Source of the DNA: Candidatus Kaiserbacteria bacterium
GTDB lineage: Bacteria; Patescibacteriota; Minisyncoccia; Phycocordibacterales; Phycocordibacteraceae
DNA length: 64,000 nucleotides
Direction: 5' to 3'
Assembly: GCA_027451665.1 (NCBI GenBank)
Contig: DAIDIW010000005.1
Coordinates: forward strand, 2,955 to 66,954
Positions 1 to 64,000 of this stretch are shown one piece after another (position 1 is the stretch's first letter; each line of letters begins with the position of its first letter). Below the pieces are notes generated by a model that ran no database searches, was not told the DNA's origin, and saw nothing but the letters and a program-made list of their open reading frames with translations. Made by a program: the position numbers and the translations under genes.

Positions 1-533
1 GCCCACGATGAGATCGGGACGATGCTGGTTGTGCCGGATGCCGCGGATACTCTGTTCGCTTGAGACGGCAGTGATGCGGGCGTCCATTTGCGAGAATACC
101 AGGGACGATGAGCCCCATTCGTTGTTCTCCTCTTGGAAGGGGCCGAGGTCGTTCTTGAGAAGCGCATTCCCCTCGAGCTCGCGACGGAGGTTCATCATGT
201 GCTGCTTCGCTTGCGCTTGCGTCTGGCAGAGGATGAGCACGAACTTTTTCTGCTGCTCGCCGAGGATGGCCCAGATTGGGTACGAGGTGGTGAAGATGGT
301 CGACTTCGCGGAGCCCCTAAAGGAGACCACAAACAGGCTCTTGATATCCTCGCGCTCGGTGAGCTGGAAGAGCTCGCGATGGAACGGGGCGGTTTCGTAC
401 TTTACGTAGTGAGCGAAGTAGAAGTGGAAGAAGAGGAAGTGACTTTGGCGTGTGATCGCCGCGCGGATGCGGCGGTCGCGGAACATCTTGTCAGCAAGAT
501 CGGGCGGCAGACCGCTAGGAGGTAGGTTCATGT
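1..533 (-). CDS. phage terminase large subunit, N-terminal ATPase part (partial, continues past window start)
   Basis: Manual minus-strand translation from ATG at 533: MNLPPSGLPPDLADKMFRDRRIRAAITRQSHFLFFHFYFAHYVKYETAPFHRELFQLTEREDIKSLFVVSFRGSAKST... Walker-A-like GSAKST and overall pattern typical of TerL. No stop before position 1. The + strand ORFs 8..409 and 133..525 are its antisense. Confidence 0.7.
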
Positions 534-988
534 TTCGGGGGATTATCGTTTGCAGGTTCTTCGCCTAGCTTCGGTTCTTGAGGAGAGGGCTCCTTCATTT
601 CCGGCGGGATTTCGACGGTTAGGGACGCGAGCCGGAGCGCCTCCTTGACCACCGCCTCCTGTTCGGGCGACAGTTCTTCCTGCGGCCCGCTTCCCGCGAC
701 CACTTCAAGGCGATCGCGGAATCTCGGGTTACGCTTCCTAAGCCAGAACGCGATGGCGTTCCAGTTCTTTTCCTTCATGAGCGTGATGAGTTGCGATTCG
801 CCGAGGTCGTTCACGATTGCCTCGCCCTCGGCGAGCGCCTCGTCCATCGCCTTGGCGAATTCCGCGTCCTCTTTGCGCCAGCGATACACGCTATTGCGCG
901 ATAGATTGAGCTTTTCGCAGGCGACCTGCACGATTGGTATCTTGCGGAGCTGCTCTATGAGTAAATCGGCGTCGCGGTTCTTCTTCAT
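515..988 (-). CDS. phage terminase small subunit (HTH)
   Basis: 157 aa. KIPIVQVACEKLNLSRNSVYRWRKEDAEFAKAMDEA motif typical of TerS. Immediately upstream of and overlapping the TerL start. Confidence 0.6.
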   Translation of the reverse strand: MKKNRDADLLIEQLRKIPIVQVACEKLNLSRNSVYRWRKEDAEFAKAMDEALAEGEAIVNDLGESQLITLMKEKNWNAIAFWLRKRNPRFRDRLEVVAGSGPQEELSPEQEAVVKEALRLASLTVEIPPEMKEPSPQEPKLGEEPANDNPPKHEPTS

Positions 989-1758
989 ACCGGTTTCGCC
1001 TTACAGCCGGTTAACTTCTCCCATCGCGCGATCGCCGTTCGCACGTACTCTTCGTCTATTTCGACAGCATAACAGCGGCGGCGCACCTGCTCGCACGCAA
1101 GGAGCGTCGTGCCGCTCCCGAGGAAGCCGTCATATACCACGTCGTCGATCCCGCTGCTGTTAAGAATCAGGCGGCGCATAAGTCCCATCGGCTTCGTTGT
1201 GGGGTGGAATTTGCTCTTTCCCGGGCGCGGATAAAAGAGTACGGACTTGTCCTTTGAGCGACGGAACTTGTGCGTGCCGAGCCAGCCGTACAGGATAAGC
1301 TCGTGTTGGGGCGCGTAGTCGAGACGACCGACGACCGCTTGCGATTTCACCCATACCAAGAGTTGTGCCGCCTTGAATCCGGCGTCGAGCATGCCGTCGC
1401 GGAGCGCCCACACCATCTTGTCCGCATTGAAGACGTACGCGGCGTTCTTGCTCGCTAAGTGCGGCGCGATTGCTTCAAGCCACGCGCGATTGAACGCGCG
1501 GTACTCCCCGTCCGACTGAATACCGTCGTTCGCGATCGCCTTGTCCTTCGAGAGCTTCGAGAAGCCGCGCTTCGACTCGACCGCCGCCACCGCATATGGC
1601 GGATCGCTCGCAATGAGCGCGGCCTTGTCCTTGCCGAAGAGACGCTTCAAGAGTTCCGGGTCGCGGCAGTCGCCTAACGCGAGGCGATGCTCGCCGAGCT
1701 GCCAGACCGTCCGCGGCTTAGGAGAGTTTGCGGGCTTTGGTGCCGGTCGCGTTTTCAT
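985..1758 (-). CDS. DNA methyltransferase, beta class (N6-adenine/N4-cytosine)
   Basis: SDPPY motif IV precedes the FLGSGTT motif I near the C-terminus. Phage packaging-module context. Confidence 0.8.
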   Translation of the reverse strand: MKTRPAPKPANSPKPRTVWQLGEHRLALGDCRDPELLKRLFGKDKAALIASDPPYAVAAVESKRGFSKLSKDKAIANDGIQSDGEYRAFNRAWLEAIAPHLASKNAAYVFNADKMVWALRDGMLDAGFKAAQLLVWVKSQAVVGRLDYAPQHELILYGWLGTHKFRRSKDKSVLFYPRPGKSKFHPTTKPMGLMRRLILNSSGIDDVVYDGFLGSGTTLLACEQVRRRCYAVEIDEEYVRTAIARWEKLTGCKAKPV

Positions 1759-3025
1759 AACGAGAAATTATTAAGTCGGTAAAGACGGGGGATGCCTCGG
1801 CAAGGTAGCAGATCCGTTTCAGTTGGTCGGCGCTGATGAGCGTGCTGCCGGATCCCCCGAATAAATCCAACACCCGGGCGCCCGGGCGCGTGCTTCGTTT
1901 AATGGGGCGCTCATGGAGCGACACGGGCTTCTGTGTCGGGTGGGTATACTCGGTTCCGGCGACGCGCTTGGCGAGCCAGATGTCGAGCGCGTCGAGGATG
2001 TCGTCGAGCAGCTTGTTGCCCGACGGTCCGAGTTCCTTGTTAAGCACTTCGGCGAAGTTCGCCCCGACGGGCGAGATCGGCGGTTTCCCCCGTGTCGCAT
2101 ATACGCACGGCTCGTAGCACTTGTTGTACGCGGCTCCCGGCACCGGATTCGCCGCTCCCTTGATCCACAGGCACACGCGGCGGTTCTCGAGGTCGAGTTC
2201 GGCGAAGAGGCCCTGCACCATGCCGATGTACTTTTGATCGCAGTAGTAATAGGCGTGGACATCGGGCTTGGCGGCTGCGAGCGCGTTCTCCATGGAGCGC
2301 TTGAGGAAGTCGCGATACTCCTCGTCCGTCTTGGCGTCGTCGACCGCGCCGCCATAGGAACCCTTGCCGCCCACGCCCTTGTCGTAGTCGAGAGAAATAT
2401 TGTAGGGAGGGTCGCAATAGATCATGTCCACGCGCTCCTTGCCGACGAGCCGCTTGACCACTTCCGGGTCGAGCGAGCTACCGCAGATAAGACGATGCGG
2501 CCCGAGCGCATACAGGTCACCGATCTTGCTTTTGGGCTTCTTGATTTTCTCCAGCTCCTTCTCGACATCGAAGTTATCCTCGCTTGCCTCGAGCGCGTCG
2601 GAGAAAATTATCGAGAGGTCGGTGTCGTCGAAGCCCGAGACGAGTAGCGTGTCTATGTCGAAATACTGCGAGAGCGCCTCATACTGCCAGTCGCCGTGGA
2701 CGCGGTTGCTCGTGAGGAGGTACTGCTCGTATTCGGACTTCGTGAGCTTGCGGTTCGGCACGCGCACGTCGATGGTCTCCTCGCCGCACCCGAGGAGTTG
2801 CAGCACGGCGACGCGCTGGTGGCCCGCGACGATCCGGTTGTCCGCGTCGATGGCCGGAACTTCCACCAGTCCGAATTTTTCGAGTGAATGAATGAGGTCC
2901 TCGCGCTGCTTGTCCGAAAGAACGCGAGGGTTCTTGTTGAATGGCAGCAGGTCGTTGACGCGGCGACGCTCGTTGTGCCACGCAAGCGGCCCGCCTCTGG
3001 GGGTAGCTTTCATAGGCGAAAGCAT
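1718..3025 (-). CDS. ParB-like nuclease domain fused to DNA methyltransferase (N6/N4)
   Basis: N-terminal ParB/Srx-like region, then CDPPYN motif IV and FGGSGST motif I. Common phage anti-restriction MTase architecture. Confidence 0.8.
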   Translation of the reverse strand: MLSPMKATPRGGPLAWHNERRRVNDLLPFNKNPRVLSDKQREDLIHSLEKFGLVEVPAIDADNRIVAGHQRVAVLQLLGCGEETIDVRVPNRKLTKSEYEQYLLTSNRVHGDWQYEALSQYFDIDTLLVSGFDDTDLSIIFSDALEASEDNFDVEKELEKIKKPKSKIGDLYALGPHRLICGSSLDPEVVKRLVGKERVDMIYCDPPYNISLDYDKGVGGKGSYGGAVDDAKTDEEYRDFLKRSMENALAAAKPDVHAYYYCDQKYIGMVQGLFAELDLENRRVCLWIKGAANPVPGAAYNKCYEPCVYATRGKPPISPVGANFAEVLNKELGPSGNKLLDDILDALDIWLAKRVAGTEYTHPTQKPVSLHERPIKRSTRPGARVLDLFGGSGSTLISADQLKRICYLAEASPVFTDLIISRYENATGTKARKLS

Positions 3026-3079
3026 AAAGAAGTAGCGGAACCGCTATGCAGCGTTTGACCGACTCTGTTATCCGTTTAC

Positions 3080-3925
3080 CTAACGTTCTCCCAGCCGTTC
3101 CCGCGTTCGAGCGACGATCGTGCGAATGTTTTGCAGGGTGAGCTCCCGATACTTTCCATGCAGTTCGGAATAGATCCATTTATCAACGGCCTTCATGGAA
3201 TTCTCCGCGCGTTTCCTGCCGGATTCTTCGCGCAGCTTTTTATATAAATCGTATATCTCCATGTCGCGCTCGAAGGTCCCCCATGCCTTGTTCTTGCCGA
3301 GGAAGTCGGGCAGACTCTTTTGTTCCTGCGCTATCCAGTCCCAGTGCCGCAGGAAATCTTCGCGCTTGGTATGCCCGAAAATTTGCACGAGTAGCTCGGC
3401 CGGGTCCCCGGGCTTCTCACGCCGCCACATGACTTTGAACGGCTCTGTCGGGTACTCGTCGATGCCGAAGAAGGTGTGATACTCGAGGAAGTCGTAGTAT
3501 CTGCGGTCACGCTGGTCTATGCCAAAGTGTTCGAGAATATCGTCAAAGACCTGCCCGTATACCGGCGGCAGAAACGACTCCTTGAATTCTTCGAGAGCAT
3601 AGAACTCCTGCGAGGACATCGTCGTTTTGTCTCCGGTGATCCGCGTCCGCGCCGCAGCCATCTCAGGACTCTTCTCGAGCTCGGTGTACCGCTTCCAAAA
3701 CGCATCGTTCCACGCCATGTACTGGGCGTACTTTTTGAACGGCCGCTTCGGGAGCGGGCATCCGGTTTCCGCGAAGCGCCTCTTGAGCAACGCGACCTTT
3801 TCCTTGAACCATGAGTCGCGGAGTATTGCTGCGACTTTGTAGTAGTTCTCGTCGTAAATTGGGCGGCGTTGTCCACCGCCCTTCACGCCACCTTTCGCTC
3901 GCTTCGTTCTATAATTGACAGGCAT
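3080..3925 (-). CDS. hypothetical protein (phage-associated)
   Basis: 281-aa ORF with GC3-rich codons. No recognisable motifs. Divergent from the XRE repressor gene. Confidence 0.45.
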   Translation of the reverse strand: MPVNYRTKRAKGGVKGGGQRRPIYDENYYKVAAILRDSWFKEKVALLKRRFAETGCPLPKRPFKKYAQYMAWNDAFWKRYTELEKSPEMAAARTRITGDKTTMSSQEFYALEEFKESFLPPVYGQVFDDILEHFGIDQRDRRYYDFLEYHTFFGIDEYPTEPFKVMWRREKPGDPAELLVQIFGHTKREDFLRHWDWIAQEQKSLPDFLGKNKAWGTFERDMEIYDLYKKLREESGRKRAENSMKAVDKWIYSELHGKYRELTLQNIRTIVARTRERLGER

Positions 3926-3927
3926 AG

Positions 3928-3944
3928 TTAGCTTGATAAGCTAA
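3928..3944. promoter_or_regulatory. 17-bp perfect palindrome TTAGCTTgatAAGCTAA, candidate operator
   Basis: Seen directly in the 33-bp gap between the divergent ORF 3080..3925 (-) and the XRE gene 3959 (+). Confidence 0.4.
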
Positions 3945-3958
3945 ATGATACATACATC

Positions 3959-4306
3959 ATGAACATGACGCTAGGGGAATTCATTCGGAGCGTGCGAGAC
4001 GAGAAGGATATTTCGCTACGCGAGCTGGCTGACAAGTTGGGGTGCTCCGCTCCATTTTTGTATGACATTGAGCTTGGGCGGCGGCACCCGTCGGACGAAA
4101 TGCTTGGCAAGATCGCTCGGCACCTCGGCATCAACAAGAACGACCTTACGAAATACGATACGCGCCCCCCAACAAAACAGATTCGCGCGAGCATTGCGGC
4201 AAACCCGCAATTTGCGCTCGCGTTCCGCAAGATGATAGATAGCGGCATGACTCCGGACGATATGATGAAGGCCGCGAAGAGCGCGGAGAAGAAGTCGAAG
4301 GAATAG
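3959..4306 (+). CDS. XRE-family HTH transcriptional regulator (Cro/CI-like)
   Basis: ISLRELADKLGCSAPFLYDIELGRRHPSDEMLGKIARHL is a classic XRE helix-turn-helix. Confidence 0.75.
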   Translation: MNMTLGEFIRSVRDEKDISLRELADKLGCSAPFLYDIELGRRHPSDEMLGKIARHLGINKNDLTKYDTRPPTKQIRASIAANPQFALAFRKMIDSGMTPDDMMKAAKSAEKKSKE

Positions 4307-4312
4307 CAAGCC

Positions 4313-5002
4313 ATGAAGCAGGTCCGCTCCAGGGGTTCAGCCACCACCCACCCTCGGTACGAGGATCACGAGATCGAGCGGATGTGCATCGACGAGCTTC
4401 AGAAGGCGGGGTATTTGCCCGATGCTCCGTCGCCGATTCGCATCGATCGCTTCATCGAGAAGCGCCTCGGAGTCACTCCGGAATATCTTGACCTACAGCC
4501 TGGCCTCCTCGGCTTCACGAAGTTCGGTCCGTACGGCGCAGAAACAATCGTCATCTCGCGCACACTCGGAGAAGATAGGGACGTCGTCGCCCAACGCCGC
4601 GTCCGCACAACGCTTGCCCACGAAGCGGGACACGCCCTGCTTCATGCCTCCCTGTTCGACGACCCGAAGAGGCAGATGCAGGTGCTATTCGACAAGGAGC
4701 ATACGGACCTTTCCAAAGTATTATGCCGCGACGTAGTGGGCTCCGGGGAAGAACAACGCGGGTACAACGGAGCATGGTGGGAGTTCCAGGCCAATCGGGC
4801 GATGGGGTCGCTACTTCTTCCCGAATCGCTCTTCCGACAAGCCGCCGGACCGCTTCTCGGCACCGGTCTCCTCGACCCAACGCCTACGGCCCTCACACCC
4901 GAGAAGAAAGCAGGTATCGAACACGTCCTTGCCGACCTTTTTGACGTGAATCCCGTGGTCGCCCGCTTCCGGCTCCACCAGCTCTATCCCTCCACCCGCT
5001 AG
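4313..5002 (+). CDS. ImmA/IrrE-family metallopeptidase (HExxH)
   Basis: HEAGHALLH zinc-binding motif. Paired with the XRE regulator as in phage repressor/antirepressor-protease modules. Confidence 0.7.
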   Translation: MKQVRSRGSATTHPRYEDHEIERMCIDELQKAGYLPDAPSPIRIDRFIEKRLGVTPEYLDLQPGLLGFTKFGPYGAETIVISRTLGEDRDVVAQRRVRTTLAHEAGHALLHASLFDDPKRQMQVLFDKEHTDLSKVLCRDVVGSGEEQRGYNGAWWEFQANRAMGSLLLPESLFRQAAGPLLGTGLLDPTPTALTPEKKAGIEHVLADLFDVNPVVARFRLHQLYPSTR

Positions 5003-5123
5003 GGCAGCGGTTTATCCACAGGCCGCCAGGCCTGTGCGTCTTGTAATTTAGGCAGAAATAGCTTACGATGACATACAAACGCACCGGGCGACAGCTCATT
5101 TATCCGCGTTAATCAATCCTTAC

Positions 5124-5975
5124 ATGGACATCGTCATCTTCAACGTAGAGCACGGGCAGAGCATTCTCTTTTATCCGCACGGAGCGCCTGGATACACCAT
5201 GCTCGTCGACTGCGGGAACACGCAAGAGTTTAATCCGATCGATACTATCCTGCATCTCCTCCCGCAGGATCAGCTCGGTCGCCGCGTTCTCAGCAACCTG
5301 GCGCTTACGAATTACGACCACGACCACTTCTCTGGGTTACCGTACCTCGCAGACAAGGTCCACATCTCAACCGTTTCCTTCGCAAAGAATCTCACATCCG
5401 GTGAGATACGCTCCCTCAAGGAGGAGTCGACCGACGCGCTCGACAAACTGTGTGAGATCAAAGATACATACATCCACGATGCCCCGCATCACACTCCTCC
5501 GTACGCACGGCAGTTCTTTCACCTTGAGAAACACCATTTCCCGAATGGTGATTATGATACGAACAACCTGAGCCAGGTGATGTTCGTCAATTATCACGGT
5601 ACGACCATATGCATTGGTGGAGACCTCGAAGCCGTCGGATGGACCGAACTCTTAAAGAACGACGGATTCAAGGAGTGGCTCCGCGCGACCGATATTTTCA
5701 TCGCGTCGCACCACGGGCGCGAGAACGGGTATGCTGAGGAGATCTTCCAGCACTGCTCGCCCGAGTGCGTCATCATCTCCGATAAGGAAATGGTGCACGG
5801 CACCCAGGACGGCATGGCTCAGACCTATGCTTCCCATGTACGCGGTAACGGCATCACCTTTGGTAACCTCCGGGCTCTCACAGGACGGAAGGTACTCACG
5901 ACGCGTAATGACGGCCATATCCTGATCAAGCTCGCTCCCAACGGAGTTCGCGCATACGCGCCGATTTCGTTATGA
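5124..5975 (+). CDS. MBL-fold hydrolase, ComEC C-terminal-domain-like
   Basis: MLVDCGNT, LTNYDHDHFSGL and IASHHGRENG align with the ComEC MBL motifs (ILIDTG / LTHADADHIGG / AGHHGS). Confidence 0.55.
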   Translation: MDIVIFNVEHGQSILFYPHGAPGYTMLVDCGNTQEFNPIDTILHLLPQDQLGRRVLSNLALTNYDHDHFSGLPYLADKVHISTVSFAKNLTSGEIRSLKEESTDALDKLCEIKDTYIHDAPHHTPPYARQFFHLEKHHFPNGDYDTNNLSQVMFVNYHGTTICIGGDLEAVGWTELLKNDGFKEWLRATDIFIASHHGRENGYAEEIFQHCSPECVIISDKEMVHGTQDGMAQTYASHVRGNGITFGNLRALTGRKVLTTRNDGHILIKLAPNGVRAYAPISL

Positions 5976-6667
5976 ACTTCGATCGCTACTTCCTCACAGC
6001 GCGCCTCGCGCCAGCGATAATCGGCTCAATCCCGTTCTTCGTCCTCTATCTCTTCTTCCTGGGCAGCGTGCTCGTGTCGCTCTTCCATTCGTTGGCGGCG
6101 GTCACCTGGGTCGGCGGCGTGTCGACCATGGCGGCCTTCATCATCCTGCTCGCATCCGTAGGTAGGTCCATCTCGAAGGACATCTTCGAGCGCCGATGGT
6201 TCAAGAGCGACGAGACCCGGATGCCGACCACCGACTTCTTGATGCATAGGAACTCGGAGTATTCAGCGCCCTTCAAACGCGATCTCCGCGAGAAAATCCG
6301 CGCGGACTTCAACATAGAGCTGCATACCGAACTTGCAGAGGCCGAGGACGAAAGCGGGGCGCGGAAGCGCATCGCCGAAGCAGTGGTGCTTATCAGGCAG
6401 CAGATGAAAGACGGTCACCTCCTCCTCCAGCACAACATCGAGTACGGCTTTTTCCGGAATCTCGTCGGGTGCTCCGTTGTGGCCGAGGTCGTCCTGCTCG
6501 CGAATATTCTTGTGTTTACGCTCGTCTCCCCGAATCACGTTGCACTCTACACTTCAATCACGCTCCTCGTTCTATATGCGATCCCTATCGCGTTCGCGAA
6601 GTCGTTGATGCGTGTGCACGGCAAGCGGTATGCCCGCGTTCTTATCCAGGAATACCTCGCGGCGTAG
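5972..6667 (+). CDS. 4-TM membrane protein with ~110-aa cytoplasmic middle domain
   Basis: Start overlaps the MBL gene stop (ATGA). Two hydrophobic helices at the N-terminus and two at the C-terminus. No known motif. Confidence 0.5.
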   Translation: MNFDRYFLTARLAPAIIGSIPFFVLYLFFLGSVLVSLFHSLAAVTWVGGVSTMAAFIILLASVGRSISKDIFERRWFKSDETRMPTTDFLMHRNSEYSAPFKRDLREKIRADFNIELHTELAEAEDESGARKRIAEAVVLIRQQMKDGHLLLQHNIEYGFFRNLVGCSVVAEVVLLANILVFTLVSPNHVALYTSITLLVLYAIPIAFAKSLMRVHGKRYARVLIQEYLAA

Positions 6668-6670
6668 TAA

Positions 6671-6997
6671 CTACCTTTTCTTCGCCAACTCCTTCCCGAG
6701 CGGCCCCTCCGCCATCTCGGTTATGGTGCCCACGAGCTTCGGCCACGACAGCGCACCGCCGTACCAGAGCAAGACGTTGTCCGTCCGATAGCGCATGAGC
6801 CGCATGAACTTCTGCCAGGTGAAGCCGTTAGCCTTCAGCTCGTCCTTCCAGTGATCCCAGAGGTACTTGGGGAGCTTATTCCCAGCCCATACGACGGCGG
6901 GCTCCCAGTTGATGCCGGGAGCGTTGTAGAGGGTGGCGTGAACGCTCTCCATCCACTTCTTGATCTCTACCGGCTCCCTTGGGGTAGGCAACTTCAT
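6671..6997 (-). CDS. hypothetical protein (W-rich, 108 aa)
   Basis: ORF convergent with the 4-TM gene. No motif recognised. Confidence 0.35.
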   Translation of the reverse strand: MKLPTPREPVEIKKWMESVHATLYNAPGINWEPAVVWAGNKLPKYLWDHWKDELKANGFTWQKFMRLMRYRTDNVLLWYGGALSWPKLVGTITEMAEGPLGKELAKKR

Positions 6998-7376
6998 ACC
7001 CCTAATATATACCCTATAGACCCTCTGTCAAAAGTGACACTCGCGTGTCCCGTTCTTGTGTCCTCTTTGTCACTTTTTGGTGCGGTACCGCAGGGCTCTC
7101 TCGAAAAGCTCGCGATCCCTCCGAGAGCGCCGGAATACGCTTGAACGGCTTGCGGGGATGCCGAAGCGCGGAGAAGGCGACGGAAGCCGTTCGCTAGTCA
7201 ACTTCTACGAATCCAGATACAGACCGTGGGGCCTCCGGCGCGGACGATAGAAGCGCGCCAAAGAATCCTTCAATTGCCTCACCTGGTGTTCTGCGGTACC
7301 GTGCGGGGGCACCAAATACTGCTAATTCAAGTGACCGAGCCGGGCTATTGGAAAGCTCGAACATCTGGGTTCAAAA

Positions 7377-8345
7377 TTGCTTATACTTGACCTACCTATG
7401 CTATTCACGAAACGCCAAGAGTCGGAACTCATAACCGCCATAAAAGGCCGCGGAGAAATCCCGCTCAAGTTCGTATACCTTGGCGAAGGTGCTCATAACT
7501 GGGACGCGCTTGCAGGTGGCCGAACCGAGAATGGTGGCATCAACAGCATGGAAGGCGTCCTGCTCACGAGTAAAGCTGCCGACTTCATTGGGTCATTCAA
7601 TGGCGTCTCTAAGATCAATGTCATTGATATCGGGTGCGGCAACGGTTATCCGGGCGTCCCCATTTTCAACGAGCTGCGGGAGCAAGGGATCGCGTTCCGT
7701 TATGTGCCAGTCGACATCAGCGCAGAGCTTCTCAACCTCGCAGAGAAAAACGTCCATGAGATGTTCCCAGATACCGAGATAAAGAAGTTCCACCTCGACT
7801 TCGAACTCGGAAACTTCTCCGACATGACCTACGCTCTCAAGAGCGATGGCTCCTCCAATCTCCTCTTGTTCCTCGGCTCTACGCTGGGCAACTTCTCCGA
7901 TCGCAACCGCGTGCTTACGAATTTCCGCGACTCAATGTCCTCCGACGACTACCTCATCAACGGGGTGGAACTCACAAACTTCGCCAAGATCAATAAAATC
8001 CTCAGCCACTACTCTCTCGATGTTGTTGGCGATTTCCTTTACTTCATTCCTGAACAAATTGGCATCAAGCGCGAGAATACGGACTTCAACGTTGTCTGGA
8101 ACGATCGCGAAAATCAAGTGGAAATGCGCCTGACGCTCAAGAAAGACGCCCGCATCACTATCGGCAACGAATCCTTCAAGCTCGAGGAAGGTGAATCTCT
8201 CTTCCTGGCGCGTTCGATGAAATTCGCAGAATGGTCTGTTACCAAACTCTTGTCCGATGTCGGATATCGCAACGAGCTTCTGACCACGAATGCTGACCGC
8301 TCGTATATGCTCTCAATGGTTCAGCCGACGCGGTATATCGTTTAA
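7377..8345 (+). CDS. EgtD-like SAM-dependent methyltransferase (Methyltransf_33 / histidine N-alpha-methyltransferase family)
   Basis: VIDIGCGNGYPG, YVPVDISAELL and LLFLGSTLGNFSD match EgtD LVELGSGTSEKT / FIPFDVDAGVL / VVFLGSTIGNLTP. Lower GC than flanking genes. Confidence 0.6.
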   Translation: MLILDLPMLFTKRQESELITAIKGRGEIPLKFVYLGEGAHNWDALAGGRTENGGINSMEGVLLTSKAADFIGSFNGVSKINVIDIGCGNGYPGVPIFNELREQGIAFRYVPVDISAELLNLAEKNVHEMFPDTEIKKFHLDFELGNFSDMTYALKSDGSSNLLLFLGSTLGNFSDRNRVLTNFRDSMSSDDYLINGVELTNFAKINKILSHYSLDVVGDFLYFIPEQIGIKRENTDFNVVWNDRENQVEMRLTLKKDARITIGNESFKLEEGESLFLARSMKFAEWSVTKLLSDVGYRNELLTTNADRSYMLSMVQPTRYIV

Positions 8346-8532
8346 TTCCCTAGACCGAGAAGCCTCCGTCTGATTTTCGGAAACTCGCCCAAAGCCCCTT
8401 AAACTGCCTCGCAGGGCAAAGTTCGAGACCGGGTCGGGGCGTGATTTATCCGCATAAGCCTACGATAAGGAGGCGCGCCAAGCGTCTTCAACAGTGCATC
8501 AGGGGGCCTTTACGTTCTATACTGCGAAGGTT

Positions 8533-9549
8533 ATGCAACGGGTACGCACCTACCTCATTTCCGCACTCATCCCCGTGTTGCTCCTTGCGCCGTCGGCGGT
8601 TTCCGCCGCATCGCTCACGAGTGCGCAATCAGGCGCGATCGTCGGGCTCTTACGTGCTTTCGGCGTCGACGCCGCTATACTTACGCGCGTCGAGAACCTT
8701 CTCGGCGCGGCAGCGGTTACGGCGATCCCCGACGCGACCGACCCAGTAACGGCTCCGGTTCCCACAAAGAGCACCCGCGTGCCGGTCATCGGCAGCGCGT
8801 ATCCATCGAGCGCTATCGGATACGATCTCTCCTTCGGCACGACCGCTTATCCAGTTGACCGATTCGGCTTCGCGGTAGTGGGCGTCAATCGGGGGAAGGC
8901 GTTCGTGCATAATTCCCGGCTTACATCTGAATACGACTGGGCGCATTTCGCATCAGCGGTCGCGCCGACCATCTATATGAATATCAACGGGCCCTATGGG
9001 AGCACCGTTGCCGGGCATCTCTCAACTCCAAAGAATTGCTCGCACGCCACGTCTACGCCCGCGAGCGATTTCACACCCACCGTCGCGAGCCGTGGCACGG
9101 AACAGTACCCCGAGCCGTCTGTCTGTGAGGCATACAACTACGGGTACAACGCTGCGCAAGACGCGTATGCATATGCGCAGAGCTCAAAAGTGCTCGATAC
9201 CTTCTGGTGGCTCGATGTAGAAGAAGCGAATAGCTGGTCCGCAAATCCGGCGGTAAACGACGCAGTAATCCAGGGGGCACTCGATTATCTGAATAAGCAG
9301 GGACTTAAGGCCGGTATCTACTCAGTGCCGTACATGTGGCGCGAGATAGCGGGCGCGGGATTCACGCCGACGGAACGCGTGAACGGAACGGCATTTCCCG
9401 TCCCGACCTGGTTCCCGATTGGCATCGCGACCCAGGTGACCGCGACGAATGCATGCAATACGGAGACGAGCTTCATTCCCGGAAGTCCGATCTGGGTACT
9501 TCAGTATGAGCTCGATCACACGGCCATAGATCAGAATATCGCATGCTGA
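8533..9549 (+). CDS. secreted hypothetical protein (signal peptide; possible glycoside-hydrolase-like fold)
   Basis: MQRVRTYLISALIPVLLLAPSAVSA signal peptide. The mature N-terminus shares a motif with the giant surface protein at 42990. Confidence 0.5.
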   Translation: MQRVRTYLISALIPVLLLAPSAVSAASLTSAQSGAIVGLLRAFGVDAAILTRVENLLGAAAVTAIPDATDPVTAPVPTKSTRVPVIGSAYPSSAIGYDLSFGTTAYPVDRFGFAVVGVNRGKAFVHNSRLTSEYDWAHFASAVAPTIYMNINGPYGSTVAGHLSTPKNCSHATSTPASDFTPTVASRGTEQYPEPSVCEAYNYGYNAAQDAYAYAQSSKVLDTFWWLDVEEANSWSANPAVNDAVIQGALDYLNKQGLKAGIYSVPYMWREIAGAGFTPTERVNGTAFPVPTWFPIGIATQVTATNACNTETSFIPGSPIWVLQYELDHTAIDQNIAC

Positions 9550-9553
9550 TAAA

Positions 9554-9581
9554 GAGAAGAGCCGCCGAAGCGGCTCTTCTC
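9554..9581. terminator. hairpin gagaagagccgc-cgaa-gcggctcttctc
   Basis: Perfect 12-bp stem between the secreted protein gene and the tRNA-Leu 3' end. Confidence 0.45.
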
Positions 9582-9587
9582 GTATAG

Positions 9588-9671
9588 TGGGCATGAGAGG
9601 ACTCGAACCTCCACCCCCTTGCGAGGACTGCGACCTGAACGCAGCGCGGCTACCAATTACGCCACATGCCC
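9588..9671 (-). tRNA. tRNA-Leu(CAG)
   Basis: Reverse complement folds as a type II tRNA: acceptor gggcatg/catgccc, D-loop AATTGGTAG, anticodon stem ctgcg/cgcag, loop ttCAGgt, long variable arm, T-loop ggaggTTCGAGTcctct. Confidence 0.85.
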
Positions 9672-9727
9672 GGCACACAAAGACAATAATCGCGAAACGC
9701 GTATGCGTCTAGCGGGTTTTGCCTCGG

Positions 9728-9800
9728 TGCGCGGTGAGGGACTCGAACCCCCGACCATCCCGGTGTAAACGGGGTGCTCTACCAACTGAGCTAACCGCGC
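9728..9800 (-). tRNA. tRNA-Val(TAC)
   Basis: Reverse complement: acceptor gcgcggt/accgcgc, D-arm tagctcagttggtagagc, anticodon stem ccccg/cgggg, loop ttTACac, T-arm gggggttcgagtccctc. Confidence 0.85.
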
Positions 9801-9902
9801 GCAGAAACACGATAACGTATCATGCCTGCGAGAGCCAGTTGCATGGGCCTCCTCACGACTGCCGGCGTTCATTTTTCAGCCTGCATGCCGTAGGGTAACG
9901 GT

Positions 9903-10643
9903 ATGGAACCTCGGATCCTCTATGAAGATGCGGACATACTCGTGATCGATAAGCCGGCCGGGCTTATCGTGCATAGCGACGGCCGTACGGACGAACCCTC
10001 GGTGGCCGAGTGGGCGGTCGCACACTATCCGCAGATGGAGCAGGTGGGCGAGCCGTGGACGAGCCCGCAAGGAAAGGTCGTTCCCCGTCCGGGCATCGTG
10101 CATCGTCTCGATCGCGATACCTCGGGCGTCATGATCCTCGCCAAGACGGCTCCAGCGTACGCGTTTCTCAAGCGGCAATTCCAGGAGCGCACGACGGAAA
10201 AGACATATCGGATGTTCGTATACGGCCATCCGTCGCGCGACGCGGGGACGATCGAAGCCGAAATCGTCCGTATTCGTTCCGCGCCGCCGCGCTGGGGCGT
10301 AGCGCGCGCGGGAGAGGAAAAGAGACAGCGCATTGCCGTCACGGCCTGGAAGGTGCTTTCCCGCAATCGCGACGCCGGAACAGGAGAGAAGGTCGCGTTC
10401 ATGGAAGCAAGACCGCAGACGGGTCGGACCCATCAGATTCGCGTTCACCTGAAACATCTGAATCATCCAGTCATCTGTGACAAGCTCTATGCGAAAGGAC
10501 GGCCCTGCCTACTCGGCTTCTCCCGCCAGGCGCTCCATGCCGCGACACTCAGCCTCGCGCTCCCTTCGGGAGAGACGCGCGTCTTCGAAGCGCCCTTGCC
10601 CGAAGACTTCACTCGAGCGCTCGCTGTGTGTGAGCCGGCCTAA
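9903..10643 (+). CDS. RluA-family pseudouridine synthase
   Basis: HRLDRDTSGVMILAK catalytic-Asp motif and TGRTHQIRVH motif. Confidence 0.85.
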   Translation: MEPRILYEDADILVIDKPAGLIVHSDGRTDEPSVAEWAVAHYPQMEQVGEPWTSPQGKVVPRPGIVHRLDRDTSGVMILAKTAPAYAFLKRQFQERTTEKTYRMFVYGHPSRDAGTIEAEIVRIRSAPPRWGVARAGEEKRQRIAVTAWKVLSRNRDAGTGEKVAFMEARPQTGRTHQIRVHLKHLNHPVICDKLYAKGRPCLLGFSRQALHAATLSLALPSGETRVFEAPLPEDFTRALAVCEPA

Positions 10644-10683
10644 TTTTGCTTTTTGCGGGCCCAAGTGTTACAGTCTGGCCACT

Positions 10684-11160
10684 ATGCAGAACGTGCTTAC
10701 TCCCGTACACGCCGCAGGCCGTGCCGAGCTCGGAATCCGTCCGGGCGATACGGTGCGTGTCATCCAAAACATTGTCGAGCTCAAGAAGGGGAAGGGCGCC
10801 GATAAGAAGGAGAAGACGCTCACGAATTCCCGCAAGCAGGCATTCGAGGGTCTCGTGCTTTCTGTAAAGCACGGCACGGAAGCCGGCTCCACCTTCACCG
10901 TACGCACGACGCTCTCGGGCGTTGGCGTTGAGAAGACGTTCCCGCTCTACGCGCCGACGATTGATTCAATCGAGATAGTGAAGCGCTCAAAGGTACGCCG
11001 CGCGAAGCTCTATTTCATTCGTGAGAAGGCGGCGAAGCAGGTACGTCGCCAGCTCCGCAATGCACGCATGATGCACGTGAAGAGCGATGAGACGCTCCCG
11101 CAGGCAGAGCCGGAAGCGGCGCCGGAAGCATCCGAGGCCGTTCCGGAAACGGCAGCGTAA
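10684..11160 (+). CDS. rplS: 50S ribosomal protein L19
   Basis: GDTVRV...FEGLVLSVKHGT..TFTVR..SGVGVEKTFPLYAPTIDSIEIVKRSKVRRAKLYFIRE matches the L19 consensus. C-terminal Ala/Glu/Pro-rich tail. Confidence 0.85.
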   Translation: MQNVLTPVHAAGRAELGIRPGDTVRVIQNIVELKKGKGADKKEKTLTNSRKQAFEGLVLSVKHGTEAGSTFTVRTTLSGVGVEKTFPLYAPTIDSIEIVKRSKVRRAKLYFIREKAAKQVRRQLRNARMMHVKSDETLPQAEPEAAPEASEAVPETAA

Positions 11161-11177
11161 GGTTTACGCGCGAAGCG

Positions 11178-11210
11178 CCCGGAAAGCGCTTTGCGCTTTC
11201 CGGGTTTTCG
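11178..11210 (+). terminator. rho-independent terminator (cccggaaagcgc-ttt-gcgctttccggg + T-tract)
   Basis: Perfect 12-bp stem followed by ttttcgttt, downstream of rplS. Confidence 0.5.
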
Positions 11211-11226
11211 TTTATAGTTCTCGCAC

Positions 11227-11311
11227 GCGCAGGTGGCGAAATTGGTAGACGCACTACCTTGAGGTGGTAGCCCCGGTTAACGGGATGGAGGTTCGAGTCC
11301 TCTCCTGCGCA
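11227..11311 (+). tRNA. tRNA-Leu(GAG)
   Basis: Acceptor gcgcagg/cctgcgc, D-loop AATTGGTAG, anticodon stem ctacc/ggtag with loop ttGAGgt, long variable arm, T-arm ggaggttcgagtcctct. Confidence 0.85.
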
Positions 11312-11396
11312 CCGCAATAGAAAACTGGCTGGCGCCAGGTGCCCTAAGGTAGAGCGAGTAGAGGGCGAGGGATACGCCGTTTGTTATCATGCGGCC

Positions 11397-11930
11397 ATGG
11401 CACTCTTTTCCGGAAAGGGCGATGACGGCACGACGAATGCGATCGATTCTCCCGATCGCATCTCGAAGGCATCGCCCCTTCCGGAAGCCTTAGGCACGCT
11501 CGATGAACTGAACGCATTCCTCGGATTCGTCCGTGTTCGCGCACAAGGAAGCGGCCGCATCGCGCAGATCCTCCGCGATACCCAGGAGAAGCTCTTCATT
11601 GTGCAGGCGCAGCTTGCGGGGAGCCCCATGCGATTACCCGAGAGGACGGTCGCGGGCGTCGAGGAGATCGTGAACGAAGTGGAGGAGGAGATTCCGCCCT
11701 TGAAAGGATTCTCGATCGCCGGCGGTACCGAATTATCTGCACTGCTCGATGTCGCGCGTACCAACGCGCGTCGCGTCGAGCGCCGCGCGACAGCGGTACA
11801 GGACGCGGGCATTCGCGATATTCCCGACGAGACGAAAGCGTATTTAAATCGTCTCTCCTCGCTTCTGTTCGCGCTCGCCCGTCTTGCCAATCACGAAGCG
11901 GGCGTGGCGGAAGAGAATCCTCGCTACTAG
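11397..11930 (+). CDS. ATP:cob(I)alamin adenosyltransferase, PduO type
   Basis: SGKGDDGTTNAIDSPDRISKASPLPEALGTLDELNAFLG N-terminal signature of PduO/MMAB-family adenosyltransferases. Confidence 0.65.
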   Translation: MALFSGKGDDGTTNAIDSPDRISKASPLPEALGTLDELNAFLGFVRVRAQGSGRIAQILRDTQEKLFIVQAQLAGSPMRLPERTVAGVEEIVNEVEEEIPPLKGFSIAGGTELSALLDVARTNARRVERRATAVQDAGIRDIPDETKAYLNRLSSLLFALARLANHEAGVAEENPRY

Positions 11931-11982
11931 CATGTCCGAGCGTGAACCGGACATTCATGTTATAAATCTCCCGTTCGCGCAT

Positions 11983-12056
11983 GGCGGCGTTAGCTCAGTT
12001 GGTAGAGCTCTCGGTTGTGGTCCGAGCGGTCGTGGGTTCGAGTCCCACACGTCGCC
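11983..12056 (+). tRNA. tRNA-His(GTG)
   Basis: Extra 5' G(-1), acceptor gcggcgt/acgtcgc (one G-U), anticodon stem ctcgg/ccgag with loop ttGTGgt, T-arm gtgggttcgagtcccac, discriminator C. Confidence 0.85.
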
Positions 12057-12119
12057 CAGAAATCGTCTTCCGATGAGCAAAGCCGCGGCGTCTCGCCGCG
12101 GCTTTGCTATTATTTGAGT

Positions 12120-12503
12120 ATGAACATGTGGAAAGAATTCAAGACCTTCGCGCTGCGCGGCAACGCGCTCGACCTCGCGGTAGGCGTTGTGATCGGCGGC
12201 GCATTCACGGCCATCGTGAACTCCCTCGTGAACGACATCATCCTCCCGCCGTTCGGCGCGGCGCTCGGCGGAGTCAAATTCTCAGAACTTACGCTTCCCT
12301 TAGGAGGCACTGCGGTTCTGCAGTACGGGCTTTTCATACAAGCGATCGTGAATTTTGCCGCCATAGCCTTCGGGCTCTTCATCATCGTGCAGGTCATCAA
12401 TCATCTTTTCCGTAAGCGCGAGACGCCACCTGCTGCGCCTCTGAAGAAGAGCGATGAGCTTGTCGTGCTGGAACAGATCCGCGACGCGCTCAAGACGTAT
12501 TGA
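12120..12503 (+). CDS. mscL: large-conductance mechanosensitive channel
   Basis: MNMWKEFKTFALRGNALDLAVGVVIGGAFTAIVNSLVNDIILPP matches the MscL N-terminus almost residue for residue. Confidence 0.85.
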   Translation: MNMWKEFKTFALRGNALDLAVGVVIGGAFTAIVNSLVNDIILPPFGAALGGVKFSELTLPLGGTAVLQYGLFIQAIVNFAAIAFGLFIIVQVINHLFRKRETPPAAPLKKSDELVVLEQIRDALKTY

Positions 12504-12601
12504 AGTACACGCGCCGGGCGGCTCACGGGCGAGACGCGGTCGCGAACGTGTCTGCGCCAAGTGCTCAGCCTACCGCAGACATCCCATCTACGGCGGGTGG
12601 T

Positions 12602-13261
12602 ATGATTCGCATTATGAGAAATCTCCTCCTCGGGATACTGGTGATTATCCTGGTCGGCGTCGGCGGGTTGATCTACCGCAATGCGGCCGAACATCCGTAT
12701 CAGCAGATCGCGTGCCCGCTCGACGCAAAGATATGCCCGGACGGTACGAGTCTGTCGCGCACCGGTTCCTCTTGTACGTTCCCCGCGTGTCCGCCGCCGA
12801 ACGTTTCGCTCGATTCCATTAGTATCGCGTACGCGATCCCGAACGGATTCTCGGACGCCGCACTCCCGGATGCTGCCGCAGTCGCCTCCTACGACGAACC
12901 CAGCGCCTCCTCGACCGAACCGGACTCGATCATCATTCGTCGATACCTGATCGCGGCCTCCTCGACACCGCTTGCTACCATCCAGGGGACCGCCATTGGT
13001 GGCGCTTCCGGCGCGCCCGTTCCGACCACCAGCTATTCTTCGACAGTGATCGGTACGCACCGGTTCACGGTCGTATCCATTGAGCGCTATGAGGGAATCA
13101 TCGATACCGCCTACTATCTCGCGCGTCCAGATTCGGGCGACGTGCTCCGGTTTGATGCGATCGACCGTAATGTGTCGAACTGGACTGATCCGGCACTCGA
13201 CGAGAACTCGCTGCCTGCGCATGCGGCGCTCCGTACGCTACTCCTCAATCTGCAGGCGTAG
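12602..13261 (+). CDS. membrane-anchored hypothetical protein
   Basis: N-terminal TM helix (LLLGILVIILVGVGGLIY). Cys-rich segment CPLDAKICPDG..CTFPACP. GC3-rich. Confidence 0.45.
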   Translation: MIRIMRNLLLGILVIILVGVGGLIYRNAAEHPYQQIACPLDAKICPDGTSLSRTGSSCTFPACPPPNVSLDSISIAYAIPNGFSDAALPDAAAVASYDEPSASSTEPDSIIIRRYLIAASSTPLATIQGTAIGGASGAPVPTTSYSSTVIGTHRFTVVSIERYEGIIDTAYYLARPDSGDVLRFDAIDRNVSNWTDPALDENSLPAHAALRTLLLNLQA

Positions 13262-13374
13262 GAGCTAAGGTTTCGGTGCCAAACGGTCTGGGAGGCATCG
13301 CACCCTCCCGCTGCCAGCGCTCGTGGCGGGCGGCGGTATACTATATCCATACCTACCGCATAATCACCTCGCCT

Positions 13375-14172
13375 ATGGACAACAAGGACTTCTTTTCAGA
13401 GATCGTGAGCAATGCAGGCGTACGCATCGCGCTTATCGGCGTGCTCGCAATTCTCGGCCTGTTCCTCGTCGCAGAGACAGTAAACCTCGCGCAGAATTTC
13501 GGCCGGCCGAGCAATCCGGCGACGGACACCGTCACCGTGAGCGCGAACGGACAGGCAACCTTGCCGCCGGACGTCGCGCGCATCTCCTTTACTGTGCAGA
13601 ATACGGCGAAGTCGGTTTCGGACGCGCAGGCTCAGACGACCAAACAGGCAAATGACGCTCTCGATTATGTGAAAGGGCAGGGAATCGCTGACAAGGATGT
13701 GAAAACGCTCTCGTATACCATCACGCCGCAGTATGCCTATCAGACTTGTCCGCCGGGCATCTTCTGTCCGGCGACATCGAGAAAGCTCACCGGATATGAG
13801 GTGGCGGAGAATATCCAGGTGACCGTCCGTGATCTCACGAAGGTCGGTACGCTCCTTTCGGGGCTCGGTTCGCTACAGGTGCAGAATATCAGCGGTCCGT
13901 CCTTCGGCCTTGATGACCCGACGGCTGGCTACGATGCGGCGCGTGCGGATGCTATCGCGAAGGCTAAGGCGCAGGCCAAGGCGCTCGAACAGGAACTCGG
14001 CGTCACATTCGGCGGCATTGTGAACTTCTCGGAGTCGAACGGCTCCGCGCCGCAGCCTCTCATGTATGCCGCGAGCGCGGGCGCAGTAAATAAGACCGCT
14101 GGGACGCCGGAGGTTCCTCCGGGGGAGAACACGTATAACGCTTCCGTCTCGATCACGTACGAGATCCGCTGA
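13375..14172 (+). CDS. SIMPL-domain protein (DUF541 / YggE-like)
   Basis: N-terminal TM anchor. ARISFTVQNTAKSVSDAQAQTTKQANDALDYVKGQGIADKDVKTLSYTITPQY and C-terminal NTYNASVSITYEI pattern typical of SIMPL. Confidence 0.65.
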   Translation: MDNKDFFSEIVSNAGVRIALIGVLAILGLFLVAETVNLAQNFGRPSNPATDTVTVSANGQATLPPDVARISFTVQNTAKSVSDAQAQTTKQANDALDYVKGQGIADKDVKTLSYTITPQYAYQTCPPGIFCPATSRKLTGYEVAENIQVTVRDLTKVGTLLSGLGSLQVQNISGPSFGLDDPTAGYDAARADAIAKAKAQAKALEQELGVTFGGIVNFSESNGSAPQPLMYAASAGAVNKTAGTPEVPPGENTYNASVSITYEIR

Positions 14173-14191
14173 GATCTTGCGGAGCACGGAA

Positions 14192-14229
14192 GCGCACAAC
14201 AACCCGCTCAGAGCGGGTTGTTGTGCGCT
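14192..14229 (+). terminator. strong hairpin terminator (gcgcacaacaacccgc-tcagag-gcgggttgttgtgcgc)
   Basis: Perfect 16-bp stem right after the SIMPL gene stop. A second GC hairpin + T-tract lies at ~14267..14290 before secE. Confidence 0.55.
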
Positions 14230-14292
14230 TGACGCCTCATCGGAGGCGTACTATCATGGTGCACACAAAAGCCCCCGCGCGGGGTTTTTAAT

Positions 14293-14499
14293 TTGGAAAC
14301 CTTACTCTCCGCTATGAACGCTCTCACCACCTACTTGAAGCACGTACGCGACGAATTCCAGCATATCGTCTGGCCCTCTCGCGAGACGGCCATCGCGCAT
14401 ACGCTCGTCGTGATCCTCATCGCCCTCGTGATTGCGGTGCTGGTCGGAGTGCTCGATTATCTCTTCGGCGGGGTTGTGAGTCACGTTGTCGGCGCCTAA
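14293..14499 (+). CDS. secE: preprotein translocase subunit SecE
   Basis: 68-aa single-TM protein directly upstream of nusG. RETAIAHTLVVILIALVIAVLVGVLDYLFG. Confidence 0.7.
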   Translation: METLLSAMNALTTYLKHVRDEFQHIVWPSRETAIAHTLVVILIALVIAVLVGVLDYLFGGVVSHVVGA

Positions 14500-14510
14500 C
14501 CTCGAGATCT

Positions 14511-15158
14511 ATGGATGAACAGCAGCATCAACAGGATGAAGCGGCAGATGTCTTGACGGACGGCGAGATTGGCATGGCCGATATAGCGCCGAGCGTTAAG
14601 AAGGAGATAAAGGATGAGACGAAACCGAATCCGTTGGAGGCGCGTTGGTACACTATCCACACGTATGCCGGCTATGAGGGCGCGGTGGAACGCAATCTGA
14701 AGCAGCGTATCGACTCGCTCGGCATGGAGGACAAGATTTTCGACGTGGTCGTTCCGACCGAAAAAAAGATTCGCGTGAAAGGCGGCAAGCGCGTTGTCGA
14801 AGAGGAGAAGATCTACCCGGGGTATGTGCTCGTCCGCATGATCGTGGACGACGATTCCTGGTTCGTGGTTCGCAACACGCCGCGCGTGACCGGCTTCGTC
14901 GGCTCCGGCAATACGCCGGTACCGATGGATGAAGCGGAGGTCGCTTCGCTTATGAAGCGCATGACGGCCGAGGCTCCGAAGCATCGCATCGATCTCATGA
15001 AGGATGATCCGGTCGTCATCGCGGACGGCCCCTTCAAGGACCTCGAAGGCAAGGTGGGCGACATCGACGAAGAGCGCGGGAAGGTGAAGGTCATGGTCTC
15101 CATGTTCGGCCGTGAGACGCCAGTCGAGCTCGATTTCTTGCAGGTCCGCAAGCTGTAG
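14511..15158 (+). CDS. nusG: transcription termination/antitermination factor NusG
   Basis: RWYTIHTYAGYEGAVERNL NGN domain and C-terminal KOW (GPFKDLEGKVGDIDEERGKVKVMVSMFGRETPVELDF). Has an N-terminal acidic extension. Confidence 0.85.
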   Translation: MDEQQHQQDEAADVLTDGEIGMADIAPSVKKEIKDETKPNPLEARWYTIHTYAGYEGAVERNLKQRIDSLGMEDKIFDVVVPTEKKIRVKGGKRVVEEEKIYPGYVLVRMIVDDDSWFVVRNTPRVTGFVGSGNTPVPMDEAEVASLMKRMTAEAPKHRIDLMKDDPVVIADGPFKDLEGKVGDIDEERGKVKVMVSMFGRETPVELDFLQVRKL

Positions 15159-15199
15159 TAGCGTTTTCCCTCATTTTCTAGTAAAGTCACGACACTCAT

Positions 15200-15619
15200 A
15201 TGGCAACCGTAGTAAAGAAGATCAAGCTCCAGATTCCGGGCGGCGCAGCGACGCCTGCGCCGCCGGTAGGTACCGCGCTCGGCCCGGCTGGCGTGAACAT
15301 CGGTCAATTCGTGACCCAGTTCAACGACGCGACCAAGGATAAGCGCGGCACCATCATCCCGGTAGAGCTCTCGGTCTACGACGACCGTTCGTTCACGTTT
15401 ATCCTAAAGAATCCGCCGATGTCCCGCCTCATCCTGAAGGCGCTCGGCGTCGAGAAGGGTTCGAGCAAGGCGCCGCAGCAGAAAGTCGGCACCCTGAACC
15501 GGGCGCAGGTGAAGGCTATCGCCGAAGAGAAGATGCCGGATTTGAACGCCGGTTCGCAGGAGGCCGCTGAGCGTATCGTCGAAGGTACGGCGCGTTCGAT
15601 GGGCGTCGAGGTGAAGTAA
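15200..15619 (+). CDS. rplK: 50S ribosomal protein L11
   Basis: [39 protein letters not shown] matches the L11 consensus. Confidence 0.9.
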
Positions 15620-15635
15620 TGATTTCTCTTGAAAA

Positions 15636-15665
15636 GGGCCGGAGCAGCTGCTCCGGCCCTTTTTG
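15636..15665. terminator. bidirectional terminator (gggccggagcag-ctgctccggccc + T-tract)
   Basis: Perfect 12-bp stem directly after the rplK stop. Also terminates the convergent oxygenase gene. Confidence 0.6.
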
Positions 15666-15668
15666 CAT

Positions 15669-16427
15669 TCAGAGATGCGCAATAGCGGTATGTGCAAAGA
15701 ACACGCTCGCGCGTCGTCCGTCCGGTTCGCAGGCAGGGACTTCGTAAGTCCCATGTACGATCGGCCTGACAAGCCCGCCGGTCATCTTATAGAACTTGAG
15801 TCCAGGGAAGACGGCAGCGTAGCCCTTCGGGATGTGAAGCCGAAGCCGTTCCTGGGTGTCATGCGGAATGACGAAGAATCCCGGTCCCGTCTCGCTGTGG
15901 TGCAGCGAGACGAATGCGCGATCCGTATGAGGCGTGGCGGTCTCGACATCGTTACCGCGACGTCTTGCGTACACAAGCCCTCGATTCGGGTGGCGCAGAC
16001 CAAATGACTTGAATGAATCATAGATCCCCCGCTCGGGCATCAACTGTTCGAATGCACGCATGAGCTCATCAGTGAGCCGATACAGTGCATACCAGGACTC
16101 GGCTTGTGCGCGGAAAAAGTCATCCCATTCGTGTACTGGCGCGCCTTGCGACGCGAGTATGTCACGCGTCTTCGGCTCGAAATGGAAGACGTCTTTTCGC
16201 TCATCAGTGCGGTACTGTGAGAGCCCTCCGTCGTACTGACCTTTATGGTCGGGTTCGTACCCCCAGGCATGTTCCTTGATAGCGCCCTCTTGCCGCAAGC
16301 GGCCGAGGCGCGCGAGCTCTGCAAGCATGAAGCTAGTCTTCTCGGGACAATCCGGGGGGATGGGTACGAATCCGATACCCCCGTTTACCACGGCATACGC
16401 CGCGTCATGGATATCGGTCCTCCGCAT
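15669..16427 (-). CDS. 2-oxoglutarate/Fe(II)-dependent oxygenase family protein
   Basis: HTD (HxD) ... VHG (distal His) ... RAS (2OG-binding R-x-S) arranged as in the 2OG-Fe(II) oxygenase double-stranded beta-helix core. Confidence 0.55.
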   Translation of the reverse strand: MRRTDIHDAAYAVVNGGIGFVPIPPDCPEKTSFMLAELARLGRLRQEGAIKEHAWGYEPDHKGQYDGGLSQYRTDERKDVFHFEPKTRDILASQGAPVHEWDDFFRAQAESWYALYRLTDELMRAFEQLMPERGIYDSFKSFGLRHPNRGLVYARRRGNDVETATPHTDRAFVSLHHSETGPGFFVIPHDTQERLRLHIPKGYAAVFPGLKFYKMTGGLVRPIVHGTYEVPACEPDGRRASVFFAHTAIAHL

Positions 16428-16509
16428 GAGCGGTCTCCTCGTAAGATCCTCTAGGCGCCAGTATAGGCGGTCAGAGGGGTCGTTTGTCCCCAGGTGGGGA
16501 AAGCGTCAC

Positions 16510-17022
16510 TTATCGGCCGAGGTCAAGGAAACGGTAGGCAAGGCCATCTTCCGACGCATGCGGCTCATCATGGAGCACGGTCGTGAAGTCGTCCGTATAT
16601 GCAGGGAAGAAGGTGTCACCTGTAGCATCGCTCTCGACAAGCGTGAGATAGAGCCGATCCGCAAACGGGAGCGCTGCGCGGTAGAGTTCTCCGCCGCCGA
16701 TGACGAAGATCTCGTCGGCACCCTCAGCGCGTTTGGCGAGCGAGAGCGCCTCGGGCAGCGAATGTGCGACCACTGCGCCCTCCGTGGGGTAGTCCTCGAT
16801 GCGGGTCACGATGATGTTCGTGCGTCCAGGCAAGGGCCGAAACTTCGACGGCAAGGAATCCCAGGTCTTCCGCCCCATGATGACCGGGTGGCCCTGCGTG
16901 AGCTGCTTAAAGCGCGCGAGATCTTCAGGAAGTTGCCAGAGGAGCTTGCCATCTTTGCCGATGGCGCGCGTATCCTTTCCGAATGCGGCGACGAGCGCGA
17001 TGTGCGAAGGGGGGTTTGGCAT
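16510..17022 (-). CDS. folA: dihydrofolate reductase
   Basis: IALVAAFGKDTRAIGKDGKLLWQLPEDLARFKQLTQGHPVIMGRKTWDSLP...FVIGGGELY are classic DHFR motifs. Start taken at MPNPPSHIALV; the ORF could extend to 17067. Confidence 0.8.
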   Translation of the reverse strand: MPNPPSHIALVAAFGKDTRAIGKDGKLLWQLPEDLARFKQLTQGHPVIMGRKTWDSLPSKFRPLPGRTNIIVTRIEDYPTEGAVVAHSLPEALSLAKRAEGADEIFVIGGGELYRAALPFADRLYLTLVESDATGDTFFPAYTDDFTTVLHDEPHASEDGLAYRFLDLGR

Positions 17023-17057
17023 GGCCCAGAATTTACAGGTACTATGCATAATACCGT

Positions 17058-17687
17058 ATGGCTTCACATCCTGCGCAAGAGCGTATAGACCGAGTGCTCG
17101 CCGGCACCGCGAGCTTCGACGATCGATATATCGCTAATCACGCCGAGCTCGCGGCGTTCATCGATGAGTTGCGGGCACGAGAAGCCATTATCGCGTTTGC
17201 GACGGGAGTGTGGGATCTCTTCCATATCGGGCATGCCGAGTACATCCAGAAGGGCAAGAGCAAGGCGCGCGAACTCTATCCCGACGCGAAACACATCATT
17301 ATGGTAGTCGGCGTCGACACCGACGCGCTCACCAAGCAACGCAAGGGCCCGAAACGTCCGATCGTGCCTGAAGAAGAGCGCCGCCGCGTGCTCGGGCATC
17401 TGCGAAGCGTCGATATCATTACCCCGCAGTACGAGTTCAATCAGCTCTATGGGGTCGTGCGCCCGGATGTGCAGATTATCTCCACCTCGACGAAGGATCT
17501 CCCGGAAAATATCGACCATATCGCGCGGCACTGCCAGCACCTCGTGAATCTCGATCCGCAAGCGGAGACGAGCACGACAGCGCGCATCCGGACGCTTGCG
17601 CTCGATGGCAGCTTGACCGCGATCGAACGGGTCTCGAGCAAGCTCTTACAAGTGTTGGCAGAAGCGAAGGATGAACTCTCACCCTGA
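17058..17687 (+). CDS. cytidylyltransferase-like nucleotidyltransferase (HxGH family, TagD/RfaE-like)
   Basis: GVWDLFHIGH (HxGH) and ISTSTKD (ISTT motif) with a ~40-aa N-terminal extension. 3' end overlaps the next gene by 17 nt. Confidence 0.55.
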   Translation: MASHPAQERIDRVLAGTASFDDRYIANHAELAAFIDELRAREAIIAFATGVWDLFHIGHAEYIQKGKSKARELYPDAKHIIMVVGVDTDALTKQRKGPKRPIVPEEERRRVLGHLRSVDIITPQYEFNQLYGVVRPDVQIISTSTKDLPENIDHIARHCQHLVNLDPQAETSTTARIRTLALDGSLTAIERVSSKLLQVLAEAKDELSP

Positions 17688-18528
17688 CACAGCGCTCGTC
17701 GCGTACGTACCGTCGCCGCACCGCGGCTATCTCGAATTCTTTCGCGCGCACAAAAGAAGCATTCTCTACCTCTTCGGGCAGTCCTTTATCGACGAGTTCT
17801 CCTCGCTCACACGCAATCTGCCAGGTGATGCGCCTGAGGAGGTGCAGACTATGGTGACGGCGCTCGGCATCTTCGCGGAAGTGCGCATCCTCACGAAGGG
17901 GAACATAGCGGAACTCTCTCAGTTTGCGAACATCGTGATGCCGGACGAAGATGTTGCGCACAAGGTGGCCGGAACCTATCTGTCGGGCGTCCCGGTCGTT
18001 TTTGACGGGTCATGGCGGCTCCGTTGGCACTGGGATGCGAGCGTGAAGAAAGAACGGCCGGTGGATGAGACCACCGTGTCCTCCGCTGCATTCGATCGCA
18101 AGATCATGCAGAAGGCGTACGCGGCGGCCGAAATGAGTTCCGATTGGTGGCGCCAGGCGGGTGCAGTGCTCGTGAAAGACGGAGAGCCGGTGCTTGCCGC
18201 GTATAACCGGCATCAACCATCAGAGCAGACGCCGTATCTCTATGGCGATCCGCGCAGCAATTTCGAGGCCGGTAAAAACATCGAGGTGTCTTCAGCGCTA
18301 CACGCTGAGATCGGGCTCCTCACCGAGGCGGCGCGGCGCGGCATGGCTACGGAGGGTGCCGATCTCTACGTGACCACGTTCCCGTGTCCGCCGTGCGCGT
18401 ATGCGTGCGCCAATAGCGGCATCAAACGTCTTTTCTATACGGAAGGGTATTCGCTTGTGGAGGGCAGCAACGCGCTTCGCGCACGCGGCGTCGAACTCAT
18501 CCGCATTGAGTCCGAGGACGCGAAGTAG
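17671..18528 (+). CDS. dCMP/cytidine deaminase domain fused to an unknown ~140-aa N-terminal domain
   Basis: C-terminal half has HAEIGLL ... PCPPCAYA, the zinc-binding motifs of CMP/dCMP deaminases. The N-terminal half has no recognised motif. Confidence 0.65.
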   Translation: MNSHPDTALVAYVPSPHRGYLEFFRAHKRSILYLFGQSFIDEFSSLTRNLPGDAPEEVQTMVTALGIFAEVRILTKGNIAELSQFANIVMPDEDVAHKVAGTYLSGVPVVFDGSWRLRWHWDASVKKERPVDETTVSSAAFDRKIMQKAYAAAEMSSDWWRQAGAVLVKDGEPVLAAYNRHQPSEQTPYLYGDPRSNFEAGKNIEVSSALHAEIGLLTEAARRGMATEGADLYVTTFPCPPCAYACANSGIKRLFYTEGYSLVEGSNALRARGVELIRIESEDAK

Positions 18529-18529
18529 T

Positions 18530-18994
18530 TCAAGCGCGCTTATATCCCGCTACGACCGTGATCGGCGTCGAAGCCTTCGTGCGTTTCGTCCCGACGATGA
18601 GCTGTGCATGTAGGTGTCGCACGGTGGCGCCAGTGTATGCGCTGTCGCCGGTGCGCATGGCGAGTGTAGCGCCTTTGAAGTCGTAGCGTTTGCGCAGTTT
18701 CGCGTAGGCGACCTGCAGATCTTTCAAGAGATCGGCGGGGCCGTCAGCGACCTCTTCGACATGGGGCCGCGCAATGAAGAGGAAGTGGTACTTTGTGCCC
18801 TCGTACGGCCAGGCATTCTCGGTGACGAGCCAGCGCTTCGTTTTGAATAGGAGCGGTTTGCGATGGTGCTTGAACAGGTGCTCCTCGCAGAACGGGCAGA
18901 AGCCGCCCGCCCGGATGGTCTCGAGGACGCCGCTATAATCATCACGTTTTGCCGCGCGTGCGCTCTCGACGTCTACGGTAGGTTTCTTCTTCAT
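18530..18994 (-). CDS. HIT-superfamily protein (HxHxQ variant, Ap4A-phosphorylase/GalT branch-like)
   Basis: CPFCEE...(HIT-like N-terminus) and RHLHAQLI histidine-triad variant with Q at the third position. Immediately downstream of thyA on the same strand. Confidence 0.5.
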   Translation of the reverse strand: MKKKPTVDVESARAAKRDDYSGVLETIRAGGFCPFCEEHLFKHHRKPLLFKTKRWLVTENAWPYEGTKYHFLFIARPHVEEVADGPADLLKDLQVAYAKLRKRYDFKGATLAMRTGDSAYTGATVRHLHAQLIVGTKRTKASTPITVVAGYKRA

Positions 18995-18995
18995 G

Positions 18996-19868
18996 CTACG
19001 GGCGGTACGCGATCTTCATCGGCGGATGCGGATCATAGTCCTCGAGCGTGAAGTGCTCCGCGCGGAACGCGAAAAAATCCTTCACGTTCGGATCGAGCGT
19101 GAGCGTGGGGAAGGGTCGAGGGTCGCGCGTGATAAGCTCGCGCACCATGTCGATCTGGTCCTCGTAGATGTGCGCGTCAGCGATCGTGTGCACGTACGTA
19201 CCCGGTTCGTAGCCGGTCACCTGGCAGATCATGAGCATGAGCGCAGCGTACTGAATCATGTTCGATGGCACGCCGATCGGCATGTCGCCGGAACGTTGGT
19301 CCATGCGCATGTGGAGCTTGCCGTCGAGCACCCGGAAGTGGAGCCAGCCGTGGCACGGTGCCACGATAACCTTGCGCTGCGGTCCGCGCGCCGTGTAGTA
19401 GGGCTTCCAGGGGGTGACGAGCAGGGTCCGGATGGTCGGGTACTCCCGTATCTGTTCGATGAGCTGCTCGAATTGATTGAGTGTCCCGCCTTCAGGTATC
19501 TCGAAATCATGAAACGCTGCGCCATAGGATCCCGGGCCGAGGTCGTCTGGTTCGAGGCCGAATTTCGTGCCCTGTCCGCGGTAGTCGCCCCAGAAATTGC
19601 AGCCGAACTCCTCGAGCCCGTCTATCGTGCGTACGCCGTTTATGAATGCGGTTATCTCCGCGATTGGCTTCTTCCAAAATCCGATCTTGCGTTCGGTGAT
19701 GAGCGGTACGCCGTTGGCAAGATCGAAGACCATGGGCGGGAGGGTGCCGAAACTGGTGAGGGCGCCGACGCCCTGGGGTGTGTCCTTCGCGAGAATGCCG
19801 GTTTCGAGGATCTGTTTGAGCCGGTCTTGGTACTGCGTGTCGGGGGTGCGTTCGGCAAAAGGCTTCAT
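18996..19868 (-). CDS. thyA: thymidylate synthase
   Basis: From the internal Met of ORF 18996..20402: VAPCHGWLHFRVLDGKLHMRMDQRSGDMPIGVPSNMIQYAALMLMICQVTGYEPGTYVHTIADAHIY are canonical ThyA motifs. The upstream 178 codons of that ORF are not ThyA. Confidence 0.85.
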   Translation of the reverse strand: MKPFAERTPDTQYQDRLKQILETGILAKDTPQGVGALTSFGTLPPMVFDLANGVPLITERKIGFWKKPIAEITAFINGVRTIDGLEEFGCNFWGDYRGQGTKFGLEPDDLGPGSYGAAFHDFEIPEGGTLNQFEQLIEQIREYPTIRTLLVTPWKPYYTARGPQRKVIVAPCHGWLHFRVLDGKLHMRMDQRSGDMPIGVPSNMIQYAALMLMICQVTGYEPGTYVHTIADAHIYEDQIDMVRELITRDPRPFPTLTLDPNVKDFFAFRAEHFTLEDYDPHPPMKIAYRP

Positions 19869-19913
19869 TACGGCCCATGATAGCCCGAGCGCGCACGGTG
19901 GTACAATCGGGGC

Positions 19914-20354
19914 GTGATACTCAAGGTCCAGAAGCTCCATCCGGACGCGGTCGTCCCGCCAAAGCCCTATACGGGGGATGCGGGCATCGACCTCTGTGCG
20001 GTCGAGGAGGTTGTAATCCCGGCGCGCAGCCATGCGCGCATACCGACCGGCATCGCGGTCGAGCTTCCGGAAGGTACCGCCGGGCTCATCTGGGATAAGA
20101 GCGGCGTCGCGAATCGCCAAGGACTCAAGGTCATGGGCGGCGTCATCGATGAGGGGTTCCGTGGCGAGCTCATCATGTGTTTGGCAAACCTCACCGATGC
20201 GCCGCAGACAATCATGAAGGGGCAAAAGGCGGCACAGATACTCGTGCAGAAGATCGAGCATGTCTCGATCGAGGAGGTGGCCGTGCTTGGCGAGACTGAA
20301 CGTGGCGCAAACGGCTGGGGCAGTTCCGGTACGCATCCGACGCGTATGATCTGA
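19914..20354 (+). CDS. dut: dUTP diphosphatase
   Basis: AGIDLCA, RIPTGIAVELPEG, GLIWDKSG and GVIDEGFRGEL match dUTPase motifs 1-4. Confidence 0.85.
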   Translation: MILKVQKLHPDAVVPPKPYTGDAGIDLCAVEEVVIPARSHARIPTGIAVELPEGTAGLIWDKSGVANRQGLKVMGGVIDEGFRGELIMCLANLTDAPQTIMKGQKAAQILVQKIEHVSIEEVAVLGETERGANGWGSSGTHPTRMI

Positions 20355-20382
20355 GCCCGTACATGGTGCGCCTTTAATAATA

Positions 20383-21651
20383 ATGAGTAAACTCACGACC
20401 ATGTACGAATTTCTAAAGAAGCAGGACGAGGAGGTCTTCCAGGCGATCGAAGGAGAGGAGAAGCGGCAAGCGGAAGGGCTCGAGCTTATTCCCTCGGAGA
20501 ACTACGTGTCGCGCGCCGTGAAGGAGGCGATGGCGTCCTCGCTCACCAATAAGTATTCGGAAGGGTACCCCGGCAAGCGCTATTACGGCGGCCAAGAGTT
20601 TACCGACCAGGTTGAGCGTCTGGCGCAGGACCGAGCAAAGAAATTGTTTGGTGCAGCGTTTGCGAATGTGCAGCCCTTGGGCGGAGCAAATGCGAACATC
20701 GGCGCATACTTCGGACTGCTTGAGCCGGGCGATACGGTGCTCGGCATGGATCTGTCGCACGGCGGCCACCTCACCCACGGCCATCCGGTGACCTACATCA
20801 GCAAGATATTCAACTTCGTGCGCTACGGCATGAAGGACGTCGCGACAGGCGAGATTGACTATGATGCGCTTGCGGAGACTGCTAAGCGAGAGAAACCGAA
20901 AGTAGTGCTTGGCGGCTTTTCTGCGTACCCGCGCGAGCTTGATTGGAAGAAGATTTCGGACATTGCGCACTCGGTGGGTGCGGTAGCTATGGCCGACGTC
21001 GCGCATATTGCTGGCCTCATTGCCGGCGGTTCGCAGAAGAACCCGTTCGACTACGGCTTTGATGTAATGACTACAACCACGCACAAAACTTTGCGTGGCC
21101 CGCGCGGCGGCATGATTCTCGTGCGCGATTCAGAAGAAATAGCGAAGAAAATAGACAAAGCTATCTTCCCAGGGCTTCAGGGTGGTCCCCATATGCACCA
21201 GATAGCTGCGAAAGCCGTAGCGTTCGGCGAGGCGTTTCGTCCAAGCTTTAAGGACTACGCAAAACAGGTAGTGGAGAATGCAGCAGCGATGGCCGAGGTA
21301 TTCCAGGAGCACGGAGTGCGCATGATTACGGGCGGCACATCAAACCATCTCATTCTTGCCGACGTTTTCGGCTCTCTAGGTATTCCGGGCGGGGAAGCGG
21401 AGAAGCTTCTCGACGAAGCAGGTATTACGCTCAACAAAAATGCGATTGCAGACGACACGCGTAAGCCCATGGATCCGTCCGGCATCCGTTTCGGCACGCC
21501 CGCCATCACGACACGCGGATTTACCGAAGAGGACTGCCGCGAGGTGACGCGCCTCATGCTCAAAGTGTTAAAGACCAAGGACGCGAGCGCCGCACGTACC
21601 AAGATCAAAGCCCTTGCCGAGAAGCATCCGATTCCCGAGTCTTTCGCTTGA
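20383..21651 (+). CDS. glyA: serine hydroxymethyltransferase
   Basis: LSHGGHLTHG and TTTHKTLRGPRGGMIL (PLP lysine) signatures. Confidence 0.9.
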   Translation: MSKLTTMYEFLKKQDEEVFQAIEGEEKRQAEGLELIPSENYVSRAVKEAMASSLTNKYSEGYPGKRYYGGQEFTDQVERLAQDRAKKLFGAAFANVQPLGGANANIGAYFGLLEPGDTVLGMDLSHGGHLTHGHPVTYISKIFNFVRYGMKDVATGEIDYDALAETAKREKPKVVLGGFSAYPRELDWKKISDIAHSVGAVAMADVAHIAGLIAGGSQKNPFDYGFDVMTTTTHKTLRGPRGGMILVRDSEEIAKKIDKAIFPGLQGGPHMHQIAAKAVAFGEAFRPSFKDYAKQVVENAAAMAEVFQEHGVRMITGGTSNHLILADVFGSLGIPGGEAEKLLDEAGITLNKNAIADDTRKPMDPSGIRFGTPAITTRGFTEEDCREVTRLMLKVLKTKDASAARTKIKALAEKHPIPESFA

Positions 21652-21748
21652 AATCCATTGGCATAAGAATAAAATTCTTATGCTCACTAAGCCGCGTACA
21701 CGCGGGGGTCGTGTTAGTGGTGCGTTTGTACATTAACAACTCAAGATT

Positions 21749-22036
21749 ATGGATCCCAAACAGATTCCCATCAAAGCTTCCGATGAAGCTGTGAAAGGTG
21801 TTTATGCCAATGGAATGAACCTGTGGTCTTCGGAAGAAGAGTTTTGTCTCGACTTCATTAGCGCTTTCCCTCCAGTTGGCGCCTTGACCGCTCGGGTCAT
21901 TACCAGTCCTGGGCACCTTAAGCGTATGGTGGACGTTCTCTCCAATGCCCTCAGGAAGTATGAGTCTGAGCACGGAGAGGTTGTTCCTGCAGAAGAGCCT
22001 GAAACCTCACAAATTGGTTTCGGCAAGCCCGAATAA
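21749..22036 (+). CDS. small hypothetical protein (95 aa, lower-GC)
   Basis: ORF with its own upstream hairpin (21661..21683). No motif recognised. Confidence 0.4.
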   Translation: MDPKQIPIKASDEAVKGVYANGMNLWSSEEEFCLDFISAFPPVGALTARVITSPGHLKRMVDVLSNALRKYESEHGEVVPAEEPETSQIGFGKPE

Positions 22037-22223
22037 GATCCTGTAAAGGTTCAGGTGAGGTTCGGCACCAAACGAGCGATAGCCCCGCGCACGGCAACCG
22101 GAAGAAATCAGTAATGAAAGAAATAGAGGGGCCTCGCCGAAGTATCGACTCGCGATGCATCTCCCTCCTGACCTCAACGCCCGCCATACGGCGGGCGTTG
22201 GAATTTCTGGTATAGTCGCGGCA

Positions 22224-23873
22224 ATGGAGGAGAAGATTCGGAAGGCGATTGAGGATGTGCTTGAAAGCGCGGGAGTGGAGGGCGTGTCGTTCTCGGTGGA
22301 ACGGCCGGCTACGCTTGCACATGGCGATTATGCAACGAATGCCGCGATGGCTTCTGCAAAGAAGCTCGGGACGAATCCGCGCAAGCTAGCCGATGTTTTG
22401 GCAAAGCACATTCAGGACACGCTCGGCGCGGATGCCGAGCGTGTAGAGGTGGCCGGACCGGGATTCATAAACATCACGCTCTCGAAAGCTGCGGTATCGT
22501 TCGGCATAAGCGAAGCAGACGCGAAGGGCGAGGAGTGGGGCAGGGGTGAAGCAGAGAAAGGCAAGCGCGTCATCATCGAGTACTCGAATCCGAACGCCTT
22601 CAAGGAGATGCACGCGGGACATCTCGTGGGCACCATCATTGGCGAGTCGCTCTCACGCCTCATCGAGAACGAGGGCGCGACGGTCGTGCGTGATACGTTC
22701 GGCGGCGACGTCGGGCCGAATGTGGCCAAAGCGCTCTGGGCGCTTAGACAAGGTGGCGTCACTGAGCCCGAGAGCGCGAAGCAGATAGGCGAAGCGTACG
22801 CGAAGGGTGCGAAGGCGTATGAGGACGATCCGGAGGCGAAAGAGGAGATAGATGCACTCAACCAGGCAATCTACGCGGGCACGGATGAATCGGTCATGGA
22901 CCTCTGGCACCGCGGGCGAGAGATCTCGATGGAAGCATTCCGTCGCCTTTGGAAGTTACTCGACACGACGTTTGATTTCGAATTCTTCGACAGTGATACG
23001 GTCGATGTCGGCCTGCGCGTCGTGCGTGACGGACTCGAGAAGGGCATCTTCAAGGAAAGCGACGGTGCCATCATTTACGATGGCGAGACAAAAGGCGTGC
23101 ACACGATGGTCTTCATTACCTCGAAAGGCACGCCCACCTATGAAGCGAAGGACATTGGACTCGCGTTCCTGAAGGAGGAGCGCTGGCCTTCGGACAAGGT
23201 CATCATCCTGACTGGCAATGAGCAGACCGGTCGTTTCAGGACGGTGCTCGTCGCGCTTGGCGACATAAACGCCGGGCTCGCGGCGAAAATGAAGCACGTT
23301 ACGACGGGCTTCTTGCGTCTCACGAACGGCAAGATGAGCTCGCGTGAGGGAAACGTCATCACCGCCGAAGGGCTCCTCGCAGAAGTCATGGAACGCGCGG
23401 CAGCAAAAAGTGACGACCCGCTCATCACTGAGCAGGTAGCGGTGGGCGCCGTGAAGTTCATGGTGCTGCGGCAATCTCCGGGGGCAGATATCGTCTTCGA
23501 CTCGGAGAAATCGCTCTCGCTTACGGGCGATTCGGGCCCATATCTCCAGTATGCCCTCGTGCGGGCCGCGAAGATTCTTTCCTACGAATCGGAGGACGCC
23601 GGCGGCTCGAAAGAGCCCGAAGCGCCGTACGAGCTCGAACGACTCATCATCCATTATCCGGCAGTTGCCGCACGAGCGTCCAAGGAACTTGCGCCGAACC
23701 TCCTCGTGACGTATCTCCTCGAGCTCGCGGGGAAGTGGAACTCATTCTACGCAAGGGAGCAGGTGCTCGGGAGTCCGGAGGAGGCCTATAAGATGCGCAT
23801 GACGCGTGCGTTCGCGAACACGATGGCGAACGGGCTCCGGCTCCTCGGTATCCCCGCGCCGGAACGGATGTGA
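22224..23873 (+). CDS. argS: arginine--tRNA ligase
   Basis: IEYSNPNAFKEMHAGHLVGTIIG (HIGH) and a C-terminal anticodon-binding (DALR) domain that ends ..RM. Confidence 0.85.
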   Translation: MEEKIRKAIEDVLESAGVEGVSFSVERPATLAHGDYATNAAMASAKKLGTNPRKLADVLAKHIQDTLGADAERVEVAGPGFINITLSKAAVSFGISEADAKGEEWGRGEAEKGKRVIIEYSNPNAFKEMHAGHLVGTIIGESLSRLIENEGATVVRDTFGGDVGPNVAKALWALRQGGVTEPESAKQIGEAYAKGAKAYEDDPEAKEEIDALNQAIYAGTDESVMDLWHRGREISMEAFRRLWKLLDTTFDFEFFDSDTVDVGLRVVRDGLEKGIFKESDGAIIYDGETKGVHTMVFITSKGTPTYEAKDIGLAFLKEERWPSDKVIILTGNEQTGRFRTVLVALGDINAGLAAKMKHVTTGFLRLTNGKMSSREGNVITAEGLLAEVMERAAAKSDDPLITEQVAVGAVKFMVLRQSPGADIVFDSEKSLSLTGDSGPYLQYALVRAAKILSYESEDAGGSKEPEAPYELERLIIHYPAVAARASKELAPNLLVTYLLELAGKWNSFYAREQVLGSPEEAYKMRMTRAFANTMANGLRLLGIPAPERM

Positions 23874-24262
23874 TTTGCACGTACGTAGCGGACGCGCTAG
23901 CGTGAGAGAGGCAGTTCCTGCCGCAGTGGCGATGTATATTTGAAGGGGGTTTGCTTGACCTTAAAATTGACGCAACTTCAAGCTGCGCACGCAGCTTATT
24001 CGCATCACCTGCTCTTTGAGCTCGTCACAGATGCGCCGGAGACGACGGTAACGGATACACCGACCAAAACGCTCCCGACTGGCGTGCGATATAAGTGTGG
24101 AGGGATCCGTATCGGCCAACGGGAGCGGAAAGACTATCGACCAAGGCCGCATTGTCGGTGACACGAGGATGGGATGCAGAAGACAGCAGGGAGGGGAGCT
24201 CGATGCCGTGGCGTAGCCGCGGCATTTTCCTTTTTGGATGCTAAACGCTAGGATGACGGGAT

Positions 24263-27200
24263 ATGGCAAACACTGACGATAAAGGTGTCCACAAATCGGA
24301 TACGGCAAAGAAGGAAGAAGAGATACTCGGCTTCTGGAAACGCGAGAAGATTTTCGAGAAATCGCTCGCAAAGGCGTCGCCCTCAGGCGAATTCGTCTTT
24401 TATGATGGGCCGCCATTCGCTACCGGCTTGCCGCACTCCGGGTCCTTGCTCTCCTCCGTCTCGAAGGATGTGATTCCACGCTATAAGACCATGCGCGGCT
24501 ACAACGTGCGTCGTCGTTGGGGCTGGGATACGCACGGCCTGCCGATCGAGAATCTCGTCGAGAAAGAGCTCGGGCTTAAGAATAAGCGCGAGATCCTTTC
24601 TGTAGGTATTGAGAAGTTCAATGAGACTGCGCGTAGCATGGTGCTCGCGTACGTCCATGAGTGGAAGCGCTATATCGAGAGAGTGGGACGCTGGGTGGAT
24701 TTCGATAATTCATACAAGACGATGGACGCCTCGTTTACTGAAAGCGTCTGGTGGGCGCTCAAGAAAATACACGAGAAGGGCCGTCTCTATGAGGGACGCA
24801 AGGTGCTCATGTATTGTCCGCACTGCGAGACGCCGTTAGCCAAGGCGGAGATCGCGATGGATAACACCTACAAAGATGTGACCGAGGAGGCCGTCACGGT
24901 GAAGTTCAAAGTGAAGGAGCCGGAGAAGCACGGGCTTCCGCACGGTTCCTATATACTCGCTTGGACCACGACGCCTTGGACCTTGCCCGGGAACGTGGCG
25001 CTTGCCGTGGGTGCTGATATCCGCTACGACGTGCGGCATCGCGCGGACGGTTACGCGATCCTCGCAAAGGATCGCGTCGAGGCGCTTGGTCTCGAGCACG
25101 CAAATCTCGAGAAAGAGCTTTCGGGCGCGGAGTTGGTCGGCATCGAGTATGAGCCGCTGTATGCCCTCGATAGGGCGAAGGTCGCCGAAGGGGAGCGCGG
25201 CAAATTCGAGCACGCATACCGCGTGTACCCGGCTGGATTCGTGCATACGGAAGAGGGTACGGGCGTCGTCCATACCGCCGTCATCTACGGCGAAGACGAC
25301 TACCAGCTCGGCATGAAGGAGGGGTTGCCTATGGTGCCGCTCCTCTACCCGAATGCTACCTATAACGAGACCGCGCCCGCGTTCCTCCATGGGCAATACA
25401 TCAAGAAGGCCGAGCCCTTCATAAAGGAAGATCTTGAACGCCGCGGGCTGCTGTTCGCGAAGGCGCCGAATACGCATTCGTACCCGCACTGTTATCGTTG
25501 CGGTACGCCGCTCATCTATAATGCCGTTTCAAGCTGGTTCATCGACATCCAGGCAGTAAAGGCGCGCATGCTCTCGGAGAACGGCAAGGTGAACTGGATT
25601 CCCGAGCATCTGAAGCAAGGACGATTCGCGAAGCTCATCGAGAGCGCGCCTGACTGGACCATCTCGCGGAATCGTTTCTGGGCGAGTCCGCTACCTATCT
25701 GGAAGGATGCGAGCGGCAACGTCACGGTCATCGGTTCGCTCGATGAACTAAAAGCGTACGTGAAGAAGAGCGGAAATCGCTACATCGTGATGCGGCACGG
25801 GGAAGCAGAGAGCAACATCAAGGACGAGGCGAGCACTGATCCAGTGCGGCAACAGAGCAACCGCCTGACGGAGAAGGGAAAGGAAGAAGTGCGCGCCGCC
25901 ACCATGAAGCTCATGCGCGAGGGCGTCGAGCTCATCTACGTGTCTCCATTCGCGCGTACGCGCGAATCAGCCGAGATCGTGCGAGAAACGCTCGGGCTCC
26001 CGCCGGAAGCCGTGATCGAGGATAATCGCCTGCGAGAGATCGCGGTAGGCGCATTCGAGGGGAAGCCTAATAAGGAATACCGCGCCTTCTTCGCCTCTAT
26101 CGAGGAGCGATTCACGAAGCGACCTCCCGGTGGCGAGACGTTCGCTGATGTACGCCGCCGCATGGGTGAGGTTCTCTATGAGCTTGAAGAGCGGTACCAG
26201 GGTAAGAAGATACTCATTCTCTCGCATGGGGACCCGCTGTGGCTCCTTCAGATGGCCTCCATCGGGGCGCCGGCCGCCGAGGCTGAGCGATTTCCGTATC
26301 TCGCACCCGCGGGCGTGCAGGCGCTCGACTTCACGCCCATTCCGCACAATCGCGACTACGAGCTCGATTACCACCTGCCCTATCTCGACGAGGTGCGGCT
26401 CGAGAACGAGAAAGGCGAACCGCTCACGCGTATCCCTGAAGTGGTGGACTGCTGGGTGGAATCCGGATCCATGCCGTTCGCGGAGTATCACTACCCGATG
26501 GAGCATCGGCAAGAATTCGAAAAACGCTGGCCGGGCGATTTCGTATCAGAATACATCGGGCAGACGCGCGCCTGGTTCTACTACATGCACGCGATGTCGG
26601 TCTCAGTGTTTGATCGTCTGGCGTTTAAGAACGTGCTCACTACCGGCACTATCCTCGCCGCCGACGGCCAGAAGGTATCCAAATCGAAGAAGAACTATAC
26701 CGATCCGTACACACTCTTCGACGAATACGGCGCGGACGCGTTTCGGTATTACCTCATGTCCTCGGTCGTCATGCAGGCGGAAGATCTCGCTTTCCGCGAT
26801 GAGGACGTGAAGGACGCACACGCCCGCGTCGTGAACATGCTGCGCAACGTGGCATCGTTCTACGAGCTCTTCAAGACGGGCGATGCGCCGGCGAGCACGA
26901 GTACGCATCCGCTTGATCGCTGGATACTCACCCGCCTCAGCCAGACCGCCCGTGAGATGACCGAAGCGTTCGATCGCTACGACGTGGTCCATGCGACGCG
27001 CGCAATCCGTCCGTTCATTGATGATCTTTCGACGTGGTATGTCCGCCGTTCGCGCGACCGCATGCGCGGCGAAGATACGCCCGACAAGCGCGCGGCGCTC
27101 TCGGTCTTGCGGCATGTGCTGCGTGAATTCGCGAAGCTTGCGGCACCAGTGCTACCGTTCGTCGCCGAGGAGGTGTTCCGGGCGGTGCGCACCGAAGGGG

Positions 27201-27682
27201 ACCCGGAGAGCGTGCATCTGTGCGACTGGCCGCATATGGAGAAGAGCCTTTTCAGCCTGTCTGCATTCTTCGGTGGCAAGGAGGAAGCACAGCTTCTCGC
27301 CGGTATGGAGCGCGTGCGGGCGCTCGCGTCCGACGCGCTTCAGCTTCGCCAGAAGGCGGGTATCAAGGTGCGCCAGCCGCTCGCGAAGCTCAAGGTTCCG
27401 GATGCGCTACCCTCGGAGCTCACGGCAATCCTCGCGGATGAGGTAAATGTGAAAAAAGTCGTGACCGGATACTCCACGGTCGAGCTTGAGACTGAGCTCA
27501 CGCCGGAGCTCATTGCGGAGGGTGGCGAACGCGAACGCCAGCGTGCGATCGCGGACGCGCGCAAGTCGGAAGGATTCTCGCCGCATGACCGCGTAACCGT
27601 CCGCGAGCATCCCGAAGGGAAGTATAAGGTCGAGCTTTCGACCGGTACGATACGATTTGATCTCGTGAAGGATGCGTCATAA
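24263..27682 (+). CDS. ileS: isoleucine--tRNA ligase with internal histidine-phosphatase (PGM-like, RHG) domain insertion
   Basis: DGPPFATGLPHSGSLL (HIGH position reads HSGS), WGWDTHGLPIE, editing domain TTPWTLPGN / GTGVVHTAVIYGEDDY, WTISRNRFWASPLPIW, then ~190 aa with RHGEAESN ... ILILSHGDP, then VDCWVESGSMPFA and KVSKS. Confidence 0.85.
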   Translation: MANTDDKGVHKSDTAKKEEEILGFWKREKIFEKSLAKASPSGEFVFYDGPPFATGLPHSGSLLSSVSKDVIPRYKTMRGYNVRRRWGWDTHGLPIENLVEKELGLKNKREILSVGIEKFNETARSMVLAYVHEWKRYIERVGRWVDFDNSYKTMDASFTESVWWALKKIHEKGRLYEGRKVLMYCPHCETPLAKAEIAMDNTYKDVTEEAVTVKFKVKEPEKHGLPHGSYILAWTTTPWTLPGNVALAVGADIRYDVRHRADGYAILAKDRVEALGLEHANLEKELSGAELVGIEYEPLYALDRAKVAEGERGKFEHAYRVYPAGFVHTEEGTGVVHTAVIYGEDDYQLGMKEGLPMVPLLYPNATYNETAPAFLHGQYIKKAEPFIKEDLERRGLLFAKAPNTHSYPHCYRCGTPLIYNAVSSWFIDIQAVKARMLSENGKVNWIPEHLKQGRFAKLIESAPDWTISRNRFWASPLPIWKDASGNVTVIGSLDELKAYVKKSGNRYIVMRHGEAESNIKDEASTDPVRQQSNRLTEKGKEEVRAATMKLMREGVELIYVSPFARTRESAEIVRETLGLPPEAVIEDNRLREIAVGAFEGKPNKEYRAFFASIEERFTKRPPGGETFADVRRRMGEVLYELEERYQGKKILILSHGDPLWLLQMASIGAPAAEAERFPYLAPAGVQALDFTPIPHNRDYELDYHLPYLDEVRLENEKGEPLTRIPEVVDCWVESGSMPFAEYHYPMEHRQEFEKRWPGDFVSEYIGQTRAWFYYMHAMSVSVFDRLAFKNVLTTGTILAADGQKVSKSKKNYTDPYTLFDEYGADAFRYYLMSSVVMQAEDLAFRDEDVKDAHARVVNMLRNVASFYELFKTGDAPASTSTHPLDRWILTRLSQTAREMTEAFDRYDVVHATRAIRPFIDDLSTWYVRRSRDRMRGEDTPDKRAALSVLRHVLREFAKLAAPVLPFVAEEVFRAVRTEGDPESVHLCDWPHMEKSLFSLSAFFGGKEEAQLLAGMERVRALASDALQLRQKAGIKVRQPLAKLKVPDALPSELTAILADEVNVKKVVTGYSTVELETELTPELIAEGGERERQRAIADARKSEGFSPHDRVTVREHPEGKYKVELSTGTIRFDLVKDAS

Positions 27683-28235
27683 GTACGACACGCGGGGTCT
27701 CATACTTGCTCGCGCAAGTGCGGGCGAAGCGAACGCGCTTGTTTCAGTGCTTACGAGTGATCTCGGTCTTGTGCGGGCCCGCGCTCAGGGCATTCGACGG
27801 CCAGGGGCGAAACTCTCCGCTGCCCTCGTGACGCTCGCGGAAAGCGATATCGTGCTCGTGCGCGGGAAGGAGGGATGGCGACTCACGGGCGCCGTGCGTG
27901 CAGACGCCTGGTTCGACCATCTGCCCGATCGCGATGCGCGCGAGCGCGCAGGACGCATCATATCGCTCATACTTCGCCTCGTTGCCGGTGAATCACCGGA
28001 GGAGGCGCTCTATCCCATACTGCACGGCCTCCTTGAGGCACTCGCGGCGCTTCCGGTGCCTGAGCGTGATGCCGTTGAAGTGCTCGCTGCACTCTATGTC
28101 CTCGCCGCGCTCGGATTCGACGACTCGACGCCCCCGTCTGCGCTCTTCGCACCGGAGGCGCGGGCAAAGGCGCAAGCCGAGCGGAGCGCATACATCGTGC
28201 GCGTGAACCGTGGCATCGCAGCGAGCGGACTCTGA
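27672..28235 (+). CDS. recO: DNA repair protein RecO (short form, no zinc-finger C-domain)
   Basis: N-terminal OB-fold pattern (GLILARASAGEANALVSVLTSDLGLVRARAQGIRR) and helical C-terminus ending ALYVLAALGFD. Overlaps the ileS stop by 11 nt. Confidence 0.5.
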   Translation: MRHKYDTRGLILARASAGEANALVSVLTSDLGLVRARAQGIRRPGAKLSAALVTLAESDIVLVRGKEGWRLTGAVRADAWFDHLPDRDARERAGRIISLILRLVAGESPEEALYPILHGLLEALAALPVPERDAVEVLAALYVLAALGFDDSTPPSALFAPEARAKAQAERSAYIVRVNRGIAASGL

Positions 28236-28256
28236 ACGCGCTATACTGGGGTGTAA

Positions 28257-30131
28257 ATGCCGGTATCAGACGATGATCGTTCCGCGCTCGAGCGCGCTCG
28301 GGAGGAACTGTATGACCCGCGTCGGGGAAACGGGCTTAACCGTCCAAGTTTCCTCCGACGCCCCGGTAGCCACACCACCCCGCATTCCTGGGGTGAAGAG
28401 GATCATGCGCGCGGCAAGAAGCATGTGCGCCTAGCCGCGGTCTTCTTCGGGTTCTCGTTCCTTTTCTTTCTCGCTGCCGCAGCCATAGCCGGGTACATTT
28501 TCTACTACGGCGGGAACTCGGTCTCGGTGAACAACATCTCTATCGATGTCCAAGGCCCGACAACTATCGCTGCCGGCGATACCGTACCGCTCTCACTCAC
28601 GCTCACGAATCACAATTCGGTCGCGATACAAAACGCGGCCATCGAGGTAGATTTTCCCGATTCCACCCGTGCAGCCGGCAATCTCGCGCAGCCGTATCCT
28701 CGCTATACGGAGAATCTCGGTACGATTCCCGCAGGGGGGACAATCACGCGTTCCATCCAGGCGGTCATATTCGGCGGCGCTGGCCAGTCGGTCTCGCTCC
28801 CCATCTCGTTCTCTTACGGCACAACGGGGAGCAACGCGGTATTCGTGAAGAAGAGCCAATACACGCTCTCGATCTCTTCGACGCCGCTCTCAATCTCGGT
28901 AGATACGCTCGCCGAGACCGTCTCCGGCAAGCCCATTACCCTCACCCTGAACGTCCGTAGCAATGCGAGCGTCCCGCTCTCGAATGTCGTCGTTCAAGGT
29001 GAATTCCCGTTCGGCTTCCAGTCAGGGACTTCGTCGATGCCGCTCAACGGGTCGAGCTTTCTTCTCGGCACACTTAAGCCGGGCGATACGAGAACCATCA
29101 CCCTTACAGGGACGCTCTCGGGACAGGATAGCGAACAGCGCGTCTTCCACTTCACGGTAGGCACCGCGACCACGCCGGATGCGACCACGCCGGCGGTCGC
29201 CTATATGACGCAGGACGCGGTCGTGACCATCGCGGCACCCTTCATCCAGACGGGGTTTTCCATAAACGGCGTCTCTTCCGACTCTCCGGTCGTTACGTCC
29301 GGGCAGCAACAGAGCGTCTCGCTCTCCTTCACGAATACGCTCGCCACGAACGTGACGAACGCAACCGTGTCGGTCCAGATTAACGGGGGTTCGGTCGATT
29401 ATGGCAGCGTCCATACGACCGACGGTTTCTATCAATCGAGCGTTCACACGATCATCTTTAGCGGCGATACGGACCCTTCGCTCTCGAGTCTTGCGCCGGG
29501 CGCGAGCGGCACGGGCAGCTTCACGTTTAATACGTTGCCGCCGTCCTCGAACGAGCCGTCGCCGCAGATATCATTTGTGATCTCGGTCTCGGGAACGCGC
29601 GTTGGCCAATCAAACGTGCCGGAGACGGTGACGGCATCCCAGACGACGAGCGTAAAGGTGGCTACGCAGGTAGCGCTTCGTGCTGCAGCGCTCCATGCGT
29701 CGGGACCCATAACGAATACCGGTCTCATCCCGCCGCGCGTGAACGCGCCGACCACCTATACGATCGTATGGAATGCTGCGGACGAGGGGAGCGCGGTCGC
29801 CGGCGCGACCGTATCCGCCATCCTGCCGAATTACGTGACGTACACGGGGGAGACGACAGGTACGGGCTCAATCACCTACGATCCCGCATCGCGCACGGTC
29901 ACGTGGAACGCAGGCGATTTCAATCAGGGCGGTTCGGCGCAGGCGGCCTTCCAGGTCTCTCTCACACCGTCGTCCTCCCAAAAGGGAAGCGCGCCGGTGC
30001 TCATGGGCCAGTCCGCCTTTACCGGCTATGACCGTTACGCGGGCGTGCAGGTAACAAGTAACGCCGATCCGGTGACGACCGAAACCACGGGCGACCCCGG
30101 CTACGTTCCAACTGACGCGACTGTCCAATAA
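28257..30131 (+). CDS. membrane-anchored hypothetical protein with repeated beta-rich (Ig/CARDB-like) segments
   Basis: One TM helix (LAAVFFGFSFLFFLAAAAIAGYIFYY) followed by ~530 aa rich in T/S/V/N with recurring TxTLTxxN patterns. Confidence 0.5.
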   Translation: MPVSDDDRSALERAREELYDPRRGNGLNRPSFLRRPGSHTTPHSWGEEDHARGKKHVRLAAVFFGFSFLFFLAAAAIAGYIFYYGGNSVSVNNISIDVQGPTTIAAGDTVPLSLTLTNHNSVAIQNAAIEVDFPDSTRAAGNLAQPYPRYTENLGTIPAGGTITRSIQAVIFGGAGQSVSLPISFSYGTTGSNAVFVKKSQYTLSISSTPLSISVDTLAETVSGKPITLTLNVRSNASVPLSNVVVQGEFPFGFQSGTSSMPLNGSSFLLGTLKPGDTRTITLTGTLSGQDSEQRVFHFTVGTATTPDATTPAVAYMTQDAVVTIAAPFIQTGFSINGVSSDSPVVTSGQQQSVSLSFTNTLATNVTNATVSVQINGGSVDYGSVHTTDGFYQSSVHTIIFSGDTDPSLSSLAPGASGTGSFTFNTLPPSSNEPSPQISFVISVSGTRVGQSNVPETVTASQTTSVKVATQVALRAAALHASGPITNTGLIPPRVNAPTTYTIVWNAADEGSAVAGATVSAILPNYVTYTGETTGTGSITYDPASRTVTWNAGDFNQGGSAQAAFQVSLTPSSSQKGSAPVLMGQSAFTGYDRYAGVQVTSNADPVTTETTGDPGYVPTDATVQ

Positions 30132-30159
30132 TCCGCGTTTCGTGTAAGTTTCTCTGTAT

Positions 30160-31491
30160 ATGTCCGACAGCAACCTCATGGAGAAGATCGTCTCGCTCTG
30201 TAAGCGCCGCGGGTTCCTCTTTCCGGGCTCGGAGATCTATGGCGGTCTCGCCGGCACCTATGATTACGGCCCTATGGGCGTCCTCCTCAAGGAGAATGTA
30301 GAGCGCATCTGGCGTGAACTCTTCCGCGACGGTCGCGACGACATATACGGCGTCGACGCTGCCATCCTTATGAATCCGAAGGTGTGGGAGGCATCCGGGC
30401 ACACGGCGACCTTCGCCGACCCGCTCGTCGTCTGCGCGGAGTGCAAGCGCCGTTTCCGCGCCGATCAGTTGGATGATCCATCCGTATGTCCCGAGTGTTC
30501 CGGCGCGCTCTCTGAGCCAAAGCCTTTCAATATGATGTTCGCAACGAAAGCAGGCGTCGCGGAAGATGAATCAGCGACCGTGTACCTGCGACCGGAGACT
30601 GCCGGCGGCATATTTGTGAACTATAAGAACGTGATGGATTCCGTTCATCCGAAGCTGCCGTTCGGCATCGCTCAGATAGGGAAGGCGTTCCGGAATGAGA
30701 TCGCACCACGGGACTTCATCTTCCGTCTCCGCGAGCTTTCGCAGATGGAGGTCGAATACTTCGTCGCGCCCGCGGCGTGGGAGAAGGCGTTCGAGGAGTG
30801 GCGGGAGACCATGCACGCGTATGCGCGAGCGCTCGCACTTCCGGATGAGAAGCTGCATGAGCTCGAGGTACCGCAGGATGATCTCGCGCACTACTCGAAG
30901 CGTACGATCGACTTTGAATTCGACTATCCGTTCGGTCGGAAAGAGCTCTGGGGGCTCGCGTACCGGACCGACTTCGACCTCTCGGCACACATGGAGAGAA
31001 GCAGCGCGTCGTTTGAGTATCTTGATGAGGAAACCAAGGAGAAGTTCGTGCCGCACGTCATCGAGCCATCATTGGGCGTCGACCGTACCGTACTTGCGGT
31101 GCTCGCAAGCGCGTATCGCGAAGATGAGCTTGGGGGCGAGACGCGCACATACCTTACGCTCGCACCGAAGGTCGCACCGGTGAAGGCGATGGTCTCGCCG
31201 CTCTTAAAGAACAAGCCGGAGCTCGTCGAGAAGGCGAGGGAAGTCCGCGCTGTGCTGCGCGCCGCGCTCCCGGGTGCGGTGATAGCCTGGGACGACAACG
31301 GCAATATCGGGAAGCGATACCGCCGGCAGGATGAGATCGGTACGCCGTTCTGCGTGACCGTCGATTTCGATACCCTGGGCGAGAAGCCGGAGTTCGCGAA
31401 CACGGTGACGCTCCGCGACCGCGACACCGGGGCGCAAGAACGCCTCTCCGTCCCGGATGTTGCGGGACGCATCCGCGCCGCGCTCGCCTAG
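30160..31491 (+). CDS. glyQS: glycine--tRNA ligase (alpha2 dimeric type)
   Basis: RRGFLFPGSEIYGGLAGTYDYGPMGVLLKENV class II motif 1 and the anticodon-binding C-terminus typical of GlyRS. Confidence 0.85.
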   Translation: MSDSNLMEKIVSLCKRRGFLFPGSEIYGGLAGTYDYGPMGVLLKENVERIWRELFRDGRDDIYGVDAAILMNPKVWEASGHTATFADPLVVCAECKRRFRADQLDDPSVCPECSGALSEPKPFNMMFATKAGVAEDESATVYLRPETAGGIFVNYKNVMDSVHPKLPFGIAQIGKAFRNEIAPRDFIFRLRELSQMEVEYFVAPAAWEKAFEEWRETMHAYARALALPDEKLHELEVPQDDLAHYSKRTIDFEFDYPFGRKELWGLAYRTDFDLSAHMERSSASFEYLDEETKEKFVPHVIEPSLGVDRTVLAVLASAYREDELGGETRTYLTLAPKVAPVKAMVSPLLKNKPELVEKAREVRAVLRAALPGAVIAWDDNGNIGKRYRRQDEIGTPFCVTVDFDTLGEKPEFANTVTLRDRDTGAQERLSVPDVAGRIRAALA

Positions 31492-31522
31492 CGAGGGCGG
31501 ACGGGGCGGGCTGTGCTAGGAT

Positions 31523-32593
31523 TTGCGTATGTCAGAGACTCGATTCTCGATCGCGCCCGGATCGGTCATCACGACGCTTCTCATCCTGCTTGGGGCCTAT
31601 GTGCTCTGGCTCTTGCGCGACCTCGTGTTGCTTATCATCACCTCGGTCGTGATCGCCTCGGCGATCGAGCCGGGCATCCTCTTCTTCGCACGCCACCGCA
31701 TCCCGCGGTTTATCGCGACGCTCCTCATGTACGTGCTCGTATTCGGGAGCGTCTTCGCGCTCATATATTTCTTCTTTCCGCCCATTATTGCGGACGCCGC
31801 GCAGTTCCTCTCAAGCGTACCGCAGTACCTGAACACATTGAACGTACCGGCTTCCTTCGCAGGCATCAGCAATGCCACAAATCTCATCGGCTCGTCGCAT
31901 CAGGCACAATCGCTTATCTCCACGCTCGCCACGCTCCAAGGCGCGTTCAGCTCGACCTCAGGCGGCGTCGTGCAACTATTCGCCACCTTCTTTGGCGGCA
32001 TCTTCTCGCTCGTGCTCGTTATCGTGCTCTCATTCTACTTCGCGCTTCAGGAAACGGGCGTCGATGACTTCCTGCGTCTCATCATGCCGGCGCAGCATGA
32101 GGACTACGCGGTCAATCTTTGGAAACGTTCGCAGAAGAAGATCGGGCGCTGGATGCAGGGGCAGATCCTGCTGTCGGTCATCGTGGGCGTGCTTGTCTAC
32201 CTCGGCCTCCTCATCATTAACGTTCCGTATGCGCTCTTGCTCGCGGTGTTCACCTCGCTCGCGGAGATCATACCGATCTTCGGCTCGCTTATGGCCGGTG
32301 CCGCAGCCGCCGCGGTTGGCTTCTCGCAGGGCGGTATCGCGCTCGCGGCCATCATCGTAGGCCTTTATATCGTCGTGAACCAGTTCGAGACGAATCTCAT
32401 CTACCCCCTCATCGTGAAGAAGGTCGTGGGCGTACCGCCGTTGCTCGTCATTGTGGCGCTCATTGCCGGCGGGGTGATCGCCGGATTTCTCGGCGTCCTT
32501 CTCTCGGTACCGATTGCCGCTGTGGCGCTCGAATTTCTTTCCGACTTTGACAAGCGCAAGCGGCGTGTGCAGCACCATCCGCATACCGCTTGA
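31523..32593 (+). CDS. AI-2E family transporter (PerM/UPF0118)
   Basis: Eight predicted TM helices. LAEIIPIFGSLMAGAAAA and YPLIVKKVVGVPPLLVIVAL motifs of AI-2E. Confidence 0.7.
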   Translation: MRMSETRFSIAPGSVITTLLILLGAYVLWLLRDLVLLIITSVVIASAIEPGILFFARHRIPRFIATLLMYVLVFGSVFALIYFFFPPIIADAAQFLSSVPQYLNTLNVPASFAGISNATNLIGSSHQAQSLISTLATLQGAFSSTSGGVVQLFATFFGGIFSLVLVIVLSFYFALQETGVDDFLRLIMPAQHEDYAVNLWKRSQKKIGRWMQGQILLSVIVGVLVYLGLLIINVPYALLLAVFTSLAEIIPIFGSLMAGAAAAAVGFSQGGIALAAIIVGLYIVVNQFETNLIYPLIVKKVVGVPPLLVIVALIAGGVIAGFLGVLLSVPIAAVALEFLSDFDKRKRRVQHHPHTA

Positions 32594-32599
32594 GGCCGC

Positions 32600-34033
32600 A
32601 TGTCGCGCTACATCACCACCACGCTCCCATACGTGAACGCCGATCCGCACTTGGGCCATGCGCTCGAATTCGTGCAGGCAGACTTCCTCGCGCGCACAGC
32701 GCGCATGCGGGGAGAAGCGACTTTCCTCAACGTCGGTACTGACGAACACGGCCTCAAGATCGCACAGAGAGCCGAAGCGACAGGGCAGGAGCCGCAGGCG
32801 TATGCTGATGAGTACGCGGCACGCTTCAAGGCCTTTGCCGATGCGCTCGACATCTCATACGATTCGTTCGTCCGCACGACTGACGCGCGTCACGAGAAGG
32901 CCGCCCAGGCATTCTGGAAGAGATGCGCTGATGCCGGCGATATCTATAAGGCCACCTATGAGGTGAAATATTGCGTCGGATGCGAGCTCGAGAAGACGGA
33001 TTCAGAGCTCGTGAATGGTCGCTGTCCTCTCCATCCGAATCTAGAGCTCGAGATCCGCGAAGAGGAGAATTATTATTTCCGATTCTCGAAGTATGGGGAC
33101 ACGCTCTTGGCGCAGTACGAAGGGCATCCGGAGTTCGTTGTCCCTGACGGTCGTATGCGGGAGCTCACGGCGTTCGTCTCGACAGGTTTGAAGGACTTCA
33201 GCATCTCCCGCCCAAAAGACAAGCTTTCCTGGGGCGTGCCGGTTCCCGGCGACGAAGCGCATGTCATGTACGTGTGGTTCGATGCGCTTGTGAATTACGT
33301 CTCGGCTATCGGCTGGCCGGAGGATGAGGGATCATTCTCGAAGTGGTGGCCCGCGACTCAACTCGCCGGCAAGGACAATCTCCGTCAGCAGACCGCCATG
33401 TGGCAGGCGATGCTCCTCTCAGCCGGCCTCCCGCTCTCGAAGGAGATCTTCATACACGGATTCATAACCTCAGGCGGTCAGAAGATGAGCAAATCGCTCG
33501 GCAATGTCATTGATCCGATGAAGATCATGACGACGTACGGCGTTGATGCCCTCCGTTATGTCCTCCTGCGGCACGTGAATCCTTACGAGGATTCGGATCT
33601 TACCGAAGATTCCATCCGTGCGCATTACACGGCGCATCTGACGAACGGTCTCGGGAACCTTGTCGCGCGCGTCATGAAGCTCGCGGAAGAGCATCTGCCG
33701 CATCCGGCGAAACTTTCACGCGATACGGAGGTGGTGGACAGCCGGTTCCTGTCGCTCGTGGAGTCGTTCCGTTTTAATGACGCGATGGATATCGTGTTCG
33801 AGAAGATCGCGCATGCGGATGCCTATATGACCAAGTACGCTCCCTATAAGGGGATCAAAAGCGGCGATACGGTCGAGCGCGAACGCGCACGCGATCAGAT
33901 CGAGAACCTTGTGGGTCAGATCGCCGCAATTGCTGTGCATCTCACTCCCGCCTTGCCGCGTACGGCAGCGAAGATCGCCGCGGCAGTCCGTAAGAATCAG
34001 AAGCCCGAGAATCTCTTCCCGCGCATCGTGTAG
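32600..34033 (+). CDS. metG: methionine--tRNA ligase
   Basis: TTTLPYVNADPHLGHALE (HIGH), CxxC zinc knuckle (CVGC...CPLH), GQKMSKSLGNVIDP (KMSKS). Confidence 0.9.
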   Translation: MSRYITTTLPYVNADPHLGHALEFVQADFLARTARMRGEATFLNVGTDEHGLKIAQRAEATGQEPQAYADEYAARFKAFADALDISYDSFVRTTDARHEKAAQAFWKRCADAGDIYKATYEVKYCVGCELEKTDSELVNGRCPLHPNLELEIREEENYYFRFSKYGDTLLAQYEGHPEFVVPDGRMRELTAFVSTGLKDFSISRPKDKLSWGVPVPGDEAHVMYVWFDALVNYVSAIGWPEDEGSFSKWWPATQLAGKDNLRQQTAMWQAMLLSAGLPLSKEIFIHGFITSGGQKMSKSLGNVIDPMKIMTTYGVDALRYVLLRHVNPYEDSDLTEDSIRAHYTAHLTNGLGNLVARVMKLAEEHLPHPAKLSRDTEVVDSRFLSLVESFRFNDAMDIVFEKIAHADAYMTKYAPYKGIKSGDTVERERARDQIENLVGQIAAIAVHLTPALPRTAAKIAAAVRKNQKPENLFPRIV

Positions 34034-34043
34034 GCAAGCTGGT

Positions 34044-34838
34044 ATGAGGTACATTGACGTCCACTGCCACGTGCAATTCGAGGATTATGTGCGCGATCAA
34101 GCGGAGCTTCTCGAACGCATGCGGGAGCGTGAAGTCGGCGGCATCGTGGTGGGCGTCGACAGACGTTCCTCCGAAGAGGCGCTCGCGCTCGCGAGGCGCT
34201 ACGACCATCTCTGGGCGGCGGTCGGTGTGCATCCGAATCGCATTCCGCAAGAGCTGTTCGTCGAAGCTTTCTATCGGAAGCTTGCCGAAGACCCGAAAGT
34301 GGTCGCGATAGGGGAGTGCGGGCTCGATTACTATCGGCCGACGCAGCTGACAGATGAGGTGAAGCATGCGCAGCAGGACGCGCTTCGGGCTCATGCCGAC
34401 CTTGCCGCAATACTTGGGAAGCCACTCATCATCCACGCGCGGCCGAGTAAGGGCACGCAGGACGCGTATCACGATCTCATCGCGCTCCTTACCGAGAAGA
34501 AGGCAGAACATGGGAAGCGGTTTACGGGCGACATCCATTTCTTCGTGGGCGGGGTAGCGGAAGCAGCGGAGCTGTTCGCACTCGATTTCACCACTTCATT
34601 TACGGCGGTAATCACGTTCACCCGTGACTACGATGAGGTCATACGCACCGCGCCCTCGGACCGCATCCTCTCGGAGACGGACGCCCCCTACGTGGCCCCG
34701 GCCTCACGCCGGTACGAGCGCAATGATCCGCTCGCGGTCGAGGAGGTCGTCCGGCGCATCGCGGAGATCCGTGAAGCGCCTGAAGAGGATGTCCGCGCTG
34801 CCATGCTTGCGAACGCCCGCCGCGTCTTCCGACTCTAA
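34044..34838 (+). CDS. tatD: TatD-family metal-dependent hydrolase/DNase
   Basis: MRYIDVHCHV..., GECGLDY and ETDAPY motifs. Classic metG-tatD linkage. Confidence 0.8.
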   Translation: MRYIDVHCHVQFEDYVRDQAELLERMREREVGGIVVGVDRRSSEEALALARRYDHLWAAVGVHPNRIPQELFVEAFYRKLAEDPKVVAIGECGLDYYRPTQLTDEVKHAQQDALRAHADLAAILGKPLIIHARPSKGTQDAYHDLIALLTEKKAEHGKRFTGDIHFFVGGVAEAAELFALDFTTSFTAVITFTRDYDEVIRTAPSDRILSETDAPYVAPASRRYERNDPLAVEEVVRRIAEIREAPEEDVRAAMLANARRVFRL

Positions 34839-34886
34839 CGGCCGGTCGTTGCCTCAGGGCAGGGCCCGTGGTACCATCGCGGAATC

Positions 34887-35366
34887 ATGGCTAAGAACGA
34901 GGCAGAAATGAACGATGCTACCGCGCAGGACGGCGCGGCGCGCGTCTATGAGCTCGGGTTCCATCTCGACCCGGAACTCCCGACTGAGGAGGTGAAGGCC
35001 GCGTACGCGGCGCTGCGCAAGATCGTCGAAGTGCAGGGTACGATCGTCGCCGAAGGCGAACCGCTTCACATCCAGCTCGCCTACACGATCTCCCGCCAGG
35101 AGACCGGCGGTCGCCGCGATTTCAATGCCGCTTATTTTTGCTGGATTGCCTATGAGGCGACGGTCGAAGCGCATGCGGCGGTGCTCGAAGCGGCTAAGGA
35201 TGAGAAGCGCATCATCCGCTTCATCGACCTCGCGACGACGAAAGATGCGGCGCGCCATGCGGCAGAGCTCCGCGAGCTCGCGATGAAGGCTCCGGAAGGA
35301 GAGTCTGCAGAGGGGGATGAAGCGGACGCGGAACTTGACGCAGCGCTCGAGAGCGCGGCGGCCTAG
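34887..35366 (+). CDS. rpsF: 30S ribosomal protein S6
   Basis: YELGFHLDPELPTEEVKAAYAALRKIVEVQGTIVAEGEP S6 fold signature. Acidic C-terminal tail. Confidence 0.8.
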   Translation: MAKNEAEMNDATAQDGAARVYELGFHLDPELPTEEVKAAYAALRKIVEVQGTIVAEGEPLHIQLAYTISRQETGGRRDFNAAYFCWIAYEATVEAHAAVLEAAKDEKRIIRFIDLATTKDAARHAAELRELAMKAPEGESAEGDEADAELDAALESAAA

Positions 35367-35382
35367 GGTATACTGGAAGGGC

Positions 35383-35832
35383 ATGTATCTCAACAAGGTA
35401 TTCCTGTACGGCAATCTGACTCGCGATCCGGAGGTACGCGCCCTTCCTTCGGGCGGCCAGGTGGCGACCTTCGGGCTCGCGACGAATCGCTCGTACAAAG
35501 ACAAGAACGGGCAGAAGCAGGAGGCGACGGAATTCCATAACATCGTCGCCTTCGGCAAGCCCGCAGAGCTCATCGCACAATACATGAAGAAGGGCCGTCC
35601 CCTTTTCGTCGAAGGTCGTCTCCAAACGCGTTCCTGGGACGATAAGGAAACGGGGAAGAAAAATTACCGCACCGAGATCGTCGTTGATAACTTCCAGTTC
35701 GGTGACGGCGGTCGTTCAAGCGGCGGCGAATACGGATCGGCTCCGGCGTCGCAGGGTGCGCCGGCAGCGGCAAACGGAGAGGAAATCCAGTATCCGGACG
35801 AAGAGATAAACCCGGAAGACATCCCGTTTTAG
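35383..35832 (+). CDS. ssb: single-stranded DNA-binding protein
   Basis: MYLNKVFLYGNLTRDPEVRALPSGGQVATFGLATNRSYKDKNG...TEFHNIVAFGKPAE OB-fold, Gly-rich linker, C-terminal acidic tip ..EDIPF. Confidence 0.85.
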   Translation: MYLNKVFLYGNLTRDPEVRALPSGGQVATFGLATNRSYKDKNGQKQEATEFHNIVAFGKPAELIAQYMKKGRPLFVEGRLQTRSWDDKETGKKNYRTEIVVDNFQFGDGGRSSGGEYGSAPASQGAPAAANGEEIQYPDEEINPEDIPF

Positions 35833-35919
35833 TGAGCTTTTAGCTGAGTGCGCACGACGTACCTGAATTTGCATTACGAAACGAAAAGCTATAATCTAGC
35901 AGCTACTAAATCTATCCAT

Positions 35920-36126
35920 ATGGCACACCAGGCAGAGCGAGAAGAGATTGAAGTCAAGAAATTCGTCGACTACAAGGACGTTGCGTATCTGAAGCAGTTT
36001 ACGAACGCGCACGCCAAGATGCTGAATCATCGCCGCACGGGCATTCCTGCCTTGAAGCAGCGCGAGATCGCGAACGCTGTGAAGCGCGCTCGTTTCATGG
36101 GCCTTCTTCCGTACGTCGCCTCCTAG
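35920..36126 (+). CDS. rpsR: 30S ribosomal protein S18
   Basis: FVDYKDVAYLKQFTNAHAKMLNHRRTGIPALKQREIANAVKRARFMGLLPY matches S18. Confidence 0.85.
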   Translation: MAHQAEREEIEVKKFVDYKDVAYLKQFTNAHAKMLNHRRTGIPALKQREIANAVKRARFMGLLPYVAS

Positions 36127-36144
36127 CGACCGCTTCGGGAGGCA

Positions 36145-36188
36145 GAGTACACGAAGGGCCCGCCAGTGGCGGGCCCTTCGTGTACTCT
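36145..36188. terminator. bidirectional terminator (20-bp perfect stem gagtacacgaagggcccgcc / ggcgggcccttcgtgtactc)
   Basis: Lies between the convergent rpsR and efp genes. Confidence 0.55.
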
Positions 36189-36194
36189 GCAGAT

Positions 36195-36773
36195 TTACTT
36201 AGCCTTCTCGACGCGCTCCACGTACGTCCCTTCATCGGTGTTGACGCGAATAACGTCGCCTGAATTGATGAAGAGCGGCACATTCACGGTACCGCCGGTC
36301 GCCACCGTGACGGGCTTCGTGCCGCCAGTGGCGGAGTCGCCCTTCACGTTCGGCGGGGCTTCGGTCACCTCGAGCTCGACTTTCACCGGGATGCGCACCG
36401 TGATCGGCTTGTCCTCATAAGTAACGACTTCTACCGGGGCATTTTGCGCGAGCCATTTCACCTTGTCGGCGACGGCGTCCTCGGCGAACGAGAAGCGGTT
36501 CTTAGGATTACCCTCCTCGGAGAACCAGCTCTCGCCGCGGTTCGTGTAGAGGTAGAGCGCCTGCAGTTTGCCCACTTCCGCCTCCTGCGCGGTCTCGCTC
36601 TGGTGGAAAGAGATCTCGACCACCTTCCCGGATACGAGATGGCGGAGCTTGGTTTGGTTCACTGGCTTCCTCATCTGCATGCGGAAGATGTGCGACGAGA
36701 GCACTTCGTAGGGCTCGCCGTTGTAGGTGATGACGGTCTTCGGGAGAATTTCGTTATAGCTGAGTACGGCCAT
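36195..36773 (-). CDS. efp: elongation factor P
   Basis: Three OB/KOW-like domains; SGKVVEISFHQSE...VELEVTEAPPNVKGDSATGGTKPVTVATGGTVNVPLFINSGDVIRVNTDEGTYVERV C-terminal EF-P signature. Confidence 0.85.
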   Translation of the reverse strand: MAVLSYNEILPKTVITYNGEPYEVLSSHIFRMQMRKPVNQTKLRHLVSGKVVEISFHQSETAQEAEVGKLQALYLYTNRGESWFSEEGNPKNRFSFAEDAVADKVKWLAQNAPVEVVTYEDKPITVRIPVKVELEVTEAPPNVKGDSATGGTKPVTVATGGTVNVPLFINSGDVIRVNTDEGTYVERVEKAK

Positions 36774-36846
36774 AGGATCGGAAGGCAGGATGCAGAACGC
36801 GAGAAGGCAGTCTGAAACCTGGCCCGGACGGATTTAGTTATAAAAA

Positions 36847-37467
36847 GTGGCCAGGACGGCCAATGAGCGTATGATACAAGCCGTGGCGACTTTTTCAAAG
36901 GCCGAGGGATATGACACCATGTCGGACGCCGAGCTTCTGGTGCTTAGCCGTCGGCATCCGGAATGCTTCGCGCTCATTGTGCGCCGGTACGAGGCGCCGC
37001 TCTTGCGTCGCGCTCGCACCATCCTCCGAAGTCCCGAGGACGCGGAAGAGGCCGTGCAGGACGCGTTCACGAAGATGTATCTCTACGCCGACCGGTACCG
37101 CCCGCAGGAGGGAGCTACGTTCTCATCCTGGGCGTACACCATCTTGAATCGCGTCGCGTACACGCGCTACCGTGCGTGCCGCAGCGAAGCGGACAAGCGC
37201 GCGGACTTCGATCCGGAGCAGTTCGAACGGCTACCGGATGCTCGCGCTGATTTCTTGGACGACCTTACGGTGCGCGATGAGGTGCTCGCGGCCCTCGCGA
37301 AGCTCCCTGAGGCAGCAGCGCGGCTTCTGCGGCTCCAATTTATAGAGGGGAAGAGTCAGGAAGAGATTGCGACGGGCGAGCGGCTCTCGATACCAGCGGT
37401 AAAGACGCGCGTGCATCGCGCGAAGAAGCTTTTCAAGAAGGCGTATGATGAACAGCACTATGACTGA
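36847..37467 (+). CDS. ECF-subfamily RNA polymerase sigma-70 factor
   Basis: Region 2 (EDAEEAVQDAFTKMY...FSSWAYTI) and region 4 HTH (QEEIATGERLSIPAVKTRVHRAKKLFKK). Confidence 0.75.
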   Translation: MARTANERMIQAVATFSKAEGYDTMSDAELLVLSRRHPECFALIVRRYEAPLLRRARTILRSPEDAEEAVQDAFTKMYLYADRYRPQEGATFSSWAYTILNRVAYTRYRACRSEADKRADFDPEQFERLPDARADFLDDLTVRDEVLAALAKLPEAAARLLRLQFIEGKSQEEIATGERLSIPAVKTRVHRAKKLFKKAYDEQHYD

Positions 37468-37795
37468 CCGACCCTCACGCATCGAAAAGACGGTCATGCG
37501 GCGCGTACGCATGATCTCGTTCGCGCGGCCATTGTGCTCGAGCGAAGCCTTCGCCGCGCTCCTCCTTGTCGCCGCGCTTTGGGCAATCGGCAGGGAAGTA
37601 TGGGTCGCGAAAGTGTTCTCGAACGGTCCGCATGATTTCGCGGGCCATGCCGAATACCTCGTGTATGCGTTCGAGCATACGCGCCTCGTAGTGCAGGCGC
37701 TCGTGCTCGTGACACTCGGTGCAACGGTCTATCTCGCGCAGGCAACCGCCCGAGTACTTACGGCGCACTTCGTGCCAGGAGGTCAGAGGATCTAG
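37445..37795 (+). CDS. putative anti-sigma factor (2-TM membrane protein)
   Basis: Overlaps the 3' end of the sigma factor gene. Two hydrophobic helices. No motif. Confidence 0.35.
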   Translation: MMNSTMTDRPSRIEKTVMRRVRMISFARPLCSSEAFAALLLVAALWAIGREVWVAKVFSNGPHDFAGHAEYLVYAFEHTRLVVQALVLVTLGATVYLAQATARVLTAHFVPGGQRI

Positions 37796-37871
37796 GCGAT
37801 GGGGTAGCAGAATCGGGGAAGCGCGCTCGCGTGCATTTGCACCTTGGCTGCCTCATCGAAGGAAAACGAAT

Positions 37872-38918
37872 CTATGCTTCCTTCAGCTTCTCGTGCACTC
37901 GTTTCAGGATCTCCTTCGCGACGGCCGGATGTTCCCTCAGGTAGGTGCGGGTCGCGTCGTACCCCTTTCCGATAGTCTCCTCGCCGAATTTGTACATGGC
38001 GCCGGATTTTGAGATGAGTTCATATTTCTCGCCGAGCGCGATGAGCTCTCCCTCGCGGCTAATACCCTCGTTATAGAGGAGGTCGAATTCGGTCGTCTTG
38101 AAGGGTGCGGCGACCTTGTTCTTCACGACCTTCACGCGCACGCGCCCGCCCACGACCTCCTCGCCCTTCTTGATCTGTGCGATGCGGCGGATATCGAGGC
38201 GCACCGACGTATAGAACTTGAGCGCTTTGCCGCCGGGTGTAGTCTCCGGATTGCCGAACATGACGCCAATCTGCATCCGGATCTGGTTTATGAAGATGAC
38301 AATGGTCTTTGAGCGCGCGACAATCGAGGTGAGCTTTCGGAGCGCCTGGCTCATGAGGCGCGCCTGCTTGCCGACGTGCTGCTGGCCCATCTCTCCTTCG
38401 ATCTCGTCCTTCGGCGTGAGTGCCGCCACCGAGTCGATGACGATGACATCGACATTGCCGCTGCGCACGAGACTCTCCACGATATCGAGCGCTTGTTCGC
38501 CCGTGTCCGGCTGGCTGATGAGGAGTTCTGAGAGTTTCACGCCGATCTTGCGCGCGTATTCCGGATCGAGCGCGTGTTCGGCGTCCACGAATGCTGCAAT
38601 GCCGCCGCCTTTCTGCGCTTCCGCGATCGTATGGAGTGCCAAGGTCGTCTTGCCGCTCGATTCCGGGCCGAAGATCTCGATGATGCGTCCGCGAGGAAGA
38701 CCGCCGATACCGAGCGCCGCGTCGAGGCCGATCGAACCGGTCGAGATGGACGGTATCTTCTCGGTCTTGCCGGCGCCAAAGGTCGTGATGGCTTCATCGC
38801 CGAATTTCGTGCGGATCTCCTTGAGTGCGAGCTCGATTGATTTCTGCTTTTCGTTCTTATCCGAGGTCGTCGCGGCGACTTCCTTCGGGGCTTTCACGGT
38901 TTTTGGTTTGGCAGGCAT
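37872..38918 (-). CDS. recA: recombinase RecA
   Basis: [12 protein letters not shown] Walker A, L1/L2 loops, VIDSVAAL; near-complete match to the RecA consensus. Confidence 0.95.
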
Positions 38919-38942
38919 ACGGGTTGGGGTTATAGGGGTATA

Positions 38943-39266
38943 TTACGGTACGAAAATGTCGCGACGTTTTGTCACGCTCCGACCGAACCGGTCGGTCGCC
39001 GTGAAGGTGAGTATGTCGCCCCCCTTGGGGAGGATGAGCGACGTCGAGAACGAACCGTTCTGGTCTGGGATGAGCGGCGTGCCGTCGAAGGTGAGCGCAA
39101 CTGTGCGCGCGGCGTGACCTTCCACCGAGAGCACGCCGCCGGGCAGGGAAGAGTCATTCTTTGGTGTCGCGATTGCGAGCGAGGGTCCGATGAGGAGCGG
39201 GCGCGCTTCGAGGAAGCCGTATCCGGCGAGGATAATGAGGAGCGCAGCGATGAGGTATCTCGTCAT
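38943..39266 (-). CDS. small membrane-anchored hypothetical protein
   Basis: N-terminal TM (YLIAALLIILAGYGFL). Downstream of and co-oriented with ftsK. Confidence 0.4.
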   Translation of the reverse strand: MTRYLIAALLIILAGYGFLEARPLLIGPSLAIATPKNDSSLPGGVLSVEGHAARTVALTFDGTPLIPDQNGSFSTSLILPKGGDILTFTATDRFGRSVTKRRDIFVP

Positions 39267-39271
39267 AGGCG

Positions 39272-41494
39272 TCAGAATACGGATTCCTCTTCGTCGGGAA
39301 CGCTCGCGCCGCCGCCGGTGAGGATCTCGCGCGGCTTCGAACCGTCGGCTGGGCCAATGACGCCCTTGGCTTCGAGCACATCCATAAGGCGGGCGGCGCG
39401 GGAGTACCCTATCTTCAGCTTCCGCTGAAGATAGGAGGTGGATGCACGTCCTGCTTCCTCGACGGCATGCTTCGCGTCCTCATAGAGGTTGTCGTCCATG
39501 TCGTCATCCTCGAAGGAGCCGCTCGCGATGCCGATGGTGTCGGCTGCGTCCGTGACGAGAACGCCGTTTCCGCCCATGTCGATAGTGGAGAGATCGCCCG
39601 CGTTGTGGCTCTTTATGTAGCCGGCCACCTTTTTCACTTCCGTTTCGCTTATGAATGCGCTCTGGAGGCGTACCGGCTTCTGCATGTCGCTCGCGAGGTA
39701 GAGCATGTCGCCCGCGCCAAGCAGGGTCTCGGCGCCCGATCCGTCGAGGATGGTGCGCGAATCGATCTGGCTCGCCACTTGGAGCGCGAGACGTGTTGGG
39801 ACGTTCGCCTTGATAAGGCCGGTGATCACGTTCACTGACGGGCGCTGCGTCGAGAGGATGAGATGGATACCAACCGCGCGGCTCATCTGAGCGAGGCGCA
39901 CGATCGCGCTCTCAAGTTCGCGCGGATAGCTCTGCATGATGTCCGCGAGCTCGTCGATGACGATGATGATGTAGGGCATGGCTTCCGGCATGTCCTCGGC
40001 ACCCTTCTTCTTCGCCGGCTCATATACGGAGACATGGTAGCTCTCGATGTCTCTCACCTGTTCCGTCTCAAGCACGTTGTATCGCCGCTCCATTTCCTTC
40101 GTCGCCCATTTGAGTGCCAGGATGGCCTTCTTTGGATCAGTAATGACGGGTGTGAGGAGGTGAGGGATGCCGTTGTAGAGTGTGAGCTCGACGCGCTTCG
40201 GGTCAATCATGATGAGGCGCAGCTGGTTCGGTCCGTTCCGATAGAGGAGGGAAGTGATGAGCGCATGGATAGCGACCGACTTTCCGCTTCCCGTCGCGCC
40301 CGCGACGAGCGCATGCGGCATCTTCGCGACGTTTACGTAATGCGGTGTGCCAGTTATGTCGCGTCCGATAGCGGCGAGGAGCGGTTTCTTGCTCTCTTGC
40401 CAGTCCGGGGAAGAGAGTACGCCGCCGAGGCCCACCATCGCTTTCGTCGAGTTCGGCACCTCGATGCCGACGAGCGACTTGCCAGGAATAGGCGCTTCGA
40501 TGCGCACGGGATGCGCGGCCAGGGCGAGCTCGAGGTTCGAGGCGAGCGATACGATCTTCGAGAGTCGCACGCCTTCCGCCGGCTTCACGGCGTAGCGGGT
40601 GACGGTGGGACCGACCGATACCTCGTCCATCTCTACGTTTATGCCGAAATTTTGGAAGGTGCGCTTTATGATGTTTGCGTTCGCCTTGATGTCTCCCGTT
40701 CCCGGCTTTCCCTTATCCTCGCCGAGGATCGAGAGCGGCGGCGCGTCATACTCCGCATCGATATTCTTGATGCCGGTCGCAGCGGGCACCACCACACCCC
40801 CAAAGACGCTCACCACCGGCTCGCGCTCGGGTATAGGTGCATCCTCCTCCGGTTCCTCAGCCTTATCTTTGCCGGCTGTCGGTTCGTATGCTCGCTCGTT
40901 TTCAGCATAGGCGCCGCCGACGGCGTAGTCATCCTCCTCTTCGTCCATATGGCGGTGAGCGAGTCGTTCGTGCACGCGCTCGGTCGCGGAGAGGAACAAT
41001 GTTCCGAGGCTCTCTAGATCGCTTACGATCACGATGCCTATCGCGATAATCGCGATGAGAAGTACGAGCGTGCCCCAGAACCCGAAGAAGTCATTCAGGG
41101 CTGTACCCAGCCAATTGCCTGCTTCGCCGCCCCAGCCGGTAGCAGGAAAGAGTCCGGCGAAGGCGAGCACGGATGCGGAGATGAGCAGGTATCCGGCGGC
41201 ATTGAGCGGCGCGAGCGTAGGCCGTCCGAATCCTGCATAAAGTCCCACGGCGACGAGTGCGAGCGGCAGAAGGAAGGCGCCGATACCGACGATTGCGTAC
41301 GCGAATGCGAAGGCGGCTCTGCCGGCGGGACCACCCGCTCCGAAGATCGAGAGGGCGAAGAGCACGCCGGCTGCCAGAAGCACGATGGCGCTCGCCCAGC
41401 GTATAAGTGCATCGTATTCCTTCACCTCTGCTTCGCGAGATGGGCGCCGCGCACCAGACTTCCTTGCGGCTGTTCGAGCTTTTCCCCGTGACAT
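39272..41494 (-). CDS. ftsK: DNA translocase FtsK/SpoIIIE
   Basis: N-terminal 4-5 TM helices. Motor domain with PHALVAGATGSGKSV Walker A, LIMIDPKRVEL, IVIDELADIM Walker B. C-terminal gamma wHTH. Start taken at MSRGKART (ORF extends to 41782). Confidence 0.85.
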   Translation of the reverse strand: MSRGKARTAARKSGARRPSREAEVKEYDALIRWASAIVLLAAGVLFALSIFGAGGPAGRAAFAFAYAIVGIGAFLLPLALVAVGLYAGFGRPTLAPLNAAGYLLISASVLAFAGLFPATGWGGEAGNWLGTALNDFFGFWGTLVLLIAIIAIGIVIVSDLESLGTLFLSATERVHERLAHRHMDEEEDDYAVGGAYAENERAYEPTAGKDKAEEPEEDAPIPEREPVVSVFGGVVVPAATGIKNIDAEYDAPPLSILGEDKGKPGTGDIKANANIIKRTFQNFGINVEMDEVSVGPTVTRYAVKPAEGVRLSKIVSLASNLELALAAHPVRIEAPIPGKSLVGIEVPNSTKAMVGLGGVLSSPDWQESKKPLLAAIGRDITGTPHYVNVAKMPHALVAGATGSGKSVAIHALITSLLYRNGPNQLRLIMIDPKRVELTLYNGIPHLLTPVITDPKKAILALKWATKEMERRYNVLETEQVRDIESYHVSVYEPAKKKGAEDMPEAMPYIIIVIDELADIMQSYPRELESAIVRLAQMSRAVGIHLILSTQRPSVNVITGLIKANVPTRLALQVASQIDSRTILDGSGAETLLGAGDMLYLASDMQKPVRLQSAFISETEVKKVAGYIKSHNAGDLSTIDMGGNGVLVTDAADTIGIASGSFEDDDMDDNLYEDAKHAVEEAGRASTSYLQRKLKIGYSRAARLMDVLEAKGVIGPADGSKPREILTGGGASVPDEEESVF

Positions 41495-41712
41495 TGCAAG
41501 GTCAATTGTACCACCAGGATGCGACGTCAGGCAGAAATCACGAAGCAAATGAATGGAAGGCGCGTCCCTCGATTCCGAGACAGCTTGCACCCAAGTGAGT
41601 CGGTTGCAATCTTCACCCTGACCGGGAAGAAGGCGCTGAGGAACCCTCGTGGACGGCTGAAAGACAGTTGCGGGAGAGAGCAGGGCGCGTATACTTGTCC
41701 TTAACAATCTAC

Positions 41713-42501
41713 ATGGCGTCCGATAGCTTAAATGGACAAGTAAGAGACATACAGACGCATGGTATGCGAGACAAGGACGCACATAATGATGACTTCGTCC
41801 TAGAGAAGAGCATATTCTCCAATATATTTGAAAGAGACATAAAACGAGTCTATATCTACAAGAAGGCCGAGCGGCTGGCGAAGGCCATCCACCTCATCGC
41901 GCCGGCATTCGTTGACTCGGCGTCCTTGAGAAACCGGGTAGACAGCATTGCGATAGGGCTCGTTGACGCCGCAATCCGTCCGCCGGTGGCCGCCCGTGCG
42001 GCGCTTTCTCGGGAGCTGCTCGCACTCTCGAGTGTGCTCTCGATCGCGCGGACAGGAGGAATGCTTTCGAGCATGAATGCTGAACTTATTGCGCGAGAGG
42101 CGCACCTGCTCCTCCAGGAGGTGGCCGCCTACGAAGAGCCCCGGCTTTTCCTCGATGACGTGCCGTCGCTCGCAGAGATTGCAAAGCGCGCAGGGAAGGA
42201 ACCGGTAGCGCGCCCGCATGCAAGCGCGCCCGAGAAACCGCGAGCGGCCGCCGCTAGTAAAGGACATGGAAAGGACAATCCCATAAAGGACACATATGCG
42301 GACGGGAAATTGCACGGGCGACAGGAGGCTATCCTCGAGGTGCTTCGCGGGCGGCCGGAAGGCGCGGGCATAAAGGATGTCTCGACAGTGATCCGCAATG
42401 TCTCGGAAAAGACAATCCAACGAGAGCTCATGGCGCTTATCGACGCGGGTGTGGTCCGCAAGGAAGGGGAGCGAAGGTGGAGCACCTATTACATTGTGTA
42501 G
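41713..42501 (+). CDS. hypothetical protein with C-terminal winged-helix domain
   Basis: C-terminus GRQEAILEVLRGRPEGAGIKDVSTVIRNVSEKTIQRELMALIDAGVVRKEG resembles a wHTH. N-terminus is AT-richer. Confidence 0.4.
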   Translation: MASDSLNGQVRDIQTHGMRDKDAHNDDFVLEKSIFSNIFERDIKRVYIYKKAERLAKAIHLIAPAFVDSASLRNRVDSIAIGLVDAAIRPPVAARAALSRELLALSSVLSIARTGGMLSSMNAELIAREAHLLLQEVAAYEEPRLFLDDVPSLAEIAKRAGKEPVARPHASAPEKPRAAAASKGHGKDNPIKDTYADGKLHGRQEAILEVLRGRPEGAGIKDVSTVIRNVSEKTIQRELMALIDAGVVRKEGERRWSTYYIV

Positions 42502-42989
42502 GCATCTCGATTTTCTTACGCAGCCGCGCGAGGGTCTTGAAGGGCTTAGGAATAGGGCTGCAGAGATGAGTTTTCTTGTAAAGATCCAGGCGGCCGGAGG
42601 GAATTACTTAGAACACCGTAAGATTTTGACTCCTGCGCTCGTCTTTGCTAAAGTGCTGTCTGTGATAGCGACTGGGGAATAGTGCGCGCGAGAAGGCCGG
42701 GCCACGGTCTCTTTTTCGTGGCTAAAAACCTAGTTGTTATCCACACAGGCGTGCCAGAGATGCCCGATATCCCGCTATACTACAAACCAGTCCTAGCGGG
42801 GGACTCGGTCTCTCTCTAGGCGGGCACTTTGATAACCGAATAGCGGCTTTGCAAACCGCATGACTCTTGCCAGCTAACCCTGGTGCGCGCAGGTCGATAC
42901 CGCGCGCAACAGGGATAGTGTGATTGAAAGTGCGCAGTGCGAAATCACCATTGATTAATCAGTGCTCCTAAAAAATTCTTAACAACGTT

Positions 42990-45900
42990 ATGCAAACGGT
43001 AACTACGAAAGCGATCGCGAAGGTCGCGGCGGTAGCGACCAGCCTTGCGATGGCAGTGTCCGTCGTCGGTGCACTTCCGGTGCACGCGGCGTCGCTCACG
43101 CAGTCGCAGGTGCAGTCGATTCTCTCGCTGCTCTCTTCCTTCGGCGCAGACAGCGCCACGATCGCGAACGTCCAGGCGGCTCTCACGGGCCAGCCTTCGA
43201 CGAGCGGTTCCACGGGTAGCTCGACTTCGGGCAGCTCGATGTCTTCCTGCTCCTTCACGATGGACCTCCATATGGGTTCCTCGGGTAGCGACGTGACGTG
43301 CCTTCAGAAGGCACTCATGGCGGCAGGCTACCAGATCCCGGCTCTTTCGTCGGGAGCGGCTTCCTACGGCTACTTTGGCGGCCAGACACAGACCGCGGTA
43401 ATCGCGTGGCAGAAGGCAGTCGGCGTCTCTCCGGCGTCCGGCTACTTCGGCCCGATCTCCCGCGCACATTGGAACCTTGGCGGTGGCAGCTCGACCGGCT
43501 CGACCGGCGGCTCCACGGGCGGTACGACGGTGACGGGCAACGGCCTCAAGGTCTCGCTCTCGCCGACCAGCCCGAACGGCTCGGTTCTCGTGCAGGGCCA
43601 GGGCATCGGTGATCTTGGAGACTTCGTCTTCTCGAACCCGACCAGCGCTCCGATCAATGTAACGGGCCTCACGTTCAACCGCATCGGCGTGTCGAATGAC
43701 TCGACGATGACGAACGTGTACCTCTACAACAACGGTACGCGCATAACTGACTCGGCAGGCGTTTCGAGCGGCCAGTTCTCCTGGACGGACTCGAACGGTC
43801 TCTTCACGGTTCCGGCCGGCGGCACCTACACGGTCTCCGTCCGCTCGGACATCGCGCAGAACACCTCGGGCCAGCAGATCGGTGTCTCGCTCGTCTCGGT
43901 CTCTTCGACCGGCACGCTCGATTCTTCGGTCAGCTTCCCGATTAACTCGGGCTACCAGACGATCTCGGCTGCGAACCTTGCAACGGTTCAGTACGGCTCG
44001 AACATCACGCCTAGCAGCACGACGATCAGCCCGCAGAATGACTTCCCGGTCTGGCAGGATACGATTTCCGTCTCCACCAATCCGGTGAAGCTCACCTCGA
44101 TGCGCTTCACGAACCTCGGCTCGATTGATGGCTCCTACCTCACGAACCTCCGCCTCTACGTGGATGGTACGCAGGTCGGTTCAGCGATTACGTCGATGGC
44201 GAACACCCAAACGGTAACCTTTGATCTCTCGAGCAACCCGGTGCTGCTCTCTACGCAGAGCCACACCATCAAGGTGCTCGCGGATATCACGGGCGGTGCT
44301 TCCCGCACCATCCAGTTCTCGGTGCAGCGCACCTCTGATGCGATGTTCGTGGACAACCAGCTCAACCAGCCGGTTACTCCGCAGAACAGCACGGGCGGTA
44401 CGGCAGGTTCGATGAACGCCGGCACGATCACCATCAACTCGGTCTCGGGTTCGACGGGCGTCTCGGTATCTCGCGATGCCGGCTCCCCGACTCAGCAGGT
44501 AGCGGTTGGTGCGACGAATGTCGACTGGGCTGACTTCGACATGCTTGCTTCGGGCGAGAACGTGAAGGTCTCTGACCTCTACGTTTACGCTGCGACCTCC
44601 ATACATCATGGAGGCCTCAACAACGGCAAGATAATGGTTAACGGCGTGCAGGTTGGTTCGACGAAGGCTATTGGTGAGGGCTCGTCCAACAAGACGGACT
44701 TCTCGCTCGGCTCTTCGCTCATCCTTCCGGCTGGCCAGACGACCAAGGTCTCGGTCTACGCTGACGCGCAGACTTCGACCTCGACTAACCTGAGCAACAA
44801 CGAGACGGTCGCGGTGTCCCTCTACGGTGCATCTAACCTCTCGAATGCGCAGGGTCAGTCGTCCCTCCAGACGGCGAACGTCCCGTCGACCACAGTGAGC
44901 GGCAACACCATTACGGTGTCCAGCTCGCAGCTTACGGCGACCAAGTACTCTGGTTATGGCAATCAGACCATTATTGCGGGCACGAACAACGCCAAGCTTG
45001 GCGCGTTCACGCTCTCGACTGGTTCGACTGAGGGCGTGACGGTGAACACCGTTGTCCTCACGATGAGCTCGGCGAACGCTGCGTCCATCACGAACCTCAC
45101 CTTGAAGGATGATGCGACGGGTGCGACGATCGGCTCGGTCATAACGACCCCGTCCTCGTCGAACTCGTTTGCGGTGAACTTCGACGTCCCGGCTTCCTCG
45201 ACGAAGACGATCGATGTCTACGGGAACGTGCTCTCGGGCGCAAACGACGGTCCGATTGTGATCTCGGTTGACGGCGCGACGAGCGGTGTTGGCGACAGCA
45301 CCGGTACGGCGGCGGCGGCTGGCACGTCGGGTACGGCGGCGGCTACCCTTCAGACCGTATCGGTCGGCACGGGTACGCTCGGCGTCTCGACGGGTGCTAA
45401 CTACCAGACGTCTGCAAACGTTCTCGCGGGTGCAAGCTCCGTGAACGTCGGTGAGTTCACCTTCACGGGCTCGAACTCGTCATACACGGTTAACAACCTT
45501 GCTATTCTTGTCCCGAACAATGCGGCGACTTCGGTAACGAACGTCACGCTCTCGTACAAGGATCCGAATGGCAATGCGAAGACCGCGACGCAGGCGCTCC
45601 AGGTCAATTCTTCGAAGCCGTACGCGACCGCGACCTTCACCGGTCTCGGCATGTACGTCCCGATGAATGACTCGGCGAACCTCGACGTTTCGGTCGGTGT
45701 CCCGACCATCTCGTCTGGCGCAAGCTCTGGTGCAAAGATCTCGGTGAAGCTCGACACGAGCTCTGCTGACTTCCTTGCACAGAACAGCGCTGGCTCGGTA
45801 GTCACGAGCATCTCGGCTACGCCGACTGCTGCAAACGGCACCTTCGTAGTCCGCAAGTCGATCCCGACCTTCGCTACTATCCAGCCTACGAGCACGGTCC

Positions 45901-46388
45901 CGGGAACGGGTACGCCGCTCTACAAGTTCAGCATTACGGCTGATCCGGCTGGTACGATCGACTGGTCGCAGATTACGTTCAATGTGTCGACTTCCTCGGC
46001 TACGCTCTCAGGCTTCTACCTGACGAACGATAGCTCGGGCCAGGCGATCAACAGCTCGAACGTGAATGCGGCCTCGGGTGGCTTGGTAACGTTCAACCTT
46101 GCGAATAACTCGGGTCTCCCGACGTATCAGCAGGTTGGCGCGGGTTCGACGCAGACGTACGACCTGTACGCGACGTCGGTCACGCTCAGCTCGAGCTACT
46201 CGGTCTCGATCAGCCTCGCATCTGACAGCACCTATGCTGCCAATGCTGCGGCTTCCTCGATTGCGAGCGGCAATAAGGTTGTCTGGACCGATCGTTCGGG
46301 CAACAGCGACAGCCTCTCGACGACTGACTGGACCAACGGCTACCTCCTCCAGAACTTCACTTCGAGCGGCGTAAGCTACTCCAAGTAG
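42990..46388 (+). CDS. giant secreted surface protein: signal peptide, PG_binding_1-like domain, ~1000 aa Ser/Thr/Gly-rich beta repeats
   Basis: Signal MQTVTTKAIAKVAAVATSLAMAVSVVGALPVHA. CLQKALMAAGYQIPALSSGAASYGYFGGQTQTAVIAWQKAVGVSPASGYFGPISRAHW fits the peptidoglycan-binding domain. The rest is low-complexity S/T/G/N/V. Confidence 0.65.
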   Translation: MQTVTTKAIAKVAAVATSLAMAVSVVGALPVHAASLTQSQVQSILSLLSSFGADSATIANVQAALTGQPSTSGSTGSSTSGSSMSSCSFTMDLHMGSSGSDVTCLQKALMAAGYQIPALSSGAASYGYFGGQTQTAVIAWQKAVGVSPASGYFGPISRAHWNLGGGSSTGSTGGSTGGTTVTGNGLKVSLSPTSPNGSVLVQGQGIGDLGDFVFSNPTSAPINVTGLTFNRIGVSNDSTMTNVYLYNNGTRITDSAGVSSGQFSWTDSNGLFTVPAGGTYTVSVRSDIAQNTSGQQIGVSLVSVSSTGTLDSSVSFPINSGYQTISAANLATVQYGSNITPSSTTISPQNDFPVWQDTISVSTNPVKLTSMRFTNLGSIDGSYLTNLRLYVDGTQVGSAITSMANTQTVTFDLSSNPVLLSTQSHTIKVLADITGGASRTIQFSVQRTSDAMFVDNQLNQPVTPQNSTGGTAGSMNAGTITINSVSGSTGVSVSRDAGSPTQQVAVGATNVDWADFDMLASGENVKVSDLYVYAATSIHHGGLNNGKIMVNGVQVGSTKAIGEGSSNKTDFSLGSSLILPAGQTTKVSVYADAQTSTSTNLSNNETVAVSLYGASNLSNAQGQSSLQTANVPSTTVSGNTITVSSSQLTATKYSGYGNQTIIAGTNNAKLGAFTLSTGSTEGVTVNTVVLTMSSANAASITNLTLKDDATGATIGSVITTPSSSNSFAVNFDVPASSTKTIDVYGNVLSGANDGPIVISVDGATSGVGDSTGTAAAAGTSGTAAATLQTVSVGTGTLGVSTGANYQTSANVLAGASSVNVGEFTFTGSNSSYTVNNLAILVPNNAATSVTNVTLSYKDPNGNAKTATQALQVNSSKPYATATFTGLGMYVPMNDSANLDVSVGVPTISSGASSGAKISVKLDTSSADFLAQNSAGSVVTSISATPTAANGTFVVRKSIPTFATIQPTSTVPGTGTPLYKFSITADPAGTIDWSQITFNVSTSSATLSGFYLTNDSSGQAINSSNVNAASGGLVTFNLANNSGLPTYQQVGAGSTQTYDLYATSVTLSSSYSVSISLASDSTYAANAAASSIASGNKVVWTDRSGNSDSLSTTDWTNGYLLQNFTSSGVSYSK

Positions 46389-46426
46389 TTCCTGACGGAA
46401 CGCTCAAGCTAGGATTCGCCTAGCAA

Positions 46427-46459
46427 CAAACAGCCCCCTCTTCGGAGGGGGCTGTTTGC
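46427..46459 (+). terminator. rho-independent terminator (caaacagccccctc-ttcg-gagggggctgtttg)
   Basis: Perfect 14-bp stem after the giant protein gene. Confidence 0.5.
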
Positions 46460-46554
46460 ATTTGGGAGGTAATTTGTTGTTTCGGTGTAAGACGGGTTCG
46501 AGTTCCTGACCGGCACCTCAATTATTTAGGGGGTTCGGCGACCAAGGAGCAACT

Positions 46555-47307
46555 GTGGTATCCTCCGGACATATGTTCAACACCTGGTCTACCCGTAAGA
46601 AATGGCTTATCGGCAGCCTGGCGGCTGTCGTTGTCATCGGCATCTGCGCCGGCATGTGGTACTACACCGCCTACCACGCAGCGGCCGTGACGGCTTTCCC
46701 GATCAACCCGCAGGACACGATCGCCTCGTGGAATTTCAAAGGTGCCTATGCAGGCAATGCCACACTCGTGCAGCAAGCCGAAGCGCAACAAACGAAATTC
46801 ACGGCGGAGCTTGCTGCAGCTAGCAGCACGAGAGCCTATGATCTCTATATAAGCATCGGTAACGACGCAAATCTGCTCGGCGATGGTAAGCAGGCCTATG
46901 ACGCCTACGATAAAGCGGCATCGCTCTATCCGAACCAGGGGCTCCCATACCTGAACCTCGGGCATCTCTTCGATGAGATCGGCGCATACTACACGGCGGC
47001 CGATGCGTACGCGAAGGCTGTGCATGTGGAGCCAGGCGTGCTCGAATTCGATGTAGAGCGGCTTACGTTCCTCACTCAGCAGTTCCCGAACAACTCGGCG
47101 ATGATACAGGCGGCAGTGAAGGACGCATACAGCCAGTTCGGTGATACAGCGCCGATCCTCGAGATTGAGGCGCAATGGCTCGAAGGGAAGGGGCAGTACG
47201 CCGGCGCGATAACGGCCTGGCAGAAGGCCAAGCAGCTCTCGCCTGGGCAGAACACCTCGGCAATCGACGCGGCGATTGCGCGGGATGAAGCGAAACTGAA
47301 GCAATAG
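46555..47307 (+). CDS. membrane-anchored TPR-repeat protein
   Basis: TM helix (LIGSLAAVVVIGICAGMWYY) followed by TPR-like repeats (AYDAYDKAASLYPNQGLPYLNLGHLFDEIGAYYTAADAYAKAV). Confidence 0.5.
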   Translation: MVSSGHMFNTWSTRKKWLIGSLAAVVVIGICAGMWYYTAYHAAAVTAFPINPQDTIASWNFKGAYAGNATLVQQAEAQQTKFTAELAAASSTRAYDLYISIGNDANLLGDGKQAYDAYDKAASLYPNQGLPYLNLGHLFDEIGAYYTAADAYAKAVHVEPGVLEFDVERLTFLTQQFPNNSAMIQAAVKDAYSQFGDTAPILEIEAQWLEGKGQYAGAITAWQKAKQLSPGQNTSAIDAAIARDEAKLKQ

Positions 47308-47314
47308 TCGCATC

Positions 47315-49507
47315 ATGACCTGGCTGCGCAAAGCGTTCCCTTGGCTGCTCGCCGCTCCGGTCATACTGCCGCTCGTCATCTGGGGAGGGCTCATTTACCC
47401 GTACCTTGTCCCGAAGGTGCTGCTCTTCTATGCGCTTGCGCTCCTCTCACTAGCCGCCTTCGGCCTGCTCGTGGCGTACGGCGAACCGTTCTATTGGGGC
47501 CGCGTGCGGCACTGGACGGCGTGGATACCCGGACTCCTTCTCGCGCTCGCCTATGTCGCGAGCTATTTCGGCATAGGCTTCTACCATTCATTCTGGAGCA
47601 TATTCGCGCGCGGCGACGGGCTTCTCATGCTCACCTGCGTCGTAACGTACTTTTATCTGATCCTCATGAGCGCTACGCGCGCGTTCTTTGAACGTTTCGT
47701 CTACGCGATAGGCGCCGTGGGTACGGCCGTCGCGGTGTACGGCATCGGCGAGTGGCTCGTCTCGGGAGGCCGTATCGGCAGCTTGCTCGGGAATGCAGCA
47801 TTCTTTGCAGGCTATCTCGGCATCGCGCTTTATGCGACGCTCTCCGCTGCGCGGATCGCCGGCAGATCCTGGCGCCCATGGATCGTCGCGGGCGCCGTGC
47901 TTGAGGTGGTCGCTATCGTGCTCACCGCGACACGCGGTACGATGCTCGCGCTCGTCGTCGCCGGACTTCTCGTGCTCGCGTATTTCGCATGGAAGGGGGA
48001 GGGGAAGAGGAAAACCGGTTCTCGCGCGGCGCTCCTCGCCCTCGTCGTTCTCGGCGCACTCTTCTTCGCATTCCGCGCCGAGCTCGCCAAGGTACCGTTC
48101 CAGCCGATCTCACGCGTCGCGACGATCTCGACCACGCAGACGGACGTGGCGAGTCGCCTCTTCATCTGGAAGCACATGCTCGGAGAGATTGAGAAGCGCC
48201 CGCTTCTCGGGGTAGGAGCCGAGCACATCGACTACCTCTTCAACCAGTTCTACGATCCGACGAAGATCGTCGAGCAGTGGTTCGACCGTTCTCACAATGC
48301 ATTTCTTGATTACGCCGCGCAGTACGGCGTCGGCGGCCTCGTCCTCTATCTCCTCCTCATCGGATCCTTCTTCGTGATCTCGCGACGCCTTTATCGCAGG
48401 GGAGAGAAGTGTCTCGGCGGATTCTTCGCACTTCTCGCAGTTACCTACGCAGTGCAGAACTTCTTCGTATTCGATACCGTGTCCTCGTTCTGGCTTCTCA
48501 TCGCCCTCTTAGCGAGCGCGTTCGCGGTGAGCGGCGATGAGGTCCCTGCGGCGCCGCTCCAGCTGCCTTCCGTGACGAAGTACGGGGCCTGGGTGCTCGC
48601 GCTCGTACTCATCGCGCTCATCTATCCCGTCTCGGTCCGTCCGGCAGAAGCGGCATATGATCTCGCCCACGGCTACGCGCTCACGCTCGTTGATCCTTCG
48701 GCGTCGCTCGCGTATATGCGGCAGGGATACGCGCTTGGGACATACGGCAATCTCGAATACGGATATGAAGCCTATGATATGTACGCGAATCACCAGTATG
48801 GAACGCTCACCGGCGCCGCGCTTATCGATGCGTACGGGGAAGCGGCGCAGATTTTGACAGATGACTTTAACCGGTATCCGTATGATGCGCGTACAGCGCT
48901 CTATCTTGCGCACGTGCTCTCTCTCGCGCCCGCGGGCGTCCAGGTAAATCAGAATCTCCTCTCGGCGGCGCTCACTCGCGCAATCCGTCTTTCTCCAATG
49001 CGCAAACAGCCATGGTTCATACTCGTGAACCTTTCGATTAGTGCGGCGAATCATGCGCCCGTCGGGTCGTCTGCGCGTGAAGCCGGGTACCAGGATACGG
49101 AAGCGCTCCTCAAGCGGTATATCGCCCTCGTGCCGACCCTCTCCGAGCCGCACTACGTGATGGCAGATCTCTACCTCGCCGACCACAATCTGGCGAGCTC
49201 GACCGCAGAAGCGGCGCTCGGGAAGCGCTACTATGAACCGAGCTTGAATACTGCCGTACGCGCGGCGCAATACTACGAACAGGTACAGGACTGGCCCGAC
49301 GCACAATATTTCCTCACGCAGGTGGAGCAGCTCGGTCCGACCGAGTATGCGCTCATCTATGACCTGGCGAAGGTGGACTACGAGCTTAAGGACTACGTCG
49401 CCGCGCTCAAGGTCTTCTCGCAGCTGCAGGCGGAAGATCCCTCCGTCATCGGGACAGACCCAGTCTTCGAGCAGGCCATTTCTTCGCTGCAATCCTCGAG
49501 TCGGTAG
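47315..49507 (+). CDS. O-antigen ligase/Wzy_C-family polytopic membrane protein fused to C-terminal TPR repeats
   Basis: ~12 TM helices with a Wzy_C-like loop (ASRLFIWKHMLGEIEKRPLLGVGAEH..SHNAFLDYAAQYG), then a ~300-aa TPR region. Confidence 0.6.
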   Translation: MTWLRKAFPWLLAAPVILPLVIWGGLIYPYLVPKVLLFYALALLSLAAFGLLVAYGEPFYWGRVRHWTAWIPGLLLALAYVASYFGIGFYHSFWSIFARGDGLLMLTCVVTYFYLILMSATRAFFERFVYAIGAVGTAVAVYGIGEWLVSGGRIGSLLGNAAFFAGYLGIALYATLSAARIAGRSWRPWIVAGAVLEVVAIVLTATRGTMLALVVAGLLVLAYFAWKGEGKRKTGSRAALLALVVLGALFFAFRAELAKVPFQPISRVATISTTQTDVASRLFIWKHMLGEIEKRPLLGVGAEHIDYLFNQFYDPTKIVEQWFDRSHNAFLDYAAQYGVGGLVLYLLLIGSFFVISRRLYRRGEKCLGGFFALLAVTYAVQNFFVFDTVSSFWLLIALLASAFAVSGDEVPAAPLQLPSVTKYGAWVLALVLIALIYPVSVRPAEAAYDLAHGYALTLVDPSASLAYMRQGYALGTYGNLEYGYEAYDMYANHQYGTLTGAALIDAYGEAAQILTDDFNRYPYDARTALYLAHVLSLAPAGVQVNQNLLSAALTRAIRLSPMRKQPWFILVNLSISAANHAPVGSSAREAGYQDTEALLKRYIALVPTLSEPHYVMADLYLADHNLASSTAEAALGKRYYEPSLNTAVRAAQYYEQVQDWPDAQYFLTQVEQLGPTEYALIYDLAKVDYELKDYVAALKVFSQLQAEDPSVIGTDPVFEQAISSLQSSSR

Positions 49508-49904
49508 GTATAGAATGAGACCATGACAGGAATTCCGACCGCTTCTGAGACGCGTACGCGACGCGCACTCCCGTACGTCGTCGAGTTCGTCAAATTCTCG
49601 ACAAGCTTCGCGGTCATCATCGCGGTCGCTTTGCTTGCGCTCCACGGGGCAAGTGTTGCCGCCGCGGCCGGCTAGCGCTCGCTTGCTGGGGCGCTTGTCC
49701 CCTGGTATAGTGCGCTCGTACGAACCGGAGACCGTAGGCGTCCATAAGCCCTACGCAGGGAGACCGGCGCATCCGCGCCATGAGGTCGAACTCTCCTTTG
49801 TTTCGCTCGTACTTAGAGTAGCTTTCCGCTTGAAGCGTTGAGCTTGTAGGGAAGACAAGTTCCCTTGCTCGTAGCCGTCAGCGGTCAGCTATAAGCTGAA
49901 TCAC

Positions 49905-50405
49905 ATGGCAATATCGAAAGACAAGAAGCGCGAGATACTCGCGAAGATTGATTCCGCGCTTGCGGAAGCTTCGTCTATCGCGTTCGTCGGTTTCAAGGGC
50001 CTTACCGTCGCGGATTCTTCCGCGATGCGTAAGGAACTGAAGAACGACGCCGTGAAGTATTTCGTCGCGAAGAAGACGCTGCTTCGCCGAGCGCTCGAAC
50101 GCAAAGGCTACGCGGGCGCTCTCCCGGAGCTTCCGGGTGAGGTCGCTATGGCGTGGACAAGCGAAGACGCCACGGCTCCGGCTCGCGGCGTATACGAGTT
50201 CGGTAAGAAGCTGAAGGGCGCGCTCACCCTCCTCGGAGGCATGTTCGAGGGTTCGTTCGTCGATCAGGCGGGCATTACTGCGATCGCGACGATTCCGCCG
50301 GTGCCGGTCTTGCGTGGCATATTCGTGAATGTGATCAACAGCCCCATTCAGGGCATGGTGATCGCGCTCGACAAGATCCGCGAGAAGAAAGAGGCGGCAG
50401 CGTAA
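49905..50405 (+). CDS. rplJ: 50S ribosomal protein L10
   Basis: KKREILAKIDSALAEASSIAFVGFKGLTVADSSAMRKELKNDAVKYFVAKKTLLRRALE matches L10. Confidence 0.85.
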   Translation: MAISKDKKREILAKIDSALAEASSIAFVGFKGLTVADSSAMRKELKNDAVKYFVAKKTLLRRALERKGYAGALPELPGEVAMAWTSEDATAPARGVYEFGKKLKGALTLLGGMFEGSFVDQAGITAIATIPPVPVLRGIFVNVINSPIQGMVIALDKIREKKEAAA

Positions 50406-50429
50406 GTTACTAAGATTTCATTCATTACT

Positions 50430-50897
50430 ATGGCAGACGAAACTACCCAGGCTGCTGCTCCGGCAGAGGCTGAAATGAAGGAAGAGAAGGCTGCTCCGGC
50501 GGCGCAAGAGGAGATCGTAGAGGTGCCGGCGAAGTTCAAGGACATCGTCGAAGCGATCGAGAAGATGAGCGTGCTCGAACTCTCCGAGCTCGTGAAGGTG
50601 TTCGAGAAGAAGTTCGGTGTCTCTGCGGCTGCGGTCGCGATTGCTGGTCCGGCGGCGGGCGCAGCGGCGGGCGGCGAGGAAGAGAAGTCCACGGCAGACG
50701 TGGAGCTCACGGATGCCGGCGCGCAGAAGATTGCGGTCATTAAGGTCGTGAAGGAAGCGCTTGGTCTCGGCCTCAAGGAGGCGAAGGACCTCGTCGATGG
50801 TGCGCCGAACATGGTGAAGCAGGGCATGAAGAAAGAGGATGCTGAAGAGCTGAAGCAAAAGCTCGAGGCTGCAGGTGCGAAGGTCACCTTGAAGTAG
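50430..50897 (+). CDS. rplL: 50S ribosomal protein L7/L12
   Basis: Ala-rich hinge and C-terminal [55 protein letters not shown]. Confidence 0.9.
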
Positions 50898-50920
50898 GAA
50901 ATTCGCCACTCTTATGCCCG

Positions 50921-50957
50921 GAAAACGCGCCCCCGCCCTTGGCGGGGGCGCGTTTTG
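50921..50957 (+). terminator. rho-independent terminator (cgcgcccccgcc-cttg-ggcgggggcgcg + tttt)
   Basis: Perfect 12-bp GC stem + T-tract immediately after rplL. No rpoB follows. Confidence 0.55.
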
Positions 50958-50998
50958 CACTCCGGCACGCCGAGGGGTACACTAGCCTCGTTAACAGT

Positions 50999-51568
50999 AT
51001 GGAGCCTCTTGCAAAACTGTTCGGTTCGCCGGCGCGCCTCAAGGTGCTCCGGCTCTTCCTTTTCAATAAGGACACGACCTTTACCCAGGGCGATGTGGCG
51101 CTGCGCACTAAGATTTCGAAGGATGCGGCGCGCAAGGAACTCGCCGAGCTTACCGCGGCGGGGCTCCTCAGGAAACGCGCTGCGCGGACGCCCGCCGCAT
51201 TCCAGACCAATCCGAAATTCCCCCATCTTCCGGCGCTCGAGGCTTTCATTCGCGAGACGACGAACGTGCGGCCGGAATATGTGCTTGAGGCGCTCAAGAA
51301 AGCGGGGACGCTCCGGCTCGTCGCGCTCTCCGGTCTCTTCACCGGCATCATCGAGCCGCAGGTCGATGTCCTCGTGGTCGGAGACAATCTCGACGAGCGG
51401 GCGCTCGGGAACGGCATCCACGCGCTTGAGGCCGAACTGGGGCGCGAGATACGATACGCCTCCTTTCCGACAGCTGATTTCAAATACCGCATGGGCGTCT
51501 ACGATCGCCTCCTCCGGGACGTTTTCGACTATCCACACCGCCTCCTCATCGACCGGATAGGGCTCTAG
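50999..51568 (+). CDS. hypothetical protein with N-terminal ArsR-like winged helix
   Basis: FGSPARLKVLRLFLFNKDTTFTQGDVALRTKISKDAARKELAELTAAGLLRKR. The rest is unassigned. Confidence 0.4.
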   Translation: MEPLAKLFGSPARLKVLRLFLFNKDTTFTQGDVALRTKISKDAARKELAELTAAGLLRKRAARTPAAFQTNPKFPHLPALEAFIRETTNVRPEYVLEALKKAGTLRLVALSGLFTGIIEPQVDVLVVGDNLDERALGNGIHALEAELGREIRYASFPTADFKYRMGVYDRLLRDVFDYPHRLLIDRIGL

Positions 51569-51646
51569 GACTTGGTACACTTAATGAAGATGCTCGCCCG
51601 AGCCTCGGCTCCGAGTATTTAATCGTTAAGATTCACCGTATCCACC

Positions 51647-52330
51647 ATGGTTTTTACTACATGGGCGGATGTGCTTAACCAGTCTTTTCAGAACCTGTTC
51701 TACGGACTGGTAGCATTCATCCCCAATTTAGTCGTCGCAATCGTCATCTTCATAATCGGCTGGCTCATAGGGCTCGGCCTGGGCCGCGTGGTCGCGCAGA
51801 TTGTCAATTCGTTGCGCGTTGACCAGGCGCTGCGCGCCGCAGGCGTAGAGCGCGTCTTGAATCGCGCAGGCTTCGAACTTTCCTCCGGCAAGTTCCTCGG
51901 CTGGCTCGTGGAGTGGTTCTTCATCGTCGTCTTCTTGGTCGCGGCGCTTGGCGTCTTGCATCTCGACGCGGTGAATTATTTCATTCGCGATGTAGTGCTC
52001 GGCTATCTCCCACAGGTGATCGCGGCAGTGCTTATCCTGCTTGTCGCAGCGGTTGTCGCAGAAGCAGCGGAGCGTCTCGTCGTCGGTTCGGCGAAGGCGG
52101 CGCAGCTTTCTTCCTCTGGCTTCCTCGGTAAGGTGGCGCGGTATGCGATCTGGGTGTTCGCGATCCTTGCGGCGCTCTCTCAGCTCGAGGTCGCGACGGC
52201 ATTCGTTCAGACTCTGTTCACGGGCGTGGTCATCGCTATCTCGCTCGCGGTCGGACTCGCCTTCGGCCTCGGCGGCCAGCAGTCGGCAGCAAAATACCTG
52301 GAGCATCTTCAGTCAGAAGTGAAGGAGTAA
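51647..52330 (+). CDS. membrane protein with repeated TM-helix units (MscS-associated conserved TM helix-like)
   Basis: Five to six hydrophobic helices and an internal repeat pattern (NxxxxxPxLxxAIxIxIIGW... / ...LPQVIAAVLILLVA). Confidence 0.45.
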   Translation: MVFTTWADVLNQSFQNLFYGLVAFIPNLVVAIVIFIIGWLIGLGLGRVVAQIVNSLRVDQALRAAGVERVLNRAGFELSSGKFLGWLVEWFFIVVFLVAALGVLHLDAVNYFIRDVVLGYLPQVIAAVLILLVAAVVAEAAERLVVGSAKAAQLSSSGFLGKVARYAIWVFAILAALSQLEVATAFVQTLFTGVVIAISLAVGLAFGLGGQQSAAKYLEHLQSEVKE

Positions 52331-52345
52331 CCCCTTCGGTGCTCC

Positions 52346-52376
52346 GCAAACGCCGCCCTTGGAGGGCGGCGTTTGC
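52346..52376 (+). terminator. rho-independent terminator (gcaaacgccgccc-ttggag-ggcggcgtttgc)
   Basis: Perfect 12-13 bp stem after the membrane protein gene, upstream of the 23S leader. Confidence 0.5.
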
Positions 52377-52611
52377 ATAGGGGTTGACGCCGTGTATTGC
52401 CTCGCGTATACTCGCTTTCACGTGTTTACGAATCGAACAAACCTAATCCAAGGGGGAGGGCGATAAGCCCGCGCGTTCGTAACGAACGAGCCGCCCCTTG
52501 GGCGGCTCGTTCTGTAGAAAACACGAGTACCCTGACAATCGAATACGTGAAAGGTAAGAACTTAGATCGAAAGATCTAGGGTCAATTGCAGAAACAATGA
52601 TTGTGGTTTTC

Positions 52612-55885
<3,274 letters not shown>

Positions 55886-55957
55886 AAAACACAATCATCG
55901 TTTTCAATTGATCTTACTTTCACGTACTCGAGTCAGACCGAAACACCTCGAGTGTTC

Positions 55958-56076
55958 GGTTCTGGTGCCTTGTCGGAGGGGTCACACCCGTTCTCTTTCC
56001 GAACACGGCAGTTAAGCCCTCTTGAGGCGATGGTACTCACCTTTACCGGTGGGGAGAGTAGCTAGGCGCCAGAACC
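55958..56076 (+). rRNA. rrf: 5S ribosomal RNA
   Basis: ggttctggtgcc...ccgaacacggcagttaagc...ggcgccagaacc, with 5'/3' helix I complementarity and conserved loop C/helix IV motifs. Confidence 0.85.
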
Positions 56077-56087
56077 GAGCATTCGAA

Positions 56088-56120
56088 GCACAAGCCCCGG
56101 CCTTTGGCCGGGGCTTGTGC
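56088..56120 (+). terminator. rho-independent terminator after 5S (gcacaagccccggcc-tttg-gccggggcttgtgc)
   Basis: Perfect 14-bp stem. Confidence 0.55.
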
Positions 56121-56283
56121 TAGTATTGGTGCGGGACGCTCCGGACGTTCACTCCGAAGCGAATTGGGTAAGAACTGACGAGGTTGCTGTCACATGCCAA
56201 TGACTGCCGTACGGAGCGTCCCGCCATCCTTTCTCATGCCGCGCGTTTAGCGCGGCTTCTTCATTGCCTGTATACTGTGACCG

Positions 56284-57048
56284 ATGTCCTGGGCAGGTCG
56301 TCGGCGTTTCATCATTCTTTCCATACTCGGCGCGATTGTGATCGCGATCGTGGCGGTGACGCTCATTGCGACCCTGCACCACACGCCGTCGTGCACGGAC
56401 GGCATCCAGAACCAGGGTGAGCAGGGCGTCGACTGCGGCGGCCCATGCCCATACCTTTGCAGCGCGCTCGAGCAGCCGCCCACGGTGCTCTTCACGACGC
56501 TCGTGGGCAACGGCCAGGGCCGCATGGACGTGGTCGCGGAGATCGAGAACAAGAATACGGATGCGGCTGCCAAAGCGGTGCCGTACACGATCGATCTCTA
56601 TGACGCTTCGCATACGCTCCTACGCGAGCTCTCCGGAACCGTCGATCTCGCGCCCGGTGCGACGGTGCCGGTCTATATCCCGGGTGTAGGCACAGGCACG
56701 CAGGCGGTCGCTACCGCGTTTCTCTCGATCGATGCCTCGGCCGTACAGTGGTATCGGCTCGCACAGAATCCGCGTACGATCCCGCAGGTCTCTGACGTCT
56801 CCGTTTCTGCCACCTCGACCGCGCCGATGATTACCGCGAGCTTGACCGACCCCAGCACGGACCCGCTCTCGCAAGTCCGAGCGGTCGTCCTCGTCCACGA
56901 CGAGCAGGGCAACGTGATTGCGGCATCGCAGACGATCGTGCCGACCATTCCGGCACTCGGGAGCGCCACGGCCACGTTCTCATGGAACGCGCCGTTTCGC
57001 GGTGCTGCGATCACCACGGAGGTCATTCCCGTAATCCCTCTGCCGTGA
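56284..57048 (+). CDS. membrane-anchored hypothetical protein (Cys-rich juxtamembrane motif)
   Basis: TM helix FIILSILGAIVIAIVAVTLIATL, then CTDGIQNQGEQGVDCGGPCPYLC and a beta-rich T/S/V domain. GC3-rich. Confidence 0.5.
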   Translation: MSWAGRRRFIILSILGAIVIAIVAVTLIATLHHTPSCTDGIQNQGEQGVDCGGPCPYLCSALEQPPTVLFTTLVGNGQGRMDVVAEIENKNTDAAAKAVPYTIDLYDASHTLLRELSGTVDLAPGATVPVYIPGVGTGTQAVATAFLSIDASAVQWYRLAQNPRTIPQVSDVSVSATSTAPMITASLTDPSTDPLSQVRAVVLVHDEQGNVIAASQTIVPTIPALGSATATFSWNAPFRGAAITTEVIPVIPLP

Positions 57049-58196
57049 GAGGTTCCCGTTCGTTCCCGCGCTCGCGCTCGCTCGCCCAAAAGGCGTTCTT
57101 CGATTGGACGCTCATTCTGCCGGCGCTCGCGCTCTCGTGCCTCGGCATACTCACGATGAGCACGTTCGGCCAGGGTGCCTCGCTTGCGCCGCGGCAGCTC
57201 TTGTGGCTCCTCGTCGGGACCGTGCTCTATTTCGCGCTCTCCTCGCTCGACCTGCGCTTCATCCGGCGTACGCCGGTCGTCATGTCCCTCTATGTGCTCT
57301 CGCTCGTTCTGCTCGCGCTTCTCTTGGTAGTCGCGCATCCGGTCATGGGCGCGCGCGCCTGGTTCAGCTTAGGACCGGTCTCGTTCCAGCCGGCGGACCT
57401 CGCGAAGCTGGCGCTCATCGCGCTCCTCGCGAAATACCTCTCGCGCCGGCACGTCGAGATCGGCGATATCCGCCATATCCTCGTATCGGGTGGCTATGCC
57501 TTTGCGGCGGTACTCCTCATCGTCGTCGAACCCGACATGGGCAACGCGATCATCTTCACGGCGCTCTGGCTCGGGATGATGCTCATCTCCGGCATCAGCA
57601 AACGCCACCTCGCCCTCCTCGGACTCCTCGGACTCGTCGTGGCCGTTGGTCTCTGGTTCGGCGGCTTGAAGCCGTATCAGCGGGAGCGCATCATCTCGTT
57701 CGTGAATCCGGCGGGCAATATCCACGGGGCAGGCTATAACGCCTATCAGGCGAAGATTGCCGTCGGCTCCGGAGAGCTCTTCGGGAAGGGTATAGGCTAC
57801 GGCACGCAGTCGAAACTCCGTTTCCTGCCGGAGTACCAGACGGATTTTATCTTCGCCGCGTTCGCCGAAGAGTGGGGCTTCGTAGGCGTCCTCATCCTGC
57901 TCGGCTTGTATGCACTCCTCTTCACGCGGCTCATCCAGATAGCCCAATCGGCCGCGACCAATTTCGACGCGTTCTTTACGCTCGGATTCCTCATTCTCTT
58001 CGCCGCTCATCTTGCGATACATGCGGGCATCTCGCTCGGACTCCTGCCCGTCACTGGTACGACCATCCCGTTTATGAGCTCGGGCGGTTCGCACCTTATG
58101 CTCGAATTCGGCGCGCTCGGCATCATCACTTCCTTGGCGCGGCACGGTCGCGCGGCACCGAAATCGACGCTCGAGAATGAATTTCTCGGTGTGTGA
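57044..58196 (+). CDS. SEDS-family peptidoglycan glycosyltransferase (FtsW/RodA)
   Basis: QPADLAKLALIALLAKYL, GYNAYQAKIAVGSGELFGKGIGYGTQSKLRFLPEYQTDFIFAAFAEEWGFVG, TGTTIPFMSSGGSHL. GTG start proposed overlapping the upstream stop (ORF-track ATG at 56982 is in the same frame). Confidence 0.8.
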
Positions 58197-58209
58197 ACTC
58201 CGGCGTCCG

Positions 58210-59358
58210 CTACCGGTAGAGTGCGAGCGTCTCGCGCACCATGCGCGTTTGCGAGAATTCACGTTCGATCTTCGTTTTGAGCGAGGTGCCAAGTCGCACG
58301 CGTTTGGACGGATCCGCGTAAAGCGCGCGGAGCGCATTCGAGAGAGCGGGCTCCGACGCCCGCGGGAATAGGAGTCCGGTTTCCTGGTCCGTTATTGCCT
58401 CCGGGATGCCGCCAGTGTTCGCGGCGACGACCGCGCGCTCGGCAAGCCCTGCTTCGAGTATCGTAAAGGGGAGGCCTTCTTTGCGGGAGGGCAGCACAAA
58501 TGTGTCTGCGGCGGGCAGGTAGCGTGCAGCCTCCGGAAGGAATCCGGTAAAGAAGACGCGCGATGCGAGGCCGAGCGTCCGCGCGAGCGCGCGCAGGCGC
58601 TCTTCCTCTTCGCCTGAGCCGATGAGTACAAGTGCAGTGTCTTCGGGCTGGTCCGCGAAGGCACGGATGAGTAGATCGAGACCCTTGTTGTAGTGGAGTT
58701 CGGCGATAGAAAGATACCAGAATGGAATCGCTGCGGCCCCGGGAGCATGTGCGGCGAGCACCTTCCGCGCGTCCTCACGTGGAACGAGATCGTGCGGTGC
58801 GGCTCCGTTATGGATCACCACGAGTTTGTGTCGGGAGAAGACGACAGGCGCATCGAGAAGGTCGTAGCGCGAGACCGCGATGACCTTGGTCGCGAAGGCG
58901 ACGGTTGCCCAAGAGGCAGCCCATACGAGAGAACGGATGAGGCGGTTCTCCCTGCTGCGATGATCCCATCCGTGCGCGGTGAACAGAATAATCGGTACGC
59001 CCGAGGCTCGCGCCGCGAGCACGCCGAGACCGCCGGCTTTCGAGCTATTCAGATGCACGACGTCCGGACGCTCCGTATGGAAGAGGCGCCGGAGTTCGAC
59101 GAACGCGGCACATTCGCGAATAAGCGAGACGTCGCGCGAGAAGGAACTGACGGGGATGGTGCGGATCCCGGTTGCGGCGAGGCGTGAGGCAAGCTCGCCG
59201 AGCGGCGCGCCTGGCGCGCCCGTGCCACCGAGCGCGACCGCCACCTCCGCGCCTTCCTCTCGCGCCGCTTTCGCGAGCGCGAAGACATACGCCTGGGCGC
59301 CACCCCAGTTCGATTTCGTAATCACGTACAGAATCTTCCTGCCGGAAAGCGAGGACAT
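58210..59358 (-). CDS. GT4-family glycosyltransferase
   Basis: N-terminal Rossmann (ILYVITKSNWGGAQ) and C-terminal GT4 EX7E region (FVLPSRKEGLPFTILEAGLAERAVVAANTGGIPE). Confidence 0.8.
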   Translation of the reverse strand: MSSLSGRKILYVITKSNWGGAQAYVFALAKAAREEGAEVAVALGGTGAPGAPLGELASRLAATGIRTIPVSSFSRDVSLIRECAAFVELRRLFHTERPDVVHLNSSKAGGLGVLAARASGVPIILFTAHGWDHRSRENRLIRSLVWAASWATVAFATKVIAVSRYDLLDAPVVFSRHKLVVIHNGAAPHDLVPREDARKVLAAHAPGAAAIPFWYLSIAELHYNKGLDLLIRAFADQPEDTALVLIGSGEEEERLRALARTLGLASRVFFTGFLPEAARYLPAADTFVLPSRKEGLPFTILEAGLAERAVVAANTGGIPEAITDQETGLLFPRASEPALSNALRALYADPSKRVRLGTSLKTKIEREFSQTRMVRETLALYR

Positions 59359-59403
59359 ACGGGTTACTTTACACTTCTTGAGGGCGTTATACTATGCACA
59401 ATC

Positions 59404-60741
59404 ATGGCATTCTCGCGCCGAGAAACGGCGATCCTGCTCATAGGAGATTTCCTCCTGCTCGGGGCGTCGCTCTGGATAACGCTCCTTCTTCGTAACCTCG
59501 CTTTCCCGCGCCCAGGTTACTTCGAGAACAATCTCATCCCGTTCGTTCCGATATTCCTCGTATCACTCGTCATCTTCTATATCGCAGGGCTCTACGAGAA
59601 GCAGACGAGCGCGAAGCGCCGCACTATGAGCGAACGTATCCTCGGCGCGCAGATGGCGAACGTCATCATTGCCGCCATCTTCTTCTTCGTGCTGCCGCTC
59701 TCGATCGCGCCGAAGACGATCCTCGTCATCTATCTCGTAGTTTCAGTCCTCGCCATCTCGTTCTGGCGCTTTTACCGTCTGCGTAGCGAGCTTGCCGAAG
59801 AGATACGCGTGCCGGCCGTGCTCGTCGGCTCCGGCCTGGCGGTCTTAGAGGTATATGAGGAGGTGCGCGCCAACGGCACTTACGTCATGCGATTCGCGGA
59901 GCACATCGATACCGCGCAGCTTTCTCAAGGTGCGCTTACCAAGGAGCTCTCCGCGGCCATAGAGCGCGGCGCGCGGATGGTCGTGATCGATACTCGCGAT
60001 TCGCAGGTCGCGGTCGAGCTTCCGCAACTCTACGCCGCCATGGTCGCGGGCGTCTCGTTCCTCGAATTCTCTGCGGTCTACGAAGACATCTTCGATCGTG
60101 TGCCGCTCGCACACGTCGATTATGCCTGGCTCCTCGAGTGTTTGCCGCGTGAACATTCGCTCTACGATACCTTGAAGGCCGTCTTCGATTTCGTCCTCAC
60201 GCTCGTCGTGGGTGCGGTCGCACTCCCGTTCGTACTTGTCGCTGCACTCCTTGTGCGAATCTCGGGCGGTCCCGCATTCATACGGAACGAGCGCGTCGGG
60301 AAGAAGGGGAGGACCATCCGCATCTACAAGCTGCGGACAATGCTTTATGACGACAAGGGCGATCCAGAGCTGCGCGCGAAGAACCGGGTCACGACATTCG
60401 GACGATTCCTGCGTAAGACCCGGATCGACGAGCTCCCGCAGCTCTATAACGTGCTCATGGGCGATCTCTCCTTCATAGGTCCCCGTCCTGAGCTTCCATC
60501 GATTGCGCTCACCTATGAAGCGGAGATACCGTTTTACCATCTACGCCACCTCATCCCGCCCGGCCTCTCCGGGTGGGCTCAGATACATGATTTCGATGCT
60601 CCGAAGGGTGGGGTGGACGTGGAACGCACGCGCCGGAAACTCTCCTACGACCTCTACTACCTGAAGCACCGTTCCTTTGGGCTTGACCTCGCGATTGCGC
60701 TCAAGACGCTTCGGGCACTCCTCGCGTTCTCCGGAAAGTGA
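59404..60741 (+). CDS. polyprenyl-phosphate hexose-1-phosphate transferase (bacterial sugar transferase, WbaP/WcaJ-like)
   Basis: N-terminal TM helices. C-terminal KLRTM...DELPQLYNVLMGDLSFIGPRPE and a final TM. Confidence 0.8.
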   Translation: MAFSRRETAILLIGDFLLLGASLWITLLLRNLAFPRPGYFENNLIPFVPIFLVSLVIFYIAGLYEKQTSAKRRTMSERILGAQMANVIIAAIFFFVLPLSIAPKTILVIYLVVSVLAISFWRFYRLRSELAEEIRVPAVLVGSGLAVLEVYEEVRANGTYVMRFAEHIDTAQLSQGALTKELSAAIERGARMVVIDTRDSQVAVELPQLYAAMVAGVSFLEFSAVYEDIFDRVPLAHVDYAWLLECLPREHSLYDTLKAVFDFVLTLVVGAVALPFVLVAALLVRISGGPAFIRNERVGKKGRTIRIYKLRTMLYDDKGDPELRAKNRVTTFGRFLRKTRIDELPQLYNVLMGDLSFIGPRPELPSIALTYEAEIPFYHLRHLIPPGLSGWAQIHDFDAPKGGVDVERTRRKLSYDLYYLKHRSFGLDLAIALKTLRALLAFSGK

Positions 60742-60742
60742 T

Positions 60743-61618
60743 ATGCGGGTACTCGTTACCGGCGGTGCAGGATTCATCGGATCCTATGTGGTGCGCGAGC
60801 TTCGCGCGCATGGGCACGCGGTCACGGTCTATGACTCGCTCATCTCGGGCGCGCGCGAGAACGTGCCGGAAGGCGTACCGCTCATCAAGGCAGATATCCG
60901 CGATGTCGATGCACTTCGGAATGCCGCGGAGGGCGCGGACGCCTTCGTGCATCTTGCCGCGCTCGTATCGGTGCCGGAGAGCGTCGCGCACCCGGAGGCG
61001 ACCTTCGCGGTGAACGTGGAGGGCACGCGTGGCGTGTTCGCGCTTGCGCGCGAGCGCGGTGCGCGGCTCGTGTATGCCTCCTCCGCCGCAGTCTATGGTG
61101 ACCTTCCGGGCTTGCCCAAGCGTGAAGACTCGCCGCTCGCACCGCAGTCTCCGTACGCTGAGTCGAAAGTCGAGAACGAGCGGGACGCGGCAGGCAACCC
61201 CCACTTCATAGGGCTCCGCTTCTTCAACGTGTACGGCGTGGGCCAGCGTGCGGATCATCCATACGCCTCGGTCATCCCGCGCTTCATTGCTGCAGCCAGA
61301 CGCGGCGCGCCGCTACCGCTCACCGGAGACGGCACGGCGACGCGGGATTTCGTACAGGTGCGGGACGTGGCGCGGTCGGTCCGACTTTCGATCGAGCGCG
61401 ATGCGTCAGGCGTTTGCAATATCGCGTCCGGAAAGGAGGTGGCGCTCACGGAGCTTATCGAACTCATTCGCGCGCAGGTGCCAGTCGAAGTCGAGCGGCT
61501 CCCAGCGCGAGAAGGCGATATACTGCATAGCGTAGCCGACATCGCGCGCGCGAGGATGGTCCTCAACTGGGAACCGAGCGTGCGACTCGCTGACGGTATC
61601 GCAGAATTCTTCACATGA
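60743..61618 (+). CDS. NAD-dependent epimerase/dehydratase (UDP-hexose 4-epimerase-like SDR)
   Basis: VLVTGGAGFIGS Rossmann motif and the PYAESK catalytic YxxxK. Confidence 0.8.
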   Translation: MRVLVTGGAGFIGSYVVRELRAHGHAVTVYDSLISGARENVPEGVPLIKADIRDVDALRNAAEGADAFVHLAALVSVPESVAHPEATFAVNVEGTRGVFALARERGARLVYASSAAVYGDLPGLPKREDSPLAPQSPYAESKVENERDAAGNPHFIGLRFFNVYGVGQRADHPYASVIPRFIAAARRGAPLPLTGDGTATRDFVQVRDVARSVRLSIERDASGVCNIASGKEVALTELIELIRAQVPVEVERLPAREGDILHSVADIARARMVLNWEPSVRLADGIAEFFT

Positions 61619-62436
61619 TTATCGACGGTAGGGCGATCGCAGCTGATGTACTTGCGCGCGCGAAAGCGCGCGCGGCAAGATTACCGCATCCTCCGAAAGT
61701 GGTCGCGGTGGTAGCGAACGAGACGCCGGCCACCCGCTCGTATCTCTCGATCAAGGCGGCACGCGCCGCCGATGCCGGATGCATGCTCACGCTGAAGCGC
61801 GTACCGGAAACCGCCGACACGGAGACGATTCGCGCGGCTGCCTCGGACAGGAACGCCGATGCAGTCATCATCCAGCTCCCGCTGCCAGCGGCGGTCGATG
61901 TGCAGGTGGCTTGTGATGCGATTCCGGAAGGAAAGGATGCGGATGTTCTCGGAAGCGTCGCGCGCGCGGCCTTCATGCGCGGCGATACCGATGCGCTCCT
62001 GCCGCCGGTGGTGGGCGCCATTGCAGAGGTTATTGCGCGAGCGTCCGTATCGGTACATGGCTTGCATGCGGTCGTCATCGGATCCGGATACCTGGTCGGC
62101 GCCCCGAGTGCAGCGTGGCTTGCGCAGAACGGCGCCCAGGTTACTACCGTGAACCAGAGGTCCGGCGACCTCGCCTCGGCGCTCGGAACGGCCGATCTCG
62201 TGATTTCGGGCGCCGGTTCGGCGCATCTCGTGACGCCGGAGCTCCTCAAGAACGGCGTCGTGCTTATCGATGCCGGAACATCCGAGAGCGGCGGGGCAAT
62301 CACTGGTGATGCCGACCCCGCCTGTGCGGAGAAGGCTGCCGTATTCACGCCAGTTCCGGGCGGAGTGGGTCCGATCGCCGTCGCTAAGCTCTTTGAGAAT
62401 GCTACGATTCTCGCAGAACGCAAGGTTTCCTTTTAG
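61615..62436 (+). CDS. folD: bifunctional methylenetetrahydrofolate dehydrogenase/cyclohydrolase
   Basis: MIIDGRAIAADVL..., SYLSIKAARAADAG, VIIQLPLP, AVVIGSGYLVGAPSA, TPVPGGVGPIAVAKLFEN. Confidence 0.85.
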   Translation: MIIDGRAIAADVLARAKARAARLPHPPKVVAVVANETPATRSYLSIKAARAADAGCMLTLKRVPETADTETIRAAASDRNADAVIIQLPLPAAVDVQVACDAIPEGKDADVLGSVARAAFMRGDTDALLPPVVGAIAEVIARASVSVHGLHAVVIGSGYLVGAPSAAWLAQNGAQVTTVNQRSGDLASALGTADLVISGAGSAHLVTPELLKNGVVLIDAGTSESGGAITGDADPACAEKAAVFTPVPGGVGPIAVAKLFENATILAERKVSF

Positions 62437-62463
62437 CCGCAGATTTTCTATACTCTCCCCATT

Positions 62464-63777
62464 ATGACTCGCTACCGGGTGTTCGCCCTCATTGCGCTCC
62501 TCGCGGGCGTTTTGCTTGCCTATTTCGTGTGGGCGACCCAGGCAAATCCTGACAGCACGTATCAGTTCAAGCTCGGACTCGACCTCGCCGGCGGTACGGA
62601 ACTCGTTTACAAAGCTGACATGGCCTCGACTTCGCCTGCAGAACGCTCGGGCGCACTCCAGGCGCTCCAAGGGGTCATCGAACGCCGCGTGAACCTCTTC
62701 GGAGTGGCCGAGCCGCTCGTCCAGACGGAGCGTGCTTCCGCACTCTCAGGCACGACCGAGGACCGCCTTATTGTTGATCTCCCAGGTGTCACGAACATCC
62801 AGGCTGCGGTCGCAGCGCTCGGCAAGACGCCTACCTTGGATTTCGAGCTTGCGACCACGACCACCGTCGGTACGACGACCAAGACCGTGTACCAGTCGAC
62901 GGGACTGACCGGTCGATATCTCTCGGGCGCGACGCTCGGTTTTGGCAGCGGCGCGACGCAGGGTCTTGCGACCCCGCAGGTGCTCCTTCAGTTCAATAGC
63001 GCCGGCGCGAAGCTCTTCGAGCAGATCACGAAAGACAACGTCGGCCGCACGCTCGCCATCTTCCTTGACGGCCAGCCAATCTCGACGCCAGTCATCCAGG
63101 AAGCGATCCCGGGTGGGAAAGCAAGCATCACGGGCAACTTCACTGCGCAACAGGCGAAGGATCTCGTACAGAACCTGAACTTCGGCGCGTTGCCGGTGCC
63201 GATCTCGCTCGAGAGCTCGTCGTCGGTCGGCCCCACGCTCGGTGCCGCCGCCATCCAGGCGGGCGTCATTGCCGGCTTCATTGGTTTCGCGCTCGTCGCG
63301 CTCTTCATGATCGTGTGGTATCGCCTCGCGGGACTCGTCGCGGTCGTCGCGCTCGCGGAGTATCTCGCACTCATGCTCGCGGTCATCAAGGTGATTCCCG
63401 TGACGCTTACCGCTTCCGGTATCGCCGGCCTCATCATCTCGGTGGGTATGGCGGTCGATGCGAACGTGCTCATCTTCGAACGCACGAAAGAGGAGCTCCG
63501 GGAGGGCAAGGAGCCTCGCGAAGCGGTCCATATCGGATTCAATCGCGCCTGGACCGCTATCCGTGACGGCCACCTTACGATGATCATTTCGGGCATCATC
63601 CTCTTCTGGCTCGGCACGTCGATCGTTCAGGGCTTCGCACTCGTTTTCCTCCTTGGCGTCCTTGCGTCCTTCCTCTCTGCGGTCACTCTGACCCGCATCT
63701 ACCTTCTTGCGATCGTTCCCGAGCACCGCTCGAGTGCATGGCGCTTCCTGCTCTCGTCGGGCTTCCATAAATCCTAG
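62464..63777 (+). CDS. secD: protein translocase subunit SecD
   Basis: LGLDLAGGTELVY, periplasmic domain, C-terminal 6-TM RND-like bundle (GIAGLIISVGMAVDANVLIFER). Confidence 0.85.
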   Translation: MTRYRVFALIALLAGVLLAYFVWATQANPDSTYQFKLGLDLAGGTELVYKADMASTSPAERSGALQALQGVIERRVNLFGVAEPLVQTERASALSGTTEDRLIVDLPGVTNIQAAVAALGKTPTLDFELATTTTVGTTTKTVYQSTGLTGRYLSGATLGFGSGATQGLATPQVLLQFNSAGAKLFEQITKDNVGRTLAIFLDGQPISTPVIQEAIPGGKASITGNFTAQQAKDLVQNLNFGALPVPISLESSSSVGPTLGAAAIQAGVIAGFIGFALVALFMIVWYRLAGLVAVVALAEYLALMLAVIKVIPVTLTASGIAGLIISVGMAVDANVLIFERTKEELREGKEPREAVHIGFNRAWTAIRDGHLTMIISGIILFWLGTSIVQGFALVFLLGVLASFLSAVTLTRIYLLAIVPEHRSSAWRFLLSSGFHKS

Positions 63778-63781
63778 GCCT

Positions 63782-64000
63782 ATGTTTATCGCTACGCATC
63801 GTAAAATTTTCTTCTGGATCACGGGCCTAGTCATGGCCGCGGCCATCGGCGCCATCGTCTTCTATGGCTTGCCACTCGGCATAGACTTCACGGGCGGTTC
63901 TCTCATGCAGGTCTCGTTCCCGCACGGCCGCCCGGCGCTCGCAACGATCGAACAGGAGGTCGCGACGGTCCCCTTAGGTGCAATATCGGTCATTCCCGTG
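63782..64000 (+). CDS. secF: protein translocase subunit SecF (partial, continues past window end)
   Basis: MFIATHRKIFFWITGLVMAAAIGAIVFYGLPLGIDFTGGSLMQVSF is the typical SecF start, immediately after secD. Confidence 0.75.
   Translation, partial: MFIATHRKIFFWITGLVMAAAIGAIVFYGLPLGIDFTGGSLMQVSFPHGRPALATIEQEVATVPLGAISVIPV

What the first reader, a model, noticed from the sequence alone, without database searches (positions are those of the whole stretch)
1..9671. Phage-derived block (packaging, methylation, lysogeny switch) in a CPR-like genome, possibly extending to the tRNA-Leu(CAG) 3' end
Seen: the block contains TerL (partial, leaves the window), TerS, two beta-class DNA MTases (one a ParB-MTase fusion), a hypothetical gene, a divergent XRE + ImmA(HEAGH) pair separated from the leftward genes by a 17-bp perfect palindrome, and the MBL/TM pair. 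To the right lie a 370-bp non-coding stretch with inverted repeats (aaaagtgaca ... tgtcactttt at ~7030-7080), a lower-GC EgtD-like gene, a secreted protein and two minus-strand tRNAs whose 3' ends point toward the block. No integrase was seen in the window. Inference: the tRNA-Leu 3' end is a plausible attR, but an integrase (if present) must lie on the unseen side. Prophages in CPR bacteria are rarely documented.
Basis: partly seen in the sequence, partly recalled or inferred. Interest (0 to 1): 0.55.

Follow-up and report, generated by a model that had tools for sequence, protein, structure and literature searches.

The report
Terminase-carrying mobile island, not a prophage
The block is not a complete prophage. 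It is one copy of a compact mobile island, common in CPR/Patescibacteria genomes, that keeps only a phage's DNA-packaging enzymes and DNA methylases, carries swappable anti-phage genes, and ends at base 7312 rather than at the tRNA.

Summary
The prophage reading and the tRNA-Leu boundary do not hold.

- **Family.** I compared about 190 related loci. In about 130 of them the same core recurs: a repressor, one variable gene, ParB-methylase (sometimes a second methylase), TerS and TerL, then 0-9 kb of cargo and a large serine recombinase.
- **No virion genes.** No portal, capsid or tail gene lies within 10 kb of TerL in any of these loci, nor inside three islands bounded by tRNA-derived repeats.
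- **Origin.** TerL relatives at 35-45% identity sit in real phage head modules (methylase-TerS-TerL-portal-protease-capsid). The island TerLs form their own clade.
- **Island end.** Four different flanks begin at the same base, window 7312/7313.
- **Mobility.** Two copies are 100% identical over 15 kb, yet their hosts' rpsT genes are only 74% identical.
- **Selection.** TerL is under strong purifying selection (dN/dS 0.04).
- **Cargo.** Window 3871-6676 (XRE, ImmA, MBL, membrane protein) is a swappable cassette with matches to defence-system models.

The best mechanism is inferred, not shown. The island behaves like a phage satellite that excises on derepression and packages its own methylated DNA into a helper phage's capsids. 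The integrase and far end of this copy lie outside the window.

The parts
1..531 (-). N-terminal 177 codons of the terminase large subunit (TerL). The gene continues beyond the window start.
   Evidence: It matches phrog_38 at 9e-24. Walker A (FRGSAKST) and the start of Walker B (PDLIVG) are visible. Full-length relatives are 492-498 aa. dN/dS against the L130-type copy is 0.04.
515..988 (-). Terminase small subunit (TerS) with an N-terminal HTH.
   Evidence: It matches PHROG TerS families 4044, 309 and 4102 (8e-10 to 7e-6). It lies immediately upstream of TerL in all related loci.
985..1758 (-). Beta-class N6/N4 DNA methyltransferase. No nuclease partner was seen next to it.
   Evidence: PF01555 at 2e-26 and phrog_498 at 5e-64. 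PADLOC MTase_II and oMTase models also match.
1718..3025 (-). ParB-like domain fused to a beta-class DNA methyltransferase.
   Evidence: PF01555 at 3e-24, phrog_498 at 2e-85 and phrog_620 (ParB-like) at 7e-23. It is present in 170 of 192 loci.
3080..3925 (-). First gene of the leftward operon (hyp281), function unknown. This slot holds at least five unrelated protein families across the island family.
   Evidence: No Pfam, PHROG, NCBIfam or PADLOC match. The AF2 model has pLDDT 83 and no fold match in PDB or BFVD. The variable slot is seen.
3928..3944 (.). Palindrome TTAGCTTGATAAGCTAA in the 33-bp gap between the divergent hyp281 and XRE genes. It is a candidate operator.
   Evidence: Read directly from the sequence. 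It is unique in the window, with 0.07 matches expected by chance, and conserved in six relatives.
3959..4306 (+). XRE-family HTH regulator (CapH-like).
   Evidence: HTH_3 at 2e-13. PADLOC capH at 1e-12 over the whole length.
4313..5002 (+). ImmA/IrrE-type metalloprotease (HEAGH), CapP-like.
   Evidence: Peptidase_M78 at 4e-6. PADLOC capP at 2e-6.
5124..5975 (+). Metallo-beta-lactamase-fold protein that matches component B of the candidate defence system PDC-M48.
   Evidence: PADLOC PDC-M48B at 1.6e-33 over the full length. Lactamase_B at 4e-5.
5972..6667 (+). 231-aa protein with hydrophobic stretches, read as a membrane protein. It is translationally coupled to the MBL gene.
   Evidence: The ORF overlaps the MBL stop codon. 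It has no family match. MBL plus membrane-protein pairs recur next to the repressor in L026, L063 and L064.
3871..6676 (.). Swappable cargo cassette (XRE, ImmA, MBL, membrane protein).
   Evidence: Homology with the L130/L001-type copy covers window 1-3870 and 6677-7312 only. That copy carries a 1343-aa AAA/NACHT-like NTPase in this position instead.
6671..6997 (-). Terminal island gene hyp108, function unknown.
   Evidence: It is 90% identical in the L130-type copies, with dN/dS 0.17. It has no family match.
7004..7077 (-). Promoter-like site for hyp108 (TTGACA-16-TATATT), overlapped by the inverted repeat AAAAGTGACA/TGTCACTTTT.
   Evidence: 11 of 12 consensus matches.
7290..7313 (.). Island end on the repressor side: ...CTGCGGTACCGTGCGGGGGCAC followed by host DNA.
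   Evidence: Four different flanks begin at this base, in the window, L134, L130 and L132/L131.

Best explanation
Window 1-7312 is the repressor-side two-thirds of a compact integrative island. The rest, with any recombinase, lies beyond the window start.

**Shown.**
- The island belongs to one large lineage found mostly in Patescibacteria MAGs.
- Its conserved core is a regulator, a variable first gene, ParB-methylase (sometimes a second methylase), TerS and TerL. A large serine recombinase usually follows, separated from TerL by a cargo hot spot.
- The lineage has no virion genes.
- Its TerL clade is sister to phages that carry the same methylase-TerS-TerL front end followed by portal, protease and capsid genes.
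- Copies move between hosts.
- Cargo is exchanged at two hot spots and is rich in defence genes.

**Inferred.**
- The island works like a phage satellite. DNA damage inactivates the repressor, by S24 self-cleavage in most members and by ImmA cleaving XRE here.
- The leftward operon is then expressed and the recombinase excises the element.
- TerS and TerL recognise, cut and pump island DNA into procapsids supplied by a helper phage of the sister lineage.
- The methylases pre-protect that DNA against restriction in the next host.
- The cargo pays the host with anti-phage defence.
For: **Conserved synteny and absence of structural genes**
- The core order recurs across the loci I clustered.
- By TerL identity to the window type: at 45-80%, 0 of 113 loci have a portal and 89 of 113 have a serine recombinase. 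At 35-40%, 17 of 17 have a portal and none has a recombinase. No locus has both.
- The portal, protease, capsid and adaptor genes of the distant relatives were confirmed.
- In a midpoint-rooted NJ tree of 153 TerLs, the 89 recombinase-type sequences and 40 unassigned ones form one clade with no portal-type sequence.
- The recombinase has Resolvase, Recombinase and Zn_ribbon_recom domains.

**The genes are functional**
- The ATPase and nuclease motifs of TerL are invariant.
- dN/dS is 0.04-0.24 across the core genes.

**Mobility**
- Four different flanks begin at one base.
- Two copies are 100.000% identical over 14,972 bp, while the flanking rpsT genes are 74% identical.
- tRNA 3'-end repeats bound islands of 12.7, 15.8 and 18.3 kb.

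**Cargo**
- PDC-M48B, capH and capP matches in the window.
- CBASS, an RT-protease fusion, a DGR, restriction-modification systems and metal-resistance genes in relatives.

**Size of the family**
- At least 4,252 protein clusters match TerL.
Against: - No helper phage has been identified.
- No excised or packaged form was observed, and no related contig has terminal repeats.
- No replication module was found, which all well-studied satellites have.
- No described satellite family carries TerL without a portal and capsid.
- The recombinase and far end of this particular copy are unseen. In its closest relatives no recombinase occurs within 9-10 kb after TerL.
- The L130-type copy has no recognisable repressor. 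XRE and ImmA lie inside the swapped cassette, so they may regulate MBL and the membrane protein rather than the island.
Confidence: 0.55

Rival explanations
1. It is a complete temperate prophage. Its portal, capsid, tail, lysis and integrase genes lie on the unseen left side, and attR is at tRNA-Leu.
For: - TerS-TerL normally begins a head module.
- Distant TerL relatives are in real phages with the same methylase-TerS-TerL order.
- The tRNA 3' end faces the block.
- About 7 kb of the 71-kb source contig lies outside the window.
Against: - A copy 95% identical (L125) has a reverse-strand, unrelated gene 70 bp after the TerL stop.
- The 94%-identical L130-type copy has 9 kb of DGR, VWA and AAA genes there.
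- None of 113 loci in the 45-80% TerL identity band has a portal.
- The element ends at 7312, which is 2.3 kb short of the tRNA.
- No repeat of the tRNA-Leu 3' end was found.
- Seven kilobases cannot hold a virion module plus an integrase.
Confidence: 0.05
2. It is a decaying remnant of a prophage. The leftover genes have no present function, and the similar remnants elsewhere arose independently.
For: - There are no structural genes.
- Some family members lack a recombinase or a repressor.
Against: - The same minimal gene set in the same order occurs in about 130 loci that form one TerL clade.
- All ORFs are intact and the catalytic motifs are invariant.
- dN/dS is 0.04 for TerL.
- Identical copies occur in divergent hosts.
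Confidence: 0.07
3. It is a mobile defence island in which TerS and TerL are themselves the defence. They cut or mis-package the DNA of an infecting phage. The island spreads by other routes, such as natural transformation or generalised transduction, and is inserted by the serine recombinase much as SCC cassettes are.
For: - The cargo is dominated by defence systems.
- The recombinase's best named match is CcrB, at 1e-35.
- No replication genes were found.
- From my own knowledge: Patescibacteria are naturally competent (Wang et al. 2023, listed as a reference in PMC12366544), and PICI packaging proteins are known to interfere with helper phages.
Against: - TerL and TerS have no match in PADLOC.
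- Methylases coupled to the terminase fit protection of exported DNA better than defence.
- Interference and self-packaging are not mutually exclusive in known satellites.
Confidence: 0.2
4. It is the packaging arm of a domesticated, GTA-like particle system whose structural genes are encoded elsewhere in the genome.
For: TerL is unusually conserved: 64-97% over the N-terminal 173 aa in MAGs labelled with about ten candidate-phylum names, against 24-28% to any isolated phage.
Against: - The module is flanked by a recombinase.
- It sits at different sites in different hosts and is transferred horizontally.
- The rest of the 64-kb window has no structural genes.
- The high identities are partly a product of the 8-residue pattern search.
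Confidence: 0.08

Closest known systems
Phage-inducible chromosomal islands (PICI/SaPI)
   Same: - Size is about 10-20 kb.
- It is site-specifically integrated, with a divergent repressor region.
- It carries its own TerS to redirect packaging and has no virion genes.
- Accessory and defence genes sit at fixed hot spots.

The PICI core is as listed in PMC10085698.
   Different: - It carries a full TerL as well as TerS.
- It has one or two DNA methylases in the packaging operon.
- It uses a large serine rather than a tyrosine integrase.
- No primase-replicase and no capsid-remodelling gene were detected.
- Its hosts are CPR bacteria.
Capsid-forming PICI (cfPICI)
   Same: It is a satellite class that encodes both TerS and TerL (PMC10085698).
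   Different: cfPICI also encode capsid, portal-side adaptor and connector proteins. None of these is present here.
Staphylococcal cassette chromosome (SCC) elements with CcrA/B/C large serine recombinases
   Same: - The large serine recombinase's best named match is CcrB (1e-35, far below the model cut-off).
- The cargo is variable.
- In three members, insertion restores the 3' end of a conserved gene and leaves 15-22-bp direct repeats.
   Different: SCC elements carry no terminase, methylase operon or repressor switch (my own knowledge). Here the target is a tRNA or an intergenic site, not rlmH.
Small prophage-like elements phiRv1/phiRv2 of Mycobacterium tuberculosis (my own knowledge, not tested here)
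   Same: They are about 10-kb elements with a large serine integrase and a terminase, too small to be a phage.
   Different: phiRv1 also encodes a capsid protein and a prohead protease. It has no methylase-TerS-TerL core.
Tailed phages in IMG/VR with methylase-TerS-TerL-portal-protease-capsid (loci L159-L192)
   Same: They have the same gene order up to TerL, and TerL is 35-45% identical. They form the sister clade in the TerL tree.
   Different: They continue into a full head module and have no serine recombinase after TerL.

Membership tests
Complete tailed prophage (Caudoviricetes) | Portal, major capsid protein and tail genes contiguous with the terminase | tested here: not met
   - No such gene cluster lies within 10 kb of TerL in any island-type locus.
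- None lies inside the repeat-bounded islands L029, L064 and L024.
- None appears in the precomputed Pfam tables of L126, L128 and L130.
- The window's own left flank is unseen.
Complete tailed prophage (Caudoviricetes) | Terminase large and small subunits | tested here: met
   TerL matches phrog_38 (9e-24 for the fragment, 6e-79 for a full-length relative). TerS matches PHROG families at 8e-10.
PICI | Integrase at one end | tested here: inconclusive
   A large serine recombinase lies downstream of TerL in 83 of 123 relatives. None is in the window, and none lies within 9-10 kb in the closest relatives.
PICI | Divergent regulatory module (repressor) | tested here: met
   XRE and ImmA lie divergent from the operon, with a conserved palindrome between them. 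An S24 LexA-like repressor occupies the same position in 32-36 loci.
PICI | Primase-replicase module | tested here: not met
   No primase, replicase or helicase domain is present in any core gene. hyp281 has an unassignable fold.
PICI | Small terminase and no other virion or lysis genes | tested here: not met
   TerS is present and virion genes are absent. However, a full TerL is also present, which the PICI definition excludes (for the definition).
cfPICI | Capsid, head-tail adaptor and connector genes together with TerL | tested here: not met
   TerL is present, but no capsid, adaptor or connector genes were found.
Phage satellite in the functional sense | Excision and packaging into a helper phage's particles | not testable with these tools
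   This needs read mapping, virus-particle metagenomes or culture. Only indirect support exists: transfer between hosts and a sister phage lineage.
Integrative element moved by a large serine recombinase | Resolvase, Recombinase and zinc-ribbon domain protein within a discrete element with defined ends | tested here: met
   This holds for the family, not for this copy.
- The three domains are confirmed.
- A precise shared end has four different flanks.
- Repeat-bounded islands exist in three members.
- The recombinase of this copy is not seen.
PDC-M48 candidate defence system (PADLOC) | Components A and B adjacent | tested here: inconclusive
   The MBL protein matches PDC-M48B at 1.6e-33 over its full length. 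The adjacent membrane protein matches no PADLOC model at 1e-3.
CapH/CapP-type damage-responsive regulator pair | An XRE HTH protein next to an ImmA/IrrE-type metalloprotease | tested here: met
   capH at 1e-12, capP at 2e-6, and the HEAGH motif. Cleavage and its trigger were not tested.

The most novel reading that the evidence does not exclude
This would be a previously undescribed class of phage satellite, spread across CPR/Patescibacteria (at least 4,252 TerL protein clusters). It arose once, when a serine-recombinase element captured the methylase-TerS-TerL front end of a phage late operon. It brings a complete terminase and its own methylases but no capsid or replication genes. It serves as the main vehicle for defence systems (CBASS, DGR, reverse transcriptases, restriction-modification, STAND NTPases) and metal-resistance genes in these small genomes.
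Probability: 0.4. Interest if true: 0.8.

Novelty: new variant of a known kind. Interest (0 to 1): 0.62.

Why it matters
- CPR bacteria make up a large share of bacterial diversity. They have about 1-Mb genomes, few recognised defence systems and almost no characterised phages or mobile elements.
- An abundant, actively transferring island lineage with its own terminase would give a concrete route for gene flow and for defence-gene turnover among them.
- It would be a new satellite architecture: TerL without a capsid.
- The sister clade offers sequence handles for finding the still unknown helper phages.
- Terminase-based virus predictors will call these islands prophages. IMG/VR already holds dozens, which inflates prophage counts for CPR.

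Tried and rejected
**Recovering the unseen left flank**
- Exact-protein look-ups for TerS, hyp281 and the first methylase found nothing.
- The source contig (NCBI, 71,138 bp; P0121) is listed but could not be retrieved.
- An exact 37-mer from the window start has no match in the JGI metagenome contigs.
- The partial gene downstream of TerL in L125 has no homologue in the protein collection.

**Testing tRNA-Leu as the attachment site**
- No copy of its 3' end occurs elsewhere in the window, apart from the T-arm of the other tRNA-Leu, nor in L001.

**Other negative results**
- No related contig has terminal direct repeats that would indicate a circular form.
- No inverted copy of the island end was found in the available downstream sequence.
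- The 46-bp and 36-bp repeats in L076 and the 56-bp repeat in L008 are not near tRNAs. I did not accept them as attachment sites.
- Rfam found no RNA family in the island or in its 315-bp terminal non-coding region.
- Seven full-text literature searches found no description of this element type. They did find complete CPR prophages (PMC6509639) and general counts of islands and prophages in CPR (PMC12455944).


Full report
**1.

- A TerL N-terminal fragment leaves the window at base 1 (phrog_38, 9e-24).
- TerS follows it.
- There are two beta-class PF01555 methylases. The second has a ParB-like N-terminus.
- There is an unassignable 281-aa gene (hyp281).
- A divergent XRE plus ImmA(HEAGH) pair comes next.
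- An MBL-fold protein is coupled to a 231-aa protein with hydrophobic stretches.
- The palindrome is TTAGCTT-GAT-AAGCTAA at 3928-3944. It is unique in the window and conserved in six close relatives.
- The inverted repeat at 7030-7077 overlaps a strong promoter-like site for the 108-aa gene hyp108.
- The EgtD-like gene, the 351-aa protein and the two minus-strand tRNAs are as described.
- No serine recombinase is present anywhere in the 64 kb.

**2. The block belongs to a very large family of compact islands**

A search of GTDB species genomes with the TerL fragment found 201 relatives. Nearly all are in Patescibacteria MAGs, labelled with about ten candidate-phylum names, at 64-97% identity. 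IMG/VR gave further loci. A protein search found at least 4,252 clusters at 90% identity.

I called ORFs and clustered proteins across the loci. The recurrent order is:
- a repressor on the opposite strand, which is an S24/LexA-like protein in 32-36 loci and XRE with ImmA in several lineages;
- one variable gene, drawn from at least five unrelated families (hyp281 is one of them);
- ParB-methylase, sometimes with a second methylase;
- TerS and TerL;
- a large serine recombinase with Resolvase, Recombinase and zinc-ribbon domains.

The recombinase is co-directional and downstream of TerL in 83 of 123 loci. It is directly adjacent in 33 of them and 0.6-9 kb away in the rest.

**3. The islands carry no virion genes, and the sister lineage consists of real phages**

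No conserved cluster near TerL in these loci is a portal, protease, capsid or tail gene. Only when TerL identity to the window type falls to 35-45% does the context change. It then becomes methylase-TerS-TerL-portal (phrog_2662, 3e-104)-protease-major capsid-adaptor.

The split is clean:

| TerL identity to the window type | Loci | With portal | With serine recombinase |
|---|---|---|---|
| 35-40% | 17 | 17 | 0 |
| 40-45% | 17 | 10 | 0 |
| 45-80% | 113 | 0 | 89 |

No locus has both a portal and a recombinase.

In a midpoint-rooted NJ tree of 153 TerLs, all 89 recombinase-type sequences and 40 unassigned ones form one clade with no portal-type member. The simplest reading is a single capture of the front of a phage late operon by a serine-recombinase element. 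The closest isolated-phage TerLs are only 24-28% identical.

**4. The genes are functional**

The Walker A and B motifs and the nuclease acidic residues of TerL are invariant in two alignments.

Between the window and a copy 94% identical at the nucleotide level, dN/dS values are as follows:

| Gene | dN/dS |
|---|---|
| TerL (N-terminal part) | 0.04 |
| ParB-methylase | 0.06 |
| TerS | 0.15 |
| Second methylase | 0.17 |
| hyp108 | 0.17 |
| hyp281 | 0.24 |

**5. The element has a defined end, and it is not the tRNA**

Close relatives were recovered through cluster members of hyp281.
- L134 is 95.8% identical to window 1-7313.
- L130, L131 and L132 are 88-94% identical to window 1-3870 and 6677-7312.

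Every alignment stops at ...GGTACCGTGCGGGGGCAC, and a different sequence follows in each:

| Copy | Sequence after the island end |
|---|---|
| Window | CAAATACTGC |
| L134 | CTACGGAGTG |
| L130 | AGAAACAAGA |
| L132/L131 | AAGGCGAAAA |

The island therefore ends at window 7312/7313, inside the 370-bp non-coding stretch. The EgtD-like gene, the 351-aa protein and both tRNAs lie outside it.

No repeat of the tRNA-Leu 3' end exists in the window or in the 9 kb downstream of TerL in the closest relative.

The tRNA idea does hold for other members. L029, L064 and L024 are bounded by 22-, 18- and 15-bp exact repeats of the 3' ends of tRNA-Trp, tRNA-Asn and tRNA-Ser. These enclose 18.3, 12.7 and 15.8 kb. 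In L064 and L029 the similarity extends about 40 bp past the tRNA.

**6. The island moves**

L130 (an 81-kb ENA contig) and L132 (NCBI GCA_016276955.3) share 14,972 bp with no mismatch. Their adjacent rpsT genes are only 74% identical. Both copies sit upstream of S20-tRNA-Arg(ccg). The window has no S20, RuvA or Mur ligase gene within 64 kb, so its copy is at another site.

**7. Cargo is exchanged at two hot spots**

*Between hyp281 and hyp108.* The window, L125 and L134 carry XRE, ImmA, MBL and the membrane protein here (window 3871-6676). The L130 type carries a 1343-aa AAA/NACHT-like NTPase instead.

*Starting about 50 bp after the TerL stop.* L125 and L001 differ from that point on. The L130 type holds:
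- a DUF4352/Sie-like membrane protein;
- a DGR, made of a reverse transcriptase, bAvd and a 123-bp template with two variable copies;
- CobT-VWA and AAA_5 genes.

Matches for the window cassette are PDC-M48B for the MBL protein (1.6e-33), capH for XRE (1e-12) and capP for ImmA (2e-6).

Other members carry:
- CBASS (a SMODS cyclase with an HNH-SAVED effector);
- an RT-protease fusion;
- an E2-like protein;
- type I and type III restriction-modification systems;
- SNase;
- copper and metal resistance genes.

**8. Mechanism**

What is shown is the anatomy, the selection, the mobility and the phage ancestry. What follows is inferred.

The island resembles a PICI-type satellite. PICIs have an integrase, a regulator, a primase-replicase, a capsid-remodelling gene and TerS, and a median size of 9.5 kb (PMC10085698). 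This island differs in four ways:
- it has a complete TerL;
- it has methylases in the packaging operon;
- it uses a serine recombinase;
- it has no detectable replication or capsid gene.

I propose the following sequence. DNA damage triggers derepression. The element excises. TerS and TerL package island DNA into procapsids of a helper phage from the sister lineage. The methylases protect the DNA on arrival.

The rival readings are:
- a defence island whose terminase acts by interference and which spreads by transformation or transduction (0.20);
- a GTA-like system (0.08);
- a decaying remnant (0.07);
- a full prophage (0.05).

Two weak points remain for this copy.
- Its recombinase and far end are unseen, and its closest relatives show none within 9-10 kb.
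- XRE and ImmA lie inside the swapped cassette. They may control MBL and the membrane protein, the island operon, or both through the shared palindrome.

**9. Novelty**

Seven full-text searches found no description of this element type. Complete CPR prophages have been reported (PMC6509639). Islands and prophages in CPR have been counted in bulk (PMC12455944).

I rate this a new variant of a known kind, namely a satellite-like integrative island, with fairly high interest. The finding as originally framed, a prophage reaching the tRNA, is only partly right.

Noticed in passing
L095 3809-6938; also L096, L097, L099, L101: Some IMG/VR members carry two tandem, apparently intact TerL paralogues. 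They are 56% identical, and both have Walker A/B and nuclease motifs. Both lie between TerS and the recombinase.
   Followed up: partly
L130 16038-17584 and L001 17245-17367, 18324-18446: The island type closest to the window carries a diversity-generating retroelement. It has a reverse transcriptase, bAvd and a 123-bp template repeat. Two variable copies (87% and 83% identical) lie at the 3' ends of the AAA_5 gene and of a 329-aa gene.
   Followed up: partly
L029 4780-6905; L064 4050-5790 and 14495-16144: CPR islands carry a CBASS pair (a SMODS cyclase with an HNH-SAVED effector) directly downstream of the S24 repressor. They also carry an E2-like protein next to an MBL protein, and a reverse transcriptase fused to a trypsin-like protease.
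   Followed up: partly
window 52623-56074: The 23S rRNA spans 3,252 nt against a 2,925-nt model, so it probably contains insertions. A 5S rRNA follows it. No 16S rRNA gene is present anywhere in the window, so the rRNA genes appear unlinked.
   Followed up: no
window 7004-7131: The island's terminal 315 bp is non-coding. It holds an 11/12-consensus promoter for hyp108 overlapped by a 10-bp inverted repeat, plus three further inverted repeats. These may be operator, pac or recombination sites.
   Followed up: partly
L130 2892-4800 versus L132 477-719: Both hosts have the island upstream of S20-tRNA-Arg(ccg). L130 has an extra Laminin_G_3 gene in between. A 30-bp promoter-like sequence (TTGCTCCAAGTATTCGCAA...) lies about 100 bp from the junction in both.
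   Followed up: partly
L126 14351-20855; L128 13578-15170; L029 13865-19744: Genes just beyond the serine recombinase are often for metal handling. They include an RND transporter with DUF305, a multicopper oxidase with an ArsR-type regulator, a cation-diffusion-facilitator-like protein (identified by eye from its N-terminal sequence, not by a family scan), and other membrane proteins that were not scanned. This suggests a third cargo zone.
   Followed up: no
window 7377-9549: The lower-GC EgtD-like methyltransferase and the 351-aa protein with a hydrophobic N-terminus lie between the island end and tRNA-Leu. They have no homologue in any of the related loci. Their origin, host or an older insertion, is open.
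   Followed up: partly
IMG/VR loci L081-L124 and L139-L158: Dozens of IMG/VR viral contigs are in fact these capsid-less islands embedded in host DNA. Terminase-based virus calling will over-count CPR prophages.
   Followed up: partly

Follow-up and report, generated by a model that had tools for sequence, protein, structure and literature searches.

In Hachiman, Avs, Lamassu and DRT systems, proteins with a ComEC-like metallo-beta-lactamase (MBL) fold have been proven to act as DNase effectors. The phage-defence candidates (PDC) of PADLOC go back to genes that were found inside BREX, DISARM and type I R-M loci (Payne et al. 2024, bioRxiv 10.1101/2024.01.29.577857). One of them, PDC-M48, is a computational candidate for a two-gene cassette of a small protein and an MBL protein, listed in the order FAM_01875>>FAM_00178 (A then B). 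For Csx27-family proteins that are encoded with transformation components, Makarova, Gao, Zhang and Koonin (2019, FEMS Microbiol Lett 366:fnz088) predicted ssDNA channels, as reported by papers that cite them, and Csx27 itself is an accessory of type VI-B1 CRISPR. The 6A-MBL system or 'MBL pathway' (van den Berg et al. 2024, Cell Host Microbe 32:1427), which combines an E2-E1-JAB protein with an MBL protein, is cited in the literature as an experimentally confirmed anti-phage defence. In CapH/CapP and ImmR/ImmA loci, whose regulators respond to DNA damage, the genes for an XRE HTH protein and then an M78 peptidase lie directly upstream of the effector genes. The phage lambda operon cI-rexA-rexB encodes a cleavable repressor, followed by a soluble protein of ~280 residues and a four-TM membrane protein, and excludes other phages.

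The window, which is the whole stretch of 64,000 nucleotides that was analysed, contains a gene for a ComEC-type MBL-fold metallo-hydrolase of 283 residues (5124..5975, plus strand), a predicted cytoplasmic DNase, and directly behind it a gene for an inner-membrane protein of 231 residues (5972..6667, plus strand). The stop codon TGA of the first gene (5973-5975) and the start codon ATG of the second (5972-5974) overlap as ATGA in 'tcg tta tga act', and the two genes are translationally coupled. Both ORFs and their overlap had been noted in the preliminary description and were found again here. The pair is downstream of, and co-oriented with, the genes for a CapH-like XRE-family HTH repressor (3959..4306, plus strand; Pfam HTH_3 E 2.4e-13; PADLOC capH E 1.2e-12 over nearly the full length) and a CapP-like ImmA/IrrE-type M78 metallopeptidase (4313..5002, plus strand; Pfam Peptidase_M78 E 4.3e-6; PADLOC capP E 1.6e-6), also as described before. 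This is the gene order of the CapH/CapP and ImmR/ImmA loci, but the genes behind the regulators in the window are not CBASS. At a probability of roughly 0.55, we read the pair as the part that is conserved at the centre of an anti-phage (anti-MGE) cassette with horizontal mobility, which would be derepressed by DNA damage and serve as a membrane-tethered DNase in defence or exclusion.

The MBL protein was compared with known families by profile searches and by structure prediction. Pfam Lactamase_B matched with a score above the gathering threshold (E 3.6e-5), and the sole solved relatives in the profile search were ComEC/Rec2 chains (E 1.9e-6 to 1e-3). RNase J was a further, weak sequence-profile match. 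For the AlphaFold model (pLDDT 90.5), the best match in the PDB was the beta-lactamase-like domain of ComEC (9ic4, E 1.1e-11, TM 0.64/0.68). The motifs D-x-D-H, NNxS, GD.E and HHG are common to ComEC/Rec2 and the MBL protein, and the positions D29, N63-x-D65-x-D67-H68, D167 and H196-H197-G-R showed no or almost no variation among 30 homologues. ComEC was therefore the nearest solved relative by sequence and by fold, in agreement with the motifs first noted, and the protein may accordingly be viewed as a putative DNase. The NCBIfam model ComEC_Rec2 (TIGR00361), which has a cut-off of 190 bits, scored 16.9 bits, and the OB and multi-pass competence domains are absent from the stand-alone protein. 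An exact-sequence look-up of the MBL protein returned no record.

The earlier view that the pair matched no nameable system and might be novel was not supported. The MBL protein was matched by the PADLOC PDC-M48B models PDLC04674 (E 1.6e-33, residues 1-273 of 283, and hence full-length) and PDLC04675 (E 3.6e-27), its partner appears to be remotely related to Csx27, and the pair recurs in E2-E1-JAB operons. Like PDC-M48, the window pair is a two-gene cassette of a small protein and an MBL protein, but the TM protein has no PDC-M48A match, the MBL gene comes first, and PADLOC would call no PDC-M48 system in the window. The ComEC-like MBL fold is also common to the Trypsin-MBL modules (HamM/HamMAB, Avs1a, Lamassu-MBL and DRT-MBL). 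The N-terminus of the window protein matched the LmuA, RTasMBL and Avs1a models, and because these HMM matches were weak and partial, we assign it to a different subfamily from the Trypsin-MBL effectors. Unlike in these modules, the MBL protein is partnered by a membrane protein, and neither the window nor any of the inspected loci showed a neighbouring trypsin-like protease, free or fused.

Hydropathy analysis of the 231-residue protein bore out the two N-terminal and two C-terminal TM helices noted before and placed the soluble domain between them at residues 66-165. The short loops are uncharged, whereas the central domain of ~100 residues has 17 K/R and the C-terminal tail 5 K/R, and because of this placement (positive-inside rule) the central domain was assigned to the cytoplasm. 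The AF2 model was confident (pLDDT 88.9) and showed a compact helical bundle. Conserved motifs were GRSISK..FE, MPTT.FLL and LLQHNIEYGFxRNL. The protein had no match in Pfam, PADLOC, PHROGs or NCBIfam, and 0 of 31 family members matched any PADLOC model, those of PDC-M48A and Csx27 included. Variant partners of the MBL protein in other loci, however, were matched by Csx27 (E 3e-9 to 1e-6), and the window family aligned with these variants over the full length (hhalign 95.9%, E 5.5e-9). This suggests a remote membership of the TM protein in the Csx27 superfamily, the link being transitive via the partner variants. One of the variants, in locus L003, was the sole match to PDC-M48A, and a weak one (E 0.0055). 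A 230-residue partner from Polaromonas, 42% identical to the variant of locus L001, gave no signal against the window family in an hhalign comparison for which a single sequence was used.

The TM protein has four TM helices and a similar size in common with the Csx27 family, but no direct HMM match to Csx27. No array-like tandem repeat of a CRISPR was present anywhere in the window, and no cas gene, cas13b included, was found among 12 ORFs (515 to 9549), each of which was searched with one or more of the libraries PADLOC, PHROGs and NCBIfam. The regulators also differ, which are WYL-HTH or E2-E1-JAB in Csx27 loci and XRE/ImmA or LexA-like in the family of the window cassette. In the protein P0332 the TM module is fused to a PNP_UDP_1 domain, for which the CBASS 'PN-superfamily' effector model gave a match. 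This was the sole kind of fusion in the best 150 of the 1861 relatives of the TM protein, and an MBL-TM fusion was not found there.

Conservation of the pair was judged in 28 further loci, which belong to many phyla and of which 27 were informative. A multi-TM protein adjoined the MBL protein in 25 of the 27, and 24 of these 25 partners had the motif N..Y.[FLM].R[NDG] ahead of TM3. The pairing is far beyond chance, and the two genes are conserved as a unit. The reverse order, TM then MBL, was limited to two distant loci (L023 and L026). In locus L020 the MBL gene is frameshifted and the partner intact, which shows that loss of the MBL protein is tolerated. The family comprises 938 relatives of the MBL protein and, for the membrane protein, 1861 clusters, with hosts that range from CPR bacteria, to which many of them belong, to Proteobacteria and Bacteroidota. 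The distribution is patchy over very distant phyla at 50-60% identity.

The contexts of the pair were read by inspecting a few tens of neighbourhoods. The pair was found with AbiH, S24 and nSTAND genes between serine recombinases, with Shedu plus a serine recombinase, with an SMC-like ATPase and TrwB, in Tn7-like cargo beside R-M, and with HaeII R-M plus Vsr; competence genes accompanied it in none of the loci examined. These mobile and defence-related settings agree with the defence context first proposed and set the MBL family apart from ComEC/Rec2. Phage carriage was seen in 1 weak match in IMG/VR (30% identity) and 1 in GenBank phages (22%). The family is thus almost absent from phage and viral collections, and the reading that it is commonly phage-encoded was dropped as unsupported in these collections.

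An E2-E1-JAB gene (Prok-E2_A, ThiF, Prok-JAB) adjoins orthologous pairs in the loci L040 and L037. In L040 the orthologues of the two window proteins (52% and 37% identity) come directly after the E2-E1-JAB fusion gene and another MBL gene, and this type of arrangement is also present on the Polaromonas plasmid pPNAP01. Operons of the Csx27 family reportedly include natural-transformation components and also ubiquitin-system fusion proteins, which agrees with L037 and L040, and this neighbourhood appears to be the one that Makarova and colleagues described. The pair in the E2-E1-JAB operons is probably the validated 6A-MBL system, as judged from citing papers and the gene content. The window itself has no E2, E1 or JAB gene.

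In the other loci the place of the regulators was inspected for comparison with the XRE-ImmA pair. A LexA-like S24 repressor lies directly upstream in 15 of the 28 related loci, with up to 67% identity across phyla, and is the commonest alternative regulator; it holds the slot that is taken by XRE/ImmA in the window. The preliminary description had called the latter a lysogeny switch. The two regulator genes were confirmed by their HTH_3 and Peptidase_M78 domains, and the ImmA-like M78 peptidase is presumed to remove the XRE repressor. Rather than a prophage lysogeny switch pure and simple, XRE-ImmA is preferably seen as a member of a set of interchangeable regulators of the DNA-damage type. 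Between the regulators and the MBL gene is a spacer of 121 nucleotides (5003..5123, plus strand), read from the sequence, with a small hairpin at about 5017-5035. TTTATCC(A/G)C repeats occur at 5011 and 5099, and a third at 5170. A simple scan found no sigma-70-like site in the spacer, which may tentatively be considered as a candidate promoter or operator of the pair.

Divergent from the regulators, on the minus strand, is a 'phage-like' operon. It encodes an uncharacterised protein of 281 residues (3080-3925), a ParB-N6/N4 DNA methylase (1718-3025), a second N6/N4 methylase (985-1758) and a small-terminase-like HTH protein (515-988), as assigned by Pfam and PHROG matches. The operon ends with the N-terminus of a large-terminase-like protein (1-504), whose gene is cut by the window edge; positions 4-504 of the minus strand encode a sequence 53-55% identical to a 509-residue protein after a terS-like gene in locus L034 and to its counterpart in L027. 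At the other side of the pair, the DNA identity of 94-97% between the window and the loci L042, L043 and L044 stops at 7312/7314, and the flanks beyond it in these three loci are unrelated sequences. The right terminus of the island therefore maps near 7312-7314, just past the pair, with the terminal sequence GGTGCCCCCGCACGGTACCGCAG at 7291-7313 of the minus strand, of which no second copy as a terminal repeat was found within the window. The stretch 6998..7314 is the non-coding right end, and the pair is the penultimate cargo of a phage-like island with terminase-like genes and methylases, which upholds the phage-derived origin assigned to the region earlier. A tRNA-Leu/Val at 9587-9800 was considered as the attachment site and rejected because the island already ends at 7312-7314.

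The last gene before this end is the convergent ORF of 108 residues (6671..6997, minus strand), preceded by a strong promoter-like site at 7031-7004 of the minus strand (promoter scan 11/12). With 11 homologues it represents a real small protein family, so the gene noted before was confirmed, whereas its place in a conserved module was not. It accompanies the pair in L042-L044, and because it is missing beside the pair in every other locus, it was rejected as a third component and is regarded as cargo of this island alone.

The surroundings of the pair could also point to a selfish function of the island or phage in place of host defence, where on DNA damage the tethered nuclease would degrade host or helper-phage DNA for a satellite-like element. 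The gain would be a supply of nucleotides or interference with the helper. We consider this rather unlikely, the first alternative to be weighed nonetheless. In at least seven loci, terS/terL-like genes, ParB-methylases and serine recombinases accompany the cassette, and a terS/ParB-methylase block lies 1-3 kb from the pair in L003, L005, L009, L012, L027, L034 and L041. In L041 the whole element has ~10 kb and the capsid genes are absent, and the regulators are of the type used in prophage induction. The cassette of regulator, MBL and TM protein, however, was also found away from terminases, in the Tn7-like cargo, beside R-M and between AbiH and STAND genes, and the pair was found with E2-E1-JAB in place of the repressor. 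These contexts show that the cassette behaves as an autonomous module and not as a gene of the island life cycle.

The ComEC kinship of the MBL protein allows a second alternative, in which the pair is a split, minimal ComEC-like gate. The four-TM protein would then be an ssDNA channel and the MBL protein would degrade one strand, for DNA import or nucleotide scavenging and not for immunity. That ComEC is the sole solved relative, that ssDNA channels are predicted for Csx27-family proteins (Makarova et al. 2019, as reported by citing papers) and that many hosts are CPR bacteria are in line with such a gate, which we nevertheless regard as improbable. No comEA, dprA or pilus gene was seen beside the pair in any inspected locus. 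The patchy and mobile distribution, with 97%-identical copies at multiple insertion sites, the cytoplasmic MBL protein lacking the OB and competence domains of ComEC, and the TM model, which as a compact helical bundle gave no informative channel match, also argue against it. Nucleotide scavenging as such would be attractive for CPR bacteria.

Similarly improbable is a non-nuclease MBL protein, which would act close to the membrane as a phosphodiesterase on lipid head groups, on teichoic-acid-like polymers or on a nucleotide signal, with the TM protein as the true effector or as the presenter of the substrate. The second-best fold match of the MBL model was the pneumococcal phosphorylcholine esterase Pce (E 7.5e-10). 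In addition, the first His of the ComEC motif H-x-D-x-D-H is an invariant Asn in the family, and this exchange of the first metal ligand could go with another metal or another substrate. The membrane location of the partner and the fusion of the TM module to a PNP nucleosidase-type domain would fit as well. The sequence profiles, in contrast, matched ComEC and, weakly, RNase J alone, and the defence MBL proteins that weakly match the N-terminus are experimentally established DNases. Very improbable is an addiction pair of MBL toxin and TM antidote, or the reverse, by which the mobile element would be stabilised. The small size of the two genes, their translational coupling and their place on mobile elements would suit it, but four libraries (Pfam, PADLOC, PHROGs and NCBIfam) gave no resemblance of either protein to known toxins or antitoxins, the MBL gene of L020 is frameshifted beside an intact partner, and the frequent second MBL protein, E2-E1-JAB protein or dedicated repressor fits better with a regulated defence.

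The favoured reading of a membrane-tethered defence nuclease draws on the fold and motif conservation, the conserved pair, the remote Csx27 link, the identity and swapping of the regulators, the contexts and the position at the island end, all of which were computed here. A cytoplasmic ComEC-like MBL nuclease would be held or gated at the membrane by the four-helix protein of the Csx27 superfamily. In the window this core would be wired to the XRE repressor and the ImmA protease, and elsewhere to a LexA-like S24 repressor or to an E2-E1-JAB protein with a second MBL protein. The repressor would keep the operon low until it is cleaved in response to DNA damage or to RecA/ssDNA signals induced by a phage, and the operon is derepressed. 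The MBL protein might then dock on the cytoplasmic domain of the TM protein and degrade DNA, be it phage DNA on its entry at the membrane or any DNA without distinction, as in abortive infection, and the TM protein may possibly perturb the membrane as well. The DNase activity, the physical interaction, the induction by DNA damage and the anti-phage phenotype are steps that we infer. The carrier island would gain because competitors are kept out, much as cI-rexA-rexB does for lambda. The likeness to the lambda operon is an architectural and functional analogy alone, since RexA is not an MBL enzyme, and neither window protein had a Rex-family match in Pfam or PHROG.

A more specific version of the favoured reading, which we consider unlikely, takes the MBL and the Csx27-like protein together as a split ComEC-like 'DNA shredder' of the inner membrane that responds to SOS-type signals. 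It would destroy nucleic acid that crosses or nears the membrane, and the membrane module would serve as a general docking platform for various immune enzymes, the MBL protein here, PNP in P0332 and, in type VI-B1 systems, Cas13b. Should this prove correct, the role of the Csx27-family proteins could for the first time be approached mechanistically.

Taken together, the pair of an MBL and a Csx27-like membrane protein is widespread, and the labels it has carried are computational only, namely PDC-M48 and the DNA-uptake/degradation system predicted by Makarova. The two-gene core is the invariant part, and the control module changes from locus to locus, with LexA-like, XRE/ImmA and E2-E1-JAB types. 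In CPR bacteria the cassette rides as end-cargo on small terminase-bearing islands. The locus thereby offers a simple entry to the function of the Csx27 family, to the use of ComEC-type nucleases at the membrane and to the licensing of defence by DNA damage.

Four genes follow one another on the + strand of the window: an XRE HTH protein (3959-4306), an ImmA/IrrE M78 peptidase (4313-5002), a 283-aa protein (5124-5975) and a 231-aa protein (5972-6667). An ATGA overlap joins the last two, and a 108-aa ORF (6671-6997) converges on them from the opposite strand. The 283-aa protein exceeded the gathering score of Pfam Lactamase_B and is an MBL-fold hydrolase. With a profile built from 30 homologues, ComEC/Rec2 chains were the only solved structures matched, and the AlphaFold model (pLDDT 90.5) had the ComEC beta-lactamase-like domain 9ic4 as its top structural match (E 1.1e-11). 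The invariant residues D29, N63-x-D65-x-D67-H68, NNxS, D167 and H196-H197 cover the metal site of ComEC, where the only difference is an Asn in place of ComEC's first His. The partner of 231 aa contains 2+2 TM helices. The coupled MBL and membrane protein of the preliminary description were thereby confirmed. A DNase effector role has been shown for ComEC-like MBLs in Hachiman, Avs, Lamassu and DRT systems, and the MBL of the window may likewise act as a nuclease.

The 938 relatives of the MBL, typically 50-60% identical between unrelated phyla, have hosts that include Saccharibacteria, Moranbacteria, Peregrinibacteria, Ignavibacteria, Bacteroidota, Burkholderiales and Bdellovibrionales. The window also contains a 23S rRNA gene (52623-55874) and a 5S rRNA gene (55961-56074), and no 16S gene was found anywhere in the 64 kb. 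The 23S match is 3252 nt long compared with 2925 nt for the model, which points to an inserted segment of about 330 nt. Such insertions and a missing 16S partner are both common in CPR/Patescibacteria, so these features fit the hosts of the closest homologues.

In the 231-aa protein the central domain and the C-terminal tail are K/R-rich and both short loops are uncharged, which places the helical domain of about 100 residues in the cytoplasm. The MBL would dock onto this domain. The family has 124 close relatives and, in a profile search, 1861 clusters. The window protein gave no direct match in Pfam, PADLOC, PHROGs or NCBIfam, nor did 31 family members when compared with PADLOC. The partner variants of four other loci (L003, L016, L018 and L019) matched the model of Csx27, the 4-TM accessory family of type VI-B1 CRISPR, with E 3e-9 to 1e-6, and one of them weakly matched PDC-M48A. 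Because these variants align end to end with the window family (hhalign 95.9%, E 5.5e-9), the window protein is, by profile comparison, a predicted remote member of the Csx27 superfamily. Among the best 150 of the 1861 relatives, the only fusion was P0332 (500 aa), where a PNP_UDP_1 phosphorylase-superfamily domain is joined to the same 4-TM module. Models of the CBASS 'PN-superfamily' effector and of PDC-M60C match this domain, and the single fusion suggests that the membrane module is able to carry other immune enzymes.

The conservation of the pair was surveyed in 28 distinct loci with an MBL identity >44%, 27 of them informative. A membrane protein is encoded directly 3' of the MBL, or past one intervening second MBL, in 25 of the 27, and 24 of these partners share a common architecture and the motif N..Y.[FLM].R[NDG] at the entry of TM3. 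In L029 the partner (8857-9537, encoded between two MBL genes) is of another kind: a membrane protein that has a soluble N-terminal part and C-terminal TM helices and lacks the Csx27-like motif and any family match. L002 carries the cassette twice (10001-11486 and 15038-16520), 5 kb apart and each preceded by serine-recombinase sequence; here the element has been duplicated in tandem or inserted as a nested copy. In L020 the MBL gene (10001-10863) is broken into two ORFs by a frameshift or as a pseudogene; the LexA-like gene, a second MBL of 466 aa and the TM gene are all intact. A 125-aa ORF directly 3' of the TM gene in L039 (9560-9937) and L041 (9571-9948), with 54% mutual identity, is absent from the window and may be an extra component of some variants.

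A LexA-like S24 repressor, up to 67% identical between phyla, lies immediately upstream in 15 of the 28 loci (co-directional in 14, divergent in one more). In the window this slot is taken by XRE and ImmA, which match PADLOC capH and capP, and in further loci by a serine recombinase or an E2-E1-JAB module. Thus, the core is constant and the control module is swapped. The layout of regulator, MBL and TM gene is analogous to lambda cI-rexAB. Between 5003 and 5180, TTTATCC(A/G)C(A/G) occurs at 5011, 5099 and 5170, and a GC hairpin follows the ImmA stop at about 5017-5035; they may serve as operator and terminator ahead of the MBL gene. DNA damage would induce the cassette. The best supported reading, to which we give a probability of roughly 55%, is a DNase module that is tethered to the membrane, under derepressible control and directed against phages or other mobile DNA.

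The cassette belongs to an island. To the left of the XRE gene and on the opposite strand are a 281-aa gene with no assigned function, a ParB-methylase, a second methylase and a terS-like gene. The window edge cuts a terL-like (large-terminase-like) protein; its N-terminal part (1-504, - strand) is 53-55% identical to the protein that L034 and L027 encode after their terS-like gene. CPR loci have this same gene block together with the cassette. Beyond the window edge lies the left part of the island, which probably includes a serine recombinase. The entire element of L041 is about 10 kb long and has a serine recombinase and no capsid genes, and so resembles an island of the satellite type. Three contigs (L042, L043 and L044) are 94-97% identical to the window until 7312-7314, where three unrelated flanks begin: the window continues with an EgtD-like methyltransferase, L042 and L043 with a GlpM-like/S20/RuvA region, and L044 with yet another sequence. 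The right end is therefore located there, with the pair and the 108-aa gene as terminal cargo; the terminus (7291-7314) reads GGTGCCCCC(GCAC/TAAA)GGTACCGCAG. The tRNA genes at 9.6-9.8 kb were rejected as the junction, since the island ends at 7312-7314. Just outside it, on the + strand, are the EgtD/EasF-type histidine-specific SAM methyltransferase (7377-8345; Methyltransf_33, E 1e-31) and a 351-aa protein (8494-9549) whose N-terminal segment is hydrophobic and which weakly matched an endolysin-like PHROG. That the pair serves the life cycle of the island itself is the foremost of the alternatives, and an unlikely one.

Neighbours of the cassette in the annotated loci are AbiH and nSTAND NTPases, Shedu, an SMC-like ATPase and TrwB, a Tn7-like transposition module plus R-M, HaeII R-M plus Vsr, and serine recombinases. 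In L038 a Tn7-like element (TnsA-like, Mu-type transposase, TniB, TniQ) has a LexA-MBL-MBL2-TM cassette (1939-6978) as its cargo, and next to the cassette are a D12 methylase and an R-M gene of the Eco57I type. A ComEC-like uptake gate was also considered. Csx27-family proteins occur, according to citing papers, in operons with natural-transformation components (Makarova et al. 2019), but none of these annotated loci showed competence genes, and we regard such a gate as improbable. To the same small degree the MBL could be a phosphodiesterase acting on substrates other than DNA. An addiction pair is very improbable.

The preliminary description had held that the pair matches no nameable system and may be novel. 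This did not hold, since the PDC-M48B models of PADLOC match the MBL across its full length (E 1.6e-33) and its partner is a putative remote Csx27 relative, whereas a direct PDC-M48A match is missing for the latter. PDC systems are themselves only candidates, and the genes behind them were found inside BREX, DISARM or type I R-M systems (Payne et al. 2024). L021 (8720-15679) and L022 have a 36%-identical MBL with a second MBL before it and 556-aa and 887-aa proteins after it, whose N-termini resemble Mod and Res of type III R-M (putative); such loci would show the 'embedded' setting by which the PDC candidates were defined. A similar 889-aa gene lies upstream in L008. In L040, an E2-E1-JAB fusion gene and another MBL come first and are followed by orthologues of the two window proteins (52% and 37% identity), and the Polaromonas plasmid pPNAP01 has the same arrangement. 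Ubiquitin-system fusion proteins are reportedly also among the operon partners of the Csx27 family. The arrangement is most likely the '6A-MBL' or 'MBL pathway', which citing papers describe as experimentally confirmed defence. The analysis shows the folds, the conserved catalytic residues and pairing, the swapped regulators and the genomic contexts. A defence reading is reasonable, and the cassette would act against phages or mobile DNA. In conclusion, the window pair is a variant of the PDC-M48/Csx27-associated MBL systems, and what is new in it is the XRE/ImmA control and the divergent Csx27-like partner.
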